Positions 1 to 64,000 of a stretch of DNA of 64,000 nucleotides are shown here, one piece after another (the stretch's first letter is position 1; the number at the start of each line of letters is the position of its first letter). The translations under genes were made by a program, and so were the position numbers. The DNA comes from Thermoanaerobaculia bacterium (GTDB lineage: Bacteria > Acidobacteriota > Thermoanaerobaculia > Multivoradales > Multivoraceae), in assembly GCA_963664405.1 (NCBI GenBank), contig OY761158.1, forward strand, positions 899,020 through 963,019, read 5' to 3'. The notes beneath the pieces were generated by a model that saw only the letters and a program-made list of their open reading frames with translations, was not told where the DNA came from and did no database searches.

Positions 1-2373
1 CCAGAAGAAACCGCCGAGGTTCAGCGAATGGTTGCCGAGCTGGAAGGTGCGGCTGGCGGAGAGGTTCAGCACGTGCTCGCGGTCGTCGCCGGTGCGGCCA
101 AAGTAGTTGATCGCGGTCAGCGGGATGCCGCTCACCGGATCGACGACCGTTTTGCCCTCGAGGAAGGGGTTGTCGTCGTCGTTGCGGCAGCACAGGTTGC
201 CTTCGGAACGGCCCAGGGTGTAGTTCGACCGGACCACCCAGTTGTTGCGAAAGCTCCGGTTGAGCTCGAGCTGCAGCCCCTGGTACTCGCGCTGGCCCTC
301 CGGGTAGTTGGCGACCAGCCGGAAGACGCTGCCGTCCGGGGCGAATTGGTCGTTCGGCCACATCAGGTCGTCATGGTCCCAGAAGATGCCCCGGGCCTTG
401 AACGCCCACAGGTCAGAGAACTGCCACTCTACGCCCAGGGTGACCTCGTCCTTGTAGTAGGGATTGATGTCGGTGATCAGGGTATCGAGCGCCGGTATCT
501 GCGTGCGCCGGAATATGTCGTACAGCCCGGTCGCAGAGTTCCACCCGAACTCGTTGTAGGCGTTGACGCCGTTGGGCTTTCGTGTGAACTCGTCGTTCAC
601 GACCTCCTGCGCGATGTGATGGTAGTAGCGGCCCACCGTCCCTTTGAAGAGGAGCCGTCCGTTGCCGCTGGCGTCGTAGACCGCCGCCAGCCGGGGGGCG
701 AGGTCGGTCGAGGAGGCCGCGACGTCCCCGATGTCATTCTTCTGCTCCTGGTCCTCCACCCGCAGACCCACCGTCATCGACCAGTGATCGCCCCAGGAGA
801 GACGGTCCTGGACGAAGAGGGCGATGGCGGTTGACTCGGTCTCGATGAGCCCCGCGGACGGCAGGTACACCCGCTTCCGCACGGGGACCTCGAACCCCCC
901 AGGTGCGTTGGCGTCGAAGTTCCTGCCCTGGTAGCGGTCGGGCACGTTGTTGAGCGTCTCCCAGTTCACCACCTGCCAGTCGGCTCCGAACTTGAGCTCG
1001 TGCACGCCGGCGAACAGGCTGAAGGCCGAGTTCGCCTGATTACGAGGATAATAGCGCTGACCGGTGCCGAGCGGACTGGCGATGGCCAGGCGCCGAAAGC
1101 CGGAGTTCAGGTCCCAGTAGGCGCCGACGTTCCCCGCCGTATCATCGGGGCTGGCATTCGGGTCGGCGGTCCTGGTCACGAGCTGGCTGCGGTCGAAGAC
1201 GGCCCTGTGTGCGGCGGCGCGGGTCTCGAGGAACATGTTGGAGCTCACGGTCCAGTTCCAGTTCGCCATCGCGAGCTCCTGGTCGACCTCCTGGTGCGGA
1301 ACCGAGAAGACATCGAAGCGGTTTGGGTTGGAAAGGCTGCGAAAGGTGTGGGGAGCGTTGATTCCCATGACGTAGAAGCTGTGACTCGAGCCGGGCTGGA
1401 AGTTCAGCTTCGCCAAGGCCACTTCGCCCTGGTTGCTACTGTCCACGGGGGTTTGGTCACCCGTGGCGGCGAGTACGTTTTCCGTGTCCTCGGAGTAGGA
1501 GACGAAGAACCACGCCTTGTCCCGCGCCATCGGTCCCCCGAGGGCGGTCTCGTAGCTGTTCTGGATCTCGTCGTTCCGGGGGAGCGGCACCGCGTCGTAC
1601 TCGGCGCGCCACTTCTGGCTCTGGGGGATGTAGCGGAAGTCGCCGTGGAAGCGGTTGGTGCCCGACTTCACCATCGCGTTGGCGATCCCTCCGGTGACCC
1701 TGCCGTACTCTGCGGTATACCCCGAGCCCTCGATCCGCACCTCGGATATGACGGTGGAGGGCAAAAACAGCTGGGAGCTGCCGCCGAGGCGGGAGAACGA
1801 AGTGTCGACGCCGTCGATGAAGCCGCCAAGATCCTGCCAGGATTGGCCGTTCACCCCCGCGCGGTGGTCGTACCAGTACTGGGATCGGGCGTTTTGATAC
1901 ACCCCCGGCATGGAGGTCAGCACCGACTGCCAGCTGCGCGAAGCGAAGGCGAGGGTTTCGGTGACCTCGGCCGCCATCGATGTCGTCGTCGAGACGTCGT
2001 ACTTGTTGACCAGCGGCACCTCGGAGACGACCTGAATGGTCTCGCCGGCGGTGGCGAGTCGCAGCGTGAGGTCGACGGTGCGGCGCTGGCCAGTCCCGAC
2101 CCGCAGCTCGGCCTCGGCCATCCCCAGGCCCTCGAGCTCCGCCGTCACGGTGTACGGCCCGGGTGCGAGAAGACCGAAGCGGTACTGCCCCTGGGCATCG
2201 GTCCTGGTGTCGTGGGAGCCTTGCTCGCTCCCGAGCGTCACGCTGGTGCCGGGGAGCGCCTCCCCGTCCGAGCTGGTGATCGTTCCCTGGATGGTCCCGG
2301 TCAGGGTGCCGTCGGCTAAGAGCGGAGGAGCAAGAAGAATCGAGATTCCGAGAGCTAACATCAATCTGTGCAT
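1..2373 (-). CDS. Outer-membrane protein with N-terminal carboxypeptidase-regulatory-like domain (TonB-dependent receptor-like), partial; the 3' end runs off the window
   Basis: Minus-strand translation from ATG at 2373 gives MHRLMLALGISILLAPPLLADGTLTGTIQG..., a signal peptide followed by a CarboxypepD_reg-like segment and long beta-barrel-like sequence. GGAG Shine-Dalgarno lies upstream. The stop is not in the window, so it is absent from the ORF track. The track ORFs 28..834 and 1000..2319 are its antisense shadows. Confidence 0.7.
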   Translation of the reverse strand, partial: MHRLMLALGISILLAPPLLADGTLTGTIQGTITSSDGEALPGTSVTLGSEQGSHDTRTDAQGQYRFGLLAPGPYTVTAELEGLGMAEAELRVGTGQRRTVDLTLRLATAGETIQVVSEVPLVNKYDVSTTTSMAAEVTETLAFASRSWQSVLTSMPGVYQNARSQYWYDHRAGVNGQSWQDLGGFIDGVDTSFSRLGGSSQLFLPSTVISEVRIEGSGYTAEYGRVTGGIANAMVKSGTNRFHGDFRYIPQSQKWRAEYDAVPLPRNDEIQNSYETALGGPMARDKAWFFVSYSEDTENVLAATGDQTPVDSSNQGEVALAKLNFQPGSSHSFYVMGINAPHTFRSLSNPNRFDVFSVPHQEVDQELAMANWNWTVSSNMFLETRAAAHRAVFDRSQLVTRTADPNASPDDTAGNVGAYWDLNSGFRRLAIASPLGTGQRYYPRNQANSAFSLFAGVHELKFGADWQVVNWETLNNVPDRYQGRNFDANAPGGFEVPVRKRVYLPSAGLIETESTAIALFVQDRLSWGDHWSMTVGLRVEDQEQKNDIGDVAASSTDLAPRLAAVYDASGNGRLLFKGTVGRYYHHIAQEVVNDEFTRKPNGVNAYNEFGWNSATGLYDIFRRTQIPALDTLITDINPYYKDEVTLGVEWQFSDLWAFKARGIFWDHDDLMWPNDQFAPDGSVFRLVANYPEGQREYQGLQLELNRSFRNNWVVRSNYTLGRSEGNLCCRNDDDNPFLEGKTVVDPVSGIPLTAINYFGRTGDDREHVLNLSASRTFQLGNHSLNLGGFFW

Positions 2374-2480
2374 AACCTTCTCCTGGGTTGGACCACTCGA
2401 AGGCAACCAGACTGCCATTCGACCCCTCCTCGAGTGGTCACTTTACGACGCAGGATAGCCTATCAGAGAATCCCGTCTCG

Positions 2481-2500
2481 TCTATGACGCCGGTCATAGA
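2481..2500. promoter_or_regulatory. Perfect 8-bp-arm palindrome tctatgac-gccg-gtcataga in the divergent intergenic region
   Basis: Read directly from the sequence. It sits between the start of the outer-membrane gene (2373, minus) and the recombinase start. It is a candidate operator. Confidence 0.25.
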
Positions 2501-2547
2501 AAGGCCGAGGACGGGCCGCTCTTTCCCTACCCTGCTCGCTCGCCTTT

Positions 2548-3283
2548 TTGGGTACCGCGAGTGCGCGGACAGGCCGAAGGCCAAGGCGGCCATGCGAAGG
2601 ACACCTAGTGCTCGTCGTTATCAGTCTCTATATCGCCAGCGCGATCTCGCAGTTCCTCGAGTGGTGTGAGAGCCGGAAGCTCGAGCTCCACACGCTCGAG
2701 CCCATCATCATCGCCGCCTACATCGAGGAGCTCGGTCAACGGCGATCGCCGACGACTGTGAAGCAAAACCTCGCAGCCATTCGGATGCTCATGGACTATC
2801 TCGTGGTGGGTCAAGTGCTTCCCTTCAATCCGGCCGCCGCGGTGCGTGGGCCGAAGCACGTCGTCAAGGTCGGCAAGACCCCCGTTCTCTTCGAGGACGA
2901 TGCACGGAAGCTCTTCGAAGCAATCGACGCGTCGCACGTTGTTGGTCTGCGCGATCGCGCAATGATCGGCGTGATGATTTACTCCTTTGCTCGTGTCGGG
3001 GCCGTGGTGGCCATGCGCGTGAAGGACTACTACACCCAAGGACACCGAGCCTGGTTCGTGCTCCACGAAAAAGGTGGCCGCCATCATCGTGTGCCGGCAC
3101 ACCACAAGGCCGTCGAGTATCTCGATGCCTATGTTGAGGCCGCAGGTATCGCGAAGGAAGGTTCCTCGAAGCTCTTCCGTACCGCCCGCGGGAAAACGCG
3201 AGAGCTGACCGATCGAGGGATGACCCAAAGCGACGCGCTCCGCATGACGAAGCGTCGGGCCAAGCGGAACCTGTCAAGAACTT
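2548..3283 (+). pseudogene. Tyrosine recombinase/phage-type integrase, N-terminal and central portion, interrupted by an IS3-family insertion
   Basis: The translation has an N-terminal SAM-like core-binding region and the start of the catalytic domain (ARVGAVVAMRVKDY...HRVPAH). The usual C-terminal HxxR...Y segment is missing here and reappears after the IS at 4915..5128 in another frame. Confidence 0.8.
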
Positions 3284-3304
3284 TGAGACACCTTGAGTCA
3301 TAAA

Positions 3305-4309
3305 TTAGTGAAGGTCCTCTTCGGTCGAGGCCGGCGGATCCTCAGGCCGGTTGATATAAACGGTTCCAGGTAAAGGCGCGACGATGGGTCGCCCTCGGAG
3401 GAAGCGTTCTGGGTGAGTTTGGAAGGCGCCATCGAGCGCGACTTGCCGTGCGGCAAGGACCTGCTCCGCTCGACCGTGGTGGACGCCGTGCGGCGTCAGG
3501 TGGGCGATCCCACCGTGGCGGTGCTCGGTGTTGTACCAAGGGAAGAAGGTCCTGCAGAAAGCCTGGGCGGCCTCCTGGCTGGCGAATCGGGAGGGGAAGC
3601 TCGGGTGGTACTTGAGGGTCTTGAACTGGGCCTCGGAAAAGGGGTTGTCGTCACAGACCTGGGGCCGGCTGAGCGACTGAGTGAGTCCCAGATCGGCGAG
3701 CAGCTGAGCCGTGCACTTGGCGGTCATCGGGGAGCCCCGATCGCTGTGCAGGGTGAGCACCTCAGGTTTGACGTCGTGCTTGCAGCAGGTCTCCTCGATG
3801 AGGCGACCGGCGAGATTGGCGTTCTCGCGGGGCGCGAGCATCCAGCCGACGACGTAGCGGCTGAAGATGTCGAGCAGGACGTAGAGGTAGTAGTAGCTCC
3901 ACTTCTCAGGACCCCGCAATCGGGTGATATCCCAGGACCAGACTTGGTTGGGGGCGGCCGCCACCAGCTCCGGCTTGGTGTAGTCGGGGTGGCGAAGCTG
4001 GTTACGCCGTTCGCGCACCGGCGCTCGCGCAGCGAGGATGCGGTACATGGTCCTCTCCGAGCAGAGGTAGCGTTGCTCGTCCAGGAGCGTGGCGACGACC
4101 TCGGCGGGGGCACGGTCGACAAAGCGAGGCGAGTCCAGGACGCCCAGGACGGCTTGGCGCTCGTCCTCGCTCAGAGCCCGGGCAGGTGTTGGCCGGGGCT
4201 GCGGCCCGGTAGATGGCTTCCGACGACGGTACAGGGTCGCCCGTGCCACGCCGAGAGCGACACAGGACGGCTTGACGCCGACCTGCAGCGCCAATTCGGC
4301 TGCGGCCAT
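3305..4309 (-). CDS. IS3-family transposase OrfB (DDE integrase core domain)
   Basis: 334 aa with WSWDITRL...HSDRGSPMTAK...YNTEHRH..., the typical rve/DDE domain of IS3 OrfB. Its start overlaps the OrfA stop (TGATG). Confidence 0.9.
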   Translation of the reverse strand: MAAAELALQVGVKPSCVALGVARATLYRRRKPSTGPQPRPTPARALSEDERQAVLGVLDSPRFVDRAPAEVVATLLDEQRYLCSERTMYRILAARAPVRERRNQLRHPDYTKPELVAAAPNQVWSWDITRLRGPEKWSYYYLYVLLDIFSRYVVGWMLAPRENANLAGRLIEETCCKHDVKPEVLTLHSDRGSPMTAKCTAQLLADLGLTQSLSRPQVCDDNPFSEAQFKTLKYHPSFPSRFASQEAAQAFCRTFFPWYNTEHRHGGIAHLTPHGVHHGRAEQVLAARQVALDGAFQTHPERFLRGRPIVAPLPGTVYINRPEDPPASTEEDLH

Positions 4310-4863
4310 CAGGAGCTCCTCCCGTCCTCGAGGTTGAAGCCCAGCAGCCCGGCAACTTTTCCCTGCACTTCGAGGATCAGCTCTGCCTTGCGCAGCGCCT
4401 CGCGAGTACGGGATAGCTCCTTTTCCAGTTGCTCGACCTTCTTGGCCAGCGGATTGCCGGACTTCGCCTTGCGCCCTCGCCTTCGGCCCAGCCTTCGCAG
4501 AGCGCCGGTCCTGCGTGCCCTGCGCCAGGCCGTCAGGTGGGAGCTGTACAATCCCTCGCGACGCAGGATCGCGCCGATGTCGCCAGGCGTGGCCACTTCG
4601 ACTTCCTCGAGGATTCGCAGCTTGTACTCGGCCGTGAAGGTTCGCCGCGTTGGCTTGGCGACCACCTCAGGATCCAACACAGGGCTCGGCCGCGCCCAGA
4701 TGGCGCCCGCTGCTGCGTCTCCGTGCTCGCTACGCTCGCCCGTCGGCGCCTCCGCGGACCCCAGCTGGGCGCACGGGGGAAGCTGGGAAACCTCCTCCTC
4801 GCCCCGGACCGCAATGGACGTGCCTGCTGATCTCATCTCTTGCATCTTCCTCTCTTCAGACAT
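4309..4863 (-). CDS. IS3-family transposase OrfA (HTH plus leucine zipper)
   Basis: 184 aa with a basic coiled-coil C-terminus (KKVEQLEKELSRTREALRKAELILEVQ), typical of IS3 OrfA. OrfB starts in the -1 frame at its stop codon. Confidence 0.85.
   Translation of the reverse strand: MSEERKMQEMRSAGTSIAVRGEEEVSQLPPCAQLGSAEAPTGERSEHGDAAAGAIWARPSPVLDPEVVAKPTRRTFTAEYKLRILEEVEVATPGDIGAILRREGLYSSHLTAWRRARRTGALRRLGRRRGRKAKSGNPLAKKVEQLEKELSRTREALRKAELILEVQGKVAGLLGFNLEDGRSS
4347..4353 (-). other. Candidate -1 programmed ribosomal frameshift heptamer GGGAAAA (X XXY YYZ) near the end of IS3 orfA
   Basis: On the minus strand the orfA codons read cag gga aaa gtt. A -1 slip reads through into MAAAEL..., the OrfB start, giving an OrfAB fusion. 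Confidence 0.45.
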
Positions 4864-4914
4864 CAGGTTTCACCTCTCCGCCCTACTCTATTTAAGGGGT
4901 GGCGAGATGTCTCA

Positions 4915-5128
4915 AGCATCTTGGCAGAGAGGGAAGAGCGCAGGCTTGCCAACGTCGATCGGCAACCATACCTTTCGGGCGACGGGCATTACTGACTATC
5001 TCGCCAACGGCGGGACGTTGGAAACCGCCGCCCAGATCGCTGGCCACGCCTCAACGCGAACGACCCAGCTCTACAACCGCAATCCCGAACGCATCTCGCT
5101 CGCTGAAATCGAGCGCATCCGGATCTGA
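4915..5128 (+). pseudogene. Tyrosine recombinase C-terminal fragment (HxxR...Y catalytic tail) displaced by the IS3 insertion
   Basis: It is the tail of track ORF 3413..5128: ...NHTFRATGITDYLANGGTLETAAQIAGHASTRTTQLYNRN.... This is the canonical H-x-x-R ... catalytic Tyr box of tyrosine recombinases. Its frame differs from the N-terminal part at 2548..3283. Confidence 0.8.
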
Positions 5129-5136
5129 GAGGACGT

Positions 5137-5180
5137 GTCAGACTACCTCCAGGCCCGCCAACGAAACCCTACCCTTAGCG
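5137..5180 (+). repeat. 44-bp direct repeat copy A (att-like) immediately 3' of the recombinase
   Basis: gtcagactacctccaggcccgccaacgaaaccctacccttagcgg matches 6161-6205 with 2-3 mismatches. Confidence 0.7.
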
Positions 5181-5280
5181 GAACTCTCCCTAGGGATTGC
5201 TTGACTCTCCTTATAGGAGGCCGAAGCCGGCACCAATAGAGGTGAGGGCGGGACGCCCCCCAGAGGAGCAGTGAAATCGC

Positions 5281-6237
5281 ATGACAGACAATCGGCCCGA
5301 ACAGAGGGAGGGACGACCCTTTCACCACGGCGAGTCCCTACCCACGCAACTGACGGAAGAGACCCGTCGCGAGTTTTTCTGGAAGCTCTTTCTCGAGGCC
5401 GCTGAGCGATGTGTGCCCAAGTTCTTCGAGACATACACAACGGCAGTGATAGATCGAACGGAACCGCATAAGGCCCCGTTCGATTTTGAGTTTGCCGGGG
5501 CGATGTACATAAAAAGCGAGGGTGCCAACACGATAGTCGACCAGAAGGTGGTCGACGAGTACAAGTCTGCCCGGTCCCTTTCCGCAGAAGGGCTGATCAA
5601 GGGATGGCTCACCGAGTGGCGGATACAGCTCCGCCCCGAAGTGGAGGACGAGGTTCTGTCACTCTTCGTGAACCCTATCGTTCTCCCACCCCGGGTTCAG
5701 ACGTGGACCGACGTGACACAGGGGTGGACGAACGGCATCTGCAAGAAATATATTGATGACCAAAACGCCATAGTGGGCCATATGTGGTCGAACGGAGACG
5801 TGTGGTGGGCCGAAGACGAGAAGCAAGCACCGTTCCGCCCGTACAATCCCCTCAGAGTTACGCGCGAGGACTGGCTGGATCATGCACGAAAGTACTGCGA
5901 CCTCGTTGAGGCTGCCGCCCGCTGGTGGGGCAGTAGCGATACTTCGATGGGCTCTCGCCGAGAGCGTCATCTTGGTGGCGATCGGCTGACAGCCGAGCGG
6001 GACACAGCATGGTTGGTGCGACGTCTGCTTCTCGGGGAGTCGCCAGATCGGATCGCCAGGGTCTACGACGACGAGCTTGAGAAGGCGGGGGTGGATGATG
6101 ACGTTCAGCCGAAGGGCCGTATGGTGACGAAAGCCCTTCGGCGGACGGCCAAAACAATGGGAGTCAGACTTCCTCCGGGCCCGCCAACGAAACCCTACCC
6201 TTACCACTCCTTAGCCCTCCAAAGAGAAGAGGGGTGA
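5281..6237 (+). CDS. Hypothetical protein, 318 aa; low-GC cargo gene between the att-like direct repeats
   Basis: Long ORF with ATG start. Its composition is visibly AT-richer than the flanks. I recognised no conserved domain. Its 3' end is encoded by direct-repeat copy B. Confidence 0.6.
   Translation: MTDNRPEQREGRPFHHGESLPTQLTEETRREFFWKLFLEAAERCVPKFFETYTTAVIDRTEPHKAPFDFEFAGAMYIKSEGANTIVDQKVVDEYKSARSLSAEGLIKGWLTEWRIQLRPEVEDEVLSLFVNPIVLPPRVQTWTDVTQGWTNGICKKYIDDQNAIVGHMWSNGDVWWAEDEKQAPFRPYNPLRVTREDWLDHARKYCDLVEAAARWWGSSDTSMGSRRERHLGGDRLTAERDTAWLVRRLLLGESPDRIARVYDDELEKAGVDDDVQPKGRMVTKALRRTAKTMGVRLPPGPPTKPYPYHSLALQREEG
6161..6205 (+). repeat. 44-bp direct repeat copy B (att-like)
   Basis: gtcagacttcctccgggcccgccaacgaaaccctacccttaccac is the second copy of the 5137-5180 repeat. 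It overlaps the 3' end of the cargo CDS. Confidence 0.7.
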
Positions 6238-6243
6238 CGGCCG

Positions 6244-6363
6244 ATGCTAATTGAGATCCTGGGTCTCGCTATCGCTGCCGTTGGTGCGGCCGCCGCTGTG
6301 TATGCCGCATGGCGTACGCGAGACAAGGTGGAACCCACCGAGCATGATCAGAGTACTCAGTAA
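6244..6363 (+). CDS. Small 39-aa single-pass membrane peptide (MLIEILGLAIAAVGAAAAVYAAWRTRDKVEPTEHDQSTQ); candidate type I-toxin-like or holin-like peptide
   Basis: Not in the ORF track because it is under 60 aa. ATG lies 7-9 nt after a GAGGGG Shine-Dalgarno and is translationally coupled to the stop of 5281..6237. It has a hydrophobic helix followed by a charged tail. Confidence 0.35.
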   Translation: MLIEILGLAIAAVGAAAAVYAAWRTRDKVEPTEHDQSTQ

Positions 6364-6520
6364 ACAAGGAAACCCCCCGGCCTGCCTGTATGGACAGAGG
6401 GGCTCTCTCTTTGTATTCGTCCGCGATGCCGCGCCAGGAAAAGCCGAGAGTTCCTCTCTGTGACCCTTGAGCTGCGGTAGCAAGTGTCTCGTCATTCTGG
6501 CCGTCCGCCTATCCCCCCAC

Positions 6521-6548
6521 TTGACGAACTCTCGCGACCCGGTAGTAT
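6521..6548 (+). promoter_or_regulatory. Near-consensus sigma70-type promoter (TTGACG, 16-nt spacer, TAGTAT) upstream of the RHH antitoxin gene
   Basis: cacTTGACGaactctcgcgacccggTAGTATgg sits about 30 nt upstream of the ATG at 6579. Confidence 0.4.
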
Positions 6549-6578
6549 GGAGTCATACCAGCTAACACAATAGGTTCT

Positions 6579-6848
6579 ATGGAAATGGCTCACAAAAAAC
6601 TCTCCATCTCGCTACCCCCTGATCTCTATGAGCAGGCCGAGGCCGTGCGGAAGGCCGAGCACCGTACACGCTCAGAGCTCGTCCGAGAAGCGCTGCGCTC
6701 CTACATAGAGCGCTCCCGTCGCATTCCCGTGGTCGAACCCACCAGCCAAGAGGCGCGCATGTTCAAGGACGGCTGGAAGGCTTACAAGGCCAACGAGTAC
6801 GTGACACTCGAAGAGCTTCACAATGAGATGGCAGGTAGTCACAAATAG
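6579..6848 (+). CDS. Ribbon-helix-helix (CopG/ParD-like) antitoxin
   Basis: 89 aa. An N-terminal beta-strand then two helices (SISLPPDLYEQAEAVRKAEHRTRSELVREALRSYIE) is the classic RHH fold. It overlaps the downstream toxin gene by 26 nt. Confidence 0.8.
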   Translation: MEMAHKKLSISLPPDLYEQAEAVRKAEHRTRSELVREALRSYIERSRRIPVVEPTSQEARMFKDGWKAYKANEYVTLEELHNEMAGSHK

Positions 6849-7095
6849 GGCCGCCGTCAGAGACATCCGACGCCTCCCTACCCGAGCCCGCACCCGGATT
6901 CTTGAGGCCATCTCCGACATGGCCATCGATCCTTTCAGTGGAGACGTCGTTCGACTCAAGGGGCGCTCACCGCGTCTCGAATTTCGCCGTCGGGTTGGGT
7001 CGTGGCGCATCCTCTTCGGCGTCGACTACGATCAGACGACGGTCGTCGTCTTCAGAGTAGCTCGTCGCACAACACGCACCTACAAGAAATCATGA
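6823..7095 (+). CDS. RelE/ParE-family type II toxin
   Basis: 90 aa; ...RLKGRSPRLEFRRRVGSWRILFGVDYDQTTVVVFRVARR... matches the RelE/ParE core. Its stop overlaps the parA start (ATGA). Confidence 0.8.
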   Translation: MRWQVVTNRAAVRDIRRLPTRARTRILEAISDMAIDPFSGDVVRLKGRSPRLEFRRRVGSWRILFGVDYDQTTVVVFRVARRTTRTYKKS

Positions 7096-7589
7096 CCACC
7101 ACCCTCGCCATCGTGAACCAAAAAGGAGGTGTCGGAAAGACGACGAGTACGATCAACCTCGCCTATGCCCTCGCTCAGCAGGGCAAGCGCGTTTTGATGG
7201 TGGACACTGACCCGCAAGCGAGCCTGACGAAGTACGCAGGCTATGAGCCCGACGAGCTCGAGCTCGCCGGCACGACGCTCTATCACGGCCTCACGACGCG
7301 GAAGGCGCTACGGAAGCTCATCCTCAAGAACGAGAGCGTGGACCCACATCTTCTGGCTGCAAGCAAGAACCATCACCATGACATTGGTGCTGCCGCCAAA
7401 AAGCGCGGCAACATCATGCTCCGCGATGCCCTGGCCAAGATCAAAGACGACTACGACTTTGTCCTCATTGACTCACCGCCCTGGCTCGGTAAGGTAACAG
7501 GACCAGCGGGGCCATTTGAACGAAAACCTACCGGTTTCGGTGCCGGTCCGACAGTCAGAGCCGTAGGATTCGGTAGGAGAATCACCTAA
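7092..7589 (+). pseudogene. parA: ParA/Soj-family partition ATPase, C-terminally truncated; the tail is encoded by the Tn3 inverted repeat
   Basis: MTTTLAIVNQKGGVGKTTSTINLAYALA... shows Walker A and continues through DYDFVLIDSPPWLG. The reading frame then runs into the Tn3-family IR (7508..7545) and ends after 27 unrelated residues. About 110 C-terminal residues of a normal ParA are absent. Confidence 0.75.
7508..7545 (+). repeat. Tn3-family terminal inverted repeat (left)
   Basis: See the mobile_element entry. The outer GGGG is at 7508. Confidence 0.75.
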
Positions 7590-9379
7590 TTGTCGCCCTC
7601 GATGAAGTACGTGCCGTTGGGCATGACGTGCTTGAACGGTAGCAGCGAGATGTGCGACAGATCCTCGTCGTCGATCGCCTCGCCCTCGGCTCGAAGCCGG
7701 TCGACGATCTCGCCGATCCGGACCGTGTTCCAGTACAGGATCGCGTTTGAGACGAGGCTCAGACAACTCGCCTTGTTCATGATCTCGACGTAGTCGCCGG
7801 TCGTGAACTCGCCTTGGTCGGCGAAGAAGATCCAGCGCGACAGCTTCTGTCGGTACTCTCCCTTGTTGAGCTGCTTCTGGACCGTCCGGCGCAGCTCTCG
7901 ATCGGTGAAGTATCGAAGGACGTAGTTCGTCTTCACCATGCGGCCGAGGCTGCGGACCGCCTTCGACAACCGATCGTGAGGAGACCCGCTAGTGAGGCGC
8001 TGTACGACCACGTTCGCTGGAGCCGTCCTCAGTTTGAGAGACCACGCGACCCGCATCATTGGATCCCACTGCTCCTCGATCAAGTCGAGGTCAACCGTCT
8101 TCCTCAGTAGAGGAGCGAACGCTCCTTCAGCCGAGGACCTCGATGGTCGATAGAGTTGCTGGCTCTTGAGGTTCTTGATCCGCGGCATGAAGTAGTACCC
8201 AGCAGGTAGCACAGAGCGAAGACGATCTCGGTGTAGCCATCCGTGTCGGTTGTATGTTCTCGGAGCCGGAGAATCGTGTTGTTATCGAGGAGACCGTCCA
8301 GGACGTAGAGCGCCTCCCGAGGACCACACGAGATCGCTCGCGTGCTGAAGACCGCGAACTGGTCGGAAACGTGCGTGTACAGGCTGATCCCTTTGTCGTA
8401 GTACCCGAAGTATCGGGGGTAGTACGACGCGAGGAGGCTGGCCGCACGGATCTTGAACCGCTGACCATCAGATGACGACGTCTGGCCATCGCCGTGGATG
8501 GCGCTCAGCGGTAGAGCGTGGTGAGCGTTGACGATGGCCGCGTTTGCATCATTCAGAGTCTCCTCCCGGATGTAGTAGTGGAGAACGTAGCGGAGCATGT
8601 CCAGAGTGACGCCGGTAACACTCGCGCTCATGGAAACGACGCCGAGGTTCGTTGCCTGGGAGATGATCGCTGCTAGCAGCGATTTGTAGAACTCCTCCGG
8701 CCTCGAGCGGTGTTGTTGTACCGGCAGGAAGCTCTGAGTAAAGCGGGTCGATCGATCGACATCCATGAGGAGCTGCTCGACCCGAACCAGCGGCAAGCTG
8801 GCGTTGATCATCTTCTGCAGTCGGCTCTCCGGCGGCTTCTTCTTGTCGTCTCGACGGAGCTTCAGCCTTCCTTGGTCGACCCGAGCGAATCGGTCCTGGC
8901 CATATCGACTGCCGGCTCGCCGGTTCCCGTCCTGAAACTCGTCGACAAGTCTCGGCCGCACCTCGGTAGGTTGGGGCTGCTCGAGGTCGGCAAATGAATC
9001 CGCCTTCGAATCCTCCCACCGATCGTCCGAGAGAAGGAGGTCCCAGAACGCAACGTGCTGTTTGCTCTCGGGGATGAATAGGTCCCCCGAGCGAAACGCG
9101 TCCCGGAGCGCCAGAGCCAGTCCGGTTTCCCAAGCGTTGCGATTGAGTGAGCCCGGCTCTTCTCCGGGAAGCACCGAGCGCAGGTCGCTCGCGACGAAGC
9201 CAGTCGGCGCGTCCGCGGGAAGGCTCTTGAGGGAGTCGCTCGAGTTCGTTCCCGGTCAACGACCAATCTCGGACAAGCTCGTCATCGGAAAGGCGCTCGG
9301 GTAGTGCAACCGCGTGGCGTCGCTGGCGGCCCGAGAGAAAGCGTTCCGGAGGAGGACGGTTTTCACTGATGCCGATCAC
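7586..9379 (-). pseudogene. tnpA: Tn3-family transposase TnpA remnant in three frames (9379-9260 N-terminus, 9174-8104 DDE region, 8212-7586 C-terminus); about 400 internal residues deleted
   Basis: Track ORFs 8549..9379, 8104..9174 and 7586..8212 hold, in order: the TnpA N-terminal motif (LSDDELVRDWSLT), the central DDE region (SSDGQRFKIRA...YFGYYDKGISLYTHVSDQFAVF...YVLDGLL...EHTTDTDGYTEIVFALCYLLG), and the C-terminal region (QLNKGEYRQKLSRWIFFADQGEF...LYWNTV...LSHISLLPFKHV). Total length is about 600 aa versus about 1000 for an intact TnpA. Confidence 0.8.
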
Positions 9380-9608
9380 CCCCTGGATTGTTCAGAGCAG
9401 TCCTCGTTCGTGGCGCCTCATGAGAGCGGTGACCGGGACGCGTAGTGCCTGATACTCAGGAGCCAGAGGGCTCGGGTGCGGTTTCAAGGTCGGACTACAC
9501 TAGCCCAACACGCTCTTCGTGAAGCTAGATAACGAACACGATAGGCGAAGAACGCGGAACCGTACCAAGGGCTGGGCAACTGGGACCGACCAACTGGCCA
9601 CTACCTCC

Positions 9609-9646
9609 GAGCGACCGGAACCGTAAGTTTTCGTTCAAATGCCCCC
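9609..9646 (-). repeat. Tn3-family terminal inverted repeat (right)
   Basis: Reverse complement of 9609-9646 matches IR-L at about 85%. Confidence 0.75.
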
Positions 9647-9653
9647 GCAGATC

Positions 9654-9815
9654 CATCCTGCGGAAGATCAGTATCACTTCCTCCGGATGCGGAATATGGC
9701 GCCGAGGACGGCGCATCCTGCGGAAGTGATCGGTATCACTTCCTTCGGATGCGGAATATGGCGCCGAGGACGGCGCACTTGGGCGTTGCTTCCTATCCGC
9801 TCCGGGGAACGGCAC
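9654..9815 (+). repeat. Tandem 62-64-bp repeat units; each unit holds a palindrome (GAAGTGAT-CGGT-ATCACTTC) plus the GC hairpin GGCGCCGAGGACGGCGC; member of a dispersed repeat family
   Basis: Two tandem copies of catcctgcggaag(tg)atc(g)gtatcacttcc(t)tcggatgcggaatatggcgccgaggacggcg, then cacttgggcgttgcttcctatccgctccggggaacgg. The same modules recur at 21016-21062 and 58281-58720. Confidence 0.6.
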
Positions 9816-9957
9816 AGGCAGAACCGAGCCGCGGCACCCCGTCCCCGGTTTCGTTTCCTGCCGCGCACTCCTCTAGCCGCCACTAGCTCAAGCGCTCAGA
9901 AACAAACTGCCCCGCTTCGACGTCAGAAGGGAAAGTCGAAAATCGAGGAGGAAGAAC

Positions 9958-10332
9958 ATGCATCGACCAACAACGCTGTGGTTCCTGGCTTTCGTAGTCG
10001 TCTCATTGGTGGGCCTTCCCGCCGCGGCCGGCGAGGGGGTTCTGGGAAAATGGGAGGCCGCCATCGAGACGCAGAGGGGTAGCAACGAGATCGTGATGGA
10101 GTTCAAGGGATCAGACGAAGAGCTCCAGGGAACGTGGACTGACGGACGTGGCGCCGCAGATCTCGACGACTTGAAGTACGCCGACGGCAAGCTCAGCTTC
10201 AAACGCGCTGTCGAGTTCCAGGGCAACTCCTTCACTCTCGGCTATGCGGCCACGGTCGACGGCGACACGATGAATGTCACGATGACAACGCCCCAAGGAG
10301 AGAGGGAGTTCACCGCCAAGCGCGCCAACTAA
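9958..10332 (+). CDS. Small secreted protein of unknown function (signal peptide plus beta-rich domain)
   Basis: Strong Shine-Dalgarno (ggaggaagaacATG). N-terminal hydrophobic signal LWFLAFVVVSLVGLPAAAG. Confidence 0.6.
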   Translation: MHRPTTLWFLAFVVVSLVGLPAAAGEGVLGKWEAAIETQRGSNEIVMEFKGSDEELQGTWTDGRGAADLDDLKYADGKLSFKRAVEFQGNSFTLGYAATVDGDTMNVTMTTPQGEREFTAKRAN

Positions 10333-10353
10333 CGCCACCCGCAAGCAACGCGC

Positions 10354-10944
10354 TCAGTTGACCGCGCTTGTCCCCGACTCGCGGTACTCCTCCGAGAGCT
10401 GGCGGAGGACGGAGAGCATCGACTCGCCGTCGTAGACGCCGCCGAAGAGCCAGTTGTCGAGCAGTATCGTCGGCACGCCGGTGACGCCAAGGGCGAACGC
10501 TTCGCGGGTGCTGTCTTCGACACTCTCGAAGCCGTGCTCCTCGTCGGCAAGCGGGTCCACACCGACCAGCTCCTTCGCCAGTTGGAGCAGGGTAGGTGTC
10601 AGCTGGGGCGTCTTGTGCTCGAAGATGGAACCGAAGACCTCCTTGCGCCAGCGTGCTTCCGCGCTTGGAGAATCCGTGTGGAGCGCCACCACAGAGGCGG
10701 GCCGGGAGTCGAGCCAAGGATCCGGCATCTCCGCGCGGACGCCAAGGGACCTCCCCGTCTCGCGAACAGAATTTCGAATCTCCTCGCGAAAGGAATCACC
10801 CCGACCCCAAGGTGCGGCCATCGTGAGGTCGATCGGGCGCCATTCGAGCTCCACGCCAAGCTCGGCGATCTCCTCTTCGATGTTTGAAAGCACGCAATGG
10901 GCCACGTAGCAGAGGGTCGACGCGAAGTCGTAGTAGACCCGCAT
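10354..10944 (-). CDS. DsbA/FrnE-like thioredoxin-fold oxidoreductase
   Basis: MRVYYDFASTLCYVAH... is a DsbA-like N-terminus with a redox-motif region. I trimmed the start to the internal ATG because the track ORF start overlaps the divergent neighbouring gene. Confidence 0.6.
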   Translation of the reverse strand: MRVYYDFASTLCYVAHCVLSNIEEEIAELGVELEWRPIDLTMAAPWGRGDSFREEIRNSVRETGRSLGVRAEMPDPWLDSRPASVVALHTDSPSAEARWRKEVFGSIFEHKTPQLTPTLLQLAKELVGVDPLADEEHGFESVEDSTREAFALGVTGVPTILLDNWLFGGVYDGESMLSVLRQLSEEYRESGTSAVN

Positions 10945-11053
10945 GCTGACGATTTCCATCGTGTCGCTATTCTTGGCGCAAACGAGGCTCCTGTCCAGCT
11001 CGAGGCGACAATCGATTAGGATCAGGGTCGTAAGTACAGAAAACGGGAGGATC

Positions 11054-11842
11054 ATGAGCTACGAACGGATCAAGCTCGAGTTCGAAGGAAACGTCGCCGT
11101 CCTGCGCTTCAATCATCCGGAGGTCCTGAACGCCATTGGCGCCCAGATGGTCGGTGAGATTGCCGACGCCATTGCAGAAATCGAGGACCCCAGCAACGGC
11201 GCGCGCTGTCTGCTGATCACCGGCGAGGGAAGAGCCTTCTGCTCCGGCGCGAACCTGGCGGATAGCGGTCGAGAGCAGCGGTCCGGGGGAGCGAGAGGGA
11301 TGCTGCGCGGCAACTATCATCCCATTCTGTGCGCCTTGCGGGACCTCGAGATGCCCATCGTCAGCGCCGTCCACGGGGCGGCGGCCGGAGTCGGGATGAG
11401 CTTCGCGATCATGGCCGACATCGTTTGCGCCTCGAAGGAAGGTTACTTCCTGCAAGCCTTCGCCAGGATCGGGTTGGTTCCCGACGGCGGCGCCACCTTT
11501 CTGCTGCCGCGGCTCGTCGGATGGGGCCGAGCCGCCGAGCTGGCGTTGTTGGCGGAGAAGCTGCCGGCGGAGAAGGCGCTGGAGTGGGGATTGGTGAATC
11601 GACTCTACGACGACCAGGAGAGCTTGATGGAGGGGGCGATGGAAATGGCTCAGAGATTGGCGAACGGGCCGCGGTCCCTGGCGCTGATCCGCAGGGCCTT
11701 ATGGGCCACCTGGCAGCACGCCTACGAACAGCAGTTGGATCTGGAGGCCCGCCTCCAAGGTGAGGCCTCACGGAGCGAAGACGCCCGCGAAGGCGGGCTC
11801 GCCTTCCTTGAAAAGCGGAAGCCGGACTTCAAGGGCAGGTAG
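11054..11842 (+). CDS. Enoyl-CoA hydratase/isomerase (crotonase) family protein
   Basis: MSYERIKLEFEGNVAVLRFNHPEVLNA...ITGEGRAFCSGANL...VHGAAAGVGMSFA... is the crotonase fold signature. GGGAGG Shine-Dalgarno lies upstream. Confidence 0.85.
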   Translation: MSYERIKLEFEGNVAVLRFNHPEVLNAIGAQMVGEIADAIAEIEDPSNGARCLLITGEGRAFCSGANLADSGREQRSGGARGMLRGNYHPILCALRDLEMPIVSAVHGAAAGVGMSFAIMADIVCASKEGYFLQAFARIGLVPDGGATFLLPRLVGWGRAAELALLAEKLPAEKALEWGLVNRLYDDQESLMEGAMEMAQRLANGPRSLALIRRALWATWQHAYEQQLDLEARLQGEASRSEDAREGGLAFLEKRKPDFKGR

Positions 11843-11884
11843 GGGCGGGCCCCGGCTTTTCTGCGACTCTCAAAGGAGACAAGA

Positions 11885-12253
11885 ATGAAGGTGGTACGGG
11901 TATACGCGGGCGACGACGGCGAGTCACATTTCGAAGACGTGGAGATCGCGACTGAGGCGCGCGGCGTTGGCGGGCGACTGTCGAGACTGATCCAAGGCAG
12001 CGGAGTGATTTTCCGCGAAGTCGACGGGAGTTACGATCTCGACTTCCATACCGCTCCGCGGCGGCAATTCGTCGTAAATCTGACCGGCTCAGTCGACATC
12101 ACGGTCGGCGATGGCACAGTTCGACGCCTGGGCTCCGGCGAGATCCTCCTCGCCGAAGACACCACCGGCCACGGCCACAAGAGCCACGCGGTAGAAGGCC
12201 AACCCCGCTCATGCCTCTTCATACCGCTCAGTGACGATGCCGAAGTAGCGTAG
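11885..12253 (+). CDS. Cupin-domain protein
   Basis: 122 aa. Small beta-barrel-like sequence with a His cluster (TTGHGHKSHAVEG). AAGGAG Shine-Dalgarno. Confidence 0.55.
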   Translation: MKVVRVYAGDDGESHFEDVEIATEARGVGGRLSRLIQGSGVIFREVDGSYDLDFHTAPRRQFVVNLTGSVDITVGDGTVRRLGSGEILLAEDTTGHGHKSHAVEGQPRSCLFIPLSDDAEVA

Positions 12254-12322
12254 GGCCGGGTGCCGTGGAGGCCCGGCAGCACTCGGCTTTCATCAGACAT
12301 CGACGATCTCCTCTCTCCCTTT

Positions 12323-13489
12323 TCAGTGCAGTGAACGGCCGATGAGGTTGCGCGCAATGATCAGTCGCTGGATCTCGTTCGGACCCTCGCCGACGCGACG
12401 GATGCGCAGCTCCCGCCACCAACGCTCCAAGGGTAGATCCTTGGTCATGCCATAGCCGCCGTGAATCTGCATAACTCGATCCACCACTCTTGCCGAGGCC
12501 TCGGTCCCGATCAACTTGGCCATCGCTGCTTCGGTACGGAACGAAAGCCCGCGATTCGCCCGGTCCGCGGCGGCAAGAACAAAGTAGCGCGCCGTGCGGA
12601 TGTCTGTCTCGTTGTCGACGATCATCCATTGAATCGCCTGCCGTGTCGCGAGAACGTCTCCGAAGGTCTCTCGAACATTGACGTAGTCGATCGCCATCTC
12701 CTGAGCCTTGATCGCCAACCCGATGCAGCCCGCGGCGTAGGGGATCCGCTGTCGCGAAACCCGGTCGGTGGCGATCGCGAAGCCACCATTGACCTCGCCG
12801 AGAACATTGGCGGCCGGCACGCGAAGATCCTTGATCTCGATCTCGGTGGCGTAATGGCTCGAACGCAGGGTGTGGATGACACGACGCACATGAAAGCCGG
12901 GCATGTCGGTATCGATCAGAAAACAACTAATCCCCTCGCGCCCCAGAGTTGGATCCGTACGCGCGAAGATCAATCCGAAATCTGCCTTGTCGGCACCGGA
13001 GATGAAGGTCTTCTCGCCGTTGAGAATCCAATCGTCGCCCTGGCGCACGGCCGTGGTCCGGATCGCCCTAGCGGGGTCGCTCCCGCCGGACGGCTCTGTT
13101 AGGCCGAAGAAACCGCGCTTCTCCCCGCGCAGCGTGGGATACAAGTAGAGCTCCTTCTGAGCGTCATCGGCTTCGTAGAGCTGCGCCAGACCGGCTCCAC
13201 CGAAAACGCCGTAGCAGGGGGCATAGAGGCCGGCCCGGTGCTGGGACATTTCGATCGCCATCAGCGTGCGCGTAACGATATCGATACCCGGGCCGCCATA
13301 CTCCTCCGGGATGTCCAGTCCATAGAAGCCCATCTCTTTGACCTTGGCTACGAGTCGAGCACGATCCTCAGCCTCGAGCTCACTGGCATCGGGGTCGAGC
13401 GCACCCTCGAGAGGGGCGATCTCTTCCTGGACGAAACGGCGAACAGTCTCGACAATGAGGCGCTGTTCCTGGTCTGGCTCGAAGTCCAT
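12323..13489 (-). CDS. Acyl-CoA dehydrogenase
   Basis: 388 aa with the ACAD N-terminal, middle and C-terminal signatures (GLTEPSGGSDPA..., ...QIHGGYGMTKDLPLERWWRELRI...). Confidence 0.9.
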   Translation of the reverse strand: MDFEPDQEQRLIVETVRRFVQEEIAPLEGALDPDASELEAEDRARLVAKVKEMGFYGLDIPEEYGGPGIDIVTRTLMAIEMSQHRAGLYAPCYGVFGGAGLAQLYEADDAQKELYLYPTLRGEKRGFFGLTEPSGGSDPARAIRTTAVRQGDDWILNGEKTFISGADKADFGLIFARTDPTLGREGISCFLIDTDMPGFHVRRVIHTLRSSHYATEIEIKDLRVPAANVLGEVNGGFAIATDRVSRQRIPYAAGCIGLAIKAQEMAIDYVNVRETFGDVLATRQAIQWMIVDNETDIRTARYFVLAAADRANRGLSFRTEAAMAKLIGTEASARVVDRVMQIHGGYGMTKDLPLERWWRELRIRRVGEGPNEIQRLIIARNLIGRSLH

Positions 13490-13499
13490 CTTGGCCTCC

Positions 13500-13835
13500 T
13501 CAGGCTGGGCTCAGCCGGCCCAAAGTGGCGACATCGTCGTTGTTGTCGCGGGGAAGCTCACCGTGATCGGCAAGGTGGAGCATCAGCAGCTCCTGGTATC
13601 GACTCATGTACTGCATCGTTACTTCGCAGCGGAAGAGGAACGACCCTTCGCCCCGCGCTGAGAGTTGCGAAGAGAGCTCGCTCCGAAGGCCGAAGAGAGA
13701 GTGACCGCCAGCGTAGCCGATCAGGAGGATCGTCTCAGCCTCGTCTGCCAGCTGATATACGCCCAGCTGGCCGGGTAAGGCCTCGACGCTCCCTTCGTCG
13801 AGAATTCGCCAGGGCTTGTCGAGACGAATGGACAT
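13500..13835 (-). CDS. Small hypothetical protein with a GIY-YIG-like motif (GVY-x10-LIGYAG), upstream in the operon with the acyl-CoA dehydrogenase
   Basis: 111 aa. Spacing and residues resemble the GIY-YIG nuclease-fold motif plus downstream R and E residues. The stop lies 11 nt before the ACAD start. Confidence 0.4.
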   Translation of the reverse strand: MSIRLDKPWRILDEGSVEALPGQLGVYQLADEAETILLIGYAGGHSLFGLRSELSSQLSARGEGSFLFRCEVTMQYMSRYQELLMLHLADHGELPRDNNDDVATLGRLSPA

Positions 13836-14237
13836 GGCGCTCCATCATATCGAGGCGCGAGAAATTCCATCGCGCAACCTTGATCCAAAGAGCGAGGAAG
13901 TAGAGAGTGACTCGACTCTCGACTGCGTGGCTGCCCGGTGCCGAGCTCCTCCTGCTGCCTGGAGAGCTGCGACCCGGCGCGGCAAAGATCCCGCGCCCTA
14001 CCTCGAAGCTCTCCGACTCATGGCCGAGTTCCAACTACCAACTGGGTCCAGAAAGCGCTCCCTACCTCTCGCGGCCCGATCTCGCGCTCGGCGGCTTTCG
14101 TCGCAGCCTGACCCATTGGGAGATTCGAGTGGACTACGTCCAGCACAATATCTCGGCACTGCTGGGCTCCGAGATTCTCCTCGAAGAAGCCTCATCGAGC
14201 GCTAAAACGGGGAGCCACCGGGAGTAGAATCGACTCC

Positions 14238-15395
14238 ATGCAACTCAAGTACGGATGCAACCCCAGCCAGGCCTTCGCGTCGATCGAGCCGATCGACCCG
14301 GCGACGAATCCCGTCCGCGTGCTCAACGGTACGCCCTCCTTCATCAATTTCTGCGATGCCCTCAACGCCTGGCAATTGGTCCACGAGACCCGCGCCGCCC
14401 TCGGTCTGACCGCCGCTGCGAGCTTCAAGCATGTCTCGCCGGCTGGTGCGGCTGTCGCCGTCGACTTGTCTGACGAGCTGCGAGCGGTCTACGAAGTGGG
14501 TGAGATCGATCTGACACCGGCCGCGACGGCCTACCTTCGCGCTCGCGGGGCCGATCCGAAGAGCAGCTTCGGAGACTTCGTTTCGCTTTCCGACCCGGTC
14601 GATATGGCGACCGCGACATTCCTCAAAAGGGTGATCTCCGATGGGATCGTCGCGCCAAGTTACGAAGAAGGAGCCATGGAGCTGCTCGCCTCCAAGAAGG
14701 GCGGCAGCTTCATCGTCATGGAGGCCGACCCCGACTTCACTCCCCCAGCCCGCGAATCTCGTGAGATCTTCGGCATGAAGATGGCGCAAGATCGCCACGA
14801 CCACCAGGCGTCCCCCGCCGATGTCTCGAACGTCGTCGTCGGCGAGATGCCCGACGAGGCGATCCGCGATCTGGTGATGGGGCTCGTTGCCATCAAATAC
14901 ACCCAGTCGAACTCGGTGGGCTACGCGCTCGACGGCCAGATGATCGGCATCGGCGCCGGGCAGCAGTCGCGCGTCGACTGCACCAAACTGGCCGGAGCGA
15001 AGGCCGACGTGTGGCACCTCGGCCGCCACCCCAAAGTCTTGGGTCTCCATTTCAAAGACGAAGTGAGCCGCCAACAGCGGATCAACTGGCGCGTGCGCTA
15101 CATCGAGGGAGACCTCACCGCCCTCGAAGAAGCGGCTTTCGCAGAGGGGCAGGAGTCAGCGGCCGAGCCGCTGAGCGACGACGAGAGGCGCGACTGGATC
15201 GCAACGCTCGACGGTGTTTCGATGATCTCAGACGGATTCATCCCTTTTCGCGACAATATCGATCATGCACAGCGCCATGGCGTAAGCTACATCGTCCAGC
15301 CCGGTGGCTCCAATCGCGACGAAGAGGTGAATCAGGCCTGTCGCGAATACGGCATCGCTATGGCTCACTCTGCCGTCCGCCTCTTCCACCACTAG
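14238..15395 (+). CDS. AICAR transformylase-domain protein (PurH C-terminal AICARFT domain only; no IMP cyclohydrolase/MGS domain)
   Basis: YGCNPSQ..., KHVSPAGAAVA..., C-terminal GVSYIVQPGGSNRDEEVNQACREYGIAMAHSAVRLFHH match AICARFT signatures. A 400-bp leader precedes it. Confidence 0.8.
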   Translation: MQLKYGCNPSQAFASIEPIDPATNPVRVLNGTPSFINFCDALNAWQLVHETRAALGLTAAASFKHVSPAGAAVAVDLSDELRAVYEVGEIDLTPAATAYLRARGADPKSSFGDFVSLSDPVDMATATFLKRVISDGIVAPSYEEGAMELLASKKGGSFIVMEADPDFTPPARESREIFGMKMAQDRHDHQASPADVSNVVVGEMPDEAIRDLVMGLVAIKYTQSNSVGYALDGQMIGIGAGQQSRVDCTKLAGAKADVWHLGRHPKVLGLHFKDEVSRQQRINWRVRYIEGDLTALEEAAFAEGQESAAEPLSDDERRDWIATLDGVSMISDGFIPFRDNIDHAQRHGVSYIVQPGGSNRDEEVNQACREYGIAMAHSAVRLFHH

Positions 15396-15596
15396 CGGCC
15401 GACCGTCCAGGGCACCCCACCTCGCCGCGTGCTCGTCGCGCAGCTCCTCGGAGTACGCCAAAGTACGCCTGCGTCGCCTCGCTCCTGCGCAGCGGCGATC
15501 TGGGGCACCCTGAACGCTCGGCCTGAGTTGCAACTCCCATCATCCGGAATCCGGGCGGCGCCGTATAGGAGGGTAGACTCTCCTTAGAGCCCTCTG

Positions 15597-17972
15597 ATGG
15601 CGCATATTCGAAGTATCACTCGCGGTGTGCTGGTAATCGGCCTCGTGGCGTTCGCTGGGCCGACGATCGGACAGCCGCGGCAGAGCTTCTCAGGGGACTA
15701 CTGGGCAGGGTGGCTGCAAGAGGTCACACCTCTGATGGGGCCGGCAGAAAGAGAGACCTTCGACAGCCTCGTCACCGACGCGCAGCGTGACGCCTTTGTG
15801 CGGGAGTTTTGGCGAGCCCGAGATCCGGCACCTTCGACGCCGCACAATGAGCTGCGAGATCAATGGGATCTCCGCATCCGGCAGGCCCAGCTCTTCTTCA
15901 GAGACCTCTCGAGTGATCTCGGCCAGGTCTACCTATTTCTGGGGCCCTTCGATGTCGTGCCGCTCGAGTGCGAGGGGGCGGATGTGGGGTTTCTGAGCTG
16001 GGATCTCGACGAGGATCCCTTCTCGGTGGCCATGATCTCGTCCGGTGAAGGACCCGCCAAAATGGCCGACACTAAGGAACTGCTCGACATCGTCGGCCGA
16101 TGCCCGCCGCCGGCAGCCGTGCGAGCGGGATCCATCGGACTCCCCCCTCTCGCCACTCTGCTCGAGCACACGACTGCACCCGCCCCGGTCCAAGACTGGC
16201 TGCCAGCATTTCGATCGCATCTCGACGAGGTTCCGGAACAAGCGGGGATCTACCGCGCGGACATGGAGATCAGCTTTCCTTCGATCCGCAACGGGGTCGC
16301 GATCGTGGAACTGGCCTTCCGACTGCCCAGCGCTGAGTTGCCGCCAAAGTCGGACGACCGGCTGCTCGAGAGCCTCGCCCTGCGAGTCGATCTTCTCGGA
16401 ACCTACGGCACCACACGCATACGGCACCGCTTCTACCTTCCTATCGAGGAGAGACCGGATCTGCGCCTCGCCGCGCGGCGGGCGTTGCGCTCCGGGGACT
16501 ACTACTTCGTGGCCGAGCTTGCCGACGATTCCGGCGACATTCTGCTGCGACACTTCGGTCTTCTCCGCATTCCCGAGACCTCACCGAACGGCAGCCACGC
16601 GGACACCACAGCCTTCCCCAAGACCTTCGCCAACAACAACATTACCCAGCTCGCCGCTCGTCCTCGGCTGCGCCTCCCCGCCATCGAAGGAGTGGTAGCG
16701 GGGCCCACCGACGTCATCGTCGAAGCGACGGGTGCCGGAATTCGGCGAGTTGCATTCCTGATCGACGGAAGCGAAGTCGCCTCCGCTTCAGAGCCTCCCT
16801 TCACCGGTCATGTCGACTTCGGACCCCGCCCCCGCACTCTCACTCTCGCCGCGGTGGCGTTGGACGCAAACGAAGGCGAGATGGCCCGAGACAGCACCGA
16901 CGTGAACTTGGAGACGAGGCCGTTCCGTCTCCTGCTGCCCGAGCCACCAGTCGACGAGGAAGATCGACTGGTGATCGAGCCGGAGGTTCTCCTGCCTGAA
17001 GGCGCGTCGGTCGAGGTGGTCGAGATCTATTGGGAAGAGTCGCTGGTCTACGAGTTTCACCAGCAGCCCCCCTACAAGCTGCTCCTGCATCTGAGAGGAG
17101 CTCCTAAGCCGGCCTACCTTCGAGTCGTTGCCCGACTCGACGACGAGCGCGTCACCGAGCTGGTCAAGCCGCTCGGAATGACAGGCGGCTTCGAACAGGT
17201 GGAGGTCGATCTCGTCGAGTTCCTCGCTACCGTCACCGATTCCGATGGCCGTCCGGTCGTCGATCTCGAGCCCAGCGACTTCAGGGTGCTCGAAGAGGGC
17301 GTCGACCAGGTCATCCGCCAGGTCGAGACCTTGGAGAACGTGCCGCTGACGGTCGGCCTCCTCATGGACACCTCCTCCAGCATGGAAGAGGCTCTCGACG
17401 AAAGCCTAGACGCCGCCGCGCGCTTTTTCGACGAGGTTCTCAAAGAGGGAGACAGCGCCACTTTCTTGAGCTTCAACCACGAGCCGAGATTGATAGTGCC
17501 GCTGACGACTTCGACCGAGCGTCTCCGTGAGGGGCTGGCGAATCTCTCTAGTTGGGGCGGAACGACTCTATTCGACAGCGTCATGCTGGCCCTCTACTAC
17601 TTTCAGGGGCTCGAGGACCGTCGGGCATTGGTCGTACTCACCGATGGCCTCGATGAGCACAGCCGATTCACCCTGGAGGAGCTACTCGATGAAGCGGTGC
17701 GCTCGGGGGTGATCGTGCACACCATCGCCCTGGGCCCGGATGCCACCCCCAGTCCCCTACAGCGCTTGGCAGAGGCAACCGGCGGAGGATTCTTCACCGT
17801 CGACGGGCCGGGCCGGCTGGCTGAGATCTACGACCAGATCCGCCGCGAGCTCCACGCGCAGTATCGGATCGCATACCAATCGGCGACTGTGGGCGAAGAC
17901 TTCCGTTCGGTCAAGGTGCTCACTCGCCAAACCGGGAACCATGTGCGTGCTCTCAGGGGCTACTACCCCTGA
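15597..17972 (+). CDS. GWxTPRxE-domain plus von Willebrand factor A (VWA) domain protein (Acidobacterial VWFA-related family)
   Basis: N-terminus has DYWAGWLQEVTPLMGPAERETFDSLVTDAQRDAFVREFWRARDP, the GWxTPRxE motif. C-terminus has a VWA/MIDAS-like region (LMDTSSSM...TLFDSV...VVLTDGLDEHS). Confidence 0.8.
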   Translation: MAHIRSITRGVLVIGLVAFAGPTIGQPRQSFSGDYWAGWLQEVTPLMGPAERETFDSLVTDAQRDAFVREFWRARDPAPSTPHNELRDQWDLRIRQAQLFFRDLSSDLGQVYLFLGPFDVVPLECEGADVGFLSWDLDEDPFSVAMISSGEGPAKMADTKELLDIVGRCPPPAAVRAGSIGLPPLATLLEHTTAPAPVQDWLPAFRSHLDEVPEQAGIYRADMEISFPSIRNGVAIVELAFRLPSAELPPKSDDRLLESLALRVDLLGTYGTTRIRHRFYLPIEERPDLRLAARRALRSGDYYFVAELADDSGDILLRHFGLLRIPETSPNGSHADTTAFPKTFANNNITQLAARPRLRLPAIEGVVAGPTDVIVEATGAGIRRVAFLIDGSEVASASEPPFTGHVDFGPRPRTLTLAAVALDANEGEMARDSTDVNLETRPFRLLLPEPPVDEEDRLVIEPEVLLPEGASVEVVEIYWEESLVYEFHQQPPYKLLLHLRGAPKPAYLRVVARLDDERVTELVKPLGMTGGFEQVEVDLVEFLATVTDSDGRPVVDLEPSDFRVLEEGVDQVIRQVETLENVPLTVGLLMDTSSSMEEALDESLDAAARFFDEVLKEGDSATFLSFNHEPRLIVPLTTSTERLREGLANLSSWGGTTLFDSVMLALYYFQGLEDRRALVVLTDGLDEHSRFTLEELLDEAVRSGVIVHTIALGPDATPSPLQRLAEATGGGFFTVDGPGRLAEIYDQIRRELHAQYRIAYQSATVGEDFRSVKVLTRQTGNHVRALRGYYP

Positions 17973-17994
17973 CAGCGAAAATGACGGGCTGGAG

Positions 17995-19299
17995 CTAGCG
18001 TAGATTCTCCATCGCATCCACCGCAACGTTCGCCAGGGCGCGCACACCGAGACTGAGCGCCCCTTCGTCGGCAAAGAAGTGGGGCGAATGGTTACGGGCG
18101 ACAGTGGCCGGATCGGCACCCTCGGGAGCGACGCCGAGGAAGAAAAAGACTCCTGGGATCTCCTGTTGGTAGTGCGAAAAGTCCTCAGCGGTGGTGGTCG
18201 GGTCGACCACCTGCGCCTTGCCCTTCCCAGCCACTCGCACCAGCGTCGGAGCGATCATACTGGTCAGCTCGGGATCGTTATAGGTGACCAGATTGCCCCC
18301 ACCGAAGCGAATCTCCGCGGTAGCTCCCGCGCTCGCCGCGATCGACTCCGCAGTACGCCGGATCCGACGGTGCAATTCCAAGCGCACTTCCGGATCGAAG
18401 GTCCGCACTGTGCCAACCATCTCCACCTTATCGGGGATGATGTTGCCCCGCACACCTCCATGGATACTCCCTATGGTGATGATCGAGGGTGTCCGGGTCA
18501 CGTCGACTTGACGACTGACGATACTCTGTAAGCCCAAGATAACTTGGGAGGAAACGACGATGGGATCCACCCCTCCCCAAGGCACGGCGCCATGGGTCTG
18601 CCGACCGTGAATAGTGATGTACAGAGAGTCGCTCGAAGCCATGATGCCGCCGCTCCTGTAGCCGAGGGTGCCCAGGGGATAGGGGAAGACGTGGAGGCCG
18701 AAGATCGCTTCGGGCCGCGGATCCTCGAGAGCGCCCTCGGCGATCATCAAACGGGCCCCTCCCTTCTCTCCCCGCGGCGCCCCTTCCTCGGCGGGCTGAA
18801 ACAGAAACTTCACCGAGCCTCTCAAATGCTCGCGAAGGCCGCTCAGAACCTCTGCAACCCCCATCAAGATCGCCAGGTGCTGGTCGTGCCCGCAGGCGTG
18901 CATGACCCCGACCTCACGGCCCTCGTACATGGTTGTCTGGGTCGAGGCGAACGGCAGATCCACGAGCTCCGTTACCGGTAAGGCATCCATATCGGCACGC
19001 AGCGCGATCACCGGACCTTCCTCGCCGCCGCGAAGCAGCCCCACCACACCGGTGTGAGCGACCTCGGTGCGCACTTCAAGCCCCAGGGCCTCGAGATGCT
19101 CCGCGACTTTGCGCGCGGTGCGGACCTCACGATTGCTGAGCTCCGGATGGCGATGAAAGTCTCGACGCCACAAAACGACCTTCGCTTCGATCTCGGCCGT
19201 CAAACGGTCTATCTCACTTGCGAGGTCGGCGGCTCCGACCGGCAGAGCAGCCAGGCAAAGAGCGGCAACTAGACCAGCGTTTCCAAAGTTCGCGCACAT
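17995..19299 (-). CDS. M20-family amidohydrolase (peptidase M20D, hippurate hydrolase-like); the annotated start codon and first about 10 codons lie inside a MITE
   Basis: ...RRDFHRHPELSNRE...LRADMDALPV...HACGHD... are M20D signatures. The only in-frame ATG upstream of the signal peptide (LVAALCLAALPVGAA) is MCANFGNAGL, encoded by the MITE terminal repeat. Confidence 0.75.
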   Translation of the reverse strand: MCANFGNAGLVAALCLAALPVGAADLASEIDRLTAEIEAKVVLWRRDFHRHPELSNREVRTARKVAEHLEALGLEVRTEVAHTGVVGLLRGGEEGPVIALRADMDALPVTELVDLPFASTQTTMYEGREVGVMHACGHDQHLAILMGVAEVLSGLREHLRGSVKFLFQPAEEGAPRGEKGGARLMIAEGALEDPRPEAIFGLHVFPYPLGTLGYRSGGIMASSDSLYITIHGRQTHGAVPWGGVDPIVVSSQVILGLQSIVSRQVDVTRTPSIITIGSIHGGVRGNIIPDKVEMVGTVRTFDPEVRLELHRRIRRTAESIAASAGATAEIRFGGGNLVTYNDPELTSMIAPTLVRVAGKGKAQVVDPTTTAEDFSHYQQEIPGVFFFLGVAPEGADPATVARNHSPHFFADEGALSLGVRALANVAVDAMENLR

Positions 19300-19434
19300 A
19301 TCTCGGGCCCTTCTGCCCGCTGGCGTCGTTACGCCTCCTCGACATATTGCCCAATATGCCTGCGTCAGCGCGCCTAGCCAGCGAACAGAATGACCTCGAG
19401 CTATGCAGCACGAACTTTGGAAACGCTGGTCTAG
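19269..19434. mobile_element. MITE copy a (166 bp) with about 24-bp terminal inverted repeats CTAGACCAGCGTTTCCAAAGTTCG...CGAACTTTGGAAACGCTGGTCTAG
   Basis: About 90% identical to the copies at 46999-47163 and 48683-48846. It is perfectly bounded by CTAG and lies between the glpK stop and the M20 start. Confidence 0.75.
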
Positions 19435-19464
19435 TGCCCAGGCGTACTTTCTCAGAGCCGGCAT

Positions 19465-20961
19465 TTAAGGCGCGGCCCAAGACCGGGATCGATTCACCGC
19501 ATCGTGCCAGCGATCCACCAGGCCTTTGCGAGTCTTGGGTCTCATATGGGGGCGAAACTGGCGATCAAGCAACCAATTCTTCTCGACGTCACTCTTGCTC
19601 TTCCAGAATCCAACGGCGAGACCGGCAAGATAGGCGGCCCCCAAGGCCGTGGTCTCAGAGACAACGGGACGGCGCACAGTCCGGCCAATGATGTCGGATT
19701 GAAACTGCATCATCAGATCGTTGGTCGAGGCGCCCCCGTCGACGCGCAGCTCACGCAACCGAACTTTGGAGTCACGCTCCATCGCATCGACGACATCACG
19801 CGACTGATAGCACATCGATTCGAGCGTGGCGCGGGCGAGATGCTCGCGAGTCGTGCCGCGCTCGATACCGACGATGACGCCACGCGCGTAGGGGTCCCAG
19901 TAGGGAGTGCCGAGGCCGACAAAGGCAGGCACGAAGAAGACGCCGCCATTGTCCGGGACCGCCGACGCCAGCCGTTCGACATCACTCGACTTGCGCAGGA
20001 TTCGGAGCCCGTCGCGCAGCCATTGCACCGCCGCCCCAGCGACGAATACCGAGCCCTCGAGACAATAAGTCACCTTCCCGTCGACGCCCCAGCCGATGGT
20101 AGTGAGCAACCCGTTCTTGGAGCGCACCGCCTTCGGCCCCGTGTTCATGAGCACAAAGCATCCGGTGCCATAGGTGTTCTTCACCATTCCCGGTCTAAAG
20201 CACCCCTGTCCAAAGGTGGCGGCCTGCTGGTCCCCCGCGATACCCGCGATCGTAATGGGCTCAGAAAAGAGCTTGGCTTCGGTTTCACCGAAGGGGCCGC
20301 TCGACTCTCGCACCTGGGGCAGCATCTCCACAGGAACCTCAAGGATCTTCAGCAGTTCTCGATCCCACTCGAGAGTATTGATGTTGAAGAGCAAAGTACG
20401 GCTGGCATTGGAGAGGTCGGTGGCGTGCACACGACCGCCGGTCAACCGCCACAACAGGAAAGTGTCGATCGTGCCGGCTAGAATCTCGCCCTTCTCAGCC
20501 CGCCGCCGAAGGCCGCGACTGCGGTCGAGGAGATACTTGATCTTGGTACCGGAGAAGTACGGATCGAGAACCAGCCCTGTTTTACGCTGGAACTTGCCCT
20601 CCAGACCCTGATCCTTGAGTCGAGCGCAAATCGGCGCCGAGATCCGACTCTGCCAGACGATCGCATTGCTCACCGGTCGGCCGCTGGCCTTCTCCCATAA
20701 GACAACGGTCTCGCGCTGATTGGTGATACCGATCGCAGCGACATCTCGGGCCTGCGCCTTGGCCTTCCTCAGTGCCGCACGAGCCGTGGAGAGCTGGGTG
20801 CGCCAGATCGCTTCAGGGTCGTGCTCGACGTGACCGGGCGACGGAAAGAGTTGAGGAAACTCCCGCTGGGCACTCGCGACCGCCCGCCCCCTGCGATCGA
20901 ACAAGATGGAACGGCTGGAGGTTGTTCCCTGATCGAGAGCGAGAATGTAGCGCGCCCGCAT
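19465..20961 (-). CDS. glpK: Glycerol kinase
   Basis: 498 aa. ILALDQGTTSSRSILFD..., ...ITNQRETVVLWEK... and FGGY family C-terminal signatures. Confidence 0.9.
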   Translation of the reverse strand: MRARYILALDQGTTSSRSILFDRRGRAVASAQREFPQLFPSPGHVEHDPEAIWRTQLSTARAALRKAKAQARDVAAIGITNQRETVVLWEKASGRPVSNAIVWQSRISAPICARLKDQGLEGKFQRKTGLVLDPYFSGTKIKYLLDRSRGLRRRAEKGEILAGTIDTFLLWRLTGGRVHATDLSNASRTLLFNINTLEWDRELLKILEVPVEMLPQVRESSGPFGETEAKLFSEPITIAGIAGDQQAATFGQGCFRPGMVKNTYGTGCFVLMNTGPKAVRSKNGLLTTIGWGVDGKVTYCLEGSVFVAGAAVQWLRDGLRILRKSSDVERLASAVPDNGGVFFVPAFVGLGTPYWDPYARGVIVGIERGTTREHLARATLESMCYQSRDVVDAMERDSKVRLRELRVDGGASTNDLMMQFQSDIIGRTVRRPVVSETTALGAAYLAGLAVGFWKSKSDVEKNWLLDRQFRPHMRPKTRKGLVDRWHDAVNRSRSWAAP

Positions 20962-21015
20962 CGACTTCTCAGCTTAACAGCCTAGAGAACTGACGAGCTA
21001 GGCTGCCGAACAGGG

Positions 21016-21062
21016 TGCCGAGGACGGCGCGCTCTGCCGAAGTGATGGGCATCATAGGGACC
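21016..21062 (+). repeat. Third-locus copy of the hairpin-plus-palindrome repeat family, upstream of the Gfo/Idh/MocA gene
   Basis: ggtgccgaggacggcgcgctctgccgaagtgatgggcatcatagg parallels ggcgccgaggacggcgcatcctgcggaagtgatcggtatcac at 9700-9745. Confidence 0.45.
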
Positions 21063-21097
21063 GGGTCTAGGGTCACTGCTAACATCGCCCTCCTCGC

Positions 21098-22264
21098 ATG
21101 GATGGGCTGAAGCGAAGACTCAGGATGGGCATGGTCGGCGGCGGGCGTGATGCCTTTATCGGCGCCGTCCATCGCATGGCCGCGGGTCTCGACGGGCTGA
21201 TCACCCTGACCTGCGGCGCCTTCAGCTCAGAGGCCGCGAAGTCGAAAGACTCGGGCCGCGAGCTGTTCGTGGCAGAGGGCCGCTGCTACGGCTCTTGGCA
21301 GGAGATGCTCGATCGTGAAGCCGCTCTTCCCGACGACCTCCGTATGGATTTCGTTTCGATCGTCACTCCGAACTTTCTCCACTACCCCATCGCGATGGCG
21401 GCGCTGGAGCATGGGTTCCCAGTGGTCTGCGACAAGCCGATGACGATGGATGTCACCGAAGCCTTCGCTCTCGCTCGGCAAGTCGAGTCCACCGGTCTCC
21501 CCTTCTGCCTGACTCACAACTACACCGGCTATCCGATGGTCAAGGAGGCCAAGCACCGGGTCTCCCAGGGTAGCCTCGGCAAGATCCGAAAAATCGTCGT
21601 CGAGTATCCCCAGGGCTGGCTTGCCGGCAGGCTCGAAGCCACCGGCCAGAAGCAGGCCGACTGGCGAACCGACCCCGCTCGAGCCGGTGCGAGCTGCTGC
21701 ATGGGCGACATCGGCACCCACGCCGAGAATCTCGCTGAGTACGTGACCGGCTGCGAGATCGAATCGCTATGCGCCGACCTCACGACTTTCGTCGACGGCC
21801 GTCCCCTCGACGATGACGGCAACGTACTCCTGCGCTTTCGCGGCGGCGCTCGTGGGGTACTGCACGCCAGCCAGATCTCGATCGACGAAGAGAACGACTT
21901 GCGGTTGCGCGTTTATGGCGAATCAGGGGGCCTCGAGTGGCGGCAAGAAGAGCCGAACACGCTGATCCTCAAGTGGCCCGACCGGCCACGAGAGATCCTC
22001 CGCACCGGCGGCCCGACCCTCTCAGAGGCGGCAGCCTCCGCAACCCGTCTGCCGATGGGCCATCCGGAAGGATTCATCGAGGCCTTCGCGAATCTCTACC
22101 GCGGCTTCGCCTTTGCGGTCGAGGGTCGTCTTCGCGGTGAGCAGCCGCCGGCCGCCAGCCTCGACTTTCCAGGAGTCGGTGACGGCCTGCGCGGGATGCT
22201 CTTCATCCAGGCCGTGGTCGAAAGTAGCAAGAGCCAGACCAAGTGGACCCCACTCATCTCCTGA
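21098..22264 (+). CDS. Gfo/Idh/MocA-family NAD(P)-dependent oxidoreductase
   Basis: MGMVGGGRDAFIGAVH... is a Rossmann N-terminus and the C-terminal fold is typical. The start is either 21098 or the internal ATG at about 21125. Confidence 0.85.
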   Translation: MDGLKRRLRMGMVGGGRDAFIGAVHRMAAGLDGLITLTCGAFSSEAAKSKDSGRELFVAEGRCYGSWQEMLDREAALPDDLRMDFVSIVTPNFLHYPIAMAALEHGFPVVCDKPMTMDVTEAFALARQVESTGLPFCLTHNYTGYPMVKEAKHRVSQGSLGKIRKIVVEYPQGWLAGRLEATGQKQADWRTDPARAGASCCMGDIGTHAENLAEYVTGCEIESLCADLTTFVDGRPLDDDGNVLLRFRGGARGVLHASQISIDEENDLRLRVYGESGGLEWRQEEPNTLILKWPDRPREILRTGGPTLSEAAASATRLPMGHPEGFIEAFANLYRGFAFAVEGRLRGEQPPAASLDFPGVGDGLRGMLFIQAVVESSKSQTKWTPLIS

Positions 22265-22291
22265 GACGAGCCGACAAGGAAGCCGAAACAC

Positions 22292-23290
22292 ATGCCCAGA
22301 CCTGTCACCCTCTTCACCGGCCAGTGGGCCGACCTTCCAATCGACACCCTGTGCGCCAAGGCAGCAGATTTCGGCTATAACGGGCTCGAGCTCGCCTGCT
22401 GGGGCGACCACTTCGAAGTCGACCGTGCCCTAGCGGAGCCGAACTACTGCTCATCGCGGCGCGACCTTCTGAGTAGCCACGGGCTCGAGCTCCACGCCAT
22501 CGCAAACCACCTCGTGGGTCAGGCGGTTGCCGACCGCATCGACGAACGGCACCAAGCGATCTTGCCGGAGCGCGTCTGGGGCGACGGCGACGGAGAGGGA
22601 GTCCGTGAGCGCGCAGCCGAGGAGATGAAGAACACCGCGCGGGCGGCCGCAAAGCTCGGCGTCAAGGTCGTCAGCGGCTTCACCGGCAGCCCGATCTGGC
22701 ACCTCCTCTACTCCTTCCCTCCGACGCCCGACGAAATGATCGACGCCGGTTTCGAAGAGGTCGCCCAGCGATGGACACCGATCCTCGATGTTTTCGCCGA
22801 GCAGGGCGTGCGCTTCGGGCTCGAGGTGCACCCCACCGAGATCGCCTTCGACATCGTCAGTGCCGAGCGCACTCTCGAGGCACTCGATCACCACCCCGCC
22901 TTCGGCTTCAACTACGACCCCAGCCATCTCGGCTACCAGAGTGTCGACTACGTAGAGTTTCTCTACCGCTTCTCTGACCGCATCTTTCATGCCCACATAA
23001 AGGACGTGTACTGGGCCGACGAGCCTCGCTCCTGCGGTGTCTTCGGCGGCCACCTCCCGTTCGGAGACCGACGCCGTTACTGGGACTTTCGCTCTCCCGG
23101 GCGAGGCTCGATCGACTTCGAGGAGATCATCCGCGCCCTGAACAACATCGGCTATGAGGGTCCCCTGTCGGTGGAGTGGGAGGACCCGGGAATGGATCGC
23201 GAGCACGGCGCTATCGAGGCTTGTGAGTTCGTCAAGGGTCTCGACTTCAAACCCTCCGAGGTGGCCTTCGACGCCGCTTTCGAGCAATGA
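22292..23290 (+). CDS. Sugar phosphate isomerase/epimerase (xylose isomerase-like TIM barrel)
   Basis: 332 aa of AP-endonuclease-2/TIM-barrel family sequence (...[12 protein letters not shown]..., ...HPTEIAFD...). Confidence 0.8.
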
Positions 23291-23302
23291 GGGGACGTTG
23301 CC

Positions 23303-25444
23303 GTGCGGCGTAAGCGAATCTTCTGGCCGATGGTTCTGCTACTGACTCAATGGCAATCGATCAGCTTGGCTCAATCCGCAGAGGAAGAACGAGCGCCGAG
23401 CTTTAGTGAGGCCCAGTCCGCCGCCGGAAAAGTCGCATATAGGAAACACTGTGCCTCCTGTCACAGGGCAAAGCTGGAAGGCTTCCAACTCGCGCCGGCT
23501 CTGGTTGAGAAGCGTTTCGATCAGTCTTGGCGCGGCAAATCCGCTGACATCCTGCAATTTCACATACGTCGCATGCCTCCCGAGCCGGCGGGAGAGCCCG
23601 GAAGCCTGAGCGACGAGACCTATGCGAATATCCTGGCCTACATTCTCCTTTCCAACGGCCTCGAAGCAGGGGGCGATGCTCTGCCCTCGGACTCATCTGC
23701 TCTTGCCGACCTGACCATACCGAGGTTGCCGGGAGTGGAGCTCGATCTAGGCGCGCCGGTCGTCGCGGCGGGCGAGTCCCAGCTACTGAAAGACCTGCCA
23801 ACGCTCACCAGTGAAGAGCTGCGCGACCCAACGCCCGAGGACTGGCTGCATTGGGGAAGAACTCTCGATGGGCACAGCTACAGTCCGCTGAAGCAGATCA
23901 ACCGTGGAAACGTGAAAGATCTGAAGCTGGCCTGGCGAGCGCCTCTTCGCTTCGGCAGCAATACTCCGGCTCCAGTGGTTCATCGAGGAGTGATGTTCCT
24001 TCACACACCTCCGGACACCGTGCTGGCGATGGATGCCACGGACGGCCGCGTGCTGTGGCGCTATCAGCGTAAAGGCATAGATCAGCCGACCAAGAAGAGG
24101 GGCGTCGCTCTCTACGGCGACATGGTGCTCGTGCCCACCTCCGACTTGCATGTGGTTGCCCTGAGCGCAAAGACCGGTAAACCGATCTGGGACCACACCC
24201 TCGACACAAGAGCACCAGACACCATGCGCCGCGGCTTTCACCTCAGAAGCGCCCCGCTGATAGCCAAAGACAAGGCCATCATCGGGGTCACGGTTTATGC
24301 ACCCAAGGGCGGCTTCATCCTCGCTCTGGACGTCAATTCGGGAAAAGAGGTGTGGCGGTTCAACACCATCGCCAGGCCGGGCGAGCCGGGGGAAAACAGT
24401 TGGAACGGCCTACCCCTGGAAAGGCGTAAAGGTGGGTCCGTTTGGCACCAGGCTACCTATGATGCGGAGCTGAACCTCGTCTACTTCGGTATCGCGCCGA
24501 CTTACGACACGGAGCCCCTCCTGATACCGATAGAGAAGGAGGGCATCAACAACGACGCGCTCTACACCAATTGCACCGTCGCCCTCGACGCCGATACCGG
24601 TGAGCTGATCTGGCACTATCAACACATGGCAAACGACCAGTGGGACCTGGATTGGGTCTTCGAGCGTCAGATCGCAAGCCTTAGCGTCGACGGCGAGCTC
24701 CGCAAGGTGGTAATGAACGTCGGCAAGATGGGGATCCTCGATGCTCTGGATGCAGCGACCGGCGAGTACCTATTCTCGGTCGACAGCGGGACGCAGAACG
24801 TAATTACCGCTATCGACCCTGAAACCGGCGCCAAAACCATCGACCCCGAGAAGGTGCCCAATTCGAAGCGAGGATCGCTGATCTGCCCGAGCGCTGTCGG
24901 CGCCAGAAGCTGGCCGCCGACTTCCTACAGCCCAAGGACGAAACTGCTGTACGTGCCCATCACCGAAGCCTGTTTGAACATGGGACCGACAGGACAAGGG
25001 GGCCGGCTACTCAGTACCGGTGTAGATCTGTCTCTGGCAACGCACCCGGATGCCAGTGACGGAATGGTAGGGCGCCTCCAGGCCATCGACCTTGTGAGCC
25101 ATGAATTGGGCTGGACCCACGATCAGCTCACTCCGCTTTCGACCGGCCTATTGACCACCGCCGGCGGGTTGCTCTTCTCCGGCGATATCGATCCCTCGTT
25201 GAAGGCTTTCGATGACGAGAGTGGTGAGCTGCTCTGGCAGGTCGAGCTCGACGACGCGCCCAGTTCGACCCTCGTAACGTACAGCGTTGACGACAAGCAA
25301 TACATCGCTGTCGTGGTGGGCCTGACAAATAATCATATCCGAGACATAACCAGCTCCTACCTAAAGTGGAGCAAGAGCATCGATACGCCGAGGGATGCCC
25401 CACCCAAAGGAGGGGCCGCCGTCTGGACATTCTCATTGGAATGA
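23303..25444 (+). CDS. PQQ-dependent dehydrogenase (beta-propeller quinoprotein) with an N-terminal c-type cytochrome domain (CASCH)
   Basis: GTG start. Signal peptide, then heme motif CASCH with downstream Met (IRRMPPEP), then PQQ propeller W-motif repeats. The stop overlaps the xylA ATG (ATGA). Confidence 0.75.
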   Translation: MRRKRIFWPMVLLLTQWQSISLAQSAEEERAPSFSEAQSAAGKVAYRKHCASCHRAKLEGFQLAPALVEKRFDQSWRGKSADILQFHIRRMPPEPAGEPGSLSDETYANILAYILLSNGLEAGGDALPSDSSALADLTIPRLPGVELDLGAPVVAAGESQLLKDLPTLTSEELRDPTPEDWLHWGRTLDGHSYSPLKQINRGNVKDLKLAWRAPLRFGSNTPAPVVHRGVMFLHTPPDTVLAMDATDGRVLWRYQRKGIDQPTKKRGVALYGDMVLVPTSDLHVVALSAKTGKPIWDHTLDTRAPDTMRRGFHLRSAPLIAKDKAIIGVTVYAPKGGFILALDVNSGKEVWRFNTIARPGEPGENSWNGLPLERRKGGSVWHQATYDAELNLVYFGIAPTYDTEPLLIPIEKEGINNDALYTNCTVALDADTGELIWHYQHMANDQWDLDWVFERQIASLSVDGELRKVVMNVGKMGILDALDAATGEYLFSVDSGTQNVITAIDPETGAKTIDPEKVPNSKRGSLICPSAVGARSWPPTSYSPRTKLLYVPITEACLNMGPTGQGGRLLSTGVDLSLATHPDASDGMVGRLQAIDLVSHELGWTHDQLTPLSTGLLTTAGGLLFSGDIDPSLKAFDDESGELLWQVELDDAPSSTLVTYSVDDKQYIAVVVGLTNNHIRDITSSYLKWSKSIDTPRDAPPKGGAAVWTFSLE

Positions 25445-26781
25445 ATGGAATGAACGAGTACTTTCCCGAAGTCCCAGGCCCGATCCCTTTCGAGGGACCC
25501 AAATCCAAGAGCCCTCTAGCCTTCAAGTGGTACGACGCCGGCCGCAAGGTCGCCGGCAAGACCATGGAGAGGCATCTCAAGTTCGCCGTCGCCTACTGGC
25601 ATACCTTCAAGGGAGACGGCGGCGATCCCTTCGGCGATCCGGTCTATCGTCGCCCCTGGGACGTCGGCGACGACCCGATGCAGATCGCGCGGCAGACTCT
25701 GGACGCCGCCTTCGAGCTCTTCACCAAGCTCGGCACTCGCTATTACTGTTTTCACGACCGCGACCTGGCTCCCGACGGCGGGTCGGTGGCGCAATCGCGC
25801 GACAATCTCGCCGCGCTCGTCGGCCTCGCCAAGAAGAAACAGAGACAGACCGGCGTTCGCCTCCTGTGGGGCACCGCCAATCTCTTCAGCCACCCGCGCT
25901 ACACCCATGGCGCCGCCACCAACCCCGACCCTCTGGTGGTAGCCCACGCCGCGGCCCAGGTTCGCGCAGCGCTCGACGCCACGATCGAGCTCGGCGGCAC
26001 CGGCTACGTCTTCTGGGGCGGCCGCGAAGGCTATACCTCTCTTCTCAACACCGACCTCCGACAGGAACGCCGCCAGATGGCAGCCTTCCTCCGCATGGCG
26101 ATCGACTACGCCAGGAGTCGAGACTTCAAGGGCATGTTCTTCATCGAGCCCAAGGCCCGCGAGCCCACCCTCCACCAGTACGACTTCGATGCCGCCACGA
26201 CCCTCGAGTTTCTGCGCGAGTTCGATCTTCTCGACGACATGATGCTCAATGTCGAAGCCAACCATGCCGCTCTCGCCACCCATTCCTTCGAGCACGAGCT
26301 CCGAGTTGCGGCAGGCGCCGGTCGACTCGGCAGCATCGACATCAATCGAGGCATCGAGGGAGTCGGTTGGGATACGGACAACTTCGCAATGGATGCCACT
26401 ACCTGCACCCTGGCGATGCTCGTCGTTCTCGAACAGCGCGGCCTTCGCTTCGGCGGCCTCAACTTCGACGCCAAGGTTCGCCGCGGGTCGTTTGACGGGG
26501 TCGATCTCTTCTATGCCCACATAGGCAGCATGGACGCGTTTGCCAGGGCCCTTCTCGTCGCCGACCGCATTCGGCAGGATGGCGTTCTCTCCGCGCCGCT
26601 GGCCGAACGGTATTCCGCCTTTCGTCGAGGATTCGGCCGTTCCCTGATGCGAGGAGAGGCCACTCTCGAAGCCGGTGAGTCTGCCGCCGAGCAGCAGGGC
26701 GAGCCTGCACTCCTGAGCGGCCGCCAGGAGCTCCTCGAGACTCTGCTGAATGACTACATCCACAACCCCGACATCGTCTGA
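25441..26781 (+). CDS. xylA: Xylose isomerase
   Basis: MNGMNEYFPEV..., FKWYDAG..., ...FHDRDLAP..., ...FIEPKAREPT..., ...WDTDNF... are class I/II XylA signatures. Confidence 0.9.
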   Translation: MNGMNEYFPEVPGPIPFEGPKSKSPLAFKWYDAGRKVAGKTMERHLKFAVAYWHTFKGDGGDPFGDPVYRRPWDVGDDPMQIARQTLDAAFELFTKLGTRYYCFHDRDLAPDGGSVAQSRDNLAALVGLAKKKQRQTGVRLLWGTANLFSHPRYTHGAATNPDPLVVAHAAAQVRAALDATIELGGTGYVFWGGREGYTSLLNTDLRQERRQMAAFLRMAIDYARSRDFKGMFFIEPKAREPTLHQYDFDAATTLEFLREFDLLDDMMLNVEANHAALATHSFEHELRVAAGAGRLGSIDINRGIEGVGWDTDNFAMDATTCTLAMLVVLEQRGLRFGGLNFDAKVRRGSFDGVDLFYAHIGSMDAFARALLVADRIRQDGVLSAPLAERYSAFRRGFGRSLMRGEATLEAGESAAEQQGEPALLSGRQELLETLLNDYIHNPDIV

Positions 26782-26784
26782 GGG

Positions 26785-28361
26785 TTGATGAGCTCTGGCC
26801 GCTTTCTGGGCCTCGACTGCGGCACCCAGAGCCTGGCTGCCGTGATCGTGGACTTCGAGGTCGGTGAGAGGGTCTGGGAAGACACGGTTCTCTTCGACCG
26901 CGATCTTCCTCAGTATGGGACCCGGACGGCGCACTCGCCGGCAGCGACCCCCGGATGGTTCACGCGCCACCCCTGATGTGGGTGGAGGCTCTCGACCTCT
27001 TGCTGGCGCGGCTGCGCGAGAACGGGCCCGACCCGATTTCGATCCGCGCCATCGCCGGCTCCGCGCAGCAGCATGGCTCGGTCTATCTCAATGCGAGTGC
27101 GGCCCGGACCCTGAAGCAACTCGACCCAGAGACCGCTGCGCACCTTCAGCTGGCAGCGTGTCTGTCACGCGACACCTCGCCTATCTGGCAGGACTCTTCG
27201 ACCACCGACGAATGCGCCGAGATTCGCGACCGTCTCGGCGGCGTCGAGGGCGCCGTTAGGACGACCGGCTCTGACATCTTCGAGCGGTTCACCGGCCCCC
27301 AGATCAGACGCTTCTCGAAACGATCTCCCGACGCTTACGAGGCCACCGAGGCGATCACCCTGATCAGCGGATTCCTCGCCTCTGTTCTCAGCGGCGGACC
27401 TGCCCCCCTCGAGCCCGGAGACGCGGCGGGGATGAGCGTGATGGATATTCGCAAGCTCTCCTGGCACCCGGCCGCGGTGGCCGCGACCGCCCCCGATCTC
27501 TGCCGCCGTCTGCCCCCGATCTGCCCTTCCGACCGAGCCATCGGCCCGATCGCGAAGTACTTCGTCGAGAACTACGGTTTCGCTGCAGAGACCCTCGTTC
27601 TACCCTGGTCCGGCGACAATCCTTCCAGCCTGGTAGGCCTCGGCCTAGTGAGAAAGGGCATGGTCGGCCTGAGCCTGGGGACCAGCGACACCTATTTCGC
27701 CTGTGTCGACGAGCCCGCGGTGGACCCGCGCGGCGAGGGTCACGTATTCGGCTCGCCGACCGGCGCTTGGATGACGCTGAACTGTTTTCGCAACGGCTCC
27801 CTTGCCCGAGAAGCAATCCGCGACCAGCATGGCCTCGATTGGGCGAGTTTCTCAGCTGCCCTGAGGTCCACTCCGCCGGGGAACGGCGGTCGACTGCTCC
27901 TCCCCTGGATGGAGCCAGAGATCGTGCCACGCACTACCGAGCCCGGCTTCATTCGCGGGCCCGGCCTGGACCTCGGAGACGCCGACGGCAACTGTCGCGG
28001 CGTCATCGAAGGGCAGGCTCTGGCAATGCGCCTCCACGCGTCGTGGATGGGACAACGGCCCGTCGCTATCCGTGCCACCGGCGGCGCCTCGGACAATGAC
28101 GCCATCCTTCAGGTCTTAGCCGACGTCTTCGCCTGCCCGATCGCGCGATTGGAGACCCCGAATGGCGCCGCCCTGGGCGCCGCCCTACGCGCCGCCCATG
28201 GCTATTGGCTCAATGAGGACCGCGCCCGGTCCTGGAGCGACGTTGTCGCCCCTTTCACGGCCTCGCCAGCGGGGGCGACGATCAGCCCCGATGAGAAAGC
28301 CGCTGGAGCCTATGACGAGCTCTTGCCGCAATATGCAGCCCTGGAGAAAGACAATCTATAG
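26785..28361 (+). pseudogene. xylB: Xylulokinase (FGGY family) with an apparent single-base frameshift at the C4 run 26968-26971
   Basis: Frame 1 gives FLGLDCGTQSLAAVIVD...ATPGWFTRHP then a stop. Frame 3 continues PLMWVEALDLLLARL... through the rest of the FGGY kinase to 28361. Adding one C to cacccc gives a continuous ...PGWFTRHPLMWVEAL.... Confidence 0.7.
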
Positions 28362-28377
28362 CGCAATGAGCAGATTG

Positions 28378-29907
28378 CTACTCAGCCGTTTGGGCTGAAT
28401 CGGCAACGAACTCGGCGACGCGACGAGTGAGGTAGGCGTGGAACGGGTTGTAGCGCTGTCGCATCAGCAGATCCAGCGGAACCGCGAGCGCCCCTCGCTC
28501 GCCCCGGGCCTCGAGTAGACCGAAAGGAAACGGATCCCCCAGATCCATGGCGGTTCCGTATACAGGATCGTCAGGCGGAAAGGGCACGGCAACGTGAGAT
28601 TGGGAGTAGACACCCTGAGGCCACTCGAGGCCCAGTCTCTCGTGGTGCGGGCGAGTGGAGCCCGCCGGCGTCAGATGGGCTTCGACCTCGCTCGTCATCG
28701 TGGCGGAGTTGGTGACCACAGTCAGAGAGAAGGGCAGGGGATCCGGCGATTCCGCGCCGGCAGGCAGCCAATTCGCCTCCGGGCTCAGAAACTCCTCGAT
28801 CTCGGCGAGCCGATTGACATCAAAGACCACCAGCTCGCTGCCGTTGGCGATCCGCCCCACCCGCAACCGGCCGTAGAGTCGACCCAGCGAAGTGTCGAGC
28901 GGTACGGTGCCATCCACCCTCGACGCAAAGCTCAGGGCCGGCGGCAGCTCCTCCAGGCGGCCGCGCTCTTCGAGGCGCTCTAGGCCTCTTTCGAGCTCCG
29001 AGGTCAGTAGATGGATCTCTTCCGCCGCCCGCATCGGGAAGGAGTTGTACTTGAAGGGATCGAACTCCGACTCGATCGAGCTCCAGGCCAGCTTCTTCAT
29101 TCCCGGAAGACGACTGAACAGGAGCTGCCAGCGGGCCAGGGCTGCCATCCGGGTGACCGCGAAGGCCGGGGAAAGGAAGACCAGGCCGTCCGGACGAGGG
29201 AGGCTCGGATCGCTCAGGGCCGAGACGGCGTGGTCCAGAGCCAGCGCGGCCCCGTTCGAGTAGCCGGCGAGGATGAGAGCTCCATCATTTCTCTGCTCAT
29301 CAGCGGCGCGAACGGCGACACGTACGGCTGCTCGCCAGTCCTCCCAGGAGACCTGTCGGAGGTCACCGGGAACGGTGCCGTGTCCCGGCAACCGCAGGCC
29401 GATCGAGACCAGACCCTGGGCAGCCAGAGTCTCGGCCAGGCTGCGAACACTGTAGGGAGAGTCCGAGAGGCCGTGCAGGAGAACGGCTGCGCCGCGCCGC
29501 TTGGCAGGCTCGATGACGAAGGTGCGGTTCCAGTTCCGCGGCAGAGTGTCGGGATTCGTCGGCCCAAGAGGTCGATAGCGGCTCAGGCGCGGGGGTTCAT
29601 CCTCCACTGCGAGCAGATCCGTCGCCACGGCCGCAAACAGCCGTTCCTCACGGGCAATGTAGTCCTCGAGTCCGAAAGATCCTCCGAGCTCGCGAGCTCT
29701 GAGCTCTTCGCGGGGCTCTAGACGATGCCAAGCTCGAAGGTCGGGCTGACGGCGGGCCTTCCCCACATAGGCGACGACGCCTGCCAGCAGGGCTCCAAGC
29801 ACCATCAGGCCGACGACCTTCAGCCCACCGACCCAACGCGAGCGGCTGCCTTGGCCAGAGGGGAGCCTCATGCGGCCGAGTCCATGGCTCGGCTTCGGAG
29901 CTCCCAT
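28378..29907 (-). CDS. Membrane-anchored alpha/beta-hydrolase-fold protein
   Basis: N-terminal TM segment (VVGLMVLGALLAGVVAYV). Core with nucleophile elbow (LAGYSNGAALAL). Confidence 0.65.
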   Translation of the reverse strand: MGAPKPSHGLGRMRLPSGQGSRSRWVGGLKVVGLMVLGALLAGVVAYVGKARRQPDLRAWHRLEPREELRARELGGSFGLEDYIAREERLFAAVATDLLAVEDEPPRLSRYRPLGPTNPDTLPRNWNRTFVIEPAKRRGAAVLLHGLSDSPYSVRSLAETLAAQGLVSIGLRLPGHGTVPGDLRQVSWEDWRAAVRVAVRAADEQRNDGALILAGYSNGAALALDHAVSALSDPSLPRPDGLVFLSPAFAVTRMAALARWQLLFSRLPGMKKLAWSSIESEFDPFKYNSFPMRAAEEIHLLTSELERGLERLEERGRLEELPPALSFASRVDGTVPLDTSLGRLYGRLRVGRIANGSELVVFDVNRLAEIEEFLSPEANWLPAGAESPDPLPFSLTVVTNSATMTSEVEAHLTPAGSTRPHHERLGLEWPQGVYSQSHVAVPFPPDDPVYGTAMDLGDPFPFGLLEARGERGALAVPLDLLMRQRYNPFHAYLTRRVAEFVADSAQTAE

Positions 29908-30150
29908 CTGCTCAGCCGGCCGCTGAGGAGTATTCGGATTCTTCTCCCTATTCTCCAGCCTTCGCTACTCCTTCCGGGCGGCGGCGCCGAGTGAGCTGAT
30001 CCCTGAACGGGTCGTGCGATCATAGCAATGCGGTAGAGCGGCTCTTGGCGGTCGCGTGCTTACGCCCCCGGCGATCGAGGCCGTGCTCGACTAAACTGGC
30101 GTCAACGAATACCTGACTGCGCGGGCAGCCCTGCTAGAGTCGATGGAGTC

Positions 30151-32193
30151 ATGCTACCGGGGGATCAAGGGCTCGATTTTGAAGGCGATCTCAACGACGC
30201 ACAGCTCCAAGCGGTCCGCAATCTCGAGGGCCCGCACCTGGTCATCGCCGGTGCCGGCAGCGGCAAGACCAGGACTCTGGTCTATCGGGTAGCCAACCTG
30301 GTCGAGCAGGGGGTGGCCCCCGAGTCGATCCTTCTTCTGACCTTCACTCGCCGCGCCGCGAAGGAGATGCTGCGCCGCGCCAGTTCACTGCTCGACGAGC
30401 GCTGCAACCGAGTCGCCGGCGGCACCTTCCACTCCTTTGCCAACATCGTCCTTCGGCGCTGGGCGGAGCTGCTCGGATACTCGAAAGACTTCACCATTCT
30501 CGACCGCGCCGACGCCGGCGCCCTCGTCGGCAGCTTACGCAGCGAGCACGGCCACGACCGCAGGGAGCGTCGTTTCCCTCGTAAAGACACCCTCGCGGAT
30601 CTGTTCTCCAAGCAAATCAATACCCACCGCTCTCTCGAACAGCTCCTGGAGGAGGACTACCCCCAGTTTCTCGACGACCTCGACGCCATCTCGGAGATTC
30701 AGGAGCAATACCGCGCCCGAAAGAAAGAGCAGAACGTCATGGACTACGACGACCTGCTGGTGAATCTGAGAGACCTCCTCGCCAACCACCCCGACCAGCG
30801 CAACCGCCTCTCCTCCACCTATCGCTATGTCATGGTCGACGAGTACCAAGACACCAATCGACTGCAGGCTCATATCGGGGCTCTCTTGGCGTCGGCACAC
30901 GGCAACATGATGGTGGTCGGCGACGATGCCCAGTCGATCTACTCCTTCCGCGGAGCCGACTTCCGCAACATCATGGACTTCCCCAAGATCTTCTCCGACT
31001 GCCAGGTGACCGTGCTGGAGGAAAACTATCGGAGCACTCAGCCCATTCTGGATCTCAGCAACGAGATCCTGCGTGCCTCGACAGAGAAGTACTCCAAAGA
31101 GCTGACCACGCAAATCGAAGGGAACGCGAAGCCGGTCTACGTGCGCACCGCCGACGACCACGACCAGGCTGCCTTCATCTGCGACGCAATCCTCGAGCTC
31201 CGAGAAGAAGGCGCTCCGCTGGAGGAGATCGCCGTGCTGTCACGGGCGGCCTGGCACACCAATTCTCTCGAGGTCGAGCTACGCCGTCGCAACATCCCCT
31301 TTCGCAAATTCGGCGGCATCAAATTCGTCGAAGCTGCGCACGTCAAAGACGTCTGCGCACTGCTGCGCATCAGCCTCAACCCGCTCGACGTCAGCAGCTG
31401 GCTTCGCGTTCTTCAGCTGTTGCCGGGAATTGGACCGCGGCGAGCCCAACAGATGACCGAGCTCGTTGTACGCAGCGCAGGAGACCCGGAGACCGCCTTC
31501 TCCACCCAGTTCCGCGCCGCTCGTTACGGACCCGGCTTGCGCAAGCTCAGCGATGCTCTTCGCGACATCTCGAGGGGGAGCGAGGCGGCTGTCGGCGAGC
31601 GCATCAAGGGGGCTCTCGCCTACTATAAGCCTTTGATGTCGAATAACTACGACGACGCCACTCGACGCGCACAGGACCTCGAGGCGCTCCTGGTCATTGC
31701 CGAGCGTTACCAGACTCTCGAGCGCTTTCTCACCGATATCGCCATCGAGCCGCCCGAGTTCGGCAGGGGCCTCGAGGATCGAGATCGAGATGACGAGTGG
31801 ATCACTCTGTCGACGATTCACTCCGCCAAGGGCCTCGAGTGGGAGAGCGTCTTCGTCATCAACCTGGTCAACGGACACTTTCCGGTGATGAGCGCCACCC
31901 TCGAGCCCGACGCCTTCGAAGAGGAGCGACGCCTACTGTATGTAGCGGTGACCCGTTGCAAAGAGAATCTCTTCCTGCTCAAACCCGAGGTCGTGGCCTC
32001 GAGGGCGTGGATGAGCGGCGTCGGAGAGACCAGTCCGCTGATCCGAGAGATCAAGGGCTTCGACTCCCTCACCGAGAGCCGAAGCTACCGCCCCAGTCGA
32101 GATCACGACAGCTTCGGCGGCGGCATCACCAGTCCTGGCGCGAGCAGAGACCGCCTGTCGCGGATCGAGGACTACTTCGACGACGAGAGGTAG
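30151..32193 (+). CDS. UvrD/PcrA/Rep-family ATP-dependent DNA helicase
   Basis: LNDAQLQAVRNLEGPHLVIAGAGSGKTRTLVYRVANLV... is Walker A, followed by the helicase motifs and C-terminal domain. 680 aa. Confidence 0.85.
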   Translation: MLPGDQGLDFEGDLNDAQLQAVRNLEGPHLVIAGAGSGKTRTLVYRVANLVEQGVAPESILLLTFTRRAAKEMLRRASSLLDERCNRVAGGTFHSFANIVLRRWAELLGYSKDFTILDRADAGALVGSLRSEHGHDRRERRFPRKDTLADLFSKQINTHRSLEQLLEEDYPQFLDDLDAISEIQEQYRARKKEQNVMDYDDLLVNLRDLLANHPDQRNRLSSTYRYVMVDEYQDTNRLQAHIGALLASAHGNMMVVGDDAQSIYSFRGADFRNIMDFPKIFSDCQVTVLEENYRSTQPILDLSNEILRASTEKYSKELTTQIEGNAKPVYVRTADDHDQAAFICDAILELREEGAPLEEIAVLSRAAWHTNSLEVELRRRNIPFRKFGGIKFVEAAHVKDVCALLRISLNPLDVSSWLRVLQLLPGIGPRRAQQMTELVVRSAGDPETAFSTQFRAARYGPGLRKLSDALRDISRGSEAAVGERIKGALAYYKPLMSNNYDDATRRAQDLEALLVIAERYQTLERFLTDIAIEPPEFGRGLEDRDRDDEWITLSTIHSAKGLEWESVFVINLVNGHFPVMSATLEPDAFEEERRLLYVAVTRCKENLFLLKPEVVASRAWMSGVGETSPLIREIKGFDSLTESRSYRPSRDHDSFGGGITSPGASRDRLSRIEDYFDDER

Positions 32194-32203
32194 CGACTCC
32201 CAC

Positions 32204-32987
32204 GATGACGCCAAGACTCGACGACCATGTAGCGCTAATCAGCGGCGGTGGCAGTGGCATCGGTGCGGCGATCGCCCGTAGCTTCTCCGCGGCCGGGGCC
32301 AAGGTAGCGATCAGCGGGCGGCGATCAGAGGTGCTGCAGCAGAGCGCCGAAGCGATCACCGAGGAGACGGGAGGAGAGGTGTTTTCGGCCGCCGGCGACG
32401 TCTCGAGTCCGAAAGACTGCAGGCGCATGGTAGCAGAGACCGTGGACCGCTTCGGCGGCCTGCAGGTCCTGGTCAACAATGCCGGAGCCTACGCCGGGGG
32501 ACCTCTTCTGGAGAGCTCCTCCGAGACCATCCATGCGGTCGTCGACGTCGACCTCAAGGGCCCTATGTTCTTGAGCCAGGCGGCATTGCCTGAGCTCAAG
32601 AAGAGCGCTGATCTGCGCGCCTCGATCCTCAACATCTCTTCTTCCGTGACCTTCCATCCGGTGGTCAATTTCTCGGTCTACTCCGCGGCCAAGGCCGGAC
32701 TGGAGATGCTCACGCGCTGTTGGGCTTCGGAGCTAGGGCCCGATCGGATCCGGGTGAATGCGATCTGCCCCGGAGTTGTGCGTACGCCGGTCTTCGGAAC
32801 GATCATGCCGCAGGATCAGGTGGACGACTTTCTCGCCACCTTCGACCACGCTACACCCCTGGGCCGCATCGGCGAGCCCGAAGATGTCGCTCGGCTCGCC
32901 CTCTTCCTGGCCAGCCCGGCTAGCGAATGGATGACTGGCGCGGTGATTCCTCTCGATGGCGGACTCAGCCTGGCTGCGAGTACGTGA
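32204..32987 (+). CDS. Short-chain dehydrogenase/reductase (SDR)
   Basis: ALISGGGSGIGAAIA... is the Gly-rich motif. ...NAG... and YSAAKAG give the catalytic YxxxK. Confidence 0.85.
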
Positions 32988-34021
32988 GCGCGGTTGTCAA
33001 GAGAACGCTCGGCAATCTTCTGCTTATGGGCCTGGCCCTGGGGATTGCGACACTCCTTGGAGAGTTGGGGCTTCGTGTGTTTCTGCCGCAGAAAACCATG
33101 TACCCCCGCTATGTCGACTCGCCCGACTATCCGATCGCTCTTCCAGCGAATAGCAAGATCGTCCACGCCCAGGGGGGGCGCTGGCGCTTCGAGTACAACA
33201 CCAATCGAGAGGGTCACCGTGGCACCTACCTCTCCGTATCCGACACTGACCACACGACTCGCGTGGTCACGCTCGGCGACTCGTTCACCTTCGGCGAGGG
33301 GGTCAACGACGACGACGTCTATCCGCACGTACTCGCGGAGCTTTTGGGGTCCGGCTATAGCGTCATAAACGGCGGCATGAGTGGCTGGGGTATCGACTCT
33401 CAGATCAAGTGGTTCTTCAAGGAGGGCGCGCCCTACCGGCCGCTCATCGTGACCCTCCAGTTTTCCGGCAACGACCCCTCTGATTTCTACGGAGTGACGA
33501 AGATCGAGGACGGGCAGTTCACCTTTCATCCTAATCCAAACATCAGACCCTCCTGGCAGATGAGGATCTCCAGGTCTTACCTCCTGCAGAAGTCTCACAT
33601 CTATGCAGGCGTCCGCGGTCTTTACGTTCGCTCCATCGTTCGAGAGGAAGGCGACACCCGCCGCGACGAGCTCAAGCCCGAACCCCGTCCAGGCGAGGAG
33701 AAGTACGCACGAATGCTGCAGCTGTTCGCCGACACCCTCCGCCGGCAGGGCTCAATGCTGCTCTTCCTCAGCGTGACTCACGGGCACGCCGACGAGTCCT
33801 ACCACTACGACCTGAATCACTTCCCGACGATCAGAGATGCGACGACCCGGCTTGATGCCGCAGGACGGATGCGCTTTGTGGAGCTACCCAGCGCTGAGAT
33901 GCGGCAGTATCCGGGCAGCCCCGAGGGCCATAAATGGTCCGCTCCGCATCATCGTCTCGCAGCCCATGCGATCGCCCAAGAGATTCGAACTATCCACGAT
34001 CCTGGCTCGGGCGACGACTGA
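32984..34021 (+). CDS. SGNH/GDSL-family hydrolase with an N-terminal membrane anchor
   Basis: GTG start overlaps the SDR stop (GTGA). A TM helix is followed by VVTLGDSFTFGEGV, the GDS(L) block I. Confidence 0.65.
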   Translation: MSAVVKRTLGNLLLMGLALGIATLLGELGLRVFLPQKTMYPRYVDSPDYPIALPANSKIVHAQGGRWRFEYNTNREGHRGTYLSVSDTDHTTRVVTLGDSFTFGEGVNDDDVYPHVLAELLGSGYSVINGGMSGWGIDSQIKWFFKEGAPYRPLIVTLQFSGNDPSDFYGVTKIEDGQFTFHPNPNIRPSWQMRISRSYLLQKSHIYAGVRGLYVRSIVREEGDTRRDELKPEPRPGEEKYARMLQLFADTLRRQGSMLLFLSVTHGHADESYHYDLNHFPTIRDATTRLDAAGRMRFVELPSAEMRQYPGSPEGHKWSAPHHRLAAHAIAQEIRTIHDPGSGDD

Positions 34022-34038
34022 GATCTCCCGCTCGCAGC

Positions 34039-35292
34039 TTACGCCCCGAACTTGGCCAGCTTGCCGGCGTTGGCCATCGCCAGCGGCAGAAGGTCGAGGT
34101 GACGCAGCGAGCCGAGACTCCCTCCACGGCAATCCATTTCGGTAAAGCTGCGCCCGTCCGGGCGGACAAGACGGCTCCATAACAACACCGGAAGCGGGTG
34201 CCAGGAATGGGCCCGCAACGGCACTGGTGTCGAGTGGTCGCCGGTGATCACGACGACGTCGGGCTCGCCTTCGAGGAGCTCGGGGAGGATGGCGTCGAAG
34301 TCTTCCACCTGCTCCGTCTTCTTTGCAGAATCGCCGTCCTCGCCATAGCTGTCGGTCTTCTTCACGTGAAAGTAGAGAAACTCGTAATCGCGACTATGAG
34401 CACGGTAGGAAGCCAGCTTTGCCGGCGTCCGCTCGCCGGTGCCCTCGAGATCGATCGGGGGGCACTCCATACCCACCAGCCGTGACACTCCGCGGTACAT
34501 CGGGTAAGCGGCGATCGAGCCTGCTCGAAGGCGGCAGATGTCACCAATCCGCGGCAGCTCAGGTCGTCTGCCAATGCCTCGCAAAAGCACCCCGTTGACC
34601 GCGGGCTCCGCCTCTCGCGCCACCGGCACATCGCTCAGCACCTCGGCGCAAAGCTCGGAAAGGCGCTCGAGGACGCTCGCCGTCCGACTGTCGGATTGAT
34701 CGCCGCTCTGAGCCTTCGCGGCTCGACGCGCCAGCCCGACCCGGCCCGGATCGGTGTCACCGACTTCCCCCCCGAGTCCCTCGCCGCGCAGCCGCACCAC
34801 GAACCTGTATTCGGACTCTGTATGGAGCTCGACCGCGACACCCTCGACTTCTGAGATCTCCGCCTTCAGGGCGGTTATCAGTTCCTCATTCAGCGCGGTC
34901 GAGATCCGCCCTGCCCGGCGATCCGCAACAAGGCCATCGTTGTCAAAAGTGGCAAAGTTGCCCCGAGCCGCCACCTCCTCACCGCCAAGATCGAGATCGA
35001 TCCCGAGCGCCGAGAGCACTCCTCGGCCGACGTCGTAGACCAGCGGGTCGTAACCGAAGAGGGAAAGGTGACCAGGCCCGCTACCGGGTGTGATCCCTGG
35101 AGCAACTACAGTCGAAAGCCCGAGAGACGCCTCTCGCGACAGCGCATCGAGATTGGGTGTATCAGCCGCCGAGAGCGGCGTTTCCCCATCGACGGGAACG
35201 TCACCGATGCCATCGAGAACCACCAAGAGGATTCTGGTGTCGCTGGCGATGCTGAGTCTCTGCAGCAGAGCGAGGGGATACGGCAACACCAT
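34039..35292 (-). CDS. apgM: Cofactor-independent phosphoglycerate mutase, archaeal type (ApgM)
   Basis: 417 aa. LLVVLDGIGD..., ...TPNLDAL..., ...ITGDHSTP... match the ApgM/metalloenzyme superfamily. Confidence 0.8.
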   Translation of the reverse strand: MVLPYPLALLQRLSIASDTRILLVVLDGIGDVPVDGETPLSAADTPNLDALSREASLGLSTVVAPGITPGSGPGHLSLFGYDPLVYDVGRGVLSALGIDLDLGGEEVAARGNFATFDNDGLVADRRAGRISTALNEELITALKAEISEVEGVAVELHTESEYRFVVRLRGEGLGGEVGDTDPGRVGLARRAAKAQSGDQSDSRTASVLERLSELCAEVLSDVPVAREAEPAVNGVLLRGIGRRPELPRIGDICRLRAGSIAAYPMYRGVSRLVGMECPPIDLEGTGERTPAKLASYRAHSRDYEFLYFHVKKTDSYGEDGDSAKKTEQVEDFDAILPELLEGEPDVVVITGDHSTPVPLRAHSWHPLPVLLWSRLVRPDGRSFTEMDCRGGSLGSLRHLDLLPLAMANAGKLAKFGA

Positions 35293-35317
35293 ACTCGGAT
35301 TGTACCTCCGGCGCCCT

Positions 35318-35830
35318 CTAACTGACCGGCCCGCAGCAGATGCGGAGGTCGCCGGGGTTCTTATGGTCGTAGCGCCACAGCAGCTCCCCCCTCAGCGCGT
35401 CCAGGGCGAAGAGACGATTGTGCGAAGAGGTGGCGTAGAGGATGCCGTCATATACGACCGGCGAGGTTTCGAGCTGAATCGCCACGCCCGTCGGCAGCAT
35501 CCACGCCAAACGTAAGCTACTCAGGCTCTCGGCGTCGAGCGCCTCGATCGGAGAGTGGCGCCAGGCCGCGAAGTTACCGCCGAAGTGGAGCCAGGCAGCG
35601 GCCGTCGGCGAGTCGGCGAGCAGCTCGTCGGTCACCGGCCCCATCCCTCTCCCGGCGGGCGCGTCGCGGGTCCAGTGGCTGGCTGCAGGACCCACGCCGG
35701 GATTCCCCTCGCCCTGCTGGGCCGGCAGCAGATTTCCCGAGAAGGCAGCGAGGCACAAGAGAAGAGCGAGTGCCCGCAACGAGCTGGTCAATCCGAGTCG
35801 ACCCGTCGGCCGGAAAAGCTGAACTTCTGA
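35318..35830 (-). pseudogene. N-terminal about 170-aa remnant of a PQQ-dependent alcohol dehydrogenase, truncated right after the CC ring motif
   Basis: Signal peptide then ...AAAWLHFGGNFAAWRHSPIEALDAESLSSLRLAWMLPTGV...ETSPVVYDGILYATSSHNRLFALDALRGELLWRYDH...RICCGPVS* parallels the N-terminus of the intact PQQ-ADH at 58694..60358 but stops 26 nt before the apgM start. Confidence 0.65.
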
Positions 35831-37374
35831 CTGCCGAGCTCCACTTCGCCTGAAAGCTCGGAGGACTCGAAGCCACCCCTTCCCTGCACTGCCAGCCGGC
35901 CGAACGAAGAAGCCAGGATGGCGCTGAAGCCCGCATCTCCGCCCGCGACTTCTATCAGCCGACCTTCGATTAGCTCTCCATTGATCGGGATGTACCACAT
36001 CCCCTCTCCCTCGGACGGAAAGTGCAGCACCGTCTCTATCACTTCGTCCTCGTTCTGATCTCGCTCCCATACCCGAACGGCAAAGACTTCTCCGGGATGA
36101 TCCCGCCTGAGCTCGGCGGAGATGAGCTTCAGTCTGTCCTCCGCGCTGAGAGGGCGCAGCCCCTCTTTCACGGTGTAGTCGACGAAGCCGATCATCATCT
36201 CGTCGAAGGACTCATTGCCGAAGGTCACGTCGACACTCGGGTCCGGGTTGTCCGGGTTGTCCGGGTTGCCGGCCGAGTTGTCGAAGTGGGCAAGGCAATC
36301 GATGCGAGTACCGGCAGGAAGATCGAGGGGCGCCTCGAGCTCGTAGACGGTCTGCCAGTTGAAGTCGTAGCCCGGCACCCGCAGAAGGGTCTCGCGCCTG
36401 CCGTCCGGGTAGATGGCCGTGTAGGTGAAGTCCCTGCCCCGATAGTGCATATGAGGAAAGAGAGAGTAGAGCACGCTGTCCTGCCGGAAGGTGAAAGACG
36501 AGCGCACCGCGTGATTCTCGGCGCCGGAGGGAATCTTGAATCCGGTATTCTGCACCCACAAGTTGACCAGCTCTTTCTCGGGCTCGCCTTCGAGGAAGTG
36601 CAGACCGATACGCGTCTGGTCGCTACTGGCAGCGTCGGTCGGGTGGTAGTGCATGTCCGCAACGATCCTCGAGCCCTTCTTGAGCAGTCGACCCGTTCCT
36701 TCAGGGAAAGTCATCGGAACCATCCCTGCGGCCCACGCACCGAGCCAACCGGTCGGCGATTGCTGGCCGTCTTCGAGCACGAAGATGATCACGTGGTGCA
36801 CGACTCGGCGGTTCGAAGGCAGAATCTCGATCGACTGCACCCAACGGTCCTCGGGCAGCTCATACGTCGCGGACATGTTCTTGAAGACATCAGGACCGCC
36901 CCCCGCGAGCTCGACGGCGTCAAAGGCCACCTCGAGGTCGGGTTCACCCAGGCGCCAGCCGTCGCCGAAAGCGGGGACCGTCGGCATGTCCGCAGGATCG
37001 CCCGCCGGCGCACCCTGCTTGACCCAACGTACGAGAATCTCTTTCTCCCGGTCGCTCAGCCGCCGATCATTCGAGAACTTGCCGTAGGACGCATCGGCGT
37101 GCCACGGAGGCATGGTTCCCTCACTCACGGCTCGCCGAATGGACTTCGCCCACGGACGAACCTCGTCGTAGCTGCGAAGGGCCATCGGGGCGATGTCGTC
37201 GGGTCGGTGACAGGTCACGCACTTTTAGTGCAGAACGGGCGCGACATCTCTGCTGAAGCTGATCTTCTTGGGCAGGTCCGCCACGTCGGTGGCGGCGGGA
37301 CGGCTGGCGGCAAGAATCGGAGCCGCGGTCACCGTAGCGGCGACGAGCAACGTGACGGAAGAAACGATCTTCAT
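35788..37374 (-). pseudogene. Secreted PSCyt1-type cytochrome c domain protein with a C-terminal copper type II monooxygenase-like (PHM/DBH-like) region; an in-frame TAA stop sits inside the conserved heme-motif region
   Basis: ATG at 37374 gives MKIVSSVTLLVAATVTAAPILAASRPAATDVADLPKKISFSRDVAPVLH*KCVTCHRPDD.... The stop (37225-37227, minus strand) interrupts the conserved F-x-RDV-x-P-I/V-L...CxxCH block. The track ORF 35788..37218 begins at the GTG of that CxxCH motif. Confidence 0.65.
36241..36267 (-). repeat. Perfect 9-bp tandem repeat x3 (AACCCGGAC on the coding strand) encoding NPDNPDNPD
   Basis: gtccgggttgtccgggttgtccgggtt on the plus strand. It lies inside the monooxygenase-like domain of the gene above. 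Confidence 0.6.
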
Positions 37375-37443
37375 GGAGTCTCCTTGGGCATCCTCTGTCT
37401 AGGACGAGAAAAGTCCGATTTGGTTTCACCCGAGATCGTACTT

Positions 37444-38871
37444 TCAGCCCTCTTGGTAGGCCCGGTGCCGAAACAAAAACTCGATGATGTTGCCTTCGTG
37501 CGGCTGAAACCAGTCTAACTTGATCGTCGGGATCGCGCCAAGGTTGAGCCGGTCGATGTTGGTCGCATCCTTGAGCTGAGCGCGGAACTGGGCGTCCTCG
37601 GTGATCGCACTTCCGACCAGAGTCTGGCCGATCGAGCCGAGCATCTTCTCCTGCGGGCACTCGACCACCGAGGCGAAGGGGAACATGTACTCACTGTGGG
37701 CGAGAGGGGCTTCCGGCGACGGGCAGTGGATGATCGTAGGACAGAGATAGTCGCAGCGCTCCTTGGCAACCAATCGATCTTCGCCATCGTTTCGCGCTCT
37801 TGCCGTCATGTCGGCTGCGCCTCCCTCACCTAGCTGGTCTTCGATCTGATTCGATACCGCCTCGGCTACGCCGGGCACGGTAAAGGCCGCCAAGGCGCTC
37901 TCCGGGTCGGTCGCCGACAGCGGACGCACCGGAGCCAATCGCTCCGCCAGCGCGGTGGCGATCTCTTTGGTGTGCCGAGAGGCCCAGATTCCGGAGCAAT
38001 TGATGCAGCCGCGACCACTGTTCAGCAGCACGCTATCCGTCATGATGTCGAGATAGCTCTCCCAGTCGTCGACCACGTCGTCGCCAAGCAGGATCTTGGA
38101 GAAGCCAGGCCCGTGGACCTGCACCGACGGATCGCCCTTGTACTGCTCCACGGTAGCGGTTCCGCCGAAGATCAAGCTCTTCGAGCACCCCGCGAGAACG
38201 GCGGCGCCGATGTCACCAAGCCCGGGGTAAATACAGATCGTCTCTCGCGGGACACCGGCCTCGAAGAAAGCCTGTGTCATGCGAAAGGGGGTCCACGGCT
38301 CCTGCGGACCCGGCTTGAACACCAGACCGATCTGCAGAGGGATGATGGGAAGCCACAGCGTATGCACACCCGGCGAGTTCGAGGGCAGGACCAGGCCAAG
38401 GACTGGAGAAAGCGCCTGATAGCTCACCGGAACTCCACGCTCTTCGACCCCATTCCCCTCGCTCAGAATCTCGAGCGGCAGGCCTCTTGTGAGCGAAGCG
38501 AGGATCTCCTCCATATGGGTGAGGACGAAGTGGTTCTTCTCCATATTCGCCCGCGACATATGCTCGGGCAAGCCGGTCGTCGCCGACTGCATGCGGACGA
38601 AATCGGCAGGGCTCTGGGTGCCGTTGCCGAGCTGAAGATCGCCCTCCATGTAGAGGTCGGCCACCTTCTTCATCATCTCGAGGAGCTCGCGAATGGGGAT
38701 CTCCCTCAGTAGGTCGCGGGCTCGCTGCTGCTTGCGCATGTCCCTCTGCACCATGCCGGCGTTGGCCTGACTGATCTGGGCCAGCTCCTCACCGGTCTCG
38801 AAGTGGACCACCGAGTCCTTCTCGAGGCTGTCGTAGGGCTGTCCCCAGCGAATCAACGGAATATCAAGCAT
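37444..38871 (-). CDS. Aldehyde dehydrogenase superfamily protein (acyl-CoA/aldehyde reductase-like)
   Basis: Start trimmed to MLDIPLIRWGQPYD (AGGAG Shine-Dalgarno). ...LVLPSNSPGV... and ...LLNSGRGCINCSGIWASRH... are the catalytic Cys region of the ALDH fold. Confidence 0.75.
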   Translation of the reverse strand: MLDIPLIRWGQPYDSLEKDSVVHFETGEELAQISQANAGMVQRDMRKQQRARDLLREIPIRELLEMMKKVADLYMEGDLQLGNGTQSPADFVRMQSATTGLPEHMSRANMEKNHFVLTHMEEILASLTRGLPLEILSEGNGVEERGVPVSYQALSPVLGLVLPSNSPGVHTLWLPIIPLQIGLVFKPGPQEPWTPFRMTQAFFEAGVPRETICIYPGLGDIGAAVLAGCSKSLIFGGTATVEQYKGDPSVQVHGPGFSKILLGDDVVDDWESYLDIMTDSVLLNSGRGCINCSGIWASRHTKEIATALAERLAPVRPLSATDPESALAAFTVPGVAEAVSNQIEDQLGEGGAADMTARARNDGEDRLVAKERCDYLCPTIIHCPSPEAPLAHSEYMFPFASVVECPQEKMLGSIGQTLVGSAITEDAQFRAQLKDATNIDRLNLGAIPTIKLDWFQPHEGNIIEFLFRHRAYQEG

Positions 38872-38914
38872 TTCGACTCCTAGTATTGGCCGGATTGGCG
38901 CCGGTTCCCGGTCG

Positions 38915-39991
38915 TCAGTAGACTCCGACAGTGGTCGTAGAGGCCATCTTGGCAAAGGGACGCACGCCACTGATCCCGTCCCAGGGGTAGGCTTCGTATG
39001 GCGGCTCGCGCTCCCCTTCATCGCGCTCGAGGAATCCTGGCACAAAAAACTCCTTGGTGAGCGTGGTCAGACGCACTCGACCGGTCTCGCCATAACCAAC
39101 GACCTGGTCGGGATTGTCGGGATCCACGACTTCGATCGCGGCTCGGGGCTGGGGCGCGTAGTAGCTGATCTTGTAGCCGTCCTCGGAACCGACCGGCTTG
39201 GAAGCGGCCAACCCCATCAACGTATTACCGTAGGTCGGTGCAATATAGGTCCCGTCGAGAAACTCTTCCACGGCGAAGCGGGTCCACTGCGGAGTGAACT
39301 CGGTGCCGCCGGCAAAGATCCCTCGCACCCCCTTCTCGCGAATGCTCGTGCCTTCCTCTTCTAAGCGCAGACACAAGGCTTCGATGAGCTTCGGCGTGCC
39401 GAACATGCACTGAATGTCGTGGCCGGCGTCGAGGACCGTGATCGCCTGGTCGACGCAGTGATCCTGATAGGCCTTGAAATGATCCATCCACCCCTTGCGA
39501 ATGAGCTTCACCACCCAGCGCGGGTCGAGGTCGATGCAAAAGCAGATGCCGCCACGGAACTGGGCCAGGTGCTCCACCGAGAGGCGTAGCCGACGAGGTC
39601 CGGAGGGCCCGAACATGAGCCAGTTGGCACCCTTGGGAAAGTGCTCCTCGGGAAGGGTGTCGGAGAAGAGCTCGTAATCGGTACGAAAGTCGGCGATCGC
39701 GACGCGGCTCTTGGGCACTCCGGTAGTGCCGCCGGTCTCGAACACAAAGGCCGGCTGGCCGCTCAGCCCTTTCGGTATCCAGCGCTCTACGGGCCCACCG
39801 CGAAGCCACTCGTCTTCAAACGGTGGGAACTTGCGCAGGTCGGCAAAAGACTCGACCGCTTGACGAGGGTCGAAGCCCAAAGTGCTCGCCTTCTCCAGCC
39901 AGAAGGGACTGCCGGTGTCGGTATTGAAGTGCCACTCCATCATCTCGCGCACCTGGGCGTCGAGCATCTCTCGTGCTTCGTCTGGGGTCAC
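38915..39991 (-). CDS. Adenylate-forming enzyme of the PaaK/F390-synthetase/LuxE-like family
   Basis: 358 aa. FETGGTTGVPK is the AMP-binding P-loop-like motif, near the N-terminus as in PaaK/LuxE-type ligases. Co-oriented immediately upstream of the ALDH gene. Confidence 0.7.
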   Translation of the reverse strand: MTPDEAREMLDAQVREMMEWHFNTDTGSPFWLEKASTLGFDPRQAVESFADLRKFPPFEDEWLRGGPVERWIPKGLSGQPAFVFETGGTTGVPKSRVAIADFRTDYELFSDTLPEEHFPKGANWLMFGPSGPRRLRLSVEHLAQFRGGICFCIDLDPRWVVKLIRKGWMDHFKAYQDHCVDQAITVLDAGHDIQCMFGTPKLIEALCLRLEEEGTSIREKGVRGIFAGGTEFTPQWTRFAVEEFLDGTYIAPTYGNTLMGLAASKPVGSEDGYKISYYAPQPRAAIEVVDPDNPDQVVGYGETGRVRLTTLTKEFFVPGFLERDEGEREPPYEAYPWDGISGVRPFAKMASTTTVGVY

Positions 39992-40066
39992 CGGGAGCTC
40001 TCCTTGTAGTCGTCGCCTCGACCGAGTCGAGGAGGTCGAGGCCGCTGAATTATAGACCGAGCCGGC

Positions 40067-41125
40067 TCACTGCGGGGAGTGATGTGTGGCCACTCTTCCG
40101 CCGCATCTGGAGCCCTCGAGGAGAGTGAAGAAACGCACGATCTGCTCTTCTGCCCAGTGCCTGGTCGTTCCGGGCGTAGGGCCGTGGACGAACCCGGCAT
40201 GCCCGCCGCGAGGTGTGAAACGCGGTACCAACCAAGGCGACCGCTCGCAAATCTGGTGAGGCAGCGTAGAACCGGGGTTGAAGGGGTCATCTTCCGCCGC
40301 TATCAGTACTGTGGGAACGCGCACGCCGTCGAGAAACTGACCACAGCCCACTTTGCTCCAATAGTCGAAAGCATCATCGAAGCCGTGGAGTGCCGCGGTC
40401 GCCCAGGTGTCGAAGTCGGCGAAGGTGCGACTCGCAGCGATCTTTTCGCGATCGAGCAGTCCCGGATATTGGCGCGCCTTCTCCAGCGCCTTGGGGATGA
40501 GAGTGCGCAGGAACCTACGCACATAAAGACCGCCGAGTGCGCCATCAATGGCAGGACCACTCACTCGCAGGTCGAAGGGAGGAGAGACCACAGCCGCGGC
40601 GGCAACCTGCGCCGGCACCTGCTCCTCTCTCTCGCCGAGCCACTTAGCGAGTACGTTGCCACCCAGCGAGAAACCCGCGATATAGAGCGGCACGCCCGGA
40701 GCGCGGCGGCGAAGCTCGTCCTGGACAAAGTCGAGATCGGTGGTCTCCCCCGAGTGATAGAGCCGGGGAGCAAGGTTGATGTCTCCGTCGCAGGAGCGGA
40801 ACTCGAGAGCAGCCACGCTCCAGCCGAGAGCAACAAAGGCATGGCGCAAACCGACTATGTAATTAGACGAAGCGCACCCTTCGAGGCCGTGCAGCAGGAG
40901 CACGAGGGGCCTCTCTTGGCGTCCGTCATGGAGCCACAGGCTCAGCCGATCGCCGTCGGGAGTCTGCCAGTGCTCGCGGCGCCCTCCGGGAGGGGGCTGG
41001 CGGCGAAAGAAGGGGCTCCAGATCGTCTGCGCGTGGCGGCCGCGCAACCACCACGGCGGACGGAATGGAAAGCGTGAGAGCTCTTCGACCGCGGCGGCCT
41101 TATCGAAGGCGAAGCCAGTGGGCAA
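40067..41125 (-). CDS. YheT-like alpha/beta hydrolase
   Basis: ...PLVLLLHGLEGCASSNYI...YIAGFSLGGNVLAKWL... is the nucleophile elbow, with the C-terminal His region. Confidence 0.8.
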   Translation of the reverse strand: MPTGFAFDKAAAVEELSRFPFRPPWWLRGRHAQTIWSPFFRRQPPPGGRREHWQTPDGDRLSLWLHDGRQERPLVLLLHGLEGCASSNYIVGLRHAFVALGWSVAALEFRSCDGDINLAPRLYHSGETTDLDFVQDELRRRAPGVPLYIAGFSLGGNVLAKWLGEREEQVPAQVAAAAVVSPPFDLRVSGPAIDGALGGLYVRRFLRTLIPKALEKARQYPGLLDREKIAASRTFADFDTWATAALHGFDDAFDYWSKVGCGQFLDGVRVPTVLIAAEDDPFNPGSTLPHQICERSPWLVPRFTPRGGHAGFVHGPTPGTTRHWAEEQIVRFFTLLEGSRCGGRVATHHSPQ

Positions 41126-41128
41126 GTT

Positions 41129-41737
41129 TCAGACTCGATTGCGATAGAGCGCGGGATCCACGACCTCGGCCATCGCTCGCCGGTCTAGCCCGCCGCCCAG
41201 AAACTCATCAAGACGACGGGCGTGAGGCTCCGGATCCGCGAGAACTTCCCTGTAGCTGACGAAGAGCGTGTCGAGATGGCGCCGATACCCCACCATGAAC
41301 CTCACGTGGCGCAGGTGCTCGACATAGACCTCGCGCATCTTCTCGTCTTCGGGGCCACTCTCCTCTTCGCGGTGCTCCAGCATCTTCTGCTGCGAGCGCA
41401 ACACTTCGCTCAGATCGCGCTCCATGAACACGACCTTGTAGTTGTTGTCGGCCGGAAGATCCTTGAGCAGGAAAGAGATGACCTTGATCGCTTTGCCTCG
41501 CGATCGGCGCAGCCATCTGCGGTCTTCCATCTTCGCAAGGTCCTTGACCCGCTCGTCTTCGTAGTAGCCCCTGGGGTTGTCGTCGTCGGCGATGCGTACG
41601 CCGTCAACGGTGACCTCGAGCCCCCCTGCCTCGAGCATCTTCATCGCCATCGAGGTGCCGGAGCGGGGCAAGCCCGAAACGACGACGACCGGTCGCCCAA
41701 AACGGATTCTTCTGAGCAGCTGGGAGAGTCCGACCAT
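41129..41737 (-). CDS. Sulfotransferase-family protein (P-loop PAPS-binding 5'-PSB motif)
   Basis: VVVSGLPRSGTSMAMKML is the 5'-phosphosulfate binding motif. 202 aa. Co-oriented with the upstream hydrolase (4-nt gap). Confidence 0.7.
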   Translation of the reverse strand: MVGLSQLLRRIRFGRPVVVVSGLPRSGTSMAMKMLEAGGLEVTVDGVRIADDDNPRGYYEDERVKDLAKMEDRRWLRRSRGKAIKVISFLLKDLPADNNYKVVFMERDLSEVLRSQQKMLEHREEESGPEDEKMREVYVEHLRHVRFMVGYRRHLDTLFVSYREVLADPEPHARRLDEFLGGGLDRRAMAEVVDPALYRNRV

Positions 41738-41873
41738 GATCGAGATTCGCCGCCGTACGATAGCGGCTCAGCAGGCCGTATCCTAGCTGAGCCAGCTTGA
41801 ATTAGCGGAACCGCGGCGCATACACTACCGCGGCGCAGCAAGGGTAGTTGGCAAACCTCAGAGACTCTCACCA

Positions 41874-44003
41874 TTGACTATTCAAGAAGGTCGCAAGCGA
41901 CCGCTCCTCCTGCTGGCCGGCAGCGCGCTGGCCTGCCTGTGCACCTCCCTCCCCGTCGCGGCCTACGTCGGCCCTGGCGCGGGTTTCGCCTTGGTCTCCG
42001 GTTTTCTCGTCATCTTCACCACCATTCTTCTCGCCGGCCTTGCGCTCCTGGTCTGGCCGTTCCGAATGATGTGGCGTCTGCTCCGTAACCGGGGTAGAAA
42101 GAAGCCTTCGATCCAACGTTTCATCGTCGTAGGACTCGACGGCCAGGACCCGCGCATCACCGACCGCCTGATCGCCGAGGGACGGCTGCCCAATCTTCAG
42201 CGGCTAGCTGAGATGGGGAGCTACGGGCGACTCGAAACGGTTTTCCCATCGCTCTCCCCCGTGGCCTGGTCGTCCTTCAGCACGGGCACCAACCCGGGCG
42301 GTCACAATATTTTCGACTTCGTCGAACGAGACACCAAGACCTACCTGCCGAAGCAGGCCTCGACCGAGATCGGCAAGCTCGAGCGCACCCTCAAGGTCGG
42401 GAAGTTTCGTATTCCTCTGCACAAGCCCACATTGCGGCTGCTACGTAAGTCCAAGCCGTTTTGGACCATCCTCGGCGAGAACAACATCTGGAGTACCGTC
42501 CTCCGCGTTCCGATTACGTTCCCACCGGATCGCTTCTACGGAGCTCAGCTCTCGGCAATGATGGTGCCCGACCTGCTCGGGACTCTCGGCACTTTCCTGT
42601 TTTTCACATCGCAGCCCAGCGCAGGTCAGATCAAAGAGGGCGGCCTTCGCTTTGAGCTCTCTCACGAGGGCGGAGCTTTTACCGCCATGATCGAGGGACC
42701 GGAGAACAGCTTCCTCGAGGGGGAGCCGCCGATGCAGATTCCCCTGCGCATTGTCCCCGACACGGCAACAGGGCGTGCCGAGATCACACTTGGCAAGGAA
42801 GTCATCGAGCTGGCGCCGAGGGAGCTCAGTAATTGGATCACGCTCACTTTCGATGCCGCGCCGGGCATCAAGGTGCAGGGGCTGACCCGCATCATGATCA
42901 CTGAGATGGGTGAGGAGGTCTCGCTCTATCTCTCGCCGATCAATCTCGACTCGGAGAAACCGGCGATGCCCATCTCCCATCCCTCCTACTACTCGACCTA
43001 CTTGTCGAAGAAGATCGGCAAGTACTCCACTCTCGGGCTTGCGGAGGACACCTGGGCCCTCAACGAAGGCATCACCGACGACGCCACCTTTCTCGAGCAG
43101 ACCTACGACATCGACAACGAGCGGCAGGAGATGTTCTTCGCCGCCCTAGATCGCCTTCGCAAAGGGGCTTTGGTCTGTGTCTTCGACGCCACCGACCGCA
43201 TTCAGCACATGTTCTGGCGCTACACCGAAAAAGGGCATCCCGCCGACTCCGGCTCCTCTGGCGGTGAGAACCGTGCCGCCATCGACGAGATCTACGTTCA
43301 CAATGACGAGTTGGTGGGCCGGGTGCTCGACAAGGTGCAGCCGAACGACGTCTTGTGTGTGATCTCGGACCACGGGTTCACCTCTTTCCGTCGCGGTGTC
43401 AACCTCAACCGTTGGCTGATGGACGAGGGTTATCTGACGCTCAAGGAAGGCGCGACGGGCGAGGGCGACCTGCTTGGTGATGTCGATTGGTCCAGGACTC
43501 GAGCGTACTTCCTCGGTCTGGCAGGGATGTTTCTCAACGTCAAGGGGCGGGAGGCGAAAGGCATCGTCTCTCGCGGCGAAGAGGCGAAGTCGTTGAAGGC
43601 CGAGATCATCGCCAAGCTCAACGGGCTTGTCGACGAAGAAAAGGGCGAGGTGGGAATCACCGAAGTCTTCGACACCGCCGAAATCTACTCGGGGCCCTAC
43701 CTCGGCAACGCACCGGACTTCATCATGGGCTACAACGAGGGCTACCGAACCTCGTGGGATTGCGCCAACGGCATCGTTGCCGGGCCCGTCTTCGAAGACA
43801 ACACGAAGGCCTGGAGTGGCGATCACGGGGTCGATCCGCGTCTCGTCCCCGGGGTCTTCTTCTGCAACCGAAAGGTCGACGCGGAAGAGCTCTCCCTGCT
43901 AGACCTGGCGCCAACGATTCTCACTCTCTTCGGCATCGAGCCTCCAAAGCACATGGAAGGCAAGCCCCTGTTCAAGCCGGACTCCTTTGGCGAGGCCGCG
44001 TGA
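41874..44003 (+). CDS. Alkaline-phosphatase-superfamily type I phosphodiesterase/nucleotide pyrophosphatase-like protein (PF01663-like), membrane-anchored, paralogue 1
   Basis: N-terminal TM helices, then IVVGLDGQDP..., ...PSLSPVAWSSFSTG..., ...VISDHGF..., ...WSGDHG.... 709 aa. Confidence 0.75.
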   Translation: MTIQEGRKRPLLLLAGSALACLCTSLPVAAYVGPGAGFALVSGFLVIFTTILLAGLALLVWPFRMMWRLLRNRGRKKPSIQRFIVVGLDGQDPRITDRLIAEGRLPNLQRLAEMGSYGRLETVFPSLSPVAWSSFSTGTNPGGHNIFDFVERDTKTYLPKQASTEIGKLERTLKVGKFRIPLHKPTLRLLRKSKPFWTILGENNIWSTVLRVPITFPPDRFYGAQLSAMMVPDLLGTLGTFLFFTSQPSAGQIKEGGLRFELSHEGGAFTAMIEGPENSFLEGEPPMQIPLRIVPDTATGRAEITLGKEVIELAPRELSNWITLTFDAAPGIKVQGLTRIMITEMGEEVSLYLSPINLDSEKPAMPISHPSYYSTYLSKKIGKYSTLGLAEDTWALNEGITDDATFLEQTYDIDNERQEMFFAALDRLRKGALVCVFDATDRIQHMFWRYTEKGHPADSGSSGGENRAAIDEIYVHNDELVGRVLDKVQPNDVLCVISDHGFTSFRRGVNLNRWLMDEGYLTLKEGATGEGDLLGDVDWSRTRAYFLGLAGMFLNVKGREAKGIVSRGEEAKSLKAEIIAKLNGLVDEEKGEVGITEVFDTAEIYSGPYLGNAPDFIMGYNEGYRTSWDCANGIVAGPVFEDNTKAWSGDHGVDPRLVPGVFFCNRKVDAEELSLLDLAPTILTLFGIEPPKHMEGKPLFKPDSFGEAA

Positions 44004-45931
44004 CCCGAGCTATTGCACTGGCCGCAACAGTGCTCCTTCTGCTCGGTTGCGGCGGAGCTAAGGCGCCGGAGAAGAGGATCATCGTCCTCGGCTTCGACGG
44101 CATGGACTACAGCCTCGCCCGTGAGCTGATCGACGAGGGGCGACTGCCCAATTTCGCCCGCCTCGAGCGCGAGGGAAGCTTCACCCCTCTCGAGACCTCC
44201 GTACCGCCCGAGAGCCCAGTGGCCTGGTCGAACTTCATCACCGGAATGGACTCGGGCGGCCATGGCATCTTCGACTTCATCCACCGCGACCCAGCGACAC
44301 TGCTTCCTTACGCCTCAGACTCGCGGGCGCTGCCGGAGGGGTTCACTCTGAAGCTCGGGAAGTGGCGTTTCCCCATCACCGGCGGTGGTTTCGAATCGCT
44401 GCGACAGGGTGAGCCTTTCTGGAAGACGCTCGAGGAGAGCGGTATCGAGACATGGATTCTGCGTATGCCCGCCAACTACCCGACCTCGGGTCTCGCGACT
44501 CGGGAGCTCAGCGGCATGGGCACACCGGACCTCAACGGGGCGAGCTTCTTTTCCTTCTACACGTCGGAGCTCTTCTACCCCACTGAAGGGATCACCGGCG
44601 GCGAAGTTTTCGAGTGGGATGTGTACGACAACGTGGCCGAGCACAAGCTCTTCGCAGCCGAGAACCCGTTGATCGAGGATGGCGAAAGGCTCAGCGTCGA
44701 CTTCAAGGTGTACCTCGATCCGGCGATCCAGGCGGCCAAGATCGAGGTCGCCGACGATGTCGAGCTCGTACTTCGCGTCGGAGAGTGGAGCGACTGGGTC
44801 GCCATCGAGTTCGACCTTCTTCCGTTCAAGAGTCTGCATGGCATCTGTCGCTTCTATCTCAAGTCGATCGAGCCAGAGCTCGAGCTCTACGTGAGCCCGA
44901 TCAATTTCGATCCGCTGCTACCGGACGCACCGATCTCGACACCGGCGTCCTACGCCACCGAGCTGGCCGAGGCCGACGGCCGTTTTTACACCCAGGGCAT
45001 GCCGGAGGACACCAAGGCTCTGACCGGCGGCGTGCTCGAGATCGACCAGTTCCTCGAGCAGGCTGCGATTGCGGGTCGAGAGATCGCGGACCAGTACCAG
45101 AGTGTTCTGGCAGACTTCACCGACAGCACTGCGGGGCTGCTCTTCTATTACACCGGCAACCCGGACCAGATCTCCCACGCGATGTGGATCACCCGGGACC
45201 CCCAACACCCGGCTTGGGATGAAGAGACCTACGGCCGATACCGCGATCTCATTCCCAGCGTCTACGAGAGCCTCGACCGGATGGTGGGTCACACCCTCGA
45301 CACCATGAGCTCTGACACCACCCTGGTGGTGATGTCAGATCACGGGTTCGCTTCCTGGCGACGCAGCCTGAACCTCAACACCTGGCTGGTGGAGAACGGT
45401 TTCATGGTTCTCAGCGACCCGGACCTCGAGGTCGACCCCGGCTTCTTCGGCAACGTCGATTGGAGCCGTACTCGTGCCTACGGCATGGGCATCAACGGCT
45501 TGTACATCAATCTCCAGGGGCGCGAGAAAAACGGCGTCGTCTCGCCGAGCGAGCGCGAAGCGTTGATGGACGAGATCGCGACCGCGCTCCTCGCGACCAT
45601 AGATCCGGAGACCGGCGCACCCGCCGTAACCAAGGTCTACCGGCGCGAGGAGGTCTATAAAGATCGCGGTCAGCTGGAGATAGGACCCGATATCCAGATG
45701 GGTTACGCGAAGGGCACTCGCGGCTCGAGCCAAGGGGCGCTCGGAGATATCGAGCCTCAAGTCCTGCGCGACAATCTAGACGACTGGAGTGGCGACCACA
45801 TAATGGACCACGAAAGCGTGCCGGGCGTCCTCTTCACCAGTCGCCAACTGGCACGCGAGGCACCGAGCCTAAAGAGCCTTGCAGCCGCGATCATCGCCGA
45901 GATGGACGTCAAAGCAGAGTTCCCGCAGTAG
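43999..45931 (+). CDS. Alkaline-phosphatase-superfamily phosphodiesterase-like lipoprotein (PF01663-like), paralogue 2
   Basis: GTG start overlaps the paralogue-1 stop (GTGA). Lipobox LLLGCGG. ...IIVLGFDGMDY..., ...PPESPVAWSNFITG..., ...VMSDHGF..., ...WSGDHI.... Confidence 0.75.
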
Positions 45932-45965
45932 GCGCTCGCAGCCAGGCACAGGAAGGAAAACAACC

Positions 45966-46157
45966 ATGTTCGGATCCAAGGTAAAGCTCGACAAAGGTCT
46001 TCTGGCGAAGGTCAAGAAATACTCGGATATAGCCGGCTACTCCTCGCCCAAGGAGTTCATCACCCACGCCCTCGAAAAAGAGCTGGCGCTGCTCGAAGAC
46101 GCCGACTCCGAAGAGGAGATTCGCAAGCGTCTGAAGGGCCTAGGCTACATTTCCTGA
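45966..46157 (+). CDS. Small 63-aa protein with a ribbon-helix-helix-like pattern
   Basis: Shine-Dalgarno GGAAGGAAAACAACCATG. SKVKLDKGLLAKVKKYSDIAGYSSPKEFITHALEKELA fits beta-strand plus two helices. I trimmed the track ORF to the internal ATG. Confidence 0.5.
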   Translation: MFGSKVKLDKGLLAKVKKYSDIAGYSSPKEFITHALEKELALLEDADSEEEIRKRLKGLGYIS

Positions 46158-46168
46158 GGACTCGCTCG

Positions 46169-47002
46169 ATGGCGGTATTCAACGCGCTCGTAAGGCGCCT
46201 CATCGACGCCCTCTTGGGGCCGTTCCAAAACTACCCGGCGATGGTGACTCTGCTGCCGATCTCGGTGGTGGTCACCGTTGCCGCGCTGTTGGTGCTCAAG
46301 CGAACCTCGAACCAGGAGGCTCTCAACCGCGTCAAGGCGAAGACGCACGCCGGCATCTTCGAGATCAGGCTCTTCAACGACGATCTGAGGGCCATCTTCT
46401 CGGCCCAACGGAACATCTTGGTTCAGGTAGCAAAGCAGATCGGCCTGACCCTAGTGCCCCTGCTGTGGATGCTAGTGCCGATGGCCGTCCTCCTCCCTCA
46501 GCTCCAATTCCAGTACGGCTACCTTGGCATCGAGCCCGGCGAGCCGGTGCTCCTCATCGCCACCCTCGACGCACCGCTGGGAGCCGACGAGACGAAGCCG
46601 GTCTTTCACCTCGAGACCCCCACCGGCGTTCGCGCGGAGACGGGGCCAATCTGGGTGCCCGCCAAGAACGAGCTGGTGTGGCGCCTGGTGGCGGATGAGC
46701 GCGGCAGCTTTGAGCTCTTGATCGTCGATGGCGGGGGAGGTAAGTCGGTCACCAAGAGCCTGGAGGTCTCGGACCAGATCCGAAGGCGCTCGCCGAAGAG
46801 GGTTACCGGCTTCTGGTCCCAAATCGCCTACCCCGCCGAGTCCCCGCTGCCGCCCGGTGCGCCTTTTCGGGAGATCTCCCTCGCCTACCGAGACGCAGAA
46901 GTCAGCTTTTTCGGCTGGGAGACCAACTGGATGATCGCCTTCCTCCTGCTCACCCTCGTCTTCGCCTTTGCCCTACGCGGGCCCCTTGGCGTCACCTTCT
47001 AG
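46169..47002 (+). CDS. Hypothetical membrane protein; its stop codon TAG is the terminal CTAG of a MITE
   Basis: 277 aa with several hydrophobic segments. It starts 12 nt after the small RHH-like gene. Confidence 0.55.
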   Translation: MAVFNALVRRLIDALLGPFQNYPAMVTLLPISVVVTVAALLVLKRTSNQEALNRVKAKTHAGIFEIRLFNDDLRAIFSAQRNILVQVAKQIGLTLVPLLWMLVPMAVLLPQLQFQYGYLGIEPGEPVLLIATLDAPLGADETKPVFHLETPTGVRAETGPIWVPAKNELVWRLVADERGSFELLIVDGGGGKSVTKSLEVSDQIRRRSPKRVTGFWSQIAYPAESPLPPGAPFREISLAYRDAEVSFFGWETNWMIAFLLLTLVFAFALRGPLGVTF

Positions 47003-47163
47003 ACCAGCGTTTCCGAAGTTCGCGCACAGTTCTCGGCCCCTTCTGCCCGCTGGCGGCGTTGCGCCTCCTCGACATAGTCCCTGCTATGCCTGCGTCGGCG
47101 CGCCTTGCCAGCGAACAGAATGACCTCGAGTTCTGTACACGAACTTCGGAAACGCTGGTCTAG
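46999..47163. mobile_element. MITE copy b (165 bp)
   Basis: ctagaccagcgtttccgaagttcg...cgaacttcggaaacgctggtctag. Same family as 19269-19434 and 48683-48846. Confidence 0.75.
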
Positions 47164-47216
47164 CCAGACGGCCGAGGCGGCCAGAGAGCGATCGCTCGTA
47201 GGAGACGCGCTCGCCC

Positions 47217-48001
47217 TCAGCTAAGGCTGGGAATCTTGGCGCGCAGGAACTTTCTTGTCTTTTCGATCGCTCGCCGCACATTTTGCGGTTCTTTCCATTC
47301 TGTGACGAGCTCGGCATTCTGCGCCAGCGCGGCGATCTCTCGCGCGATCGGCAGCGGGTGGTAGAGATCGTTTCCCGCCAGGATCAGAAGCGGCGTCTCG
47401 ACTGTTCGCACAAAGTCGCGGCCGACATTGAACAAGAAATCGCGGTTGTACATACTGTTGCGAAAAGGAGCAAGGGTGCCGTCCTCGAGACCATCCTGGC
47501 GCTCCTTCATGTCGTCGGCCCAGCCGTCGAACATCTCGTAGAACGCCGCTCGATTGTCGTGAAGCCCGATCGGGCTCTGCAGAACAGCCGCGGTGACTCT
47601 GCCGGGGTCTGCCTCCATGACCCCGAATGCGTAGGAGCAGCCAATGCAGCCGCCATAGAGGTGGCAGCTCTCGATCTCGAGGTGATCGAGCAGAGCAATC
47701 TGGTCGGAGGTATAGCTCTGCCACCCGTCGCTCGCTCGCACCGGCGCAGTCGAACCGCCCGCGTTGCGCTGATCCATGGCTATCACCCGGAAATCAGCCG
47801 AGAGCTCCAGCCGTGGGTCGAAAGGAGAGCGCTCCCAGGTATCGGCGCTGGAGCGCATGCCGCCGGGAGCGAAGAGCAGTAGAGGGTAGCCAGCCCCGCT
47901 CTCTTCCCAATGGATCTTGACACCCCCCCCGCTCGAAGATCGGCAATTCGTGAGCCCCCGTAGTCGATCCGTTTGACTCTGCCAGAAGGGCAGCCTAGCA
48001 T
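47217..48001 (-). pseudogene. Alpha/beta hydrolase with a frameshift at a C8 (G8 on the coding strand) homopolymer
   Basis: The track ORF 47217..47858 carries the nucleophile elbow (HLYGGCIGCSYAFG) and C-terminal half. The N-terminal ...ADLRAGGVKIHWEESGAGYPLLLFAPGG is in another frame. The two meet at cacccccccc (47923-47930). Confidence 0.6.
47923..47930. repeat. C8 homopolymer at a frameshift site
   Basis: Read directly. G7 or G10 on the coding strand would restore the frame. Confidence 0.8.
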
Positions 48002-48104
48002 TCTCTTTTTCGGATAAACGCTACGATCTTCGAATCTGAGCGTAAGGTGGCTCAGCCTTGGTGGTGAGACCTGTGCCAGCATACTGTCCCGCCAACCTCA
48101 TGCC

Positions 48105-48656
48105 ATGAGCGAGGAAAAGAACGACCATCGCGCCTCCTTTCAGCTGATCCGCGGTGGGCGCGCGGGGAGTGAGGATCAGGGAGCGATCCAGGTCGTCATG
48201 GCCTCACCTGAGCAACAGCCGTTCTCGGTAGAGGCGGTCATTCATGAGGAGGATACCTATCTGGTCCTCTCCTCCGAGCCCCGACCCGAGCAGACCAGGC
48301 CCGAGCACCCGATCCGCATGATGACAGCTCTACTCGAAGTCGAGCCCAAGCCCTTGGGTAGCATTGTGGTACGGCCGGGCCTTCCCTTGAAGATCCTGGC
48401 AGTCGTCCACGATCTCCAGCGCGAGCCCTCATGGAAAGAAGAGTGGGTCATCGCGGCGCTGGCTGGCGCACTCGAGGAAGTCGAGCGCCGTGAGCTCCGC
48501 TCGGTGGCACTCGAAATGCTAGGAGCTGTACACGGCAAGCTGGAGCGGCCTCGCTTCCTCCAGCTGCTGCGGCGCTCGTTGCAACAGGCCGATGCCAAGA
48601 GCCTCGAGCGGGTTTGGCTCATCCCCCCCGACCGGCCCACTCTCGAAAGCATTTAG
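48105..48656 (+). CDS. Hypothetical protein, 183 aa
   Basis: ATG ORF divergent from the hydrolase gene. No domain recognised. Confidence 0.5.
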   Translation: MSEEKNDHRASFQLIRGGRAGSEDQGAIQVVMASPEQQPFSVEAVIHEEDTYLVLSSEPRPEQTRPEHPIRMMTALLEVEPKPLGSIVVRPGLPLKILAVVHDLQREPSWKEEWVIAALAGALEEVERRELRSVALEMLGAVHGKLERPRFLQLLRRSLQQADAKSLERVWLIPPDRPTLESI

Positions 48657-48682
48657 GGAGACACGAGAGGCCGTAGCTGGTC

Positions 48683-48846
48683 CTAGACCAGCGTTTCCAA
48701 AGTTCGCGCACATATCTCGGCCCCTTCTGTCCGCTGACGGCGTTTCGCCTCCTCGACATATTGCCAATATGCCTGCGTCGGCGCGCCTGGCCAGCGAACA
48801 GAATGACCTCGAGCTATGTATACGAACTTTGGAAACGCTGGTCTAG
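48683..48846. mobile_element. MITE copy c (164 bp)
   Basis: ctagaccagcgtttccaaagttcg...cgaactttggaaacgctggtctag. Its last CTAG supplies the TAG stop of the minus-strand gene 48843..49487. Confidence 0.75.
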
Positions 48847-49487
48847 TCAATCGCGAAGCAGTAGAAGTACCCGTTGCCGCCAGTTCCCTGCAAATCCTTC
48901 TGACCGCAGGCCCGGCTCCCATGAGCCGAGTTCCACGACGACGGTACCTGTCCGCCCCCTTGGCGATCATGGTGGCCGACCTGCGCACTGCCGGCACCGT
49001 TCGTTGTCCAGTTGCTGCAGGTGTGATCTTTGCCGTCGGTGAAACGGGTCCCATCCAACTGGGACCCGGTCAAGATGTCGTGCATATTGGGATCATCACC
49101 CCGGCCGTTGACAACCTCGCCCTTTTCATTGAGCTGCGTCTCTTTGGTGAGACCTACGTTCGAGTAGTGCAGCTCGCTGACGTTGGCGGCAACCTGCGCT
49201 CCCTTGGCATTGAACCAGGGCCCTGAACCGATGCGGCCTCTGGCATCGACCCCTCCGGAGCCACCCGTGCTCAAATAAGCGTGCCATGTCTTGGCGCCGC
49301 CACCCGCAGCCTTCGCCAACATGGCGCAGTGTCGGTCGGCCCCATCGAGCCCCCCGAGGTTGGCACCGTCACCCGACCCCCGGCTGGTAATGAAGAAACT
49401 CATCGCACCCTTCTCCTGCGAGAGAACGGGCGAAGCCGCCACTGCCAATATCGTTCCAACAAGTAGACATCTGATCTCGACCTTCAT
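48843..49487 (-). CDS. Secreted Gly/Asn-rich protein of unknown function
   Basis: Start trimmed to MKVEIRCLLVGTILAVAASPVLSQE, a signal peptide. The rest is low-complexity Gly-rich with conserved Cys residues. Confidence 0.55.
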   Translation of the reverse strand: MKVEIRCLLVGTILAVAASPVLSQEKGAMSFFITSRGSGDGANLGGLDGADRHCAMLAKAAGGGAKTWHAYLSTGGSGGVDARGRIGSGPWFNAKGAQVAANVSELHYSNVGLTKETQLNEKGEVVNGRGDDPNMHDILTGSQLDGTRFTDGKDHTCSNWTTNGAGSAQVGHHDRQGGGQVPSSWNSAHGSRACGQKDLQGTGGNGYFYCFAID

Positions 49488-49634
49488 CGGTTTTCCTCCA
49501 CACTCCTCATCATACGGGTTCCGGGGTCTGCTAGCCACGAGCCTCACTCCGGAAGGATAGCCTAGCTCACCCATCGACCTCTACCGGCATACAATGCGTT
49601 CTCTCCCAAGCTTCCGACAGGAGGAAGAGATCTC

Positions 49635-51485
49635 ATGCGCTCCAGGCCGCTGACATTGTTTCTCTGTACTGCGCTCTTTGCGACATACGCGGTTGATTCT
49701 GCCAATGCTGCGCAGCAGGCTGCGGCACCCGCCGGCGACGACTGGCCGATGTATCGCGGCGATCTGGCCGGCACCGGCTACTCGGCCCTGGCCAAGATCA
49801 CCCCCGCCAACGTTTCGAGCCTCACGCGGGTGTGGACCTACTCTCTCGAACGCACCAATGGGGGTGGCGGAGGCAACCTCCAGGCGACGCCCATCGTTGT
49901 CGGAAACGTAATGTACCTCCCCGCAGCAGACCGCGTGGTCGCGCTCGAGCCCGCGACAGGGAGCGAGATCTGGCGACATCTCGTCACTGACGGCAGCCCC
50001 TCTCGCCGCGGTGTCGCCTACTGGCCGGGCGAGGGCCGAACGCCCCCACGCATCATCTTCACCGCCGGACGCCGACTGCTCGCTCTCGATGCCGCGACCG
50101 GCGCACCGATCTCGAGCTTCGGGCACAACGGCGAAGTCGACATGGTGGTGCCCTACAACTCGGTTCCTCTCGTCCATCGCAATGTCGTCGTCGTCGGCGC
50201 CAACACTCCACCTGGAACGAGCGGCGGCATCGGCAATGCAAGAGCCTACAACGCACGCACCGGCGCCAAGTTGTGGGAATTCAGCTCGGTGCCACTGCCC
50301 GGTTCCGTGGGTCATGACACCTGGGAAGGCATGAGCTGGAAGGACCGACTCGGCGCCAACGCGTGGCCGTTCTATTTCACCGTCGATGATGAGCGCGGGC
50401 TCCTCTACATACCGCTCGCCTCGCCCATCCCCGGCTACTACGGTGGCGACCGCAAGGGCGCCAATCTGTTCGGAAACTCCGTTGTCGCGGTAGACCTCCA
50501 AACAGGTGAGTACAAGTGGCACTTCCAGACCATCCATCACGACCTCTGGGATGCTGATCCCCCCGCGCCTCCTGTCCTGTTCGACATCAAAAGAAGTGAT
50601 CGAACGATCCCGGCACTCGGCCTGACCACCAAGTCGGGCTACGTCTACATTCTCGACCGTGCCACCGGAGAGCCGATCTTCGGGGTCGAAGAGCGCGCGG
50701 TTCCCGCAAGCGACGTCCCGGGCGAGGCTGCGTATCCGACTCAGCCATTCCCCACGAAGCCGCTGCCGGTGGGTCGTGTGAGCTACGAGCCTGAGGACCT
50801 GGTGACCGCCGCAGACACGAGCGCGGAGCACGCCGCCGCCTGCGCCGAGCTACTCGCGACCCTCGGTGAAGTCCACAACGCCGGGCCCTTCACCCCCTGG
50901 GCCTATCGCACCGACGGCGCTCCCGCCAAGACCACGTTGAATTTTCCCGGAGGCCTCGGCGGACACAACTGGGGCGGCGGCGCCTTCGACCCATCCTCCG
51001 GCTATCTCTTCGTCGTCAACCAGGACGTCGGTGCGCTGGGCTGGATGGTCGACTCCGACGACCCGACGCGAGGGTCGTATCGGCGCGTCGGCCCAAGGCC
51101 CGCAAGCTTTGAAGTTCAAGTCGGGGGAGTCCGAATGCCATGCCAGAAACCACCCTGGGGCCGACTCACAGCGATCGACTCCTCGACCGGGGACATCGCC
51201 TGGCAGCGCCCTCTCGGCATTACCGAGCAGCTCCCTCCAGACCGCCAGAACACCGGACGGCCCGTACGAGCCGCAGCCATCGTCACCGCCAGTAGCCTGC
51301 TCTTCGTCGCTTCGACCGACGACAACCGCTTCCGAGCCTTCGAAGCGACAACGGGCAAGGAGTTGTGGGAAGACCGACTCCCCCGACACGGAAATGCCAA
51401 CCCCATGACCTATCGGGGCAACGACGGCAAGCAGTACATCGCTCTGGTCGCGCTCGATACGTTACTCGTCTACGGGCTGCCGTAG
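49635..51485 (+). CDS. PQQ-dependent beta-propeller dehydrogenase (glucose/aldose dehydrogenase-type quinoprotein), secreted
   Basis: Signal peptide. [14 protein letters not shown]... and repeated W-motifs ([38 protein letters not shown]) mark the PQQ propeller. Confidence 0.8.
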
Positions 51486-51664
51486 CTCCCCCGGTACTCA
51501 CCAGCCCCCCAGGGTCTGTGACGGCCATTCTTCGGCCGCGGACGCCCCCGTCGCCGCCAACCCCTCCAGATCAGGAGGCCAAGCATCACCTGTTAGGCTA
51601 CCTCTCACTGCCTCTACCGGCAGTTGAGCCCGATCTGGCTCGCCGAGATGCCGATCCCTCCCAG

Positions 51665-53119
51665 ATGACCCGGATTGCAGAGATCGTCGTCGCAACGGCC
51701 AGGTCCTGGCCGCGGCGGAGCGCACGCGGATTGCGCGCGGCCGCCCTGTTGCCATTCCTCGGTAGCTTGGCGTGCGTCAGCGAGGCACCGCGAAAGGGCA
51801 AGCCCACTATCGTGATCGTCATCGCCGACGATCAGGGCTGGGGCGACCTCAGCCATCACGGCAACACCAACCTCGAGACACCGAACATCGATTCGTTGGC
51901 TCGAGACGGCGCCAGCTTCCGCCACTTCTTTGCCAGCGCGGTGTGCTCGCCGACGCGTGCCGAGCTCCTCACCGGCCGTTACCATCCGCGAGGCGGCGTA
52001 CGCGGGACCAGTGCGGGAGCCGAGCGATTGGATCTCGATGAACGTACTCTCGCCGAGACCTTCAAGCATGCCGGCTACGCGACCGGCGCCTTCGGCAAGT
52101 GGCACAACGGTAGCCAGCATCTCTACCATCCGAACGCGCGTGGATTCGACGAGTTCTACGGCTTCACCTCGGGCCACTGGGCGCTCTACTTCGATCCACC
52201 GCTGGATCACAACGGTCGAGCCGTCCGCGGGAGCGGCTTCATCATCGACGACCTCACCGATCATGCGCTGAGCTTCATCGAAGACAACGCCGCGAAGGGC
52301 GAGCCTTTCTTCCTCTATGTCCCGTACAACACGCCGCACTCGCCGATGCAGGTACCCGATCGCTTCTACGAGCGCTTCGCCGGCGCGGAATTGCCTCTCC
52401 GCCATCGCGACCCGGACAAAGAAGATCTCGAGCACACGCGCGCGGCAATGGCGATGGTAGAGAACATCGACTGGAACGTCGGCAGACTCCTCCACCGGCT
52501 CGACGAGCTCGGTCTGGGGGACGACACCCTCGTTCTCTATATGAGCGACAACGGTCCCAACGGCTGGCGCTGGAACGGTGGCATGAAGGGGCGCAAGGGC
52601 ACCCTCGACGAAGGAGGCCTGCGGGTTCCGGCCTTCGTGCGCTGGCCGGGGAAGATTGATGCAGGGCAGGAGGTTGAGCCGATCGCTGCCGCCATCGACC
52701 TGCTACCGACTCTCGCCGAGCTGGCTGGAGTCGAGGTTGTGGGTGACCGGCCCCTCGACGGCCGGAGCTTGGCGCCGCTTCTTGTCGGCGAGCGAGCGCA
52801 GGAGACGTGGCCGGACCGCGAGATAGCCAGCTTCCACCGTGGCGAGGTCACTCTTCGCACCCAGCGCTTCCGCCTCGACCCCGAGGGTCGCTTGTTCGAT
52901 CTGCAAGAGGATCCGGGTCAACGCGTCGACATCACCGACAAGCAACCGGCCGAGGCTCGACGGCTGCAAAGATTGGCGGAAGAGCTCTCCGCCGAGATGG
53001 CCGGAGAGCTCGGGCCGGTAGACGATCGACCGTTCCTTATCGGAGGAGACCGCGATACCTTGGAGACCTGCTCGAGCACCCGATGCGGCGGGCAGTGGTT
53101 TCGTCTTCAACTCTGGTGA
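51665..53119 (+). CDS. Arylsulfatase (formylglycine-dependent sulfatase)
   Basis: Start trimmed to MTRIAEIV. ...[14 protein letters not shown]...[15 protein letters not shown]... is the C-x-P-x-R FGly motif, followed by the GKWH block. Confidence 0.85.
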
Positions 53120-53153
53120 GCGCGTCCTTGGCACGAGCACACCGCTCTTCACC

Positions 53154-55178
53154 TTGATCTTGGCCTCTCTCGGCGCCTTTGGCCTACCAATCCCGGCAGC
53201 CGCGGCGGCTCTCTATTCTCTCTTTCTCGCAGCAACGGCAGTGACGGGTGCTCGTCTCCTACTGCGCCGGGGGGCGCCCGTGCTGGCGGTGTCGTTCGTG
53301 GCGCTGGTCGTATCTGGCTTCGGCAACGTCCTGCACTTTTTCGGTATGGAGACAACGCTCTTCATGTGGCTACTCCTCAGGGCGGTCTCGGACGCGGTGG
53401 CAGATCGATCGAAAGCAGCGGGGCTGGCGATGGGGCTGGCCTGCCTGTGCCGCTATGAAGGCTTCCTGTTCGCTGCAATTCTGATGGTTGCCATGGCAGT
53501 CCGGCGTCGTCGAGCCGCCTGGGGCGCGGCCGCTGCGGCTGTGCCCGTCGTCCTGCCCTGGCTCCTCTTCGCCAGGTTGTACTTCGGTTCTGTATTGCCA
53601 AGCACTCTCGCTGCCAAGGCCGGTGACGTAGGCTTCGGCGAGTACCTCCGGCGGTCTCTGCTCCTTCAGCTCGACGGTCTCCACCCACTGCGGCACTTCA
53701 CGCTCGGTCCTCGGTGGAGTGAGATCGTCGAGTGGGGGTGGCGCTGTTCCCGCTCCTACTTTGGCTCGCCTACGGTGTCATCGGCGCGCCGGTTCTGCAT
53801 CGCTGGCACCTCGTGCCGGCAAGCCTTCTGCTGACCCTGCTCGGCTTTCTTGCAGGGAGCGAAGCACCGTCGCCTCTGCCGTCTGGCGCGAAGCGGTTGG
53901 TTGGCGGGACACTGGCGCTGGCGGTGTGCGTATGGCTGCCTTCGGCGACGCGGGCGGAGAAGTCGTCCCTCGTTGACACCGGCTACTACGTGGGTCGGGT
54001 CAAGGCATACCGAGAGATGGCCGATTGGATCGTAGCCAACGATGCGGCGGATCTCGAGCTCCTCACCCTCGAGCCCGGTTATCTGTGCTTCCTGACTGGG
54101 AACCCGGCCATCGACCTCGGCGGGCTGGTGACTCCGGGGCTCCACTTCCATGATCCGCGAGATCGACGCAGTCGGGTCGTAGACGTGGTGGCAAGGCGAG
54201 AGCCGCCACTTGTGGTGACGAGTTTCGGGCATCCACCGGGTCTCGGCTTGCCGGGGTACATCATCGTGTACGAGTCGTTCCCTGGGCGGCAGCTCCTGAT
54301 GAGGGAGTCGGTCTATCGCTCTCGCTTCGACGCTCTGGCGGCCCGTCGCCTCCGGCCCAGCGAGCCGCCCCGGGGGGGGGCTGCGGCACCCCTTCGCGTT
54401 GGATATGGCTCTGTCGACCACACCGGCGGCGGTGCCGTGGGAGGGCGATGAGACGCCACCATTCGTAATCGACTTCGACGAGATCTCGTTCGAGCTCGGC
54501 ACTGCGGATAGGCAGGGAGCCGTGGCTCAGCTCGTAGTTGAGGGAGTGACGGTCCTGCAGACCCGTCCGCCCGGGCGAAGATCGGGGGGCCAGCGAGGTA
54601 TGGAAGGCTCGATGCAGACGATCATCTGGCCAGTGTACCCATGGCAGGGGCGCAGTGCGGTGCTTCGATTCGTCGATGCCGCGGCCGCGCCACATTGGCT
54701 CGACGCAGGGCGAGTTCGTTCACTGCGTCACAGCAGGAGGCTTCTCTTCGATGGCTTCGAGGCAGACGGGTACTCCCAGCGCTGGGAGGAGGTGTTCGAC
54801 GGCGGTCCGTCGCCGCTGCGTGACCTCGCTCTCGTGCGGGGCCCTGGTTTCTTGTTATCGGGGTCGGCGGCGTCGAGCTTGGGGCGGGAAGGCGGGCAGA
54901 CACTCCGCAGCCTGCCGTTCGCGGTGAGCTCCGACTTTCTCTCGATGCTCGTTCTCGAGTCTGGGGCCGCGACCCGGATCACCCTGCGAGTAGCCGGCAG
55001 GAGAGTGCGATCCTTCCGTGGTCGCCGAGAGGTGCAGTCGCCGCGAGCGCTGACCTGGAATCTCACACCTTTTCTCGGGCGTACGGCCGTACTCTCGGTC
55101 GTCGATGGCGATCCGAGTGCTCAGCGGGGTGTCGTTGTCGACGAGATCGTGTTCTTCGATCGCGAATCGCCGGGCTGA
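53154..55178 (+). pseudogene. Polytopic membrane protein (GT-C-like hydrophobic core) with C-terminal beta-sandwich-like repeats, split over three ORFs by two frameshifts (about 53735 and at the G9 run 54372-54380)
   Basis: Track ORFs 53154..53834 (frame 0), 53732..54451 (frame 2) and 54399..55178 (frame 0) read as one continuous hydrophobic protein if the frames are repaired. A G9 homopolymer sits at the second junction. Confidence 0.45.
54372..54380. repeat. G9 homopolymer at a frameshift junction
   Basis: ccccgggggggggctgcgg, read directly. Confidence 0.7.
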
Positions 55179-55255
55179 GGTGCGGGCGCCGACGACCGTG
55201 GCGGCGCAATGGCGCTCGGTGCCGGGCTCGAGATCTACCAGCTGAACGATGTCCT

Positions 55256-56734
55256 CTAGAAGAAGAGCTGAACCCGTTCCCCGTGGAGCTCATGCACTGT
55301 CGAACGGGTGGCGGGCCACATCGGGTCCGCCAGGGTGGAATTCCAGCTCGCAAGCTCGCCTTCGAGACGCTCGACGATCTCCGGATGCTCCTCGGCAAGG
55401 TTGGTCTGCTCACCCTCATCCACAGACAGGTCGTAAAGCACGGTCATCTGGCCCATCGGCGATTCGCCGGAGTGCGCCACCACCGGTAACAATCGCGGAA
55501 AGGCCGCGAAGTCGTCGTCACCGAGATCGGTCTTGTTCACCTTCCACATTTTCCACTTTCCCCATCGCACCGCGAGATTGGGCTTGGCACGCCAGAACAG
55601 TAGCTCGTGTGGCGGCCCGGTCGCCGCGTCGAGGAGGTGGGGCATCAGATCGACGCTATCAAGCCCGCGCTCTTCGGAACCGGCGACGGCGGCAAAGGTC
55701 GAGTAGAGATCCAGCGAGATGATCGGCTCACGGTACACGGTGCCCCGCGCCAGCCTGGCCGGCCATTTGAAGAGGAACGGCACTCGAATGCCGCCTTCGA
55801 GGTGATAACGCTTGGCGCCACTCAGAGGCGCGTTGGTGCAGATCTCTGCCGGCATGTAATTGACGCAGCCGTTGTCTGAGAAAAACACGACCAAAGTGTT
55901 CTCCTCGAGCCCGTGCTCACGAAGCTCGTCCACCACGTCGCCGACGTAGTCGTCCAACGACGCCACCATCGCCGAATAGATCCGCCTGCCGTCCTCCTCG
56001 ATGTGGGCATAGCGGTCGGTGTATTCGGCGGTTGCCTGGATCGGCGTGTGGGGGGTCTTGGGGGTGAGCATCAGAAAGAAGCGCTCTTCCTTGTGACGGG
56101 CGATGAAGTCCACCGCCTTGTCGGCATAGACGTCGGTCAGATAGCCCTCGACTTCGACCCGTTCGAAACCGTCGAAAGCCATCGCGGGGGTCATCGGCGC
56201 CATGTCGGCCGGCCACGATTGCACTCCCTCGACTCTGGAATCGATGTAGGAAGCGCTACTGCCGCCGAAGAATTCGTCGTAGCCGCGGTTGAGCGGGTTG
56301 TGCGGCTCATCTTGGCCGAGGTGCCACTTGCCGATCAGTCCGGTGACATAGCCCGCGTCTTGCATCAGATTGCCCAAAGTTCTGAGATCGGTCGGCAGCT
56401 TCGCGACCCCGCCTCCCGAGTCGTTGAACTCATAGCCGAAGCCGGTCGGGTAGCGACCGGTCTGCAACCCCGCACGAGACGGACTGCACACCGCGGCGGC
56501 GACATAGCCGTCGGTCAGACGAACGCCGTCGCGGGCCAGCCCATCGATATGGGGCGTTTGAATCGTCGTCCCACCGTAAGCCCCGAGATCACCGTAGCCA
56601 AGATCGTCGGCCAGAATGACCACGATATTGGGCGGCTCGTACGAAGTCTCCGTGGACGGTGGCGCGTCGGTTGTGGGCAGCTCGCCACACGCCGCGAGCG
56701 AAAGGGCAAGCAGAAAAGTCGGTGAGCGCCTCAT
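55256..56734 (-). CDS. Arylsulfatase lipoprotein
   Basis: Lipobox LALSLAACGE. IVVILADDLGYGDL...AAVCSPSRAGLQTGRY... and the GKWHLG block. Confidence 0.85.
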   Translation of the reverse strand: MRRSPTFLLALSLAACGELPTTDAPPSTETSYEPPNIVVILADDLGYGDLGAYGGTTIQTPHIDGLARDGVRLTDGYVAAAVCSPSRAGLQTGRYPTGFGYEFNDSGGGVAKLPTDLRTLGNLMQDAGYVTGLIGKWHLGQDEPHNPLNRGYDEFFGGSSASYIDSRVEGVQSWPADMAPMTPAMAFDGFERVEVEGYLTDVYADKAVDFIARHKEERFFLMLTPKTPHTPIQATAEYTDRYAHIEEDGRRIYSAMVASLDDYVGDVVDELREHGLEENTLVVFFSDNGCVNYMPAEICTNAPLSGAKRYHLEGGIRVPFLFKWPARLARGTVYREPIISLDLYSTFAAVAGSEERGLDSVDLMPHLLDAATGPPHELLFWRAKPNLAVRWGKWKMWKVNKTDLGDDDFAAFPRLLPVVAHSGESPMGQMTVLYDLSVDEGEQTNLAEEHPEIVERLEGELASWNSTLADPMWPATRSTVHELHGERVQLFF

Positions 56735-56812
56735 TAGACCTCCGGTAGCGTGAAGAACGTGAGTACCCTATGCTGACAGAATCGGTCGTAGCGAACCAGG
56801 ACCGATTAGAAG

Positions 56813-58279
56813 ATGAGCTCGGTAACGCCCTTCCTCCCCGCTCTGCTACTCCTCGCTGGGTGCCGGGGTCCAGATCCTTCTCGCCGTGACTCTCGTCGAG
56901 CAACCTTCCCCGCACTGACGGTCGCCGAGGCTCCAACAACGGCGAGGACCCCGGAGGGTCAGTACATCTCGTGGAAGGAGCACCGCATCGACGATCAAGA
57001 CCTGAACGGCGGCATCGAGCTGCGCGGCGGTGACGGCCTCCAGATGGCCGACCTCGATCGCGACGGTCACCAGGACATCGTCTCGGTCCACGAAGACAAC
57101 TACCACATTCGTCTCGCCTTCGGCACCGACGATCCGGACCGGTGGGAGCTCGCGACCTTGGCGGAAGGCGAGGAGGCGAACGCCGCCGAAGACGTCTCGA
57201 TCGCGGACGCCAATGGCGACGGCTGGCTGGACATCGTCGCCGCGACCGAGCTGGCGCACCTGATCTACTTCCAGAACCCCGCAGACCCCACCGAGACACG
57301 CAGTGGCGCATGGCCGCGCACGATCCCGCCGGGCACACGAGACCGAGGCTCCTGGATCCGGGTCTTCTTTGGCGACTTCGACGGCGACGGCAGGCCGGAA
57401 GTCTCGGGTCCGAACAAAGGCGACCAACTTCCCGCCGAAAAAGAAGGACCGGCCGAGTTCGCACCCAAAGAGATCTCCTGGTTCGAGCTACCCGGGGACC
57501 CTCTTGCCGGCGATCTGTGGGAAGAGCACGTGCTGGTGCGGATCAAGATCCCGATGAACGCTCGACCTGTAGACCTCGATCGCGACGGCGACCTCGACAT
57601 TCTCGGTGGCAGCCGCTTCGAGATGCGCCCCTTCTGGTTCGAGAATGTCGGAGGGTCGCCGACCGACTTCGAGCTTCACCCGATCGACGTAAGCGGTCGC
57701 AACCAGGCGCAGCCGGAGATCTTCGGCGGCAAGTGGCTGACAGCGATGAACGTCGTCATCGAAGACCTCAACGACGACGGCCGGCTCGACATCATCCTCC
57801 AGGAGACGCCCTTCATAGTCAGCTGGATGGAGCAGCCTCCAAGCTTCAACCAGCCCTGGCAGCTACACAAGATCGGCGACTTGAGCCCCGACACGTCGAC
57901 CGGTCTTACCTTGGTCGACATCGACGGCGACGGGCGCAAGGATCTATTCACCGGCGGCTACAGCCAGAACCCTCGCGATCATGACGGTGAGGACATCACC
58001 ACGAACAGCCAGACCGGACGCCTTGCATGGTGGAAGCAGCCGGCGGACCCGAGCGCCGAGTGGACCCTGCACAACGTCAGCCGTCGCAAGCGCGGCATGT
58101 ACGACCAGTTCGTCGCCCGCGACATGGATGGTGACGGAGACGTCGACTTCGTCACCACGCGAGGCAACAGCGGGACTTACGACGGCGTACTCTGGCTCGA
58201 GCAGGTCCGCACTGCCGAGCAGACCCGGTCGTTCCTGCCGGCCCGCGAGAAGGAGAGCGCCCACCTCCCCCTGCCCTAG
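56813..58279 (+). CDS. FG-GAP/VCBS-repeat (integrin-alpha-like beta-propeller) lipoprotein
   Basis: Lipobox LLLLAGCRG. Repeated D-x-D/N-GDG Ca-binding-like loops (ADLDRDGHQD, ADANGDGWLD, FDGDGRPE, DLDRDGDLD, LNDDGRLD, DIDGDGRKD, DMDGDGDVD). Confidence 0.75.
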   Translation: MSSVTPFLPALLLLAGCRGPDPSRRDSRRATFPALTVAEAPTTARTPEGQYISWKEHRIDDQDLNGGIELRGGDGLQMADLDRDGHQDIVSVHEDNYHIRLAFGTDDPDRWELATLAEGEEANAAEDVSIADANGDGWLDIVAATELAHLIYFQNPADPTETRSGAWPRTIPPGTRDRGSWIRVFFGDFDGDGRPEVSGPNKGDQLPAEKEGPAEFAPKEISWFELPGDPLAGDLWEEHVLVRIKIPMNARPVDLDRDGDLDILGGSRFEMRPFWFENVGGSPTDFELHPIDVSGRNQAQPEIFGGKWLTAMNVVIEDLNDDGRLDIILQETPFIVSWMEQPPSFNQPWQLHKIGDLSPDTSTGLTLVDIDGDGRKDLFTGGYSQNPRDHDGEDITTNSQTGRLAWWKQPADPSAEWTLHNVSRRKRGMYDQFVARDMDGDGDVDFVTTRGNSGTYDGVLWLEQVRTAEQTRSFLPAREKESAHLPLP

Positions 58280-58280
58280 C

Positions 58281-58720
58281 CGGGGAAAATGATGGATATC
58301 ATTTCCCCCGACTAGTTGTTCTTTGGCGCCGAGGACGGCGCACTCAGGCGGTGCTTCCTATTCGCTCCGGGCAGCGGTCCGGTTTCCTTCCGCGCAGACT
58401 CCTCTAGGAAGCCTGGACCACAGGAGCTACGGGTGCGCCGTCCTCGGCGTCCTTCCCGAGAGCGGCTCCGCAGGAGCCGGTCGAGTTGACCGCCGTGGAG
58501 CTCGCGCCAGCGAGGTCACAAGAACAACAATGAGCCGGAGGAAATGATAGCCATCATTTCTGGAGGCGAAGCCCGAACGCTAGGAGAGTGTCCGAGTATT
58601 CGGCCAGAGCCGTTTCCCGGAGCGAGTAGGAAGCAACGCCCTAGTGCGCCGTCCTCGGCGCCAACAACAATGAGCCGGAGGAAATGATAGCCATCATTTC
58701 TGGAGGCGAAGCCCGAACAC
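58281..58720. repeat. Dense composite repeat array: three AAATGAT-N4-ATCATTT palindromes (58286-58307, 58541-58560, 58685-58704); a 55-bp inverted-repeat pair built on GGCGCCGAGGACGGCGCAC (58324-58380 versus 58605-58662); and a 57-bp direct repeat (58519-58576 and 58663-58720) that duplicates the last codons of the PQQ-ADH gene
   Basis: Read directly from the sequence. The modules match those at 9654-9815 and 21016-21062. The region lies between the convergent 3' ends of 56813..58279 and 58694..60358. Confidence 0.7.
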
Positions 58721-60358
58721 GAAGAGCGCGCTGCCGGCGGCGGCAGCTACGTACTGCTTACCTTCGACGGCATACGTGATCGGACAGCTGGCAATCGACC
58801 CGCCCAGAGTCGCCTTCCACAGCAGCTCACCCGTCTTCGCATCGAGGGCGTGGAAATAGCCCTCGCGGCCGCCGGCGAAAACGAGGTCGGAGGCCGTGCT
58901 CAAGACGCCACTCTGAGTGACATCGGTCATCTTGAATCGCCAACGCTGCTCGCCCGTTCGCGGATCGAGAGCCAGTACCGCACCGTTGGCGACGTCTTCG
59001 GTCCAGTTATTGATCAGTGGGCGACCCCTACCCGTCACGCCCGGCGCTCCGGGGTTCGGACTGGTCGGCGGACCACCCAAGAAGCGTTGACCGGGTCGGT
59101 ACTCGACCTCCACCGGTCGGAACACATGTCCGCAGTTCTCCCATGCAGAAACGTAGATCAGCTCGGTGTTGGGGCTGAACGAAGGAGAAAACCAATTCGT
59201 GCCTCCGGGAACGCAAGGGTAGGTCGTCGCTCCGAGGGGTTGAGGGGTCTCGATCGGTCGTCCCTTCTCGTCGAGCCCGCTAGCCCAGTTGACCTTGACG
59301 AAGGGCGTCCCCCTGATGAATTCGCCGGTGGCGCGGTCGAGCACATAAAAGAAGCCGTTGCGGTTTGCCCACAGCATGAGCTTGTCGCTGCCCACTCCGG
59401 TGACGTCTAGATCGACGAGCACAGGAACCTGGACCGCGTCATAGTCATAGTCATCGTTGGGAGTGAACTGGAAGTGCCACTCGAGCTCGCCGGTATCGGC
59501 GTCGAGCGCGACGACAGAGTCGGAGTAGAGGTTGTCGCCGGGTCGTTGGGCCGGATTCCAGTCCGGCCCCGGGTTGCCGATGCCCCAGTAAGTGAGGTTG
59601 AGCTCGGGGTCGTAGGAGCCGGTGACCCACACCGACGCACCACCATGCTCCCAGGCGTCGCCGCCGCCCTCCCAGGTCTCATGGCCAGGCTCCCCGGGCC
59701 CCGGGATGGTGTAGAAACGCCACACTTCATCCCCGCTCACGGCATCGTAGGCGGCAATGAACCCGCGGATTCCGTACTCGCCGCCGGCAACGCCGACGAC
59801 GACCTTGTCACCGATGACCAGGGGAGCCAGGGTCATCGCGTAGCCCAGACTGGGGTCGGCAACCGCGGTCTTCCAGATCGGTCGGCCGGAGATGGTGTCG
59901 ATCGCGATCAACTGCGCGTCGATCGTCGCCATGAACAGAGTCTCGCCGAGAATGGCGAGGCCCCGGTTCACCGAACCACAGCACGGTCTCGACTCGGAGG
60001 AAGGGACGTGCTCATACCTCCAAAAGGCACTTCCGAGCTTGGCGTCGAGAGCGATCACGGTGTTCGGCGCTTCGGTCAGATACATAACACCGTCGACCAC
60101 CAGCGGAGTGGTCTCGAACTTTTCCAACGACCGAGCCTGGAACACCCACTTCATTTCCAGCTCGCCAACGTTGTCCGGTGCGATCTGCCGTAACAGACTG
60201 TGGCGGGTACTCGCGTAATCGCCGGAATAGGTGAGCCAGTTGTGCGGCTCTTTCGCGGCTTCGAGCAGGCGTTTGGACGTCACCTGTGCGCTCAGGCTCT
60301 GAGCCGGCAGCATCAGCGAGAGAAGCAACAGGCCGGCACGACTCATGAGTCTGCGCAT
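58694..60358 (-). CDS. PQQ-dependent alcohol dehydrogenase (methanol/ethanol family, XoxF/ExaA-like)
   Basis: Start trimmed to MRRLMSRAGLLLLSL, a signal peptide. ...NWLTYSGDYASTRHSLL..., the CC ring (RPCCGSVNRG) and propeller W-motifs follow. The start overlaps the upstream cytochrome stop (TAATG). Confidence 0.85.
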   Translation of the reverse strand: MRRLMSRAGLLLLSLMLPAQSLSAQVTSKRLLEAAKEPHNWLTYSGDYASTRHSLLRQIAPDNVGELEMKWVFQARSLEKFETTPLVVDGVMYLTEAPNTVIALDAKLGSAFWRYEHVPSSESRPCCGSVNRGLAILGETLFMATIDAQLIAIDTISGRPIWKTAVADPSLGYAMTLAPLVIGDKVVVGVAGGEYGIRGFIAAYDAVSGDEVWRFYTIPGPGEPGHETWEGGGDAWEHGGASVWVTGSYDPELNLTYWGIGNPGPDWNPAQRPGDNLYSDSVVALDADTGELEWHFQFTPNDDYDYDAVQVPVLVDLDVTGVGSDKLMLWANRNGFFYVLDRATGEFIRGTPFVKVNWASGLDEKGRPIETPQPLGATTYPCVPGGTNWFSPSFSPNTELIYVSAWENCGHVFRPVEVEYRPGQRFLGGPPTSPNPGAPGVTGRGRPLINNWTEDVANGAVLALDPRTGEQRWRFKMTDVTQSGVLSTASDLVFAGGREGYFHALDAKTGELLWKATLGGSIASCPITYAVEGKQYVAAAAGSALFVFGLRLQK

Positions 60359-61170
60359 TAGCTCAACCCCTTCAAGGACAGTAGGTAGGCCAGCACGTCG
60401 GCTCTCTCTTCCGCCGTCAGGGTCTCTTCGTACGAAGGCATATCCGAGGAGGTGAGGATCGTGAGCTCGCGGAGAGTGACCTTTTCCAGCGAGACCAGAC
60501 GCTCGTGATCGTCGATGAGCTGGACGGTGAAGGTGTCTTCGTTGATGCGGCGACCGTTGATCACCGTCCCATCGCTCTTTACGACTCTCACCGGGCGGTT
60601 GATCGGTAGTGTCGAGCCTTCCGAACCGAGGATCGCTCGTTCGAGCTGAGCCGCGGTGCGAACGGAGCCTATGTTGCTCAGATCCGGCGCGGAGCGCGGC
60701 CCTCGACCGAAGACCCTGTGACAGCTTCCGCACTCGCCCTTGCCTTCGAAGAGGGCCTGACCCTGTCCGCCATCACCGAGCGAGATCGAGCCGAGATTGG
60801 CGGTCGTGATGTTGCGAACGTAGGCGACCAGAGCCGTGATCTCGGGGGCGGTGTACTCGGTCGGCGTCATCTGCGTTCCCGGAATTCCGTCACGAATATT
60901 GTTGCCAAGAAGAGCGTCGCTCGGAGAGTTCGGGAAGTCCCCGAGGCGAAGATTGACCTTGCGCTCCATGTCGCCGTTCTCGCCGTGGCAGGAAACACAG
61001 TGATTACTGTAGAGGTAGAACCCGTACTCGATGTCGGTCTGTTCGTAGCCACCCGCATCCTGGGCGCCGAGAGGAAGCCCTGCCATCACCACCATCGATG
61101 CAACTCCGACCGACGCCCGCTTGAACGATCCGTACCCGACCCGTACTATCCACTGCCATCGGTTCTTCAT
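60358..61170 (-). CDS. Diheme c-type cytochrome (CVSCH and CGSCH), likely electron acceptor of the downstream PQQ-ADH
   Basis: Start trimmed to MKNRWQWIV..., a signal peptide. Two CxxCH motifs. Translationally coupled to the PQQ-ADH. Confidence 0.8.
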   Translation of the reverse strand: MKNRWQWIVRVGYGSFKRASVGVASMVVMAGLPLGAQDAGGYEQTDIEYGFYLYSNHCVSCHGENGDMERKVNLRLGDFPNSPSDALLGNNIRDGIPGTQMTPTEYTAPEITALVAYVRNITTANLGSISLGDGGQGQALFEGKGECGSCHRVFGRGPRSAPDLSNIGSVRTAAQLERAILGSEGSTLPINRPVRVVKSDGTVINGRRINEDTFTVQLIDDHERLVSLEKVTLRELTILTSSDMPSYEETLTAEERADVLAYLLSLKGLS

Positions 61171-61204
61171 GATTGATGAGATTCTACTCACTTCGAGGTA
61201 ACTC

Positions 61205-62305
61205 GTGCCGCACACTCCCATCGGCCGTCTGACGATACTCCTTGCCGCCGTCGCCACCGGCTGCGGAGCGACCGTCGCGATCGCGCAGCGCGGTGCCGAT
61301 TTCGGCACCGAACCGCCTCATGTCATTCTGGTCATGGCCGATGACCTGGGCTGGGGCCAGACCAGCTACTACGGCCACCCTCTCCTCGAGACTCCGAACC
61401 TCGACGCCATGGCCGACAACGGACTGCGCCTCGACAGGTTCTACGCCGGCGCCCCTTCCTACACTCCGACCCGAGCCAGCGTGCTCACCGGTCGCAACAA
61501 CGATCGTACCGGGGCGGTCCGGGTTCCCGGCCCGATCAACAAGCAGGAGAAGATGATGCCGGTCGCCTTTCAGAATGCGGGCTACGCGACCGCGCATTTC
61601 GGCAAATGGCATCTCAACGGGCTCCACGCCAGGCCGGGTTTACCCATCCTGAAAGAAGACCCTTACCATCCCGGTGAGCTGGGCTTCGACTACTGGCTCA
61701 GCTGCTCGAACAATTTCGATCGCGACCCGATCCTGAGTCGCAACGGCGACATCGAAGAATTCGAGGGTGACTCCTCGGAGATCCTCGTCGAGGAGGCGCT
61801 CAGCTTCATCGAGCGAGAGACGGCCCAAGACAAGCGCGTTTTCGTGGTCATATGGTACTCCTCGCCACACCGGCCGTTGGCCGCGTCCGAGGAGGACGCC
61901 AAGCCCTTTAGCCATCTCGATCCGGGCTCCCGCGACCACCATGGCGAGATTGTGGCGATGGATCGCTCCATCGGCGCCCTACGCAGTGGCCTTCGCGACC
62001 TCGGCATCGCCGAGAACACTCTGGTCTGGTTCAAGAGCGATAACGGCGGCCTACCCGACATCGACTACGGCCCTGGCTACGGCCCCATCGTGCCGGATAC
62101 CACCGGCCATCTGCGAGGATTCAAGAAGGACTCCTACGAGGGCGGTCTGCGGGTGCCTGCGCTGATCGAGTGGCCGGAGCGCATTCAGCCACGAATCACC
62201 CACTACCCCACCAGCACGATGGACATCTTTCCCACCCTGATCGAGGTCGCGGGCCTCGACCCCCGCCGGCTGCCGAGAACCGTCCCTATTCACCGTCAGT
62301 CGATC
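61205..62305 (+). CDS. Sulfatase N-terminal catalytic domain (FGly-dependent) lacking the usual about 100-aa C-terminal subdomain; abuts DUF3604 in another frame
   Basis: Signal peptide. ...HVILVMADDLGWGQ...APSYTPTRASVLTGRN... is the C/S-x-P-x-R-type motif region, then the GKWHL block. Sulfatase-like sequence runs to about ...IHRQSIALIP, after which frame 2 degenerates and stops at 62485. Confidence 0.7.
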
Positions 62306-62310
62306 GCACT

Positions 62311-64000
62311 TATCCCGACAACGTCTATTGGGGCGACACCCATCTCCACACCTATCTGTCGGGAGACGCTTTCACTCTCGGCACCCGCCTCACACCTGAG
62401 GACGCCTATCGCTTCGCAAAGGGAGAGACCCTTCGAGCGACCGGCGGCGAGAAAGTACGGCTTCGCCGCCCACTCGACTTTCTGATGGCGGGCGATCATG
62501 CAGAGAATCTGGGAGCGGTGCCGCGGCTCGCAGCCGGTGATCCGAGAGTCGAGGCAAGCGAAGACGGCCGACGCTGGGCGGAAGTGCTCGCGAGCATTCC
62601 AGCGCTACCGGATATTCTGAACGCCGCAGATCCTGAAGGCTTCGATCAGGGCAATCGCGAGCTGGGGATCGCCAAAGGCGCTTGGCAGGCCGGCTATGCG
62701 ATCGATGACGACTTCAGGCGCGAGGTCTGGCACGAAGTCATTGCCGTTGCCGAGAAGCACAACGACCCCGGTAGATTCACCGCCTTTGCCGGCTTCGAGT
62801 GGAGCGGGAGGGACCCCGGCATGATCCACAGAAACGTCCTCTTTGCCGGCGGGCCGGAACAGACCCAACAGGTGCTGCCCTTCTCACGCTTCGACAGCGA
62901 CAATGAAGAAGACCTCTGGTCCTACCTACAGGACTACATGGATCGGGTCGGGGGCGAAGTGATTGCCATTCCGCACAACAGCAACCTGAGCGGCGGCCGC
63001 ATGTTCCGGCCAACCAACTACGACAACCAGCCGTTCACAAGAGCCTACGCCCAGACGCGCTCCTCCTTGGAGCCCATCGTCGAGGTAACCCAGATCAAAG
63101 GCGACAGTGAGACTCACCCGATCATCGCACCTAACGACGAATTCGCCGACTACGAGACCTGGGGCGGCAGCCCTCCCAAGGCTAAGCCGGGGGCGCCGGC
63201 GCCGGACCTCGCCCTCTATGAAGAGAGCGTGGCCAACTCGTATGCCCGCTCGGCGTTGAAGGCAGGGTTGGGTCACGAGGCCGAGCTGGGGGTGAATCCC
63301 TTCAAATTCGGCATGATCGGCAGTACCGACTCCCACACCGCTCTCGCCACCGCCGACGAGGACAACTTCTGGGGCAAGATGGGCCTCAACGAGCCCAGTC
63401 CTTACCGAGCTGTCAAGCAGTGGAGTTTCAGCTCTTCCGGATACGCGGCGGTGTGGGCCGAAGAGAACACCCGAGAATCTCTGTTTGCGGCGATGAAACG
63501 TCGCGAGGTCTATGCCACCACGGGTCCGCGAATGACCGTGCGCTTCTTCGCCGGCTGGGACTACTCCGCCGACGATGCAGCGAGTCCGAAGCTGTCAGAC
63601 ATCGGCTACGGCAAAGGAGTACCCATGGGCGGCGACCTGGCTCGGGCCCCCACAGGGAAGGTGCCCAGCCTGTTGATTCGAGCAGTGAAGGACCCCGACG
63701 GCGCCAACCTGGATCGCGTGCAAGTGGTCAAAGGCTGGCGCACCAGCTCCGGCGAGCTGCTCGAGCGCGTTTACGACGTAGCTCTCGCTGATGGCAGAAC
63801 CGTGGACGCGAAGGGCAAGGTGCAGCCCGTGGGCAGCACGGTCACTCTGCAGGAGCCTACGTACTCGAACAACATTGGCGACCCCGAGCTGTATGTGGTT
63901 TGGCGCGACCCGGATTTCGATCCCGACGAGCTCGCCTTCTACTACGTGCGAGTGCTGGAGATCCCGACGCCGCGCTGGACGGCCTACGATGCCAATTTCT
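62311..64000 (+). CDS. DUF3604-family protein, N-terminally truncated (no start codon or signal peptide in frame); continues past the window end
   Basis: Frame 1 from 62311 gives YPDNVYWGDTHLHTYLSGDAF..., the hallmark N-proximal DUF3604 motif, and reads open to 64000. The upstream frame-1 stop at 62041-62043 is followed by no ATG or GTG with a signal peptide. Confidence 0.7.

Follow-up and report, generated by a model that had tools for sequence, protein, structure and literature searches.

Positions 2616-9654 of the window (the whole 64-kb stretch of DNA analysed here) are very probably what remains, at its left end, of a plasmid-like integrative element that a few separate events have put out of action. 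An insertion sequence (IS), a Tn3-type transposon and small deletions have inactivated its recombinase and partition genes. A preliminary description of the region had reported a recombinase split by an IS3 element, a truncated parA, a damaged Tn3 transposase gene, and an intact IS3 and RHH-RelE pair. All four features exist, and the interpretation held when tested against intact relatives, although the junctions had been placed 8-90 bp off and several coordinates are corrected here. The features are as follows:

2616-2638, plus strand: left terminus, the 23-mer CGTTATCAGTCTCTATATCGCCA, where similarity among the window, L001 and L095/96/97 starts
2639-3264, plus strand: fragment of the tyrosine recombinase gene (int), about codons 53-260 (blastn to L001 10158-10783, 92%, no gaps)
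3262-3264, unstranded: left target-duplication copy AAG (L001 10780-10783 aligns to 3261-3264 and to 4933-4936)
3265-4933, minus strand: IS3-family insertion sequence, 1,669 bp (99.94% over exactly 1,669 bp to L084 2377-4045)
4934-5128, plus strand: int C-terminal fragment, codons 261-324, with HxxR, H and Y (blastn to L001 10780-10975, 87%, over 4933-5128)
5137-6203, plus strand: two 41-bp direct repeats (5137-5177 and 6163-6203) around a 318-aa open reading frame (ORF)
6579-7095, plus strand: type II toxin-antitoxin (TA) pair from Pfam matches, RHH antitoxin (6579-6848) and ParE/RelE-fold toxin (6823-7095)
7092-7499, plus strand: 5' part of parA, codons 1-136 of 258 (tblastn with L001 ParA residues 1-136, 90%)
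7500-9654, minus strand: Tn3-family remnant, 2,155 bp, with inverted repeats (IRs) at 7500-7541 and 9614-9654
9655-9830, plus strand: REP-like repeats of the chromosome, consisting of a tail and two tandem units of 62 bp (9654-9715 and 9714-9777)

An uninterrupted int (324 aa)-TA-parA (258 aa)-parB (273 aa) module occurs in four metagenome contigs (L001, L095, L096 and L097). The preliminary description had proposed comparison with relatives carrying the recombinase uninterrupted, and these contigs served as the "empty sites". Homology of the window to the intact modules is confined to 2616-2638, 2639-3264, 4933-5128 and 7092-7500. In the intact copies the 23-mer terminus lies 5 nt upstream of the int ATG, parA and parB overlap, further genes follow parB, and the TA cassette is of the Unstab_antitox/ParE type; here the cassette is RHH/ParE plus the 318-aa ORF. 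The DNA to the left of the 23-mer differs among the window, L001 and L095/96/97, so that one common terminus is joined to different host DNA in three left contexts, as is characteristic of integrative elements. The right end of the element is deleted in the window, and L086 (91% identical), the sole relative recovered, covers the right flank alone.

The gene order of the intact relatives matches that of plasmid- and ICE-type stability modules, which combine a tyrosine recombinase, a type II TA system and ParA/ParB. Unlike in such modules, the recombinase here starts 29 bp from a fixed terminus with flanks that vary across contigs, a configuration more in keeping with integration than with the resolution of plasmid multimers. 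The recombinase adjoins parA also in the more distant L098; the int-TA-parAB layout was found in none of 80 more distant genome loci of the recombinase family, and is not general to the family. The GC content is 0.58-0.60 across 5001-9000, compared with 0.62-0.66 outside, and there is no tRNA gene in the window.

The window int is 94% identical to the intact 324-aa homologue used as reference (P0001, from L001). Its first fragment (2639-3264) matches residues 52-261 at 95% by tblastn, with Pfam Phage_integrase and SAM-like domains, and the C-terminal fragment, whose first three bases are the right-hand AAG of the duplication (4934-4936), covers Phage_integrase positions 119-168 of 172. Rather than an intact R...HxxR...Y recombinase ORF, the window holds a recognisable catalytic domain in an ORF that is startless and split by the IS. 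The split had been recognised previously, with bounds of 2548-3283 and 4915-5128 that now become 2639-3264 and 4933-5128. A TTG start at 2548 is spurious; homology starts at 2639. The loss beside the 23-mer amounts to about 160 bp and takes in the ATG with the first 51-52 codons, and a search with 120 homologues found no N-terminal int remnant. This start deletion is a third lesion, overlooked in the preliminary description. Assignment to XerC or XerD was rejected, given scores of 115.5 and 111.1 bits against NCBIfam equivalog cut-offs of 329.6 and 335.

Excision of the IS with one duplication copy restores the int reading frame. The insert is thus present as previously described, although it measures 1,669 bp and not 1.63 kb. 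Its counterpart in L084, which belongs to another assembly, differs at a single base and is flanked by a 3-bp duplication of its own, ATG. Both ORFs are intact: orfA (4863-4309) and, in the -1 frame, orfB (4309-3305), with the orfA stop and the orfB ATG overlapping at 4311-4307. Frameshifting is predicted at a slippery heptamer, G_GGA_AAA (4363-4357), from which the -1 frame is open into orfB. Pfam matches include rve (78 bits), rve_3 and HTH_Tnp_1, and OrfB alone scores 181.8 bits with NCBIfam transpos_IS3 (cut-off 160). As in the two-ORF, -1 frameshifting elements of the IS3 family (IS3, IS911 and IS150), OrfA contains an HTH, and the OrfB downstream of it, in the -1 frame, is of the DDE (rve) type; the X_XXY_YYZ heptamer in the ORF overlap, the 3-bp target duplication and the size of 1.67 kb are also shared. 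It departs from the family in carrying 7 non-complementary bp outside the usual TG...CA at each end (CCCTCTC-TG ... CA-GGTTCCG) and an N-terminal extension of about 70 aa on OrfA. The IRs are imperfect, with TG/CA 7 bp inside each tip, and the ends are set by the two copies and their duplications. Several OrfA/OrfB variants lie on the 6.78-Mb source contig, so the source genome contains multiple copies of the IS; among plasmid-borne relatives, even the nearest reach only about 68% identity.

The TA genes form a predicted pair in the order expected for the family, with the antitoxin first and a 26-nt overlap. The antitoxin matches Pfam RHH_1 at 35.6 bits (cut-off 20.5; model positions 2-39 of 39) and the toxin matches ParE_toxin at 26.6 bits (cut-off 23; positions 4-85 of 89). 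Both are full length against the models, in agreement with the earlier view that only the IS3 element and this pair are intact. A promoter scan placed a promoter-like site at 6521-6548 upstream of the pair, and the stop codon of the toxin gene shares ATGA (7092-7095) with the parA start. The pair thus has a promoter-like site of its own and is coupled in translation to the parA stump; it may help the stump to persist by addiction.

The parA fragment is 85.6% identical to L001 11819-12227 by blastn, retains the Walker A motif KGGVGKTT, and matches Pfam AAA_31 and CbiA. Its homology ends after ...DSPPWLGKVT (7499), exactly at the Tn3-family IR tip GGACCAGCGGGG at 7500, and the ORF runs on into the transposon IR to a stop at 7589. 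That parA is cut by a Tn3 IR was correctly described, although the cut lies three codons beyond DSPPWLG and the transposon begins at the tip at 7500, 8 bp outside the GGGG at 7508 that had been taken as its end. The 3' half of parA was indeed not found downstream or anywhere else in the 64-kb window, nor was parB. Beyond the window, where absence is judged from a protein-database look-up rather than from the 6.78-Mb genome sequence, no ParB of the island type was attributed to the source contig among the matches listed, down to about 40% identity. What is left of the partition system is thus ParA residues 1-136 of 258, with no partner ParB found.

The transposon IRs match at about 86% and share the tip GGAyCnGCGGGG; the right tip lies at 9654 and not at 9646, as first placed. 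An element on Acaryochloris pREC3 carries this tip at both ends, and one on Alteromonas pTE101a carries it at the tnpA-distal end; its position 8 bp outside GGGG is common to all three. Mapping by tblastn with the 977-aa Alteromonas TnpA recovered three tnpA pieces, corresponding to aa 5-35 (9346-9254), aa 427-772 (9231-8197) and aa 772-974 (8200-7592), with 62-70% identity to intact TnpA. A deletion near 9232-9253 has taken out about 390 codons, and the loss of 1 nt near 8199 shifts the frame and splits Pfam DDE_Tnp_Tn3 at model position 192/193 into fragments of 226 and 214 bits. The internal tnpA deletion described previously is therefore real, with about 580 of 977 residues left, although the pieces use two frames (-1, -2, -1) and not three. 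The DDE_Tnp_Tn3 transposase and terminal IRs of about 40 bp with the GGGG motif and ...CATTTGAACGA... are shared with the nearest Tn3-family elements, those of Acaryochloris marina pREC3 and Alteromonas macleodii pTE101a. The remnant differs from these in its deleted and frameshifted tnpA, and in having no resolvase gene (tblastn with the Acaryochloris resolvase), no recognisable res site and no 5-bp target duplication. Between the tnpA start and the IR there are only about 235 bp, consistent with a minimal element that carries tnpA alone. Because both IRs are kept and tnpA is broken, any movement of the remnant would depend on transposase provided in trans.

The right IR abuts the REP-like repeats, further copies of which occur in the window at 58285-58715 and 21001-21054. 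In L086, which is 91% identical over 11165-9759, one REP unit is found at the orthologous place and the sequence continues into a 104-aa membrane-protein gene that is missing from the window; at 91% identity, this loss of synteny could predate the events considered here.

Together, these observations suggest the following history. A deletion of about 160 bp beside the terminus took the start codon of the recombinase, and 51-52 codons with it. An IS3-family element of 1,669 bp, multi-copy and currently active, entered the recombinase at codon 260/261 with a 3-bp duplication. A Tn3-family element came to lie between parA codon 136 and chromosomal REP-like DNA, without a 5-bp duplication, with loss of the parA 3' half, parB and the rest of the element, and probably of adjoining chromosome. 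The transposon then lost about 390 tnpA codons and gained a 1-nt frameshift. For the third of these steps, the likeliest route would be intramolecular replicative transposition (the cis pathway), in which whatever separates the transposon from its new target is deleted. When Tn3-family elements transpose intramolecularly, DNA directly abutting the transposon is lost along with one duplication copy (PMC5142620). The remnant is flanked by taaca and atcct, and a deletion replacing one flank would be expected to leave no 5-bp duplication. A Tn3-mediated adjacent deletion, as first proposed, is the best reading of a parA that stops at the IR tip, downstream genes that are missing and the lack of a duplication. 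Tn1331Δ::IS26, in which cloa is truncated, offers a precedent with a deletion flush with the transposon end, one target-duplication copy lost and a neighbouring gene truncated (PMC5142620). It differs in that the event here is inferred rather than reconstructed from an ancestral intermediate, and the transposon has since lost its transposase.

The loss at parA could, with appreciably lower probability, have arisen by homologous recombination between two Tn3 copies, one in parA and one beside the REP repeats, or by a trans-pathway inversion that moved the missing half away. Recombination between two copies would leave identical ends, namely a single transposon copy without a 5-bp duplication, and both cis and trans outcomes have been described (PMC5142620). 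However, there is no second transposon copy in the window, and the search of matches attributed to the source contig, with no island-type ParB to about 40% identity, argues against an inversion.

Far less probable is that one or more junctions are assembly chimeras at repeated elements. Repeats are classic sites of misjoining, and several variants of the IS ORFs lie on the same 6.78-Mb contig. However, the int halves lie on either side of the IS, correctly ordered and oriented, and share the 3-bp duplication, the removal of which with the IS restores the frame. At the transposon, both IR tips are precise, and the remnant products (a 165-aa ParA-IR fusion and a 356-aa tnpA piece) are unique to this genome, leaving no second copy to misjoin. 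Least probable of all is that the arrangement is conserved core DNA, such as a domesticated recombinase fragment with a chromosomal TA-parA: no support for it was found, the gene fragments lack internal stop codons, and against it stand the uninterrupted int and parA-parB of four contigs, the missing int start codon, a parA without its C-terminal half, a GC content below that of the flanks, and L086 DNA that differs beyond the REP unit.

The region had also been taken to document successive insertions and decay, which might explain why a cargo gene would be stranded here. The insertions and losses are borne out, but the substitution pattern points to a few discrete, apparently recent events and not to diffuse decay of the integrative element. 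Substitutions relative to L001 fall mostly at third codon positions in the gene fragments (37/49, 24/25 and 43/59), which, with the absence of internal stops, indicates that the lesions are recent relative to the divergence from L001.

Just after the int stop lies a 1,026-bp unit bounded by the 41-bp repeats, which are 95% identical and 1,026 bp apart. The ORF (5281-6237) has coding-like GC1/2/3 values of 0.63/0.46/0.68 and only two distant homologues among 1.84 billion representatives, making a family of three. One homologue is encoded directly 3' of a tyrosine integrase gene in L085; a gene of this family directly follows a tyrosine recombinase gene in both loci with readable context (2/2), and the recombinases are from different subfamilies. 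Read in frame, repeat 1 encodes VRLPPGPPTKPYP*, a C-terminus that gives a length nearer to that of the homologues than the present gene end does. It is conceivable, though doubtful, that the ORF encodes a very rare integrase-coupled accessory (directionality or regulatory) protein, or that the unit is a single-gene cassette captured by site-specific recombination.

The region is an ordinary, though well-documented, case of mobile-DNA decay. It shows in a clean and datable way how an integrated element is dismantled by an active IS and a Tn3-family element while a TA pair survives. It also fixes the exact ends of an IS3-family element that had not been described before and has atypical 7-bp tips, and identifies the IR tip for a subgroup of Tn3 elements in which it begins 8 bp outside the GGGG motif. 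Annotations should treat the int ORF, the ORF that fuses ParA with the IR, and the pieces of tnpA as pseudogenes. Importance beyond annotation is small, and the sole lead of wider interest is the orphan protein family beside the integrase.

Every element named in a preliminary description of this region, which read window 2548-9650 as a decayed mobile island, was recovered by ORF listing and domain scans, and these also place the tyrosine recombinase gene (int) in two fragments. A protein search identified a 324-aa recombinase, P0001, that is 94% identical to the rejoined window protein. It is encoded on a metagenome contig (L001) where the genes run int, toxin-antitoxin (TA) pair, parA (258 aa), parB (273 aa) and a gene for a 326-aa protein. 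Three other metagenome contigs (L095-L097) carry the same module with 99% identity to L001. Together they provide the relatives, with uninterrupted recombinase and empty site, against which the preliminary description could be checked. Downstream of the 326-aa gene, L001 has a secondary insertion with an rve and AAA_22 pair (16040-19590), and the same region of L095-L097 has a Transposase_mut (IS256-like) gene (L095 16528-17781). Only this close group has the int-TA-parAB order (0 of 80 more distant int loci), and in a more distant recombinase-parAB locus (L098) parAB is preceded by a different small recombinase. The nearest named relatives of int are from Acidobacteriota MAGs (65%), and the recombinase is not XerC/D by NCBIfam cut-offs. 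Homology of the window to the intact contigs is restricted to four stretches.

Stretches of the window homologous to the intact module, compared with L001
2616-2638, 23-mer upstream of int, one mismatch
2639-3264, int, about codons 53-260, 92% identity
4933-5128, int, C-terminal part, 87% identity
7092-7500, parA, 5' part, 85.6% identity

The 23-mer, CGTTATCAGTCGCTATATCGCCA, lies 5 nt ahead of the int ATG in the intact copies. Resemblance among L001, L095-L097 and the window starts at this sequence and the DNA to its left differs in each, so the 23-mer is taken as the element terminus, with the int start 29 bp inside. A recombinase-made inversion between L001 and L096 was rejected, as the 216 bp that they share are only a fragment in common whose neighbours differ; the comparison gave no further copy of the 23-mer. 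In the window, the 23-mer is fused straight to approximately codon 53 of int, a second lesion that removed the 5' end of the gene. When the N-terminal 75 residues of those proteins among 120 homologues that are at least 300 aa long were used as tblastn queries, no N-terminal remnant turned up in any frame and nothing upstream of 2626; window 2374-2615 was accordingly rejected as a hidden N-terminus in another frame. The TTG at 2548 is not a real int start.

The DNA left of the island (window 1-2373, minus strand) encodes a large TonB-dependent-receptor-like protein with a signal peptide (MHRLMLALG...); the gene runs past the left window edge, and its start faces the left end of the island from about 240 bp away. 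TonB-dependent receptor genes near int in L001 and L095 were considered as a shared insertion site and rejected, because at about 70% similarity they are paralogues; their presence is probably a coincidence of lineage. No tRNA genes were found in the window, and no Rfam families in window 1-12000.

The int fragments are separated by a minus-strand rve/HTH_Tnp_1 gene pair, and the proposal that an IS3-family element split the gene proved correct. Positions 10780-10783 of L001 align to both window 3261-3264 and 4933-4936, which defines the insert as 3265-4933, with AAG flanks. Another assembly (L084) encodes an identical OrfB; aligned to the window copy, its IS differs at a single base across exactly 1,669 bp. 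Both copies are flanked by 3-bp duplications of their own, AAG in the window (plus strand; CTT in IS orientation) and ATG in L084. Unlike usual IS3-family ends, the TG...CA lies 7 bp inside each tip. The outer 7 bp, confirmed by the two copies with their own duplications, are non-complementary (CCCTCTC and GGTTCCG in IS orientation; window 3265-3271 and 4927-4933). OrfB scores above the NCBIfam IS3 cut-off, and its gene lies in the -1 frame with respect to orfA. A heptamer, G_GGA_AAA, is located at 4363-4357, from which the -1 frame continues open into orfB. Several OrfA/OrfB variants occur on the 6.78-Mb source contig, indicating that the element is present in multiple copies and is probably active.

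ParA retains residues 1-136 (ending DSPPWLGKVT), and its homology ends at 7499. The sequence GGACCAGCGGGGCCATTTGAACGAAAAC starts at the base directly after, and its inverted partner ends at 9654. A Tn3-family element on Acaryochloris pREC3 (L003) carries the tip GGACCAGCGGGGGCATTTGAAC at each of its ends, and one on Alteromonas pTE101a (L002) has the near-identical GGACCCGCGGGGGCATTTGAAC at its tnpA-distal end. Given the tip common to these relatives, the true tips of the remnant are 7500 and 9654. The cut parA does adjoin a Tn3-family inverted repeat (IR), as had been proposed, but GGGG is not its end. Members of this subgroup have IRs that begin with GGAyCnGC and so extend 8 bp beyond the canonical GGGG (window 7500-7507 and 9647-9654); this start is conserved in the cyanobacterial and Alteromonas plasmid elements (L003 525 and 5302; L002 5652). 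The remnant has no 5-bp duplication (flanking pentamers taaca and atcct). The Acaryochloris element also lacks one (tagat and tgtgt).

Within the remnant, the Tn3 DDE domain is divided between two minus-strand ORFs, with the break at model position 192/193. Relative to the 977-aa Alteromonas TnpA, amino acids 5-35, 427-772 and 772-974 are kept, in frames -1, -2 and -1, in agreement with the internal deletion first described; the frameshift is a 1-nt deletion within the LLG/YYFMP stretch. No resolvase or resolvase remnant was detected in the Tn3-family remnant. The original transposon was probably a minimal tnpA-only element of about 3.3 kb, because 2,155 bp remain and about 1.17 kb were deleted.

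The 3' half of parA and parB are absent from the 64-kb window. Searches with the ParA C-terminal part and ParB placed close relatives, among those listed, only on other contigs, and the nearest clusters had no member from the 6.78-Mb contig. To the right of 9654, a REP-like repeat is present as two tandem units of 62 bp; elsewhere in the window it recurs near 21.0 kb and 58.3-58.7 kb. A metagenome contig 91% identical to window 11165-9759 (L086) has one REP-like unit at the same place, which in the window is beside the Tn3 IR; past the unit it has a gene for a 104-aa membrane protein that is absent from the window. Together, the repeats and this comparison place the right junction in chromosomal DNA, with synteny lost within about 100 bp of the IR. 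In the dispersed REP-like family the core, GGCGCCGAGGACGGCGC, is invariant and the hairpin varies (window 9654-9830, 20980-21080 and 58285-58715; L086 1379-1497).

Truncation exactly at the IR tip, loss of one duplication copy and missing distal DNA form a pattern that as a whole matches the signature described for intramolecular replicative transposition of Tn3-family elements (PMC5142620). Such an event would have removed the adjacent DNA. Recombination between two transposon copies would leave the same end structure. With parA cut at the IR tip and its 3' half missing from the window, the Tn3-mediated adjacent deletion originally suggested is still the best reading, although its mechanism is inferred.

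In the int-parA interval, homology with the intact modules ends at the int stop codon and restarts at the parA start codon, so that the exchange points are gene ends. The interval (window 5129-7091; L001 10976-11818) has wholly different content, including the TA family, in otherwise homologous elements. The relatives have an Unstab_antitox/ParE pair; the window has a 318-aa ORF in 41-bp direct repeats, a 39-aa hydrophobic ORF and an unrelated RHH/ParE-fold pair. The RHH antitoxin and ParE/RelE toxin genes have full Pfam model coverage and overlap by 26 nt. A TTGACG-16-TAGTAT site ahead of these genes, their overlap and a toxin stop overlapping the parA ATG make the earlier reading of a TA-parA operon reasonable. 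The 39-aa ORF (MLIEILGLAIAAVGAAAAVYAAWRTRDKVEPTEHDQSTQ; window 6244-6363), which is unlisted, starts just 3' of the 318-aa ORF. An AGAGGGG motif precedes it, and 6396-6410 form a terminator-like hairpin. Its product, one hydrophobic helix with a charged tail, may be a small membrane peptide.

The 41-bp repeats (5137-5177 and 6163-6203) are 1,026 bp apart around the orphan 318-aa ORF (5281-6237), the first beginning 8 nt past the int stop. The ORF is coding-like by codon-position GC content. Its product has only two homologues, both distant, among 1.84 billion representatives, no match in Pfam, NCBIfam or PHROGs, and a predicted structure of very low confidence (mean pLDDT 37.5). In L085 (3-1713), the gene for one homologue, P0122, directly follows a P4-type integrase gene and overlaps its stop; an HTH_17 gene is next. 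Repeat 1, in frame, ends in VRLPPGPPTKPYP and a stop, a C-terminus nearer in length to those of the homologues than the one the gene has now. Cassette capture as a trait of the int family was not supported: among 55 loci with complete int, screened for direct repeats (16 bp or longer) that begin close to the int stop, one had a repeat, with copies 120 bp apart, and none had a similar repeat-bounded unit. Downstream of int, neither L001 nor the other loci have a counterpart of the 41-bp repeat. The 318-aa ORF and its repeats remain an unexplained side observation.

GC content is 0.58-0.60 across window 5001-9000, compared with 0.62-0.66 outside. Third codon positions account for most of the differences from L001, with 37 of 49 in the N-terminal fragment of int, 24 of 25 in its C-terminal fragment and 43 of 59 in parA. 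The int and parA fragments have no internal stops, the approximately 580 kept tnpA codons are stop-free, and the IS is a single base away from its L084 copy. Judged from these sequences, "decay" here appears to mean about five discrete, fairly recent events rather than long neutral erosion. The observation stands and its interpretation as a decayed mobile region is supported, with coordinates corrected and one lesion, the loss of the int 5' end, added. All components are of known kinds: an IS3-family IS, a Tn3-family remnant, an RHH/ParE-type TA pair, a ParA stump and a tyrosine recombinase. The region is an ordinary decayed mobile region.

Follow-up and report, generated by a model that had tools for sequence, protein, structure and literature searches.

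A 41-nt direct repeat around a rare single gene beside a recombinase pseudogene in a Thermoanaerobaculia bacterium: possible att-type junctions of an old insertion

We identified a pair of 41-nt direct repeats (R1 and R2) that bracket a single gene of a very rare protein family, orf318, next to a plasmid-type tyrosine recombinase pseudogene in a Thermoanaerobaculia bacterium. The DNA analysed comprises 64,000 nucleotides of contig OY761158.1 (positions 899,020 to 963,019), hereafter the window, and all coordinates refer to it. Tentatively, and at a little less than an even chance, we interpret R1 and R2 as a pair of att-type junctions that originated from the insertion of a 1,026-bp single-gene remnant. 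The initial annotation of the window had suggested a minimal integrated cassette or a tandem att duplication at this position. This is still the best single explanation, but neither an empty site nor a third repeat copy nor a circular junction was found. The surrounding locus is a mosaic of plasmid-derived and transposable sequences that has decayed and is specific to the strain.

The upstream copy R1 (5137..5177, plus strand) is non-coding at present, and the downstream copy R2 (6163..6203, plus strand) encodes residues V295-P307 of orf318. The repeat search revealed a direct repeat of 41 nt with 39/41 identical positions, including a 26-nt core (GGCCCGCCAACGAAACCCTACCCTTA) that is identical in both copies. 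The two mismatches are in agreement with the initial annotation, while the length of 44 bp given there has to be corrected to 41 nt. Core copies with ≤3 mismatches occur twice in the 64 kb, compared to 0.00 expected from 100 shuffles, and no third copy of R is present in the window even at ≤14/41 mismatches. The core pattern was not detected elsewhere in three public collections of genome, metagenome and viral contigs. According to gapped alignment the likeness of R1 and R2 begins and stops abruptly, without extension when gaps are allowed. As annotated previously, the repeats flank a single 318-aa ORF, orf318 (5281..6237, plus strand), which is the sole ORF bracketed by them, and R1 starts just past the recombinase gene, 8 nt after its stop codon (5126-5128). 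As DNA, the two repeat regions fold no more stably than shuffled sequences (z -0.19 and +1.01) and therefore a hairpin element of the attC or REP type can be ruled out. No obvious dyad of recombinase-binding sites is visible in R, which counts against att-type junctions, and no tRNA, tmRNA or Rfam target for an att site exists in the window. The spacer between R1 and the start of orf318 (5178..5280, plus strand, 103 nt) carries a 10-bp palindrome (TCCCTAGGGA), and the promoter scan found no sigma-70-like promoter in it.

R2 comprises codons 295-307 together with 2 nt of codon 308. As the gene continues for another 11 codons outside the repeat, R2 does not represent the last 15 codons of the gene as stated in the initial annotation. 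The C-termini of the only two homologues, ...LPQGRPT and ...SRGPTRNQT (each directly followed by the stop), align with ...LPPGPPTKPYP of orf318, and G300, P302 and T303 are invariant in the family alignment. Since the ends of the homologues align with the residues encoded by R2, this repeat is native to orf318. R1, translated in the orf318 frame, gives VRLPPGPPTKPYP and then a TAG stop. This end resembles those of the family and comes 4 residues behind the conserved PT. Behind R2, orf318 runs for 11 codons (YHSLALQREEG) into unrelated DNA that has no counterpart elsewhere. The identity of both repeats ends inside the stop codon, between its second and third base (TA-G in R1, TA-C in R2). Both mismatches (CTA/CTT and CCA/CCG) are synonymous third-position changes, for which we estimate a chance probability of about one in ten, with n=2 differences only.

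Because of its two homologues, one of them near full-length, we consider orf318 a real gene of a very rare family. Only P0006 and P0007 were identified when 1.84 billion representative proteins were searched exhaustively with HMMER. The likeness of P0006 (301 aa) covers almost the entire protein (BLASTP 9e-28, with 29% identity in residues 33-301), and that of P0007 (114 aa) is limited to the C-terminal domain of orf318. Word-indexed searches returned the query or P0007 only and no further family members. The family was not detected in metagenome and viral locus scans, tblastn gave no match on plasmids or phages, and an exact-protein look-up of orf318, orf124 and a 39-aa peptide encoded downstream of orf318 yielded no record. 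The N-terminal domain of orf318 is uncharacterised. The full-length AlphaFold model was unusable (pLDDT 37.5) and the C-terminal domain alone could be modelled usably, as a putative helix-turn-helix fold that may resemble sigma region 4, LuxR or DeoR-SorC proteins; a PDB sequence-profile search with the C-terminal alignment gave nothing below E 0.4.

On its contig (L002), the P0006 gene begins within the terminal codons of a gene for a P4-type integrase (Phage_int_M and Phage_integrase), and a gene for an HTH_17 protein follows after 94 nt. An HTH_17 gene is also located 100 nt after the P0007 gene (L003). From these neighbourhoods it follows that the orf318 family belongs to integrase-X-excisionase modules. 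No HTH_17 gene, even a degenerate one, is present in the window, and thus the gene order shared with the homologues is interrupted precisely where R2 ends on its right side. The gene end of P0006 is not repeated elsewhere in L002. We infer that orf318 acts in integrase/excisionase modules as an accessory or regulatory protein that binds DNA, and is not cargo. Together with its homologues it looks like a tiny, so far uncharacterised family of predicted HTH proteins that travels with such modules.

The DNA to the right of R2 is an orphan segment of 311 nt (6204..6514, plus strand) that comprises the 11-codon extension of orf318 and the 39-aa ORF (6244-6363, plus strand). No counterpart of this segment exists beside the orf318 homologues or the toxin-antitoxin (TA) modules of three metagenome contigs (L019-L021) described below. 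The 39-aa ORF and the GAGGGG upstream of it are present as annotated previously; it is doubtful and probably no gene. With 0.55, its GC3 falls below its GC1 (0.70), unlike in every real gene checked here. The ORF is absent beside both orf318 homologues and upstream of the three related TA modules, and its product forms a singleton cluster in the protein collection and has a single Pfam match, DUF7322, with 15.2 bits versus a cut-off of 27. A helix rich in Ala, Gly, Val and Leu is a common chance product of GC-rich non-coding DNA. The suggestion of a type I toxin-like or holin-like peptide is not supported, in view of the GC values and of the absence of the ORF from these five places. Neither P0006 nor P0007 co-occurs with such a peptide, and the lack of conservation in relatives, which the initial annotation had named as a refuting outcome, thus applies to the ORF as far as these relatives show. 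Two overlapping ORFs at 6247-6495 (minus strand) and 6251-6463 (plus strand) were rejected as not protein-like.

The initial annotation had missed that the recombinase gene upstream of R1 is broken and that the block as a whole has decayed: the gene is a pseudogene that is split by an IS3-family insertion sequence and has lost its N-terminus. Its N-terminal part (2548..3270, plus strand, Phage_integrase 1.9e-9) shares 47-60% identity with residues about 47-283 of full-length relatives (320-354 aa). Since these relatives align from their residue 47-83 onward only, the initial 45-60 codons must have been deleted or are no longer in frame. The insertion sequence (about 3271..4927, minus strand) was recognized by 23-nt terminal inverted repeats (3271-3293 and 4905-4927) and by its transposase domains, HTH_Tnp_1 in orfA and rve (7.5e-22) plus rve_3 in orfB. 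The C-terminal catalytic part of the recombinase (4928..5128, plus strand) shows 54-70% identity to the last 67 residues of the relatives and has a native-looking stop behind the shared end ...ERIRI. To the left of the recombinase, a large minus-strand gene at 1-2375 was judged by eye to encode a putative TonB-dependent receptor.

On the other side of the orphan segment, a maintenance module (6515..7497, plus strand) was identified by Pfam matches and the promoter scan. It starts with a promoter-like site (TTGACG-16-TAGTAT, 6521-6548, plus strand, 9/12), which agrees with the promoter annotated before the TA pair. The genes for an RHH antitoxin (6579-6848, plus strand; RHH_1, 35.6 bits versus a cut-off of 20.5) and a ParE-type toxin (6823-7095, plus strand; ParE_toxin, 26.6 bits versus 23) overlap, and the parE stop codon overlaps the start of parA. 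Both families are above cut-off, and the pair is a type II toxin-antitoxin system, as the initial annotation had stated. The parA gene (7092-7497, plus strand) is truncated by a Tn3-family transposon remnant (7500..9654, minus strand) that forms the right edge of the island, with 32-nt terminal inverted repeats (7500-7531 and 9623-9654) and DDE_Tnp_Tn3 (4.6e-63) across fragmented ORFs. With the recombinase gene split and lacking its N-terminus and parA cut, the locus is now inert. A GC background of 65-70% and a clearly AT-richer cargo gene were not confirmed: the window has 62.7% GC and orf318 58.8%. This is the same range as for the island neighbours (57-61%; RHH 57.4, ParE 59.0, ParA 58.5, Tn3 fragments 59-60) and therefore orf318 is not compositionally distinct from the island.

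Comparison with related genomes shows that the entire block is specific to the strain and lies in a zone of genome plasticity. In the closest relative (L016, same species, 95-97% identical), collinearity with the window extends from 23507 down to 9787 and is followed by complete divergence. In another relative (L017/L001) the divergence starts already at 11768, where a different integrase island sits. L016 lacks the entire R1-orf318-R2 region and hence provides no empty site, which counts against att-type junctions. The 3' DNA of the recombinase gene has counterparts in the recombinase genes of 99 plasmids, with the likeness stopping at the stop codon. On Komagataeibacter pGX3 the gene order is Doc-CopG-int-parA-parB-repA, on a Methylobacterium plasmid int is followed by repABC, and on a Sphingobium plasmid int is followed by 3.4 kb of accessory genes including a TA pair and then parA. 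Due to these varied contexts downstream of int, the position occupied here can be regarded as a variable insertion spot. The RHH-ParE-parA module is kept as a unit together with its promoter (76-80% identity) in the metagenome contigs L019, L020 and L021, and in L019 it runs on into a full parA-parB. In all three contigs the likeness to the window begins only at 6515-6541. From the likenesses of the recombinase and the TA-parA genes we conclude that the window holds a plasmid-type maintenance block, and the foreign pieces between int and the TA-par operon are the R1-orf318-R2 unit and the 311-nt segment 6204-6514. None of eight related recombinase genes is followed by a comparable repeat (0/8), a further point against att-type junctions.

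Direct repeats with a shared core flank the orf318 segment at both ends, as a pair of attL and attR would, and the core overlaps and reconstitutes the 3' end of the orf318-family gene. We therefore propose that R1 and R2 are attL/attR-type junctions of a site-specific insertion of the tyrosine-recombinase type, putatively catalysed by the recombinase of the window or a relative. The inserted unit would have been a 1,026-bp circle of R, the 103-nt spacer and the orf318 body, with orf318 as its only gene, and probably represents what was left of an integrative element after CIME-like decay. The attachment core would coincide with the last 13 codons of the orf318-family gene, and the target would have been a matching core 8 nt after the stop of the plasmid-type recombinase gene and ahead of the TA/parA operon. 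A single reciprocal recombination could account for both junctions, and in the circular form orf318 would regain a family-like stop. CIMEs, which keep their att sites and have lost the integrase, and tandem accretion are documented for integrative elements (PMC5704250). We favour this interpretation since the repeat is non-random, unique, sharply bounded and abuts a tyrosine recombinase gene, since it is the native 3' end of the bracketed gene with an identity that ends in the stop codon, as fits a core that copies a gene end, and since the gene order of the homologues is lost right at the outer border of R2. The family-like stop of R1, the synonymous mismatches and the variable insertion spot point in the same direction. 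A candidate for the cognate recombinase is encoded at one end, by the pseudogene that terminates 8 nt ahead of R1 and is not enclosed by the repeats. Several observations speak against att-type junctions in addition to those mentioned above. No integrase gene is located between R1 and R2, and the integrase beside P0006 is P4-type and belongs to another subfamily than the recombinase of the window. An empty site (attB), for which the initial annotation had proposed a search in related genomes, is absent from genome, metagenome and viral contigs; this may be due to thin sampling of the lineage.

Among the other explanations, the most serious is that R1 represents the last 41 nt and the native stop of a second copy of orf318, tandem or allelic and arranged head to tail. 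The body of the upstream copy would then have been deleted, or displaced on arrival of a recombinase-bearing element, and the 103-nt spacer would be the native intergenic gap. The conserved frame of R1, its family-like stop and the exclusively synonymous differences fit equally well to a former gene copy, and an identity that ends at the stop codon is also typical of paralogues with diverged flanks. The region clearly underwent deletions and insertions, and the spacer resembles the 94-100 nt that follow the stop codons of the homologues. Nevertheless, at least three events would be required, more than for att-type junctions. The deletion must have ended 8 nt after an intact recombinase stop codon, and the different right flank of R2 needs a separate rearrangement. 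Moreover, tblastn revealed no other orf318-like sequence in the window, and the downstream neighbour of both homologues is an HTH_17 gene and not a paralogue. A second copy is a real possibility, but the less probable one. It is unlikely that R is the own resolution site of the plasmid recombinase, duplicated by a fusion of replicons or modules, with orf318 as an exchangeable Xer/pdif-like module. The recombinase family is indeed plasmid-borne and adjoins par/rep genes, and R is found 8 nt past the recombinase stop, where the int-parA intergenic region would be expected. However, R is not kept downstream of any of the eight relatives, it is the coding end of orf318 and not a generic intergenic site, and it has neither a dyad of the 11-6-11 type nor inverted binding sites nor a significant fold. 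Xer/pdif modules possess 28-bp sites with such an 11-6-11 dyad, which are usually inverted. We rejected a module of this kind for the locus, with its direct repeats of 41 nt and no visible dyad.

The initial annotation had suggested that orf318 and the 39-aa peptide together make up a hitherto undescribed cassette for defence or abortive infection, in which the peptide would be a membrane protein of the toxin or holin kind. This appears quite improbable. The peptide would form one hydrophobic helix with a charged tail, and both sequences are unannotated and located beside a TA module in a strain-specific island. As stated in that annotation, neither protein has a recognizable domain, since no Pfam, NCBIfam, PHROG or PADLOC match was above cut-off. 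PADLOC gave no match at E≤1 for orf318, P0006, P0007 or the peptide, though, and the homologues of orf318 are found in int-X-xis modules without such a peptide. The peptide is missing from the three related TA modules, its GC3 of 0.55 is atypical of local coding sequence, and the putative HTH-like C-terminus of orf318 points away from defence cargo as well. A DGR-like pair, with R1 as template repeat and R2 as variable repeat at the 3' end of a gene, can be practically dismissed. It would be in line with the variable copy at the C-terminus of an ORF and with two mismatches in which an A of R1 is replaced by T or G in R2. Yet only 2/11 adenines differ, both synonymously, the repeat is much shorter than typical template repeats, and all neighbours were assigned to other families, none of them a reverse transcriptase. 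DGR fails because no reverse transcriptase is present: the only YxDD motif found by the motif scan is YIDD inside orf318, and it is not conserved in P0006.

Of the known systems, the CIMEs and the accretion of the ICESt1 type (PMC5704250) share several features with the proposed att-type junctions, namely a short integrase-less segment with direct att-type repeats, a core formed by the 3' end of a gene and a location within a decayed composite island, adjacent to the gene for a tyrosine recombinase. They differ in that the unit described here has only 1,026 bp and one gene, and that its core is the bracketed gene's own 3' end and does not stem from a target in the chromosome, for example a tRNA gene or fda. 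Furthermore, the recombinase is located outside the repeats and is plasmid-type, no attB is known and mobility is putative. Integron cassettes (IntI, attI, attC) likewise consist of a single ORF with a recombination site at its own 3' end beside a tyrosine recombinase, and a circular single-gene intermediate is implied in both cases. In contrast to integrons, no attC-like imperfect palindrome or hairpin is present, the site is downstream of the recombinase gene and co-directional instead of upstream and divergent, and the repeat has 41 bp compared to a 7-bp core site. An integron cassette was therefore rejected, with no hairpin and with 38.1 bits for the Xer/integron-integrase model versus a cut-off of 220.

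The recombinase side of the locus resembles the pGX3-type plasmid maintenance blocks with a CopG-linked recombinase by parA/repABC. The recombinase is of the same family and has the same orientation and the same position upstream of a partition operon, and TA modules are found in the same neighbourhood. Unlike these blocks, the one in the window is located on the chromosome, has lost both of its ends and has been invaded by insertion elements, and the orf318 unit lies between the recombinase gene and the TA-parA operon. The orf318 side is comparable to P4-type integrase-X-AlpA/Xis (HTH_17) modules, since P0006 is encoded between a P4-type integrase and an HTH_17 gene and P0007 is also followed by HTH_17, but the window has no HTH_17 partner and its upstream recombinase belongs to another subfamily. 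One could also imagine a single-gene cassette system different from integrons, in which a plasmid-type tyrosine recombinase with an att site just past its own stop would capture and release one-gene circles of ~1 kb. The last 13 codons would serve as the core, the stop would be restored in the circle only and the HTH protein may direct the reaction. We consider such a system rather improbable.

The locus does not establish a new class of system: the recombinase gene is defunct, the presumed cargo resembles element housekeeping and not defence, and the 39-aa ORF is in all probability no gene. The main value of our analysis is negative, because ordinary decay of mobile elements accounts for most of what had been put forward as undescribed. 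If R1 and R2 are indeed att-type junctions, the orf318 unit would be a further example of how remnants of integrative elements accumulate and degenerate next to recombinase genes in regions that vary between strains.

The promoter, RHH antitoxin gene, parE and parA, in places followed by parB, travel as a single conserved module, found in the window at 6515-7497 and, at 76-80% identity, in the metagenome contigs L019 (1707-2698), L020 and L021, with upstream neighbours that differ from contig to contig. The stop codon of parE overlaps the start of parA, and therefore the toxin-antitoxin pair is fused into the partition operon. In the window, parA is truncated by a Tn3-family remnant of ~2.15 kb (7500-9654) with a fragmented transposase and 32-nt inverted repeats that are 88% complementary. 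The remnant directly adjoins conserved chromosome and thus constitutes the island's right edge. L021, with an 84%-identical homologue of the RHH antitoxin, shares the ENA sample ERZ23498356 with L003, the contig encoding P0007, a homologue of the C-terminal domain of orf318. A relative of the mobile block of the window may be present in this metagenome.

The recombinase gene is interrupted in its catalytic half by an IS3-family element (3271-4927), which carries orfA and orfB on the minus strand and 23-nt terminal inverted repeats and looks complete. The long ORF that spans this element on the plus strand (3413-5128) is a shadow ORF. Directly 3' of a related recombinase gene on contig L005 lies an ORF of 60-nt tandem repeats (6170-6740; repeating ...LADPFGLNKMLAAQRQQFER...). 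In the spacer downstream of the repeat R1, positions 5178-5215 include two symmetric sequences: the perfect palindrome TCCCTAGGGA, of 10 bp, and an inverted repeat, CTCCT-TAT-AGGAG. Both could be operator or binding sites; neither occurs downstream of the second repeat, R2.

At 9666-9777 a 62-nt unit occurs twice in tandem (50 nt at 96% identity), and the pair folds as a strong hairpin (-58.8 kcal/mol, z -2.44). This element is also present in the same-species relative L016, but at a different locus (7881-8026), one at which the window lacks it. This recurrence at another locus points to a dispersed intergenic repeat that is small and may be mobile. The window diverges from L016 at 9787 and from another relative, L017/L001, at 11768, where the latter has a different Phage_integrase fragment. 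The island is set in a plasticity zone of the chromosome.

Follow-up and report, generated by a model that had tools for sequence, protein, structure and literature searches.

A CTAG-jointed mosaic of hairpin repeats with REP/BIME-like features in a Thermoanaerobaculia lineage

The window analysed here is a stretch of 64,000 nt (64 kb) from a Thermoanaerobaculia genome, and copies of a composite repeat lie at three loci within it (A, B and C; Table 1). Its G+C content is 62.7%, lower than the 67% that a preceding sequence-only reading had quoted for the genome. Locus A adjoins a Tn3-type inverted repeat, whose second arm ends at the first letter of the tandem units, just as that reading had described. 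The Tn3 is missing at locus A in a sister strain and in a 91%-identical contig (L098), and the inverted repeat is a neighbour of locus A that lies outside the repeat family, the association being incidental. Locus B sits between divergent genes for an FGGY kinase and a Gfo/Idh/MocA protein. At locus C, which fills the spacer between an FG-GAP gene and a PQQ-dehydrogenase gene, the TAG stop of the FG-GAP gene falls within the first CTAG of unit C1, while the PQQ-dehydrogenase ORF now terminates at a TGA within the palindrome of unit C3 (58694-58696).

That these sequences form a dispersed family is borne out by motif counts across the 64-kb window, in which all three motifs occur far above chance at the places first proposed. 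The motif GGCGCCGAGGACGGCGC, searched at up to 2 mismatches, matched 7 sites where 0.21 were expected; six of these are members of the family (9698, 9760, 21014 with 1 mismatch and 58325 on the + strand; 58435 with 1 mismatch and 58646 on the - strand), and the seventh, at 28165 with 2 mismatches, is probably a chance match outside it. The palindrome GAARTGAT-N4-ATCAYTTC was found 4 times against 0.05 expected (9723, 58286, 58541 and 58681), and GGGCGTTGCTTCCTAYYCGCTCCGGG 3 times against 0.00 expected (9781 and 58346 on +, 58616 on -). TRF reports a 62-nt unit in 2.0 copies at 9654-9777, and nhmmer profiles of the modules found no further copies in the window.

Table 1. Positions of the repeat units and adjoining features in the window, and of the IS1111-type element in contig L073
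Feature	Position	Strand	Content
Tn3-type inverted repeat	7500-7531 and 9623-9654		32-nt arms; terminal GGGG/CCCC at 7508 and 9645
Locus A, unit A1	9654-9712	+	Damaged P2-type palindrome GGAAGATCAGTATCACTTCC (2-nt deletion in left arm), linker TCCGGATGCGGAATAT, start of H1
H1 of unit A1	9698-9714	+	Motif match
Locus A, unit A2	9713-9777	+	P2 hairpin 9713-9752, reading GCATCC..GGAAGTGAT CGGT ATCACTTCC..GGATGC; linker; H1 9760-9776
Locus A, M3 and tail2 region	9778-9876	+	M3 ACTTGGGCGTTGCTTCCTATCCGCTCCGGGGAACGG; end ..CCGCGCACTCCTCTAG; CTAG at 9873
Locus B, decayed CTAG-bounded remnant	20982-21070	+	P remnant, CTAG, linker, H1 21014-21030 (GGTGCC.., 1 mismatch), half-degenerate P 21039-21058
Locus C, unit C1 (full)	58276-58407	+	P 58276-58315 (CTAG to CTAG), linker TTGTTCTTT, H1 58325-58341, M3 58342-58377, tail2 CTAG 58404-58407
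Locus C, unit C2 (rearranged)	58431-58568	-	P core 58541-58560, unrelated 70-nt insert, H1' 58435-58451 (GACGCC.., 1 mismatch), truncated M3 joining C1 at a common CTAG
Locus C, unit C3 (full)	58576-58712	-	P core 58681-58700, linker CTCATTGTTGTT, H1 58646-58662, M3 58599-58645, tail1 ..ACTCGGACACTCTCCTAG, CTAG at 58580
IS1111-type element (L073)	4032-2594		PF01548 and PF02371; 9-nt left end, 313-nt right end, 8-bp subterminal inverted repeats

A full unit measures ~135 nt and consists of CTAG, a palindrome (P), a second CTAG, a T-rich linker, a hairpin (H1), a box (M3) and a tail that ends in CTAG. It therefore runs ~60 nt beyond the extent first proposed, to a ...CTCCT(CT)AG tail; the copy at locus B is indeed present, but as a decayed P-H1-P remnant (about 20982-21070) rather than an intact unit. 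The modules comprise P in two sequence variants (P1 and P2), H1, M3, the tails T1 and T2 and the optional X and Y; they occur in varying combinations and are joined head-to-tail, with CTAG, otherwise a rare tetranucleotide, at most joints. A T-rich tract, TTGYYTTTT, follows P on its 3′ side in P1-type units and is missing from P2 units. Arrays have periods of 62 nt at locus A and 76 nt at a further locus, D, in the sister-strain contig L104, both head-to-tail, and orientations are mixed at locus C alone. Palindromic units thus stand together with other conserved motifs in variable arrays, as in BIME-type elements, whereas the full unit has a left end (GCCTCCAGAAATG) unrelated to its right end (GGAGCGTGTCCGAG as reverse complement), and the two do not form the terminal inverted repeats of a MITE. 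All copies are extragenic or overlap the last codons of a gene alone, mostly just past stop codons or between convergent genes. Loci number 3 in the 64-kb window and 4 in 44 kb of the sister strain, or about 1 per 10-20 kb over the 108 kb of this species.

P is an imperfect palindrome in the 20-40 nt range that forms a stem-loop, which is the form of a REP. Its stem reaches up to 18 pairs including the CTAG at each foot, well past the 8-bp arms originally described, with 82.8% of cells paired; both sides have changed in 10 of the 18 pairs, a level reached in 0 of 500 shuffles, and slid controls are 31-46% paired. The lower stem differs in sequence among copies and retains its pairing. In the core, the 8-bp arms are invariant except for one symmetric A-T to G-C change, and the 4-nt spacer is free to vary. 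H1 (GCGCCG-AGGA-CGGCGC, 17 nt), which had been taken for a self-complementary GGCGCC-based hairpin, is a hairpin better described as a 6-bp stem capped by an AGGA tetraloop. It is near-invariant, being identical in 13 of the 17 copies seen; two variants turn a C-G pair into U-G on the + sense of the unit, and two others break the stem. DNA folding of P gave -9 to -21 kcal/mol (z -4.7 to -11), and as single strands both P and H1 fold into stable hairpins. RNAalifold predicts three hairpins in its consensus, and a conserved M3/tail fold was rejected, the predicted structures differing between two alignments and having no compensatory pairs. No strand asymmetry of folding was found: both strands fold about equally, the reverse often better.

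The tetranucleotide at the joints is depleted in the window at large (57 CTAG against 117-218 expected), and 10 of these fall inside the 852 bp that make up the three loci. Of 9 P1 copies, 7 have CTAG on both sides of P, and CTAG likewise borders X and the complete unit; P2 copies have GCATCC/GGATGC at the feet instead. At locus D, CTAG-P-CTAG in the filled site corresponds to a single CTAG in the empty one, with the flanking sequence differing as well. The stop codons that abut units are TAG in 7 of 9 cases, supplied by the ends of the element. Since TAG already makes up 38-40% of stops in the lineage (binomial p ~0.03 for 7 of 9), we treat a preference of the units for TAG stops as a weak point. 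Co-orientation of units with the upstream gene was dropped as evidence, as it is automatic for convergent pairs and two tandem-gene contexts remain. The same genome also holds a resident, active 165-nt MITE that inserts at CTA, and a DDE_Tnp_1 gene adjoins a partial copy of it; its ends (CTAGACCAGCG...) are unlike those of the repeat family.

The three loci are not the whole of the family, as the sequence-only reading had allowed they might be. Copies are also present in an Acidobacteriota MAG (CAXWPL01; L016, L073) and in five contigs of one metagenome, whose scan gave 5 matches; these units are 88-91% identical to those of the window. The genome-collection scan used a 19-mer (H1 plus AC), and among the matches listed most were actinobacterial chance matches, L016 and L073 being the real ones. 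Between the MAG and the window, the sole alignable coding stretch is 64% identical and may be a paralogue. No copies were found in two 21-kb regions of more distant relatives (L107 and L108), which carry PQQ-dehydrogenase homologues of 75-79% identity. Viral contigs yielded none apart from a chance H1 match (L109) with no other family module nearby, and the plasmid collection contained no copies. The family appears small, and it is lineage-restricted and non-coding.

Comparison with two sister-strain contigs (L102 and L104; sister assemblies ENA ERZ28763718 and ERZ25074053), 95-98% identical to the window, reveals how readily the units turn over. At locus C, the FG-GAP/PQQ spacer measures 75 nt in L102, where it holds P-H1 alone, against 414 nt in the window; units C1 (whole) and C2 are missing, P-linker-H1 (58645-58712) is the one part of C3 common to both, and the break falls on the 3′ edge of H1. 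At locus D, L104 has a P-H1 unit directly past the AICARFT stop (CACTAG) together with 2.3 copies of a 76-nt P2-H1 unit, and the window has neither. Locus A has one P1 unit in L098 against two P2 units in the window, the homology of L098 beginning exactly at the 5′ edge of unit A2's H1; M3-tail2 is kept in L098, and in L104 from 9787 (inside M3) onward alone. Older copies erode: both strains show decay at locus B, which is 84% identical between them while its flanking genes are 97-98% identical, and at locus C the P-H1 that both have is 85% identical against 95-98%. Units are thus gained, lost, tandemly amplified and recombined within the divergence of strains that are 95-98% identical, and old copies decay. 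Homology breakpoints fall at H1 edges or at CTAG, though those at H1 could merely reflect that H1 is the sole identical stretch. None of the polymorphic sites offers a clean empty/filled pair that defines the ends of a unit, as each shows other sequence replaced too.

Searches for known families and for coding or transcriptional signals were largely negative. Rfam returned no match on the window at gathering thresholds; at permissive thresholds, loci A and C gave noise alone (E≥1.9) and L073 likewise nothing usable, in keeping with the first impression that the repeat matched no obvious known element. Six-frame translations of the consensus unit had zero matches in the protein database and therefore point to no conserved peptide, and reading frames are not kept between copies. 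A promoter scan found no promoter-like site. The terminator consensus scan called neither P nor H1, neither of which shows the combination of GC stem and T run; its few matches (two on + within C1 at 58340-58382, one on - at 9960-9976) were near shuffle expectation, with none at P or H1. No Y1/RAYT or matching transposase was found among the Pfam-scanned subset of window ORFs or among genes called in the sister contigs, and no IS with unit-like ends was seen in any locus fetched.

One mobile element does meet the repeat. In the MAG, an IS1111-type element (L073; Table 1) is inserted precisely within the tail motif, at CTCGGA^CACGCTCCTAG (target CTCGGA^CACGCTCC). Its non-coding right end, of which 306 of 313 nt were searched, carries CTAGGAGCGT and TTCTCGGAC, which match both target flanks. 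A fixed insertion position and matching guide segments are the marks of an IS110/IS1111 target repeat (PMC11208160), and the tail shows both, a likeness in how the site works and not in family. REPs are known targets of IS110-family elements (PMC11208160, PMC12288879). The inferred circle junction of the IS, TCCAGATATGATGA, shares 12 of 15 positions with TCCAGAAATGATGG, the left arm of P, a reading of our own made post hoc. This single insertion, in L073, was the only one seen; the window and the sister strain have none.

On balance, we lean towards the view that the family is a lineage-restricted, non-coding, non-autonomous mosaic repeat that serves as a functional counterpart of REP/BIME elements. 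Of the options raised by the sequence-only reading, a REP/BIME-like element or a nonautonomous transposon fits best, while small RNA or regulatory sites fit poorly with presence and absence between strains, an M3 box with no covariation and strands that fold alike. In this view a trans-acting enzyme specific for the P hairpin would insert new copies at CTAG, in many cases where a stop codon supplies the C-TAG; the best analogy is an HUH/RAYT-like single-strand nuclease, and a DDE transposase with CTAG/TA target duplication would be the alternative. Slippage or recombination at the identical 17 nt of H1 may subsequently build the arrays and mosaics. Any effect on the host is most likely the one generic to REP-type 3′-UTR hairpins, namely an exonuclease barrier or weak termination between convergent genes, rather than sequence-specific regulation. 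Across genomes, H1 (with its loop) and the M3 core do not vary, which argues for some sequence-specific recognition that a REP/BIME-like model leaves unaccounted for. A bolder proposal, tentative and with a modest chance of being right, holds that P is a third, CTAG-tagged class of REP-like hairpin in Acidobacteriota with its own HUH or hairpin-specific enzyme, that H1 is a dedicated recombination or protein-binding site driving the shuffling, and that the family would in that case be a self-contained mobile system made of hairpin and crossover site as well as a programmed landing pad for RNA-guided IS1111 elements.

We see a small chance that the family is an ordinary MITE, or nested mini-MITEs, moved by a DDE transposase of IS630/Tc1 or IS5 type, with P as a minimal TIR pair and the CTAGs as target-site duplications. 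Such an origin would suit the CTAG around P, X and the whole unit, the single CTAG at the empty locus D against two at the filled one, and a genome that hosts an active CTA-inserting 165-nt MITE with a DDE_Tnp_1 gene beside a partial copy. It sits badly with a full unit that has no terminal inverted repeats, with a P of ~30-34 nt between its CTAGs whose lower stem varies yet pairs, unlike a transposase-binding end, and with P2 copies that have GCATCC/GGATGC instead; moreover, the inverted repeats of the resident MITE differ from the family ends, and no cognate IS was found in the loci fetched. The sequence-only reading had favoured a dimeric protein-binding site, with P as the operator of a regulator whose half-site is GAARTGAT, and this now appears very improbable. 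Core arms that are invariant bar one symmetric change around a variable spacer, and a copy (locus B) in a divergent promoter region, are what an operator might look like. However, the core merely tops a stem of up to 18 bp with 10 double-change pairs, most copies lie past stop codons or between convergent genes, the neighbouring genes are unrelated in function, the promoter copy at B, with one arm ruined, is eroding in both strains, and arrays come and go between strains while the adjacent genes stay unchanged.

We regard as unlikely a structured RNA carried in transcripts, whether a selected 3′-UTR stabiliser or terminator or a protein sponge, the AGGA loop resembling a CsrA-type GGA hairpin. 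Three predicted consensus hairpins, the two C-G to U-G variants of H1 on the + sense of the unit, the T-rich tract past P in P1-type units, units that begin at stop codons and an H1 loop more invariant than a mere hairpin needs all speak for it. Set against these are Rfam matches that stay at noise level even at E≤10, strands that fold equally or better in reverse, an M3 with no covariation and an alignment-dependent predicted fold, scans that scored neither a promoter nor a canonical terminator, two further H1 variants that break the stem, P2 units that have no T tract, and copies that decay and differ between near-identical strains; co-orientation with the upstream gene carries no weight, being automatic for convergent pairs. 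Least credible to us is a family that arises from RNA-guided IS110/IS1111 recombination as a by-product or acts as its partner, in the form of maintained landing pads or donor-like mimics. The guide-like segments of the L073 element that match both flanks of its site in the tail, a circle junction that shares 12 of 15 positions with the left P arm and breakpoints at fixed short sequences, which suit site-specific recombination, would fit such a partnership. Nevertheless, the insertion is a single one, absent from the window and the sister strain, the 12/15 likeness was found post hoc, and the units have neither a recombinase gene nor a region resembling the IS right end; the known targeting of pre-existing repeats by IS110-family elements is the simpler reading.

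Among the nearest relatives of the family by form are the REPs, which fall into GTAG- or CGTC-tagged superfamilies, are RAYT-associated and often supply TAG stops from their termini (PMC3733652, Di Nocera et al. 2013); a CTAG tag finds no mention in PMC3733652. Like REPs, P is a short extragenic imperfect palindrome with a conserved foot tetranucleotide and a lower stem that varies with pairing kept, and the units supply TAG stops from their termini, vary between strains and are targets of the IS110 family. Unlike REPs, P1 has CTAG on both feet instead of GTAG or CGTC at one end, P always comes with a second, invariant GC hairpin and usually with a non-palindromic box, the family resembles no described REP in sequence, and no RAYT was found among the scanned ORFs. 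Strict membership of the REPs fails because the tag is CTAG and not GTAG. The BIMEs of enterobacteria and RIMEs of rhizobia, worked on by Gilson and Bachellier and by Osteras and colleagues, respectively, are reportedly intergenic mosaic elements, and they share with the present family a palindromic unit combined with other short conserved motifs, strain-variable tandem arrays and a location after genes or between convergent ones. Palindromic units in BIMEs alternate in orientation and have IHF, gyrase and Pol I as partners; the arrays described here run head-to-tail with no such alternation, and their modules are joined at CTAG.

Correia elements and IS630-derived MITEs are bacterial MITEs with TA/CTAG targets. 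The family resembles these in its non-coding units of ~100-150 nt, its CTAG/TA boundaries, its insertion at gene ends with altered C-termini and its presence or absence between strains; it departs from them in that the unit as a whole lacks terminal inverted repeats, no parent IS was identified and modular shuffling is atypical of such MITEs. The MIRUs of mycobacteria, which Supply and colleagues reportedly described in 1997, are said to lie inside operons, to contain small ORFs for translational coupling and not to be hairpin-based. Tandem intergenic units of 50-100 nt, strain-variable in number and with ends overlapping flanking stop codons, are common to both, whereas the present family is hairpin-based and its reading frames are not conserved between copies.

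The repeat is therefore of a familiar selfish or structural kind, in a form for which we found no description: the tag and architecture are new and the general concepts are unchanged. While the dispersed hairpin repeats of proteobacteria are well studied, those of Acidobacteriota are, to our knowledge, hardly so. Near-identical strains differ at nearly all loci, which makes the family unusually informative, and its mode of spread (target, ends and enzyme) could be solved by comparative genomics alone after whole-genome scans. For annotation, the units matter in that they give rise to spurious ORFs, change C-termini, as in the PQQ dehydrogenase that ends inside P, and mark rearrangement hot spots, for example where locus A meets the Tn3/IS3/integrase island. 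For bridge-RNA biology, an IS1111 element aimed at the tail motif provides a natural, checkable guide-target pair.

The sequence-only reading had proposed a composite repeat family at three loci of the window (A, B and C), and motif counts far above expectation bear this out: the GC hairpin (H1) was matched seven times at up to two mismatches (0.21 expected; six matches are family members), the palindrome GAARTGAT-N4-ATCAYTTC four times (0.05 expected) and the conserved box downstream of H1 (M3) three times (0.00 expected). Tandem Repeats Finder reported a 62-nt unit in 2.0 copies at locus A, and profile searches with each module separately found no copies in the 64-kb window beyond the known loci. 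G+C content of the window is 62.7%, not the 67% first given.

An alignment of copies from inside and outside the window defined one unit of ~135 nt, in the order CTAG, palindrome (P), CTAG, linker, H1, M3 and a tail ending in CTAG. P is far longer than the 8-bp arms initially described, and H1, though present as claimed, is better drawn as GCGCCG-AGGA-CGGCGC than as a GGCGCC-based self-complement. The window shows strong avoidance of CTAG (57 observed versus 117-218 expected), yet ten of the 57 fall within the three loci, which total 852 bp.

Modules of the repeat unit and coordinates of associated features (window positions unless a contig is named; L016 and L073, contig regions of an Acidobacteriota MAG; L100 and L101, metagenome contigs; L102, sister-strain contig)
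Feature	Location	Strand	Sequence or remark
P			palindrome, up to 18 pairs; invariant core GAAATGAT-N4-ATCATTTC
P2 variant of P			core GAAGTGAT...ATCACTTC
Linker	after P		T-rich TTGYYTTTT; in P2 units TCCGGATGCGGAATAT instead
H1	9698, 9760, 21014, 58325	+	GGCGCCGAGGACGGCGC
H1	58435, 58646	-	
M3			ACnnnGGCGnTGCTTCCTAYYCGCTCCGGGrAACGG
Tail T1			...CGAATACTCGGACACGCTCCTAG; ends in CTAG
Tail T2			...CCGGTTTCnTTTCC..CCGCGCAnACTCCTCTAG; ends in CTAG
Optional X	between P and linker		CTAG-GCGCGCCCCGS; in L016, L100
Optional Y			12- to 14-bp GC hairpin + CCCATCCCCnCCTGAGAAC...; ends in T motif like the unit tail; L073 only
62-nt tandem repeat	9654-9777		
PQQ dehydrogenase C-terminus	58694-58730; L102 11640-11674		
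Orthologous repeat sites, two datasets	L101 905-1000; L016 6640-6760		
165-nt MITE, window copies	19268-19435, 46999-47164, 48683-48847		
165-nt MITE, L102 copies	2873-3039, 8829-8997, 20684-20794		
Tn3-family transposon remnant	7500-9654		inverted repeats with GGGG/CCCC ends at 7508 and 9645
DDE_Tnp_Tn3 fragments	7586-8212, 8104-9174	-	frameshifted; between the inverted repeats
ParA-like gene	7002-7589		truncated by Tn3 remnant
Phage-integrase gene	2548-3303		partial
IS3-family element	orfA 4309-4863, orfB 3305-4309	-	
41-nt direct repeat	5137-5177 and 6163-6203		1,026 nt apart
IS1111-type element	L073 4032 to 2594	-	1,439 bp
Circle-junction comparison	L073 2594-2600 + 4019-4032		versus P, e.g. 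window 58663-58712

Covariation in P was assessed on 11 distinct copies arranged symmetrically about the loop. Standard pairs fill 82.8% of all cells, both-sided changes occur at 10 of the 18 pairs, no shuffle out of 500 attains even one of the five measures, and pairing falls to 31-46% when the partner is slid by 1-3 columns. The top of the stem is invariant; the lower stem varies yet stays complementary (CGCAG/CTGCG, CCGGGG/CCCCGA, CTTTCG/CGAGAG, CATCC/GGATG), and a 4x4 internal loop is fixed in the subfamily seen most often. Folding energies of the P variants as single-stranded DNA range from -9 to -21 kcal/mol (z -4.7 to -11). Thirteen of 17 copies share the same H1, loop included; of the variants, two give a G-U pair on the unit sense strand and the other two disrupt the stem, so that they have no say on RNA versus DNA. 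Conservation of M3 is of sequence and not structure: there are no compensatory pairs, and two alignments gave two different folds. Whole units fold about equally on both strands, no Rfam family matches the repeat, the promoter scan of the loci scored no promoter-like sites, and a terminator scan of them gave few matches, which coincide with neither P nor H1.

Sister-strain contigs, reached through members of the PQQ-dehydrogenase cluster (90% clusters), are 95-98% identical to the window, and these near-identical strains differ at almost every repeat locus. At locus C, the convergent FG-GAP/PQQ spacer is 414 nt in the window and 75 nt in L102, where it contains only P-linker-H1; homology runs as far as the 3′ edge of H1 and no further. 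At an additional locus, D, the sister-strain contig L104 carries a P-CTAG-linker-H1 unit whose start coincides with the AICARFT stop (CACTAG), and a 76-nt P2-H1 unit in 2.3 copies upstream of a VWA gene; the window has neither, with a single CTAG at the AICARFT stop. At locus A, the window has two P2 units adjoining the Tn3 remnant and the metagenome contig L098 has one P1 unit after the co-oriented DUF6116 gene, the first homologous position being the 5′ edge of H1; in L104, which is without P and H1 here, homology begins inside M3. A stretch of ~570 nt in L104 (3440-4010), strain-specific and apparently non-coding, replaces P-H1 and the first M3 bases upstream of a 124-aa gene. Locus B does contain the copy claimed for it, but as a wreck and not a unit. 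It is present yet decaying in both strains: L104 keeps a recognisable extra P remnant and has a mutated H1, and the spacer is 84% identical between strains versus 97-98% for the flanking genes. Strains this close differing at almost every locus are evidence of unstable, proliferating repeat DNA, not conserved regulatory sites.

P as the operator of a regulator (the dimeric protein-binding site of the sequence-only reading) and an RNA element (close to its option of a family of small RNA or regulatory sites) are disfavoured because units turn over between strains, locus B decays, M3 lacks covariation and the units have a 3′ location. The REP/BIME-like option of that reading is the class we prefer, with a probability slightly better than even, on modularity, the hairpin P and strain turnover. 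The build is modular, with a covarying P, an invariant H1 and CTAG joints, and units are gained, lost, amplified and decayed between strains, with homology breaking at H1 edges. The repeat works like REP/BIME, yet is not filed as REP because it carries a CTAG tag where GTAG or CGTC defines that class, and its arrays do not alternate in orientation as BIMEs typically do. Nor is it a classical MITE, since the unit is without terminal inverted repeats. Confidence in the mobilising enzyme is much lower than in the class: analogy alone points to an HUH/RAYT-like nuclease, and movement of the units by a DDE transposase with CTAG/TA duplication seems improbable.

Units lie between convergent genes at locus C and in L016, L073, L097, L100 and L101, and between tandem genes at locus A/L098 and locus D; locus B is the only divergent pair. 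P seemed to face co-oriented genes as a rule, but this follows automatically for convergent pairs and was discounted. Element ends often provide TAG stops (FG-GAP at 58277-58279, L016 on both sides, L097, L100, L104 at locus D, L073 on one side), as has been reported for GTAG REPs (Di Nocera et al., PMC3733652); seven of nine stops at element ends are TAG, which is weak evidence because TAG already makes up 38-40% of stops here. In the case of the PQQ dehydrogenase, the ancestral ...GAC TAG end, still present in the more distant relatives L107 and L108, is lost in the window. The reading frame enters P by three codons and stops at the TGA of GAAATGAT, inside the palindrome core, giving ...FGLRLQK versus ...FALRD-TAG in relatives, and a further 9-nt duplication (GCCTCCAGA) in the sister strain gives 557 aa versus 554 aa. 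The repeat has rewritten this C-terminus. At the site shared by L101 and L016, a deletion in L101 has brought M3 into direct contact with the convergent ORF at its 3′ end, and the ORF now reads ~90 nt into the repeat; this 3′ end matches a PQQ-like fragment of L016, for which no Pfam family was found.

Other mobile DNA lies nearby. An unrelated 165-nt palindromic MITE, whose terminal inverted repeats span ~37 bp (CTAGACCAGCGTTTCCAAAGTTCGCGC...), seems to have CTA as its insertion site and is polymorphic: the second L102 copy is missing at window 61364/5, and the first window copy is missing in L104 around 13665. In L102, one incomplete copy directly adjoins a DDE_Tnp_1 transposase gene, whose element is probably the parent IS. 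Adjoining locus A, window 1-9650 is a strain-specific patch of mobile DNA that includes the partial integrase gene, the IS3-family element, the 41-nt direct repeat, the Tn3 remnant and the ParA-like fragment; upstream of locus A the sister-strain sequence is unrelated to it. Neither the sister strain nor L098 has the Tn3 remnant, which is without target duplication, since its flanking 5 bp differ (CCAGC versus CGCAG).

The ORF adjoining the L073 unit encodes an IS110-family recombinase (PF01548 + PF02371). The ends of its element measure 9 nt (left) and 313 nt (right), with 8-bp inverted repeats in subterminal position (GGACTCCC/GGGAGTCC). The element splits a Y-T module, at precisely CTCGGA^CACGCTCCTAG; a second, intact Y-T copy lies 150 nt away. 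A guide search over 306 nt of the right end found, on opposite sides of a small hairpin, CTAGGAGCGT, complementary to the right flank of the target, and TTCTCGGAC, which is its left flank. The layout is that of IS1111, with a putative guide-target match of the kind described for bridge RNAs, and the hairpin region looks like a bridge-RNA target loop; there was no Rfam match. The T motif is thus shown as a reusable target in this genome, where it is presumably multi-copy, which fits the REP analogy; IS110-family elements are known to home to REPs (PMC11208160, PMC12288879). The inferred circle junction, joining GTCCAGATA to TGATGAAATGG, matches the P left arm (CTCCAGAAATGATGG) at 12 of 15 positions, a post hoc comparison that may be coincidence.

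The motifs, whose confinement to three sites was to have counted against a family, also occur outside this genome. In a 19-mer scan of a collection with one genome per species, chance matches dominated, and among the matches listed at least two are true units, both from an Acidobacteriota MAG, where they share a 1.6-Mb contig. Matches to a specific 28-nt pattern were limited to five metagenome contigs from a single sample, among them L098, the locus A orthologue (91% identical). No family copies were found in viral contigs or plasmids, nothing by six-frame translation against the protein database, and no copy in two 21-kb regions of relatives (PQQ dehydrogenase 75-79% identical); the H1 sequence had no match in the literature searched. 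The MAG units are 88-91% identical to window units, and the sole alignable coding stretch, which may be a paralogue, is 64% identical. The family thus exists beyond this genome, but is narrow in range.

As a REP/BIME-like repeat, the units would spread by insertion at CTAG through a trans-acting enzyme recognising the P hairpin, while slippage and recombination at H1 would generate arrays and mosaics. Any effect on the host would be that of a generic 3′ hairpin.

Follow-up and report, generated by a model that had tools for sequence, protein, structure and literature searches.

The RUP element of pneumococcus, a repeat unit attributed to IS630-Spn1, is non-coding, carries IS630-like ends, inserts at TA and occurs in many near-identical copies, and its mobilisation in trans has been inferred (PMC2229807). 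IS630 of Shigella sonnei and ISY100 of Synechocystis likewise duplicate TA, and IS630 prefers the TA in 5'-CTAG-3' (Tenzen and Ohtsubo 1991, as cited in PMC2170065). The minimum cis requirement of ISY100 is likely to be its 24-bp inverted repeats (PMC2170065). The Correia or NEMIS elements of Neisseria are ~107-155 bp long, with inverted repeats of ~24 bp, a terminal TA and a full-length RNA hairpin, and some of their size classes have open frames fused to genes (PMC2229807). Palindromes also lie in frame inside protein genes, as in RPE of Rickettsia and elements of the YPAL/ERIC type, and a palindromic element can form part of a signal peptide, for example in YPO1552 of Yersinia (PMC2229807; PMC10969869). 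MITEPsy1 of Pseudomonas syringae, which is related to IS5, is likewise small and has CTAG bordering its insertions, in this case with a 4-nt duplication (PMC3189936).

A MITE present in three copies in the 64-kb stretch of DNA analysed here (the window) has features in common with each of these systems. It shares the traits of RUP named above, but RUP is 107 bp long with short inverted repeats, whereas the present element is 160 bp long, with perfect ends of 21-24 bp, a preference for CTAG and three open frames; the two have no sequence similarity, and the hosts here are uncultured soil or aquatic lineages. The duplication of TA and the published CTAG preference of IS630 agree with the flanks of the MITE copies, and the inverted repeats of ISY100 match in length the 24-bp end that the MITE has in common with an IS described below. 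IS630 and ISY100 are, however, autonomous elements of 1.1-1.2 kb, and the window holds a 160-bp derivative only. Correia elements are alike in size, repeats, terminal TA, hairpin and fused frames, but they have no sequence relation to the MITE and no matching IS, and their IHF and promoter motifs were not found here. RPE, YPAL and ERIC elements are not known to have a transposase partner and insert throughout proteins, whereas 3/19 listed copies of the MITE are intragenic, all within the first ten codons; these three, in genes for an M20-family protein (window), a sulfatase (L010) and TolB (L002), are RPE-like, in-frame, stop-free insertions of 54 codons, a likeness in behaviour alone. MITEPsy1 differs in its 4-nt duplication and its resemblance to the IS5 family, where the element studied here has a TA duplication and an IS630-family match. 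Membership of the REP/BIME class (20-40-bp extragenic palindromes with no target duplication, never in genes) was considered and rejected, the element being 160 bp long with TA duplicated and one copy intragenic. We consider it very probable that the family is a 160-bp non-autonomous MITE derived from the IS630/Tc1-mariner group, which inserts at TA in CTAG and whose pattern at gene boundaries reflects target choice together with purifying selection.

The sequence-only reading had described a three-copy family of about 165 bp, and both its coordinates (Table 1) and its outline were borne out. The copies are 164-166 bp long, copies b and c are 89% and 93% identical to copy a (~90% had been estimated), and the inverted repeats, put at about 24 bp, are perfect over 24 bp in 3/3 window copies, of which 21 bp lie within the element and the remainder is the flanking C-TA / TA-G. 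The end sequence of the copies is CTAGACCAGCGTTTCC(A/G)AAGTTCG, which has 6 matches in the window against 0 expected. An internal CTAG occurs in copy a at 19374. Translations of the 158-160-bp copies held no transposase coding capacity, and tblastn with an IS630-family transposase detected no transposase gene in the 64-kb window. Each copy folds as a single extended hairpin (-87 kcal/mol, z = -10.5) that is 94% paired, with compensatory changes at 15/52 pairs, a result reached by 0/500 shuffles. A neighbouring sister element has a core in common with the MITE and retains the hairpin, and its terminal repeats have diverged. Small size, no transposase gene, perfect TIRs, empty sites and dispersed copies all uphold the designation as a MITE. 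The three window copies are a non-coding, recently mobile MITE of the IS630/Tc1-mariner kind, an ordinary kind of element.

Table 1. Positions of the MITE copies and associated features in the window
Feature	Position	Strand	Remarks
MITE copy a	19269..19434 (166 bp)	+	element proper 19272-19431 (160 bp, GACC...GGTC); flanks C-TA / TA-G
MITE copy b	46999..47163 (165 bp)	+	element proper 47002-47160 (159 bp)
MITE copy c	48683..48846 (164 bp)	+	element proper 48686-48843 (158 bp)
Nine extra bases TAGCTGGTC	48674..48682	+	adjoin left end of copy c; missing from empty sites
M20-family amidohydrolase ORF	17995..19464	-	489 codons; includes copy a as 54-codon in-frame insertion
Ancestral first ten M20 codons MPALRKYAWA	19435..19464	-	split by copy a from remaining signal peptide
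Outward-facing ATG in copy a (MCANFGNAGL...)	19297..19299	-	in frame with M20; start in public annotation
277-aa gene, no Pfam match	46169..47002	+	native stop, TTC TAG, hit by copy b
214-aa gene (ORF open up to 49574)	48843..49487	-	native stop, GAC TAG, hit by copy c

Besides the three window copies, one copy was found in a relative and at least 15 in other contigs; the named genomes among them are Acidobacteriota and Vicinamibacteria MAGs. Homologues of the window's glpK in named genomes, at 70-75% identity, come from Hydrogenedentota, Thermoanaerobaculia, Acidobacteriota and Pirellulales alike. Identity between copies at different loci or in different samples reaches 97-99%, and copy a shares 98.8% identity with the copy in L024 and with a relative's site-b copy. 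Flanks were compared for 17 listed copies. On the left, C-TA occurs in 16 and T-TA in 1, and on the right, TA-G in 13 and TA-C in 1, so that TA is found in 17/17 and 14/17, respectively; the right flank is not TA in L002, L024 and L027. The proposed target, TA within CTAG, is supported by these flanks, nearly all of the left ones having a C-TA-G context.

Relatives' genomes were reached through members of 90% protein clusters, and each of the three window sites has an empty counterpart in syntenic genomes with 95-97% identity to the window. L012, L013 and L014 lack the insertion at site a, and their sequence there is G-TA-G rather than C-TA-G. Site b is empty in L017, with the exact flank sequence and a single CTAG, and site c is empty in L015, L016 and L017. 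The target duplication expected of such an element was seen on comparison with these alleles, since empty sites b (L017) and c (L015-L017) have one CTAG, against two around the element in the window. In L018 and L015, the TA of site b is also occupied, by a copy that points the other way. This copy shares 98.8% identity with copy a and only ~89% with copy b, and we therefore regard it as an independent insertion on the same TA.

A parent IS with the same TIR exists in other genomes: over 24/24 bp, the MITE end is identical to the right end of an IS630-family IS of 1.3 kb. Complete IS630-family elements with this right end occur in L007 (258-1550) and L028 (24/24 bp), and L029 holds a close variant. 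Their transposases are 382-392 aa long and match DDE_3, HTH_32 and HTH_29; the match to the NCBIfam model transpos_IS630 scores 205 bits, the cut-off being 100. These ISs are themselves bordered by CTAG...CTAG. Their left end differs from the right end (CTAGACCATCGATTCCA...AAAGTTGT), and both ends of the MITE are copies of the right one. Similarity between IS and MITE ends at 24 bp, and no source was found for the 110-bp MITE core. The matching ISs were found in an Alphaproteobacteria MAG and in unassigned metagenome contigs. In the homologue search, no cluster among the top 120 for the transposase was located on a megabase contig from the window genome or from a relative, the 6.78-Mb contig included. 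The IS630 transposase group as a whole was very abundant in that search. The element had no match among the plasmids of PLSDB, and its end sequence had none among the viral contigs of IMG/VR. An IS630-like transposase was one of two types proposed from the letters alone, and the 24/24-bp end match bears it out.

Both MITE ends very probably descend from the right-hand inverted repeat of the 1.3-kb IS, and the MITE is presumably mobilised in trans by a transposase of the IS630/Tc1-mariner family. Insertion, probably by cut-and-paste, takes place at TA, nearly always in 5'-CTAG-3', with duplication of the TA, and CTAG is rebuilt at both junctions through the G at the start and the C at the end of the element. 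A TAG (or TAA) stop hit at its TA becomes TAG in either orientation, leaving the upstream protein unaltered.

Copies b and c provide two examples of insertion at a stop codon. The first CTAG of copy b holds the TAG stop of the 277-aa gene, and the last CTAG of copy c holds the stop (CTA on the plus strand) of the 214-aa gene; in both cases, as the earlier reading had it, the stop is real, and the empty-site alleles confirm that TAG is native. The TAG is rebuilt at the hit stop codon because the first base of the element is G and the last is C. The more general claim that CTAG termini sit on start or stop codons stands for these two copies but fails for copy a, which lies ten codons inside the M20 gene, in frame.

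Insertion at stop codons had been explained by a GC content of 67% and by a scarcity of CTAG outside stops. The measured GC content of the window is 62-63%. CTAG is indeed under-represented (57 sites in the window against ~139 in shuffles), but it is not limited to stops: among 53 pre-insertion CTAG sites, classified in one 64-kb window with a simple gene caller and a hand-merged gene list, 6 (~11%) are stop codons, 27 are coding and 20 are intergenic. Insertions listed number 19, with 7 on stop codons, 3 in frame in the 5' ends of signal-peptide regions and 9 intergenic. Preferential landing on stop codons is not supported across the family: only 7/19 listed insertions lie there, and outside coding sequence the stop-codon share (7/16 listed insertions) is only marginally above the 23% of non-coding CTAG sites (p = 0.055). 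Because only 6/53 window CTAG sites are stop codons, the gene-boundary bias is best explained by CTAG targeting together with loss of harmful insertions. We infer that most intragenic insertions are lost; the survivors are found on stops, in short intergenic spacers or in extreme 5' signal-peptide regions. Selection against harmful insertions suffices to account for the stop-codon bias, and the pattern would need no dedicated mechanism for seeking stop codons.

Copy a illustrates survival within a gene. Its insertion added 162 bp, or 54 stop-free codons, ten codons into the signal-peptide region of the M20-family amidohydrolase gene; since the 160-bp element plus 2 bp makes 54 stop-free codons, such insertions in 5' signal-peptide regions leave the frame open. 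Orthologues of the M20 protein start MPALRKY.../MLALRKY..., and uninterrupted ones are P0121 (435 aa) and P0122. The M20 gene had been taken to owe its only ATG to copy a. This was overturned, as an in-frame ATG lies upstream at 19464-19462 and the ORF crosses the whole element without a stop. The ancestral ATG directly adjoins the glpK stop (19465-19467), from which the end of copy a is 30 nt distant, as had been noted. In the public annotation, the M20 protein is 434 aa long (P0001) and starts at the ATG within the MITE. The short ORF MCANFGNAGL, which had been attributed to every copy, is present in copies a and c but not in copy b, where the ATG is replaced by CTG. A plus-strand ORF (19054..19272) whose end coincides with the left CTAG of copy a had a coding score and was rejected, as it is antisense to the M20 gene.

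These arrangements also invite a reading in which the MITE is shaped for gene boundaries and has a host-level function under selection, serving as a portable translation start or N-terminal segment for exported proteins, or as a 3' RNA hairpin. We regard this as unlikely, though it deserves to be weighed. The G...C ends regenerate TAG on either strand, and outward-facing ATGs ~30 nt from each end could give translation a new start leading into a signal peptide's hydrophobic core; the in-frame internal ATG gives MCANFGNAGLVAALCLAAL... in the window and MRLELGKRWSRAHYTFLL... in TolB. However, the ATG is absent from copy b and from the L010 subfamily, and there is no clear ribosome-binding site in or beside the copies, where promoter and terminator scans also gave no signal. 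Any effect of the copies on expression is accordingly putative. The 3/3 listed intragenic copies, in M20 (window), the sulfatase lipoprotein (L010) and TolB (L002), are all open and lie within the first 2-10 signal-peptide codons. Copies of 160 bp are open in 3/4 coding-compatible frames, and the total over all copies is 36/72 against 16.6 +/- 3.5 in shuffles, but open frames are partly expected at 62% GC, and common ancestry of the copies means that shuffle statistics overstate the support. The extensive, compensated pairing of the hairpin and the core kept by the neighbouring element despite its diverged ends would also suit a function, yet palindromic symmetry could be a mere requirement of transposition. 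In addition, the empty alleles are evidently functional, and so the insertions are not needed. If the reading were true, the family would be another case of a MITE providing translation starts for secreted proteins.

The preferred reading, in which an IS630-derived MITE is distributed by target choice and selection, differs from a second alternative in the parentage of the element. The MITE could derive from the IS5 family (IS5 or IS427 group), the other transposase type proposed from the letters alone, with a 4-bp CTAG duplication like that of MITEPsy1. Most copies have CTAG at each end, a MITE that is related to IS5 and duplicates 4 nt (CTAG) is on record (PMC3189936), and a relative's MITE copy contains a DDE_Tnp_1 IS bordered by CTAG on both sides, which places a CTAG-targeting type of this kind in the lineage. 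The ends of the MITE, however, match the IS630-family IS over 24/24 bp and not the ends of the DDE_Tnp_1 element (GCCGAAGTTCT...). Two copies with unequal outer bases are also informative. The 4-mers in L021 (TTAG/CTAG; T-TA...TA-G) and L010 (CTAG/CTAC; C-TA...TA-C) are unequal and TA alone is common to both sides, which fits a 2-bp TA and not a 4-bp CTAG duplication. Derivation from IS5 is highly improbable on these grounds. A structured RNA gene or REP/BIME-type palindrome duplicated by recombination rather than transposition, although it would suit one long hairpin per copy with conserved pairing, is barely credible given precise polymorphic insertion with TA duplication among near-identical genomes, both orientations at site b, ends that are those of an IS, one window copy within coding sequence and no Rfam match in the window at gathering thresholds.

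An IS630-derived MITE has consequences for annotation, as gene callers were led to a start codon that belongs to a mobile element: the M20 protein as deposited starts with the MITE sequence MCANFGNAGL, and the interruption of the gene is hidden by the annotation. The family also offers an example of target bias with empty alleles, in which a preference for TA in CTAG and ends that rebuild TAG would concentrate surviving insertions on stops through no special mechanism. Insertion polymorphisms among genomes that are 95-97% identical can be used as strain markers in an uncultured lineage. The end common to an alphaproteobacterial IS630-family element and to MITEs of Acidobacteriota points to a transposase specificity that has spread across phyla.

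One minor feature of site c concerns the nine extra bases beside the element, within which GCTGGTC is identical to the last 7 nt of the element. An excision footprint was considered, and no simple scenario fitted it. Either an end fragment or a footprint may account for the bases.

The sequence-only reading had placed three copies of a short repeat in the window, and its coordinates match those found here (table). In an alignment of the three copies the mean column identity is 91%, copies b and c being 89% and 93% identical to copy a, respectively, and the similarity ends precisely at the outer CTAGs. A search with GACCAGCGTTTCCAAAGTTCG, allowing up to three mismatches, gave six matches in the window, which are the six MITE ends (0 expected by chance). 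The measured GC content of the window is 62-63%, and not 67% as had been claimed. No Rfam match and no tRNA gene was found in the window, and a scan for promoter-like and terminator-like sites found none in or beside the copies.

Positions of the MITE copies, the interrupted M20 gene and other repeats
Feature	Sequence	Position	Length	Remark
MITE copy a	window	19269-19434	166 bp	
MITE copy b	window	46999-47163	165 bp	
MITE copy c	window	48683-48846	164 bp	
M20 ORF	window	17995..19464		minus strand; ATG abuts glpK stop; reads through all of copy a
Bases directly left of copy c	window	48674-48682	9 nt	TAGCTGGTC
IS630-family insertion sequence	L007	258-1550	1293 bp	CTAG on either flank
Copy with TT right flank	L027	1283-1445		
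Copy with TT right flank	L024	299-460		
Relative's site-b copy, first piece	L018	6831-7040		ENA ERZ28763718
Relative's site-b copy, second piece	L015	4900-5058		ENA ERZ28763718
Regular MITE copy	L003	2812-2977		
Element with different ends	L003	3170-3336	167 bp	bounded by CTAG
Spacer repeat	window	58284-58726		follows gene 56813..58279
Inverted arms of spacer repeat	window	58323-58377, 58610-58664	55 nt	89% complementary
Direct repeat of spacer repeat	window	58523-58586, 58663-58726	64 nt	95%
Match to spacer repeat	L010	5828-5912	85 bp	89% identical

The window element is a MITE in which the right end of an IS630-family insertion sequence is present twice. The end sequence was scanned against one genome per species. 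Among the matches listed, full-length MITE copies (77-90% identical) occur in an Acidobacteriota MAG (L003, L010, L011) and a Vicinamibacteria MAG (L002, L005, L008), and a more divergent copy, L001, is interrupted by a contig end. The L007 insertion sequence, from an Alphaproteobacteria MAG, has the same 24 bases at one end. Its transposase, 382 aa from the ATG within a 392-aa ORF, matches Pfam DDE_3, HTH_32 and HTH_29 and scores 205 bits against NCBIfam transpos_IS630 (cut-off 100). Two more insertion sequences of this architecture (L028, L029) have transposases 80-89% identical and CTAG on both flanks; the right end is identical to the MITE end in L028 and a close variant of it in L029. At their left end these insertion sequences have another sequence that matches imperfectly (CTAGACCATCGATTCCA..AAAGTTGT). 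The two-right-end reading follows from this match, and insertion sequences with the same end, the kind of autonomous parent to be looked for, occur in L007 and L028. The similarity between MITE and insertion sequence is confined to 24 bp; for ISY100, also of the IS630 family, the authors judged that its 24-bp repeats are probably the minimum needed in cis for transposition (PMC2170065). The L007-type transposase is not encoded within the 64-kb window, and none of the best 120 transposase clusters lies on large contigs of the window lineage. The element has no match in the plasmid collection or Rfam, nor does its end sequence match the viral collection. The MITE family is real, has been active recently and belongs to the IS630 kind. 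As a family it is probably undescribed; no mention of it was found. Precedents exist for its anatomy, its target and its behaviour.

Empty sites were sought in relatives reached through 90%-identity protein clusters, whose contigs share synteny with the window at 95-97% identity. Site a is unoccupied in L012, L013 and L014, where an uninterrupted M20 gene of 435 aa comes directly after glpK. Site c is unoccupied in L015, L016 and L017 (...GGGCCG CTAG TCAATCG...), and site b in L017 consists of exactly the window flanks, joined via a single CTAG. A single CTAG stands at both b and c in these alleles. Of 17 complete copies, 16 have C and one has T before the left TA; the right flank reads TA then G in 13, TA then C in one and not TA in three. 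In L021 and L010 the outer bases are unequal and TA alone is common, so that the duplication is TA, with CTAG as the preferred target. TA duplication with a preference for CTAG is published IS630 behaviour (Tenzen and Ohtsubo 1991, as listed in PMC2170065).

In another relative (L018 plus L015), site b holds a MITE at the same TA in the opposite orientation. This copy shares 98.8% identity with window copy a and only ~89% with window copy b, and is an independent insertion, the second to hit this stop codon. It is split at its internal CTAG by an unrelated ~2-kb insertion sequence with a 573-aa DDE_Tnp_1 transposase, CTAG on both sides and the ends GCCGAAGTTCT... and ...AGAACTTCGGG. The two halves of the copy are on separate contigs and have different neighbours, suggesting either a rearrangement or a break in the assembly at the insertion sequence. 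Separately, the L027 and L024 copies are 97-99% identical to copy a and have TT, not TA, as right flank. At the L027 junction (GGTC-TTA-ATG) the upstream minus-strand gene ends in TAA immediately beside the element, as though a TAG-stop target had gained one extra base. The nine bases left of copy c are missing from the three empty alleles; they include GCTGGTC, the element's terminal 7 nt, which together with the start of copy c makes a short repeat in head-to-head arrangement. They may have been left behind by an earlier event; no simple scenario fits.

Copies b and c do lie on stop codons, as the sequence-only reading held: in the empty alleles, the pre-insertion genes ended TTC TAG and GAC TAG. 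Because the element begins with G and ends with C, CTAG is rebuilt at both junctions, and insertion in either orientation leaves the stop codon and the protein unaltered, as can be read directly from the sequence. The accompanying premise, that CTAG is rare away from stop codons, fails in the window. With sites classed by a hand-merged gene list, only 6 of 53 pre-insertion CTAGs are stop codons (two occupied), 27 being in coding sequence (one occupied) and 20 intergenic (none occupied); the probability that at least two of three random CTAG insertions fall on stop codons is 0.03. A metagenome scan added at least eight further independent copies (L019-L022 and L024-L027; L023 repeats L008), giving a small sample of 19 independent insertions among the matches listed. 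Seven of these 19 are on stop codons, namely window b and c, the relative's site b, L001 (CutA1), L011 (2-hydroxyacid dehydrogenase), L025 and probably L027; three are inside genes, and nine are intergenic, most of them no more than roughly 100 nt from a gene end. Relative to CTAG sites as a whole, 11% of which are stop codons, 7/19 is an excess (p = 0.003), and relative to CTAG sites outside coding sequence (23%), 7/16 is marginal (p = 0.055). The stop-codon association thus stands for copies b and c and falls as a general rule. The simplest account of the pattern has two steps: the element would insert at CTAG, and harmful insertions would be lost afterwards.

Copy a had been credited with the only ATG of the M20 amidohydrolase gene. 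This is wrong, as an upstream ATG exists and the ORF is open through the entire element. Deleting 19273-19434 (162 bp, 54 codons) yields MPALRKYAWALVAALCLAALPVGAADLASEIDR..., a typical signal peptide; the uninterrupted orthologues begin MPALRKYVPGVVVALCLAALPVGAVDLASEIDR (P0121) and MLALRKYARAVVVALCLAPPVGAADLATEIDR (P0122), and N-terminal signal peptides also occur in more distant M20 homologues. The open frame, the signal peptide restored on removal and the orthologue N-termini show copy a to be a stop-free in-frame insertion after codon 10. The deposited protein P0001 (434 aa, MCANFGNAGLVAAL...) starts at an ATG inside the element (19297-19299, minus strand), and its first ten residues are mobile-element sequence; the true N-terminus can be read from the relatives' 435-aa proteins. 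The glpK stop and the ancestral M20 start directly adjoin (TAA ATG) at the window 19465-19464 junction and in relatives (L012 9999-10001), which suggests translational coupling, through which ribosomes would still enter the interrupted frame.

Two more such insertions, in frame and stop-free, lie after codon 6 of a sulfatase lipoprotein in L010 (reconstructed N-terminus MRTLTVGLICLVALALSAC) and after codon 2 of TolB in L002 (reconstructed MTRAHYTFLLRAIVV...), where an in-frame ATG within the MITE would yield MRLELGKRWSRAHYTFLL... for TolB. In 160-bp copies, three of the four frames available to a coding CTAG are open; open frames number 36 of 72, against 16.6 +/- 3.5 in shuffles, a support that is overstated as the copies are related. 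RPE, ERIC and YPAL are likewise palindromic insertions found in frame, some as part of signal peptides (PMC2229807, PMC10969869).

A single long hairpin is predicted for each window copy (copy a, -87 kcal/mol; z = -10.5 vs shuffles). Taken over 13 distinct copies, pairing along the full-length hairpin is 94%, compared with 26-38% in slid controls, and changes on both sides preserve pairing in 15 of 52 pairs, a number reached by 0 of 500 shuffles. An A/G variant at end position 14 is matched by T/C in the opposite end in 11 of the 13. Transposition may depend on this symmetry, or the symmetry may have its role in the RNA.

Two further repeats were observed. About 190 nt from a regular copy in an Acidobacteriota MAG (CAXWPL01 contig_5, L003), the 167-bp element has a ~105-nt core in common with the window MITE (85% identity) and different terminal repeats (CTAGTGCAGTGTCTCCGACATGGCTTACCAA...TTGGCAAGCCATGTCGGAGACACAACACTAG), its first 13 bases matching at 9/13. 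Its core is better conserved than its ends, the reverse of the usual MITE pattern, and its terminal sequence was not found in the window. An unrelated second family fills a 414-bp spacer in the window that contains four CTAG sites; besides the longer inverted arms it has arms of 37 nt, and part of it recurs in the Acidobacteriota MAG locus L010.
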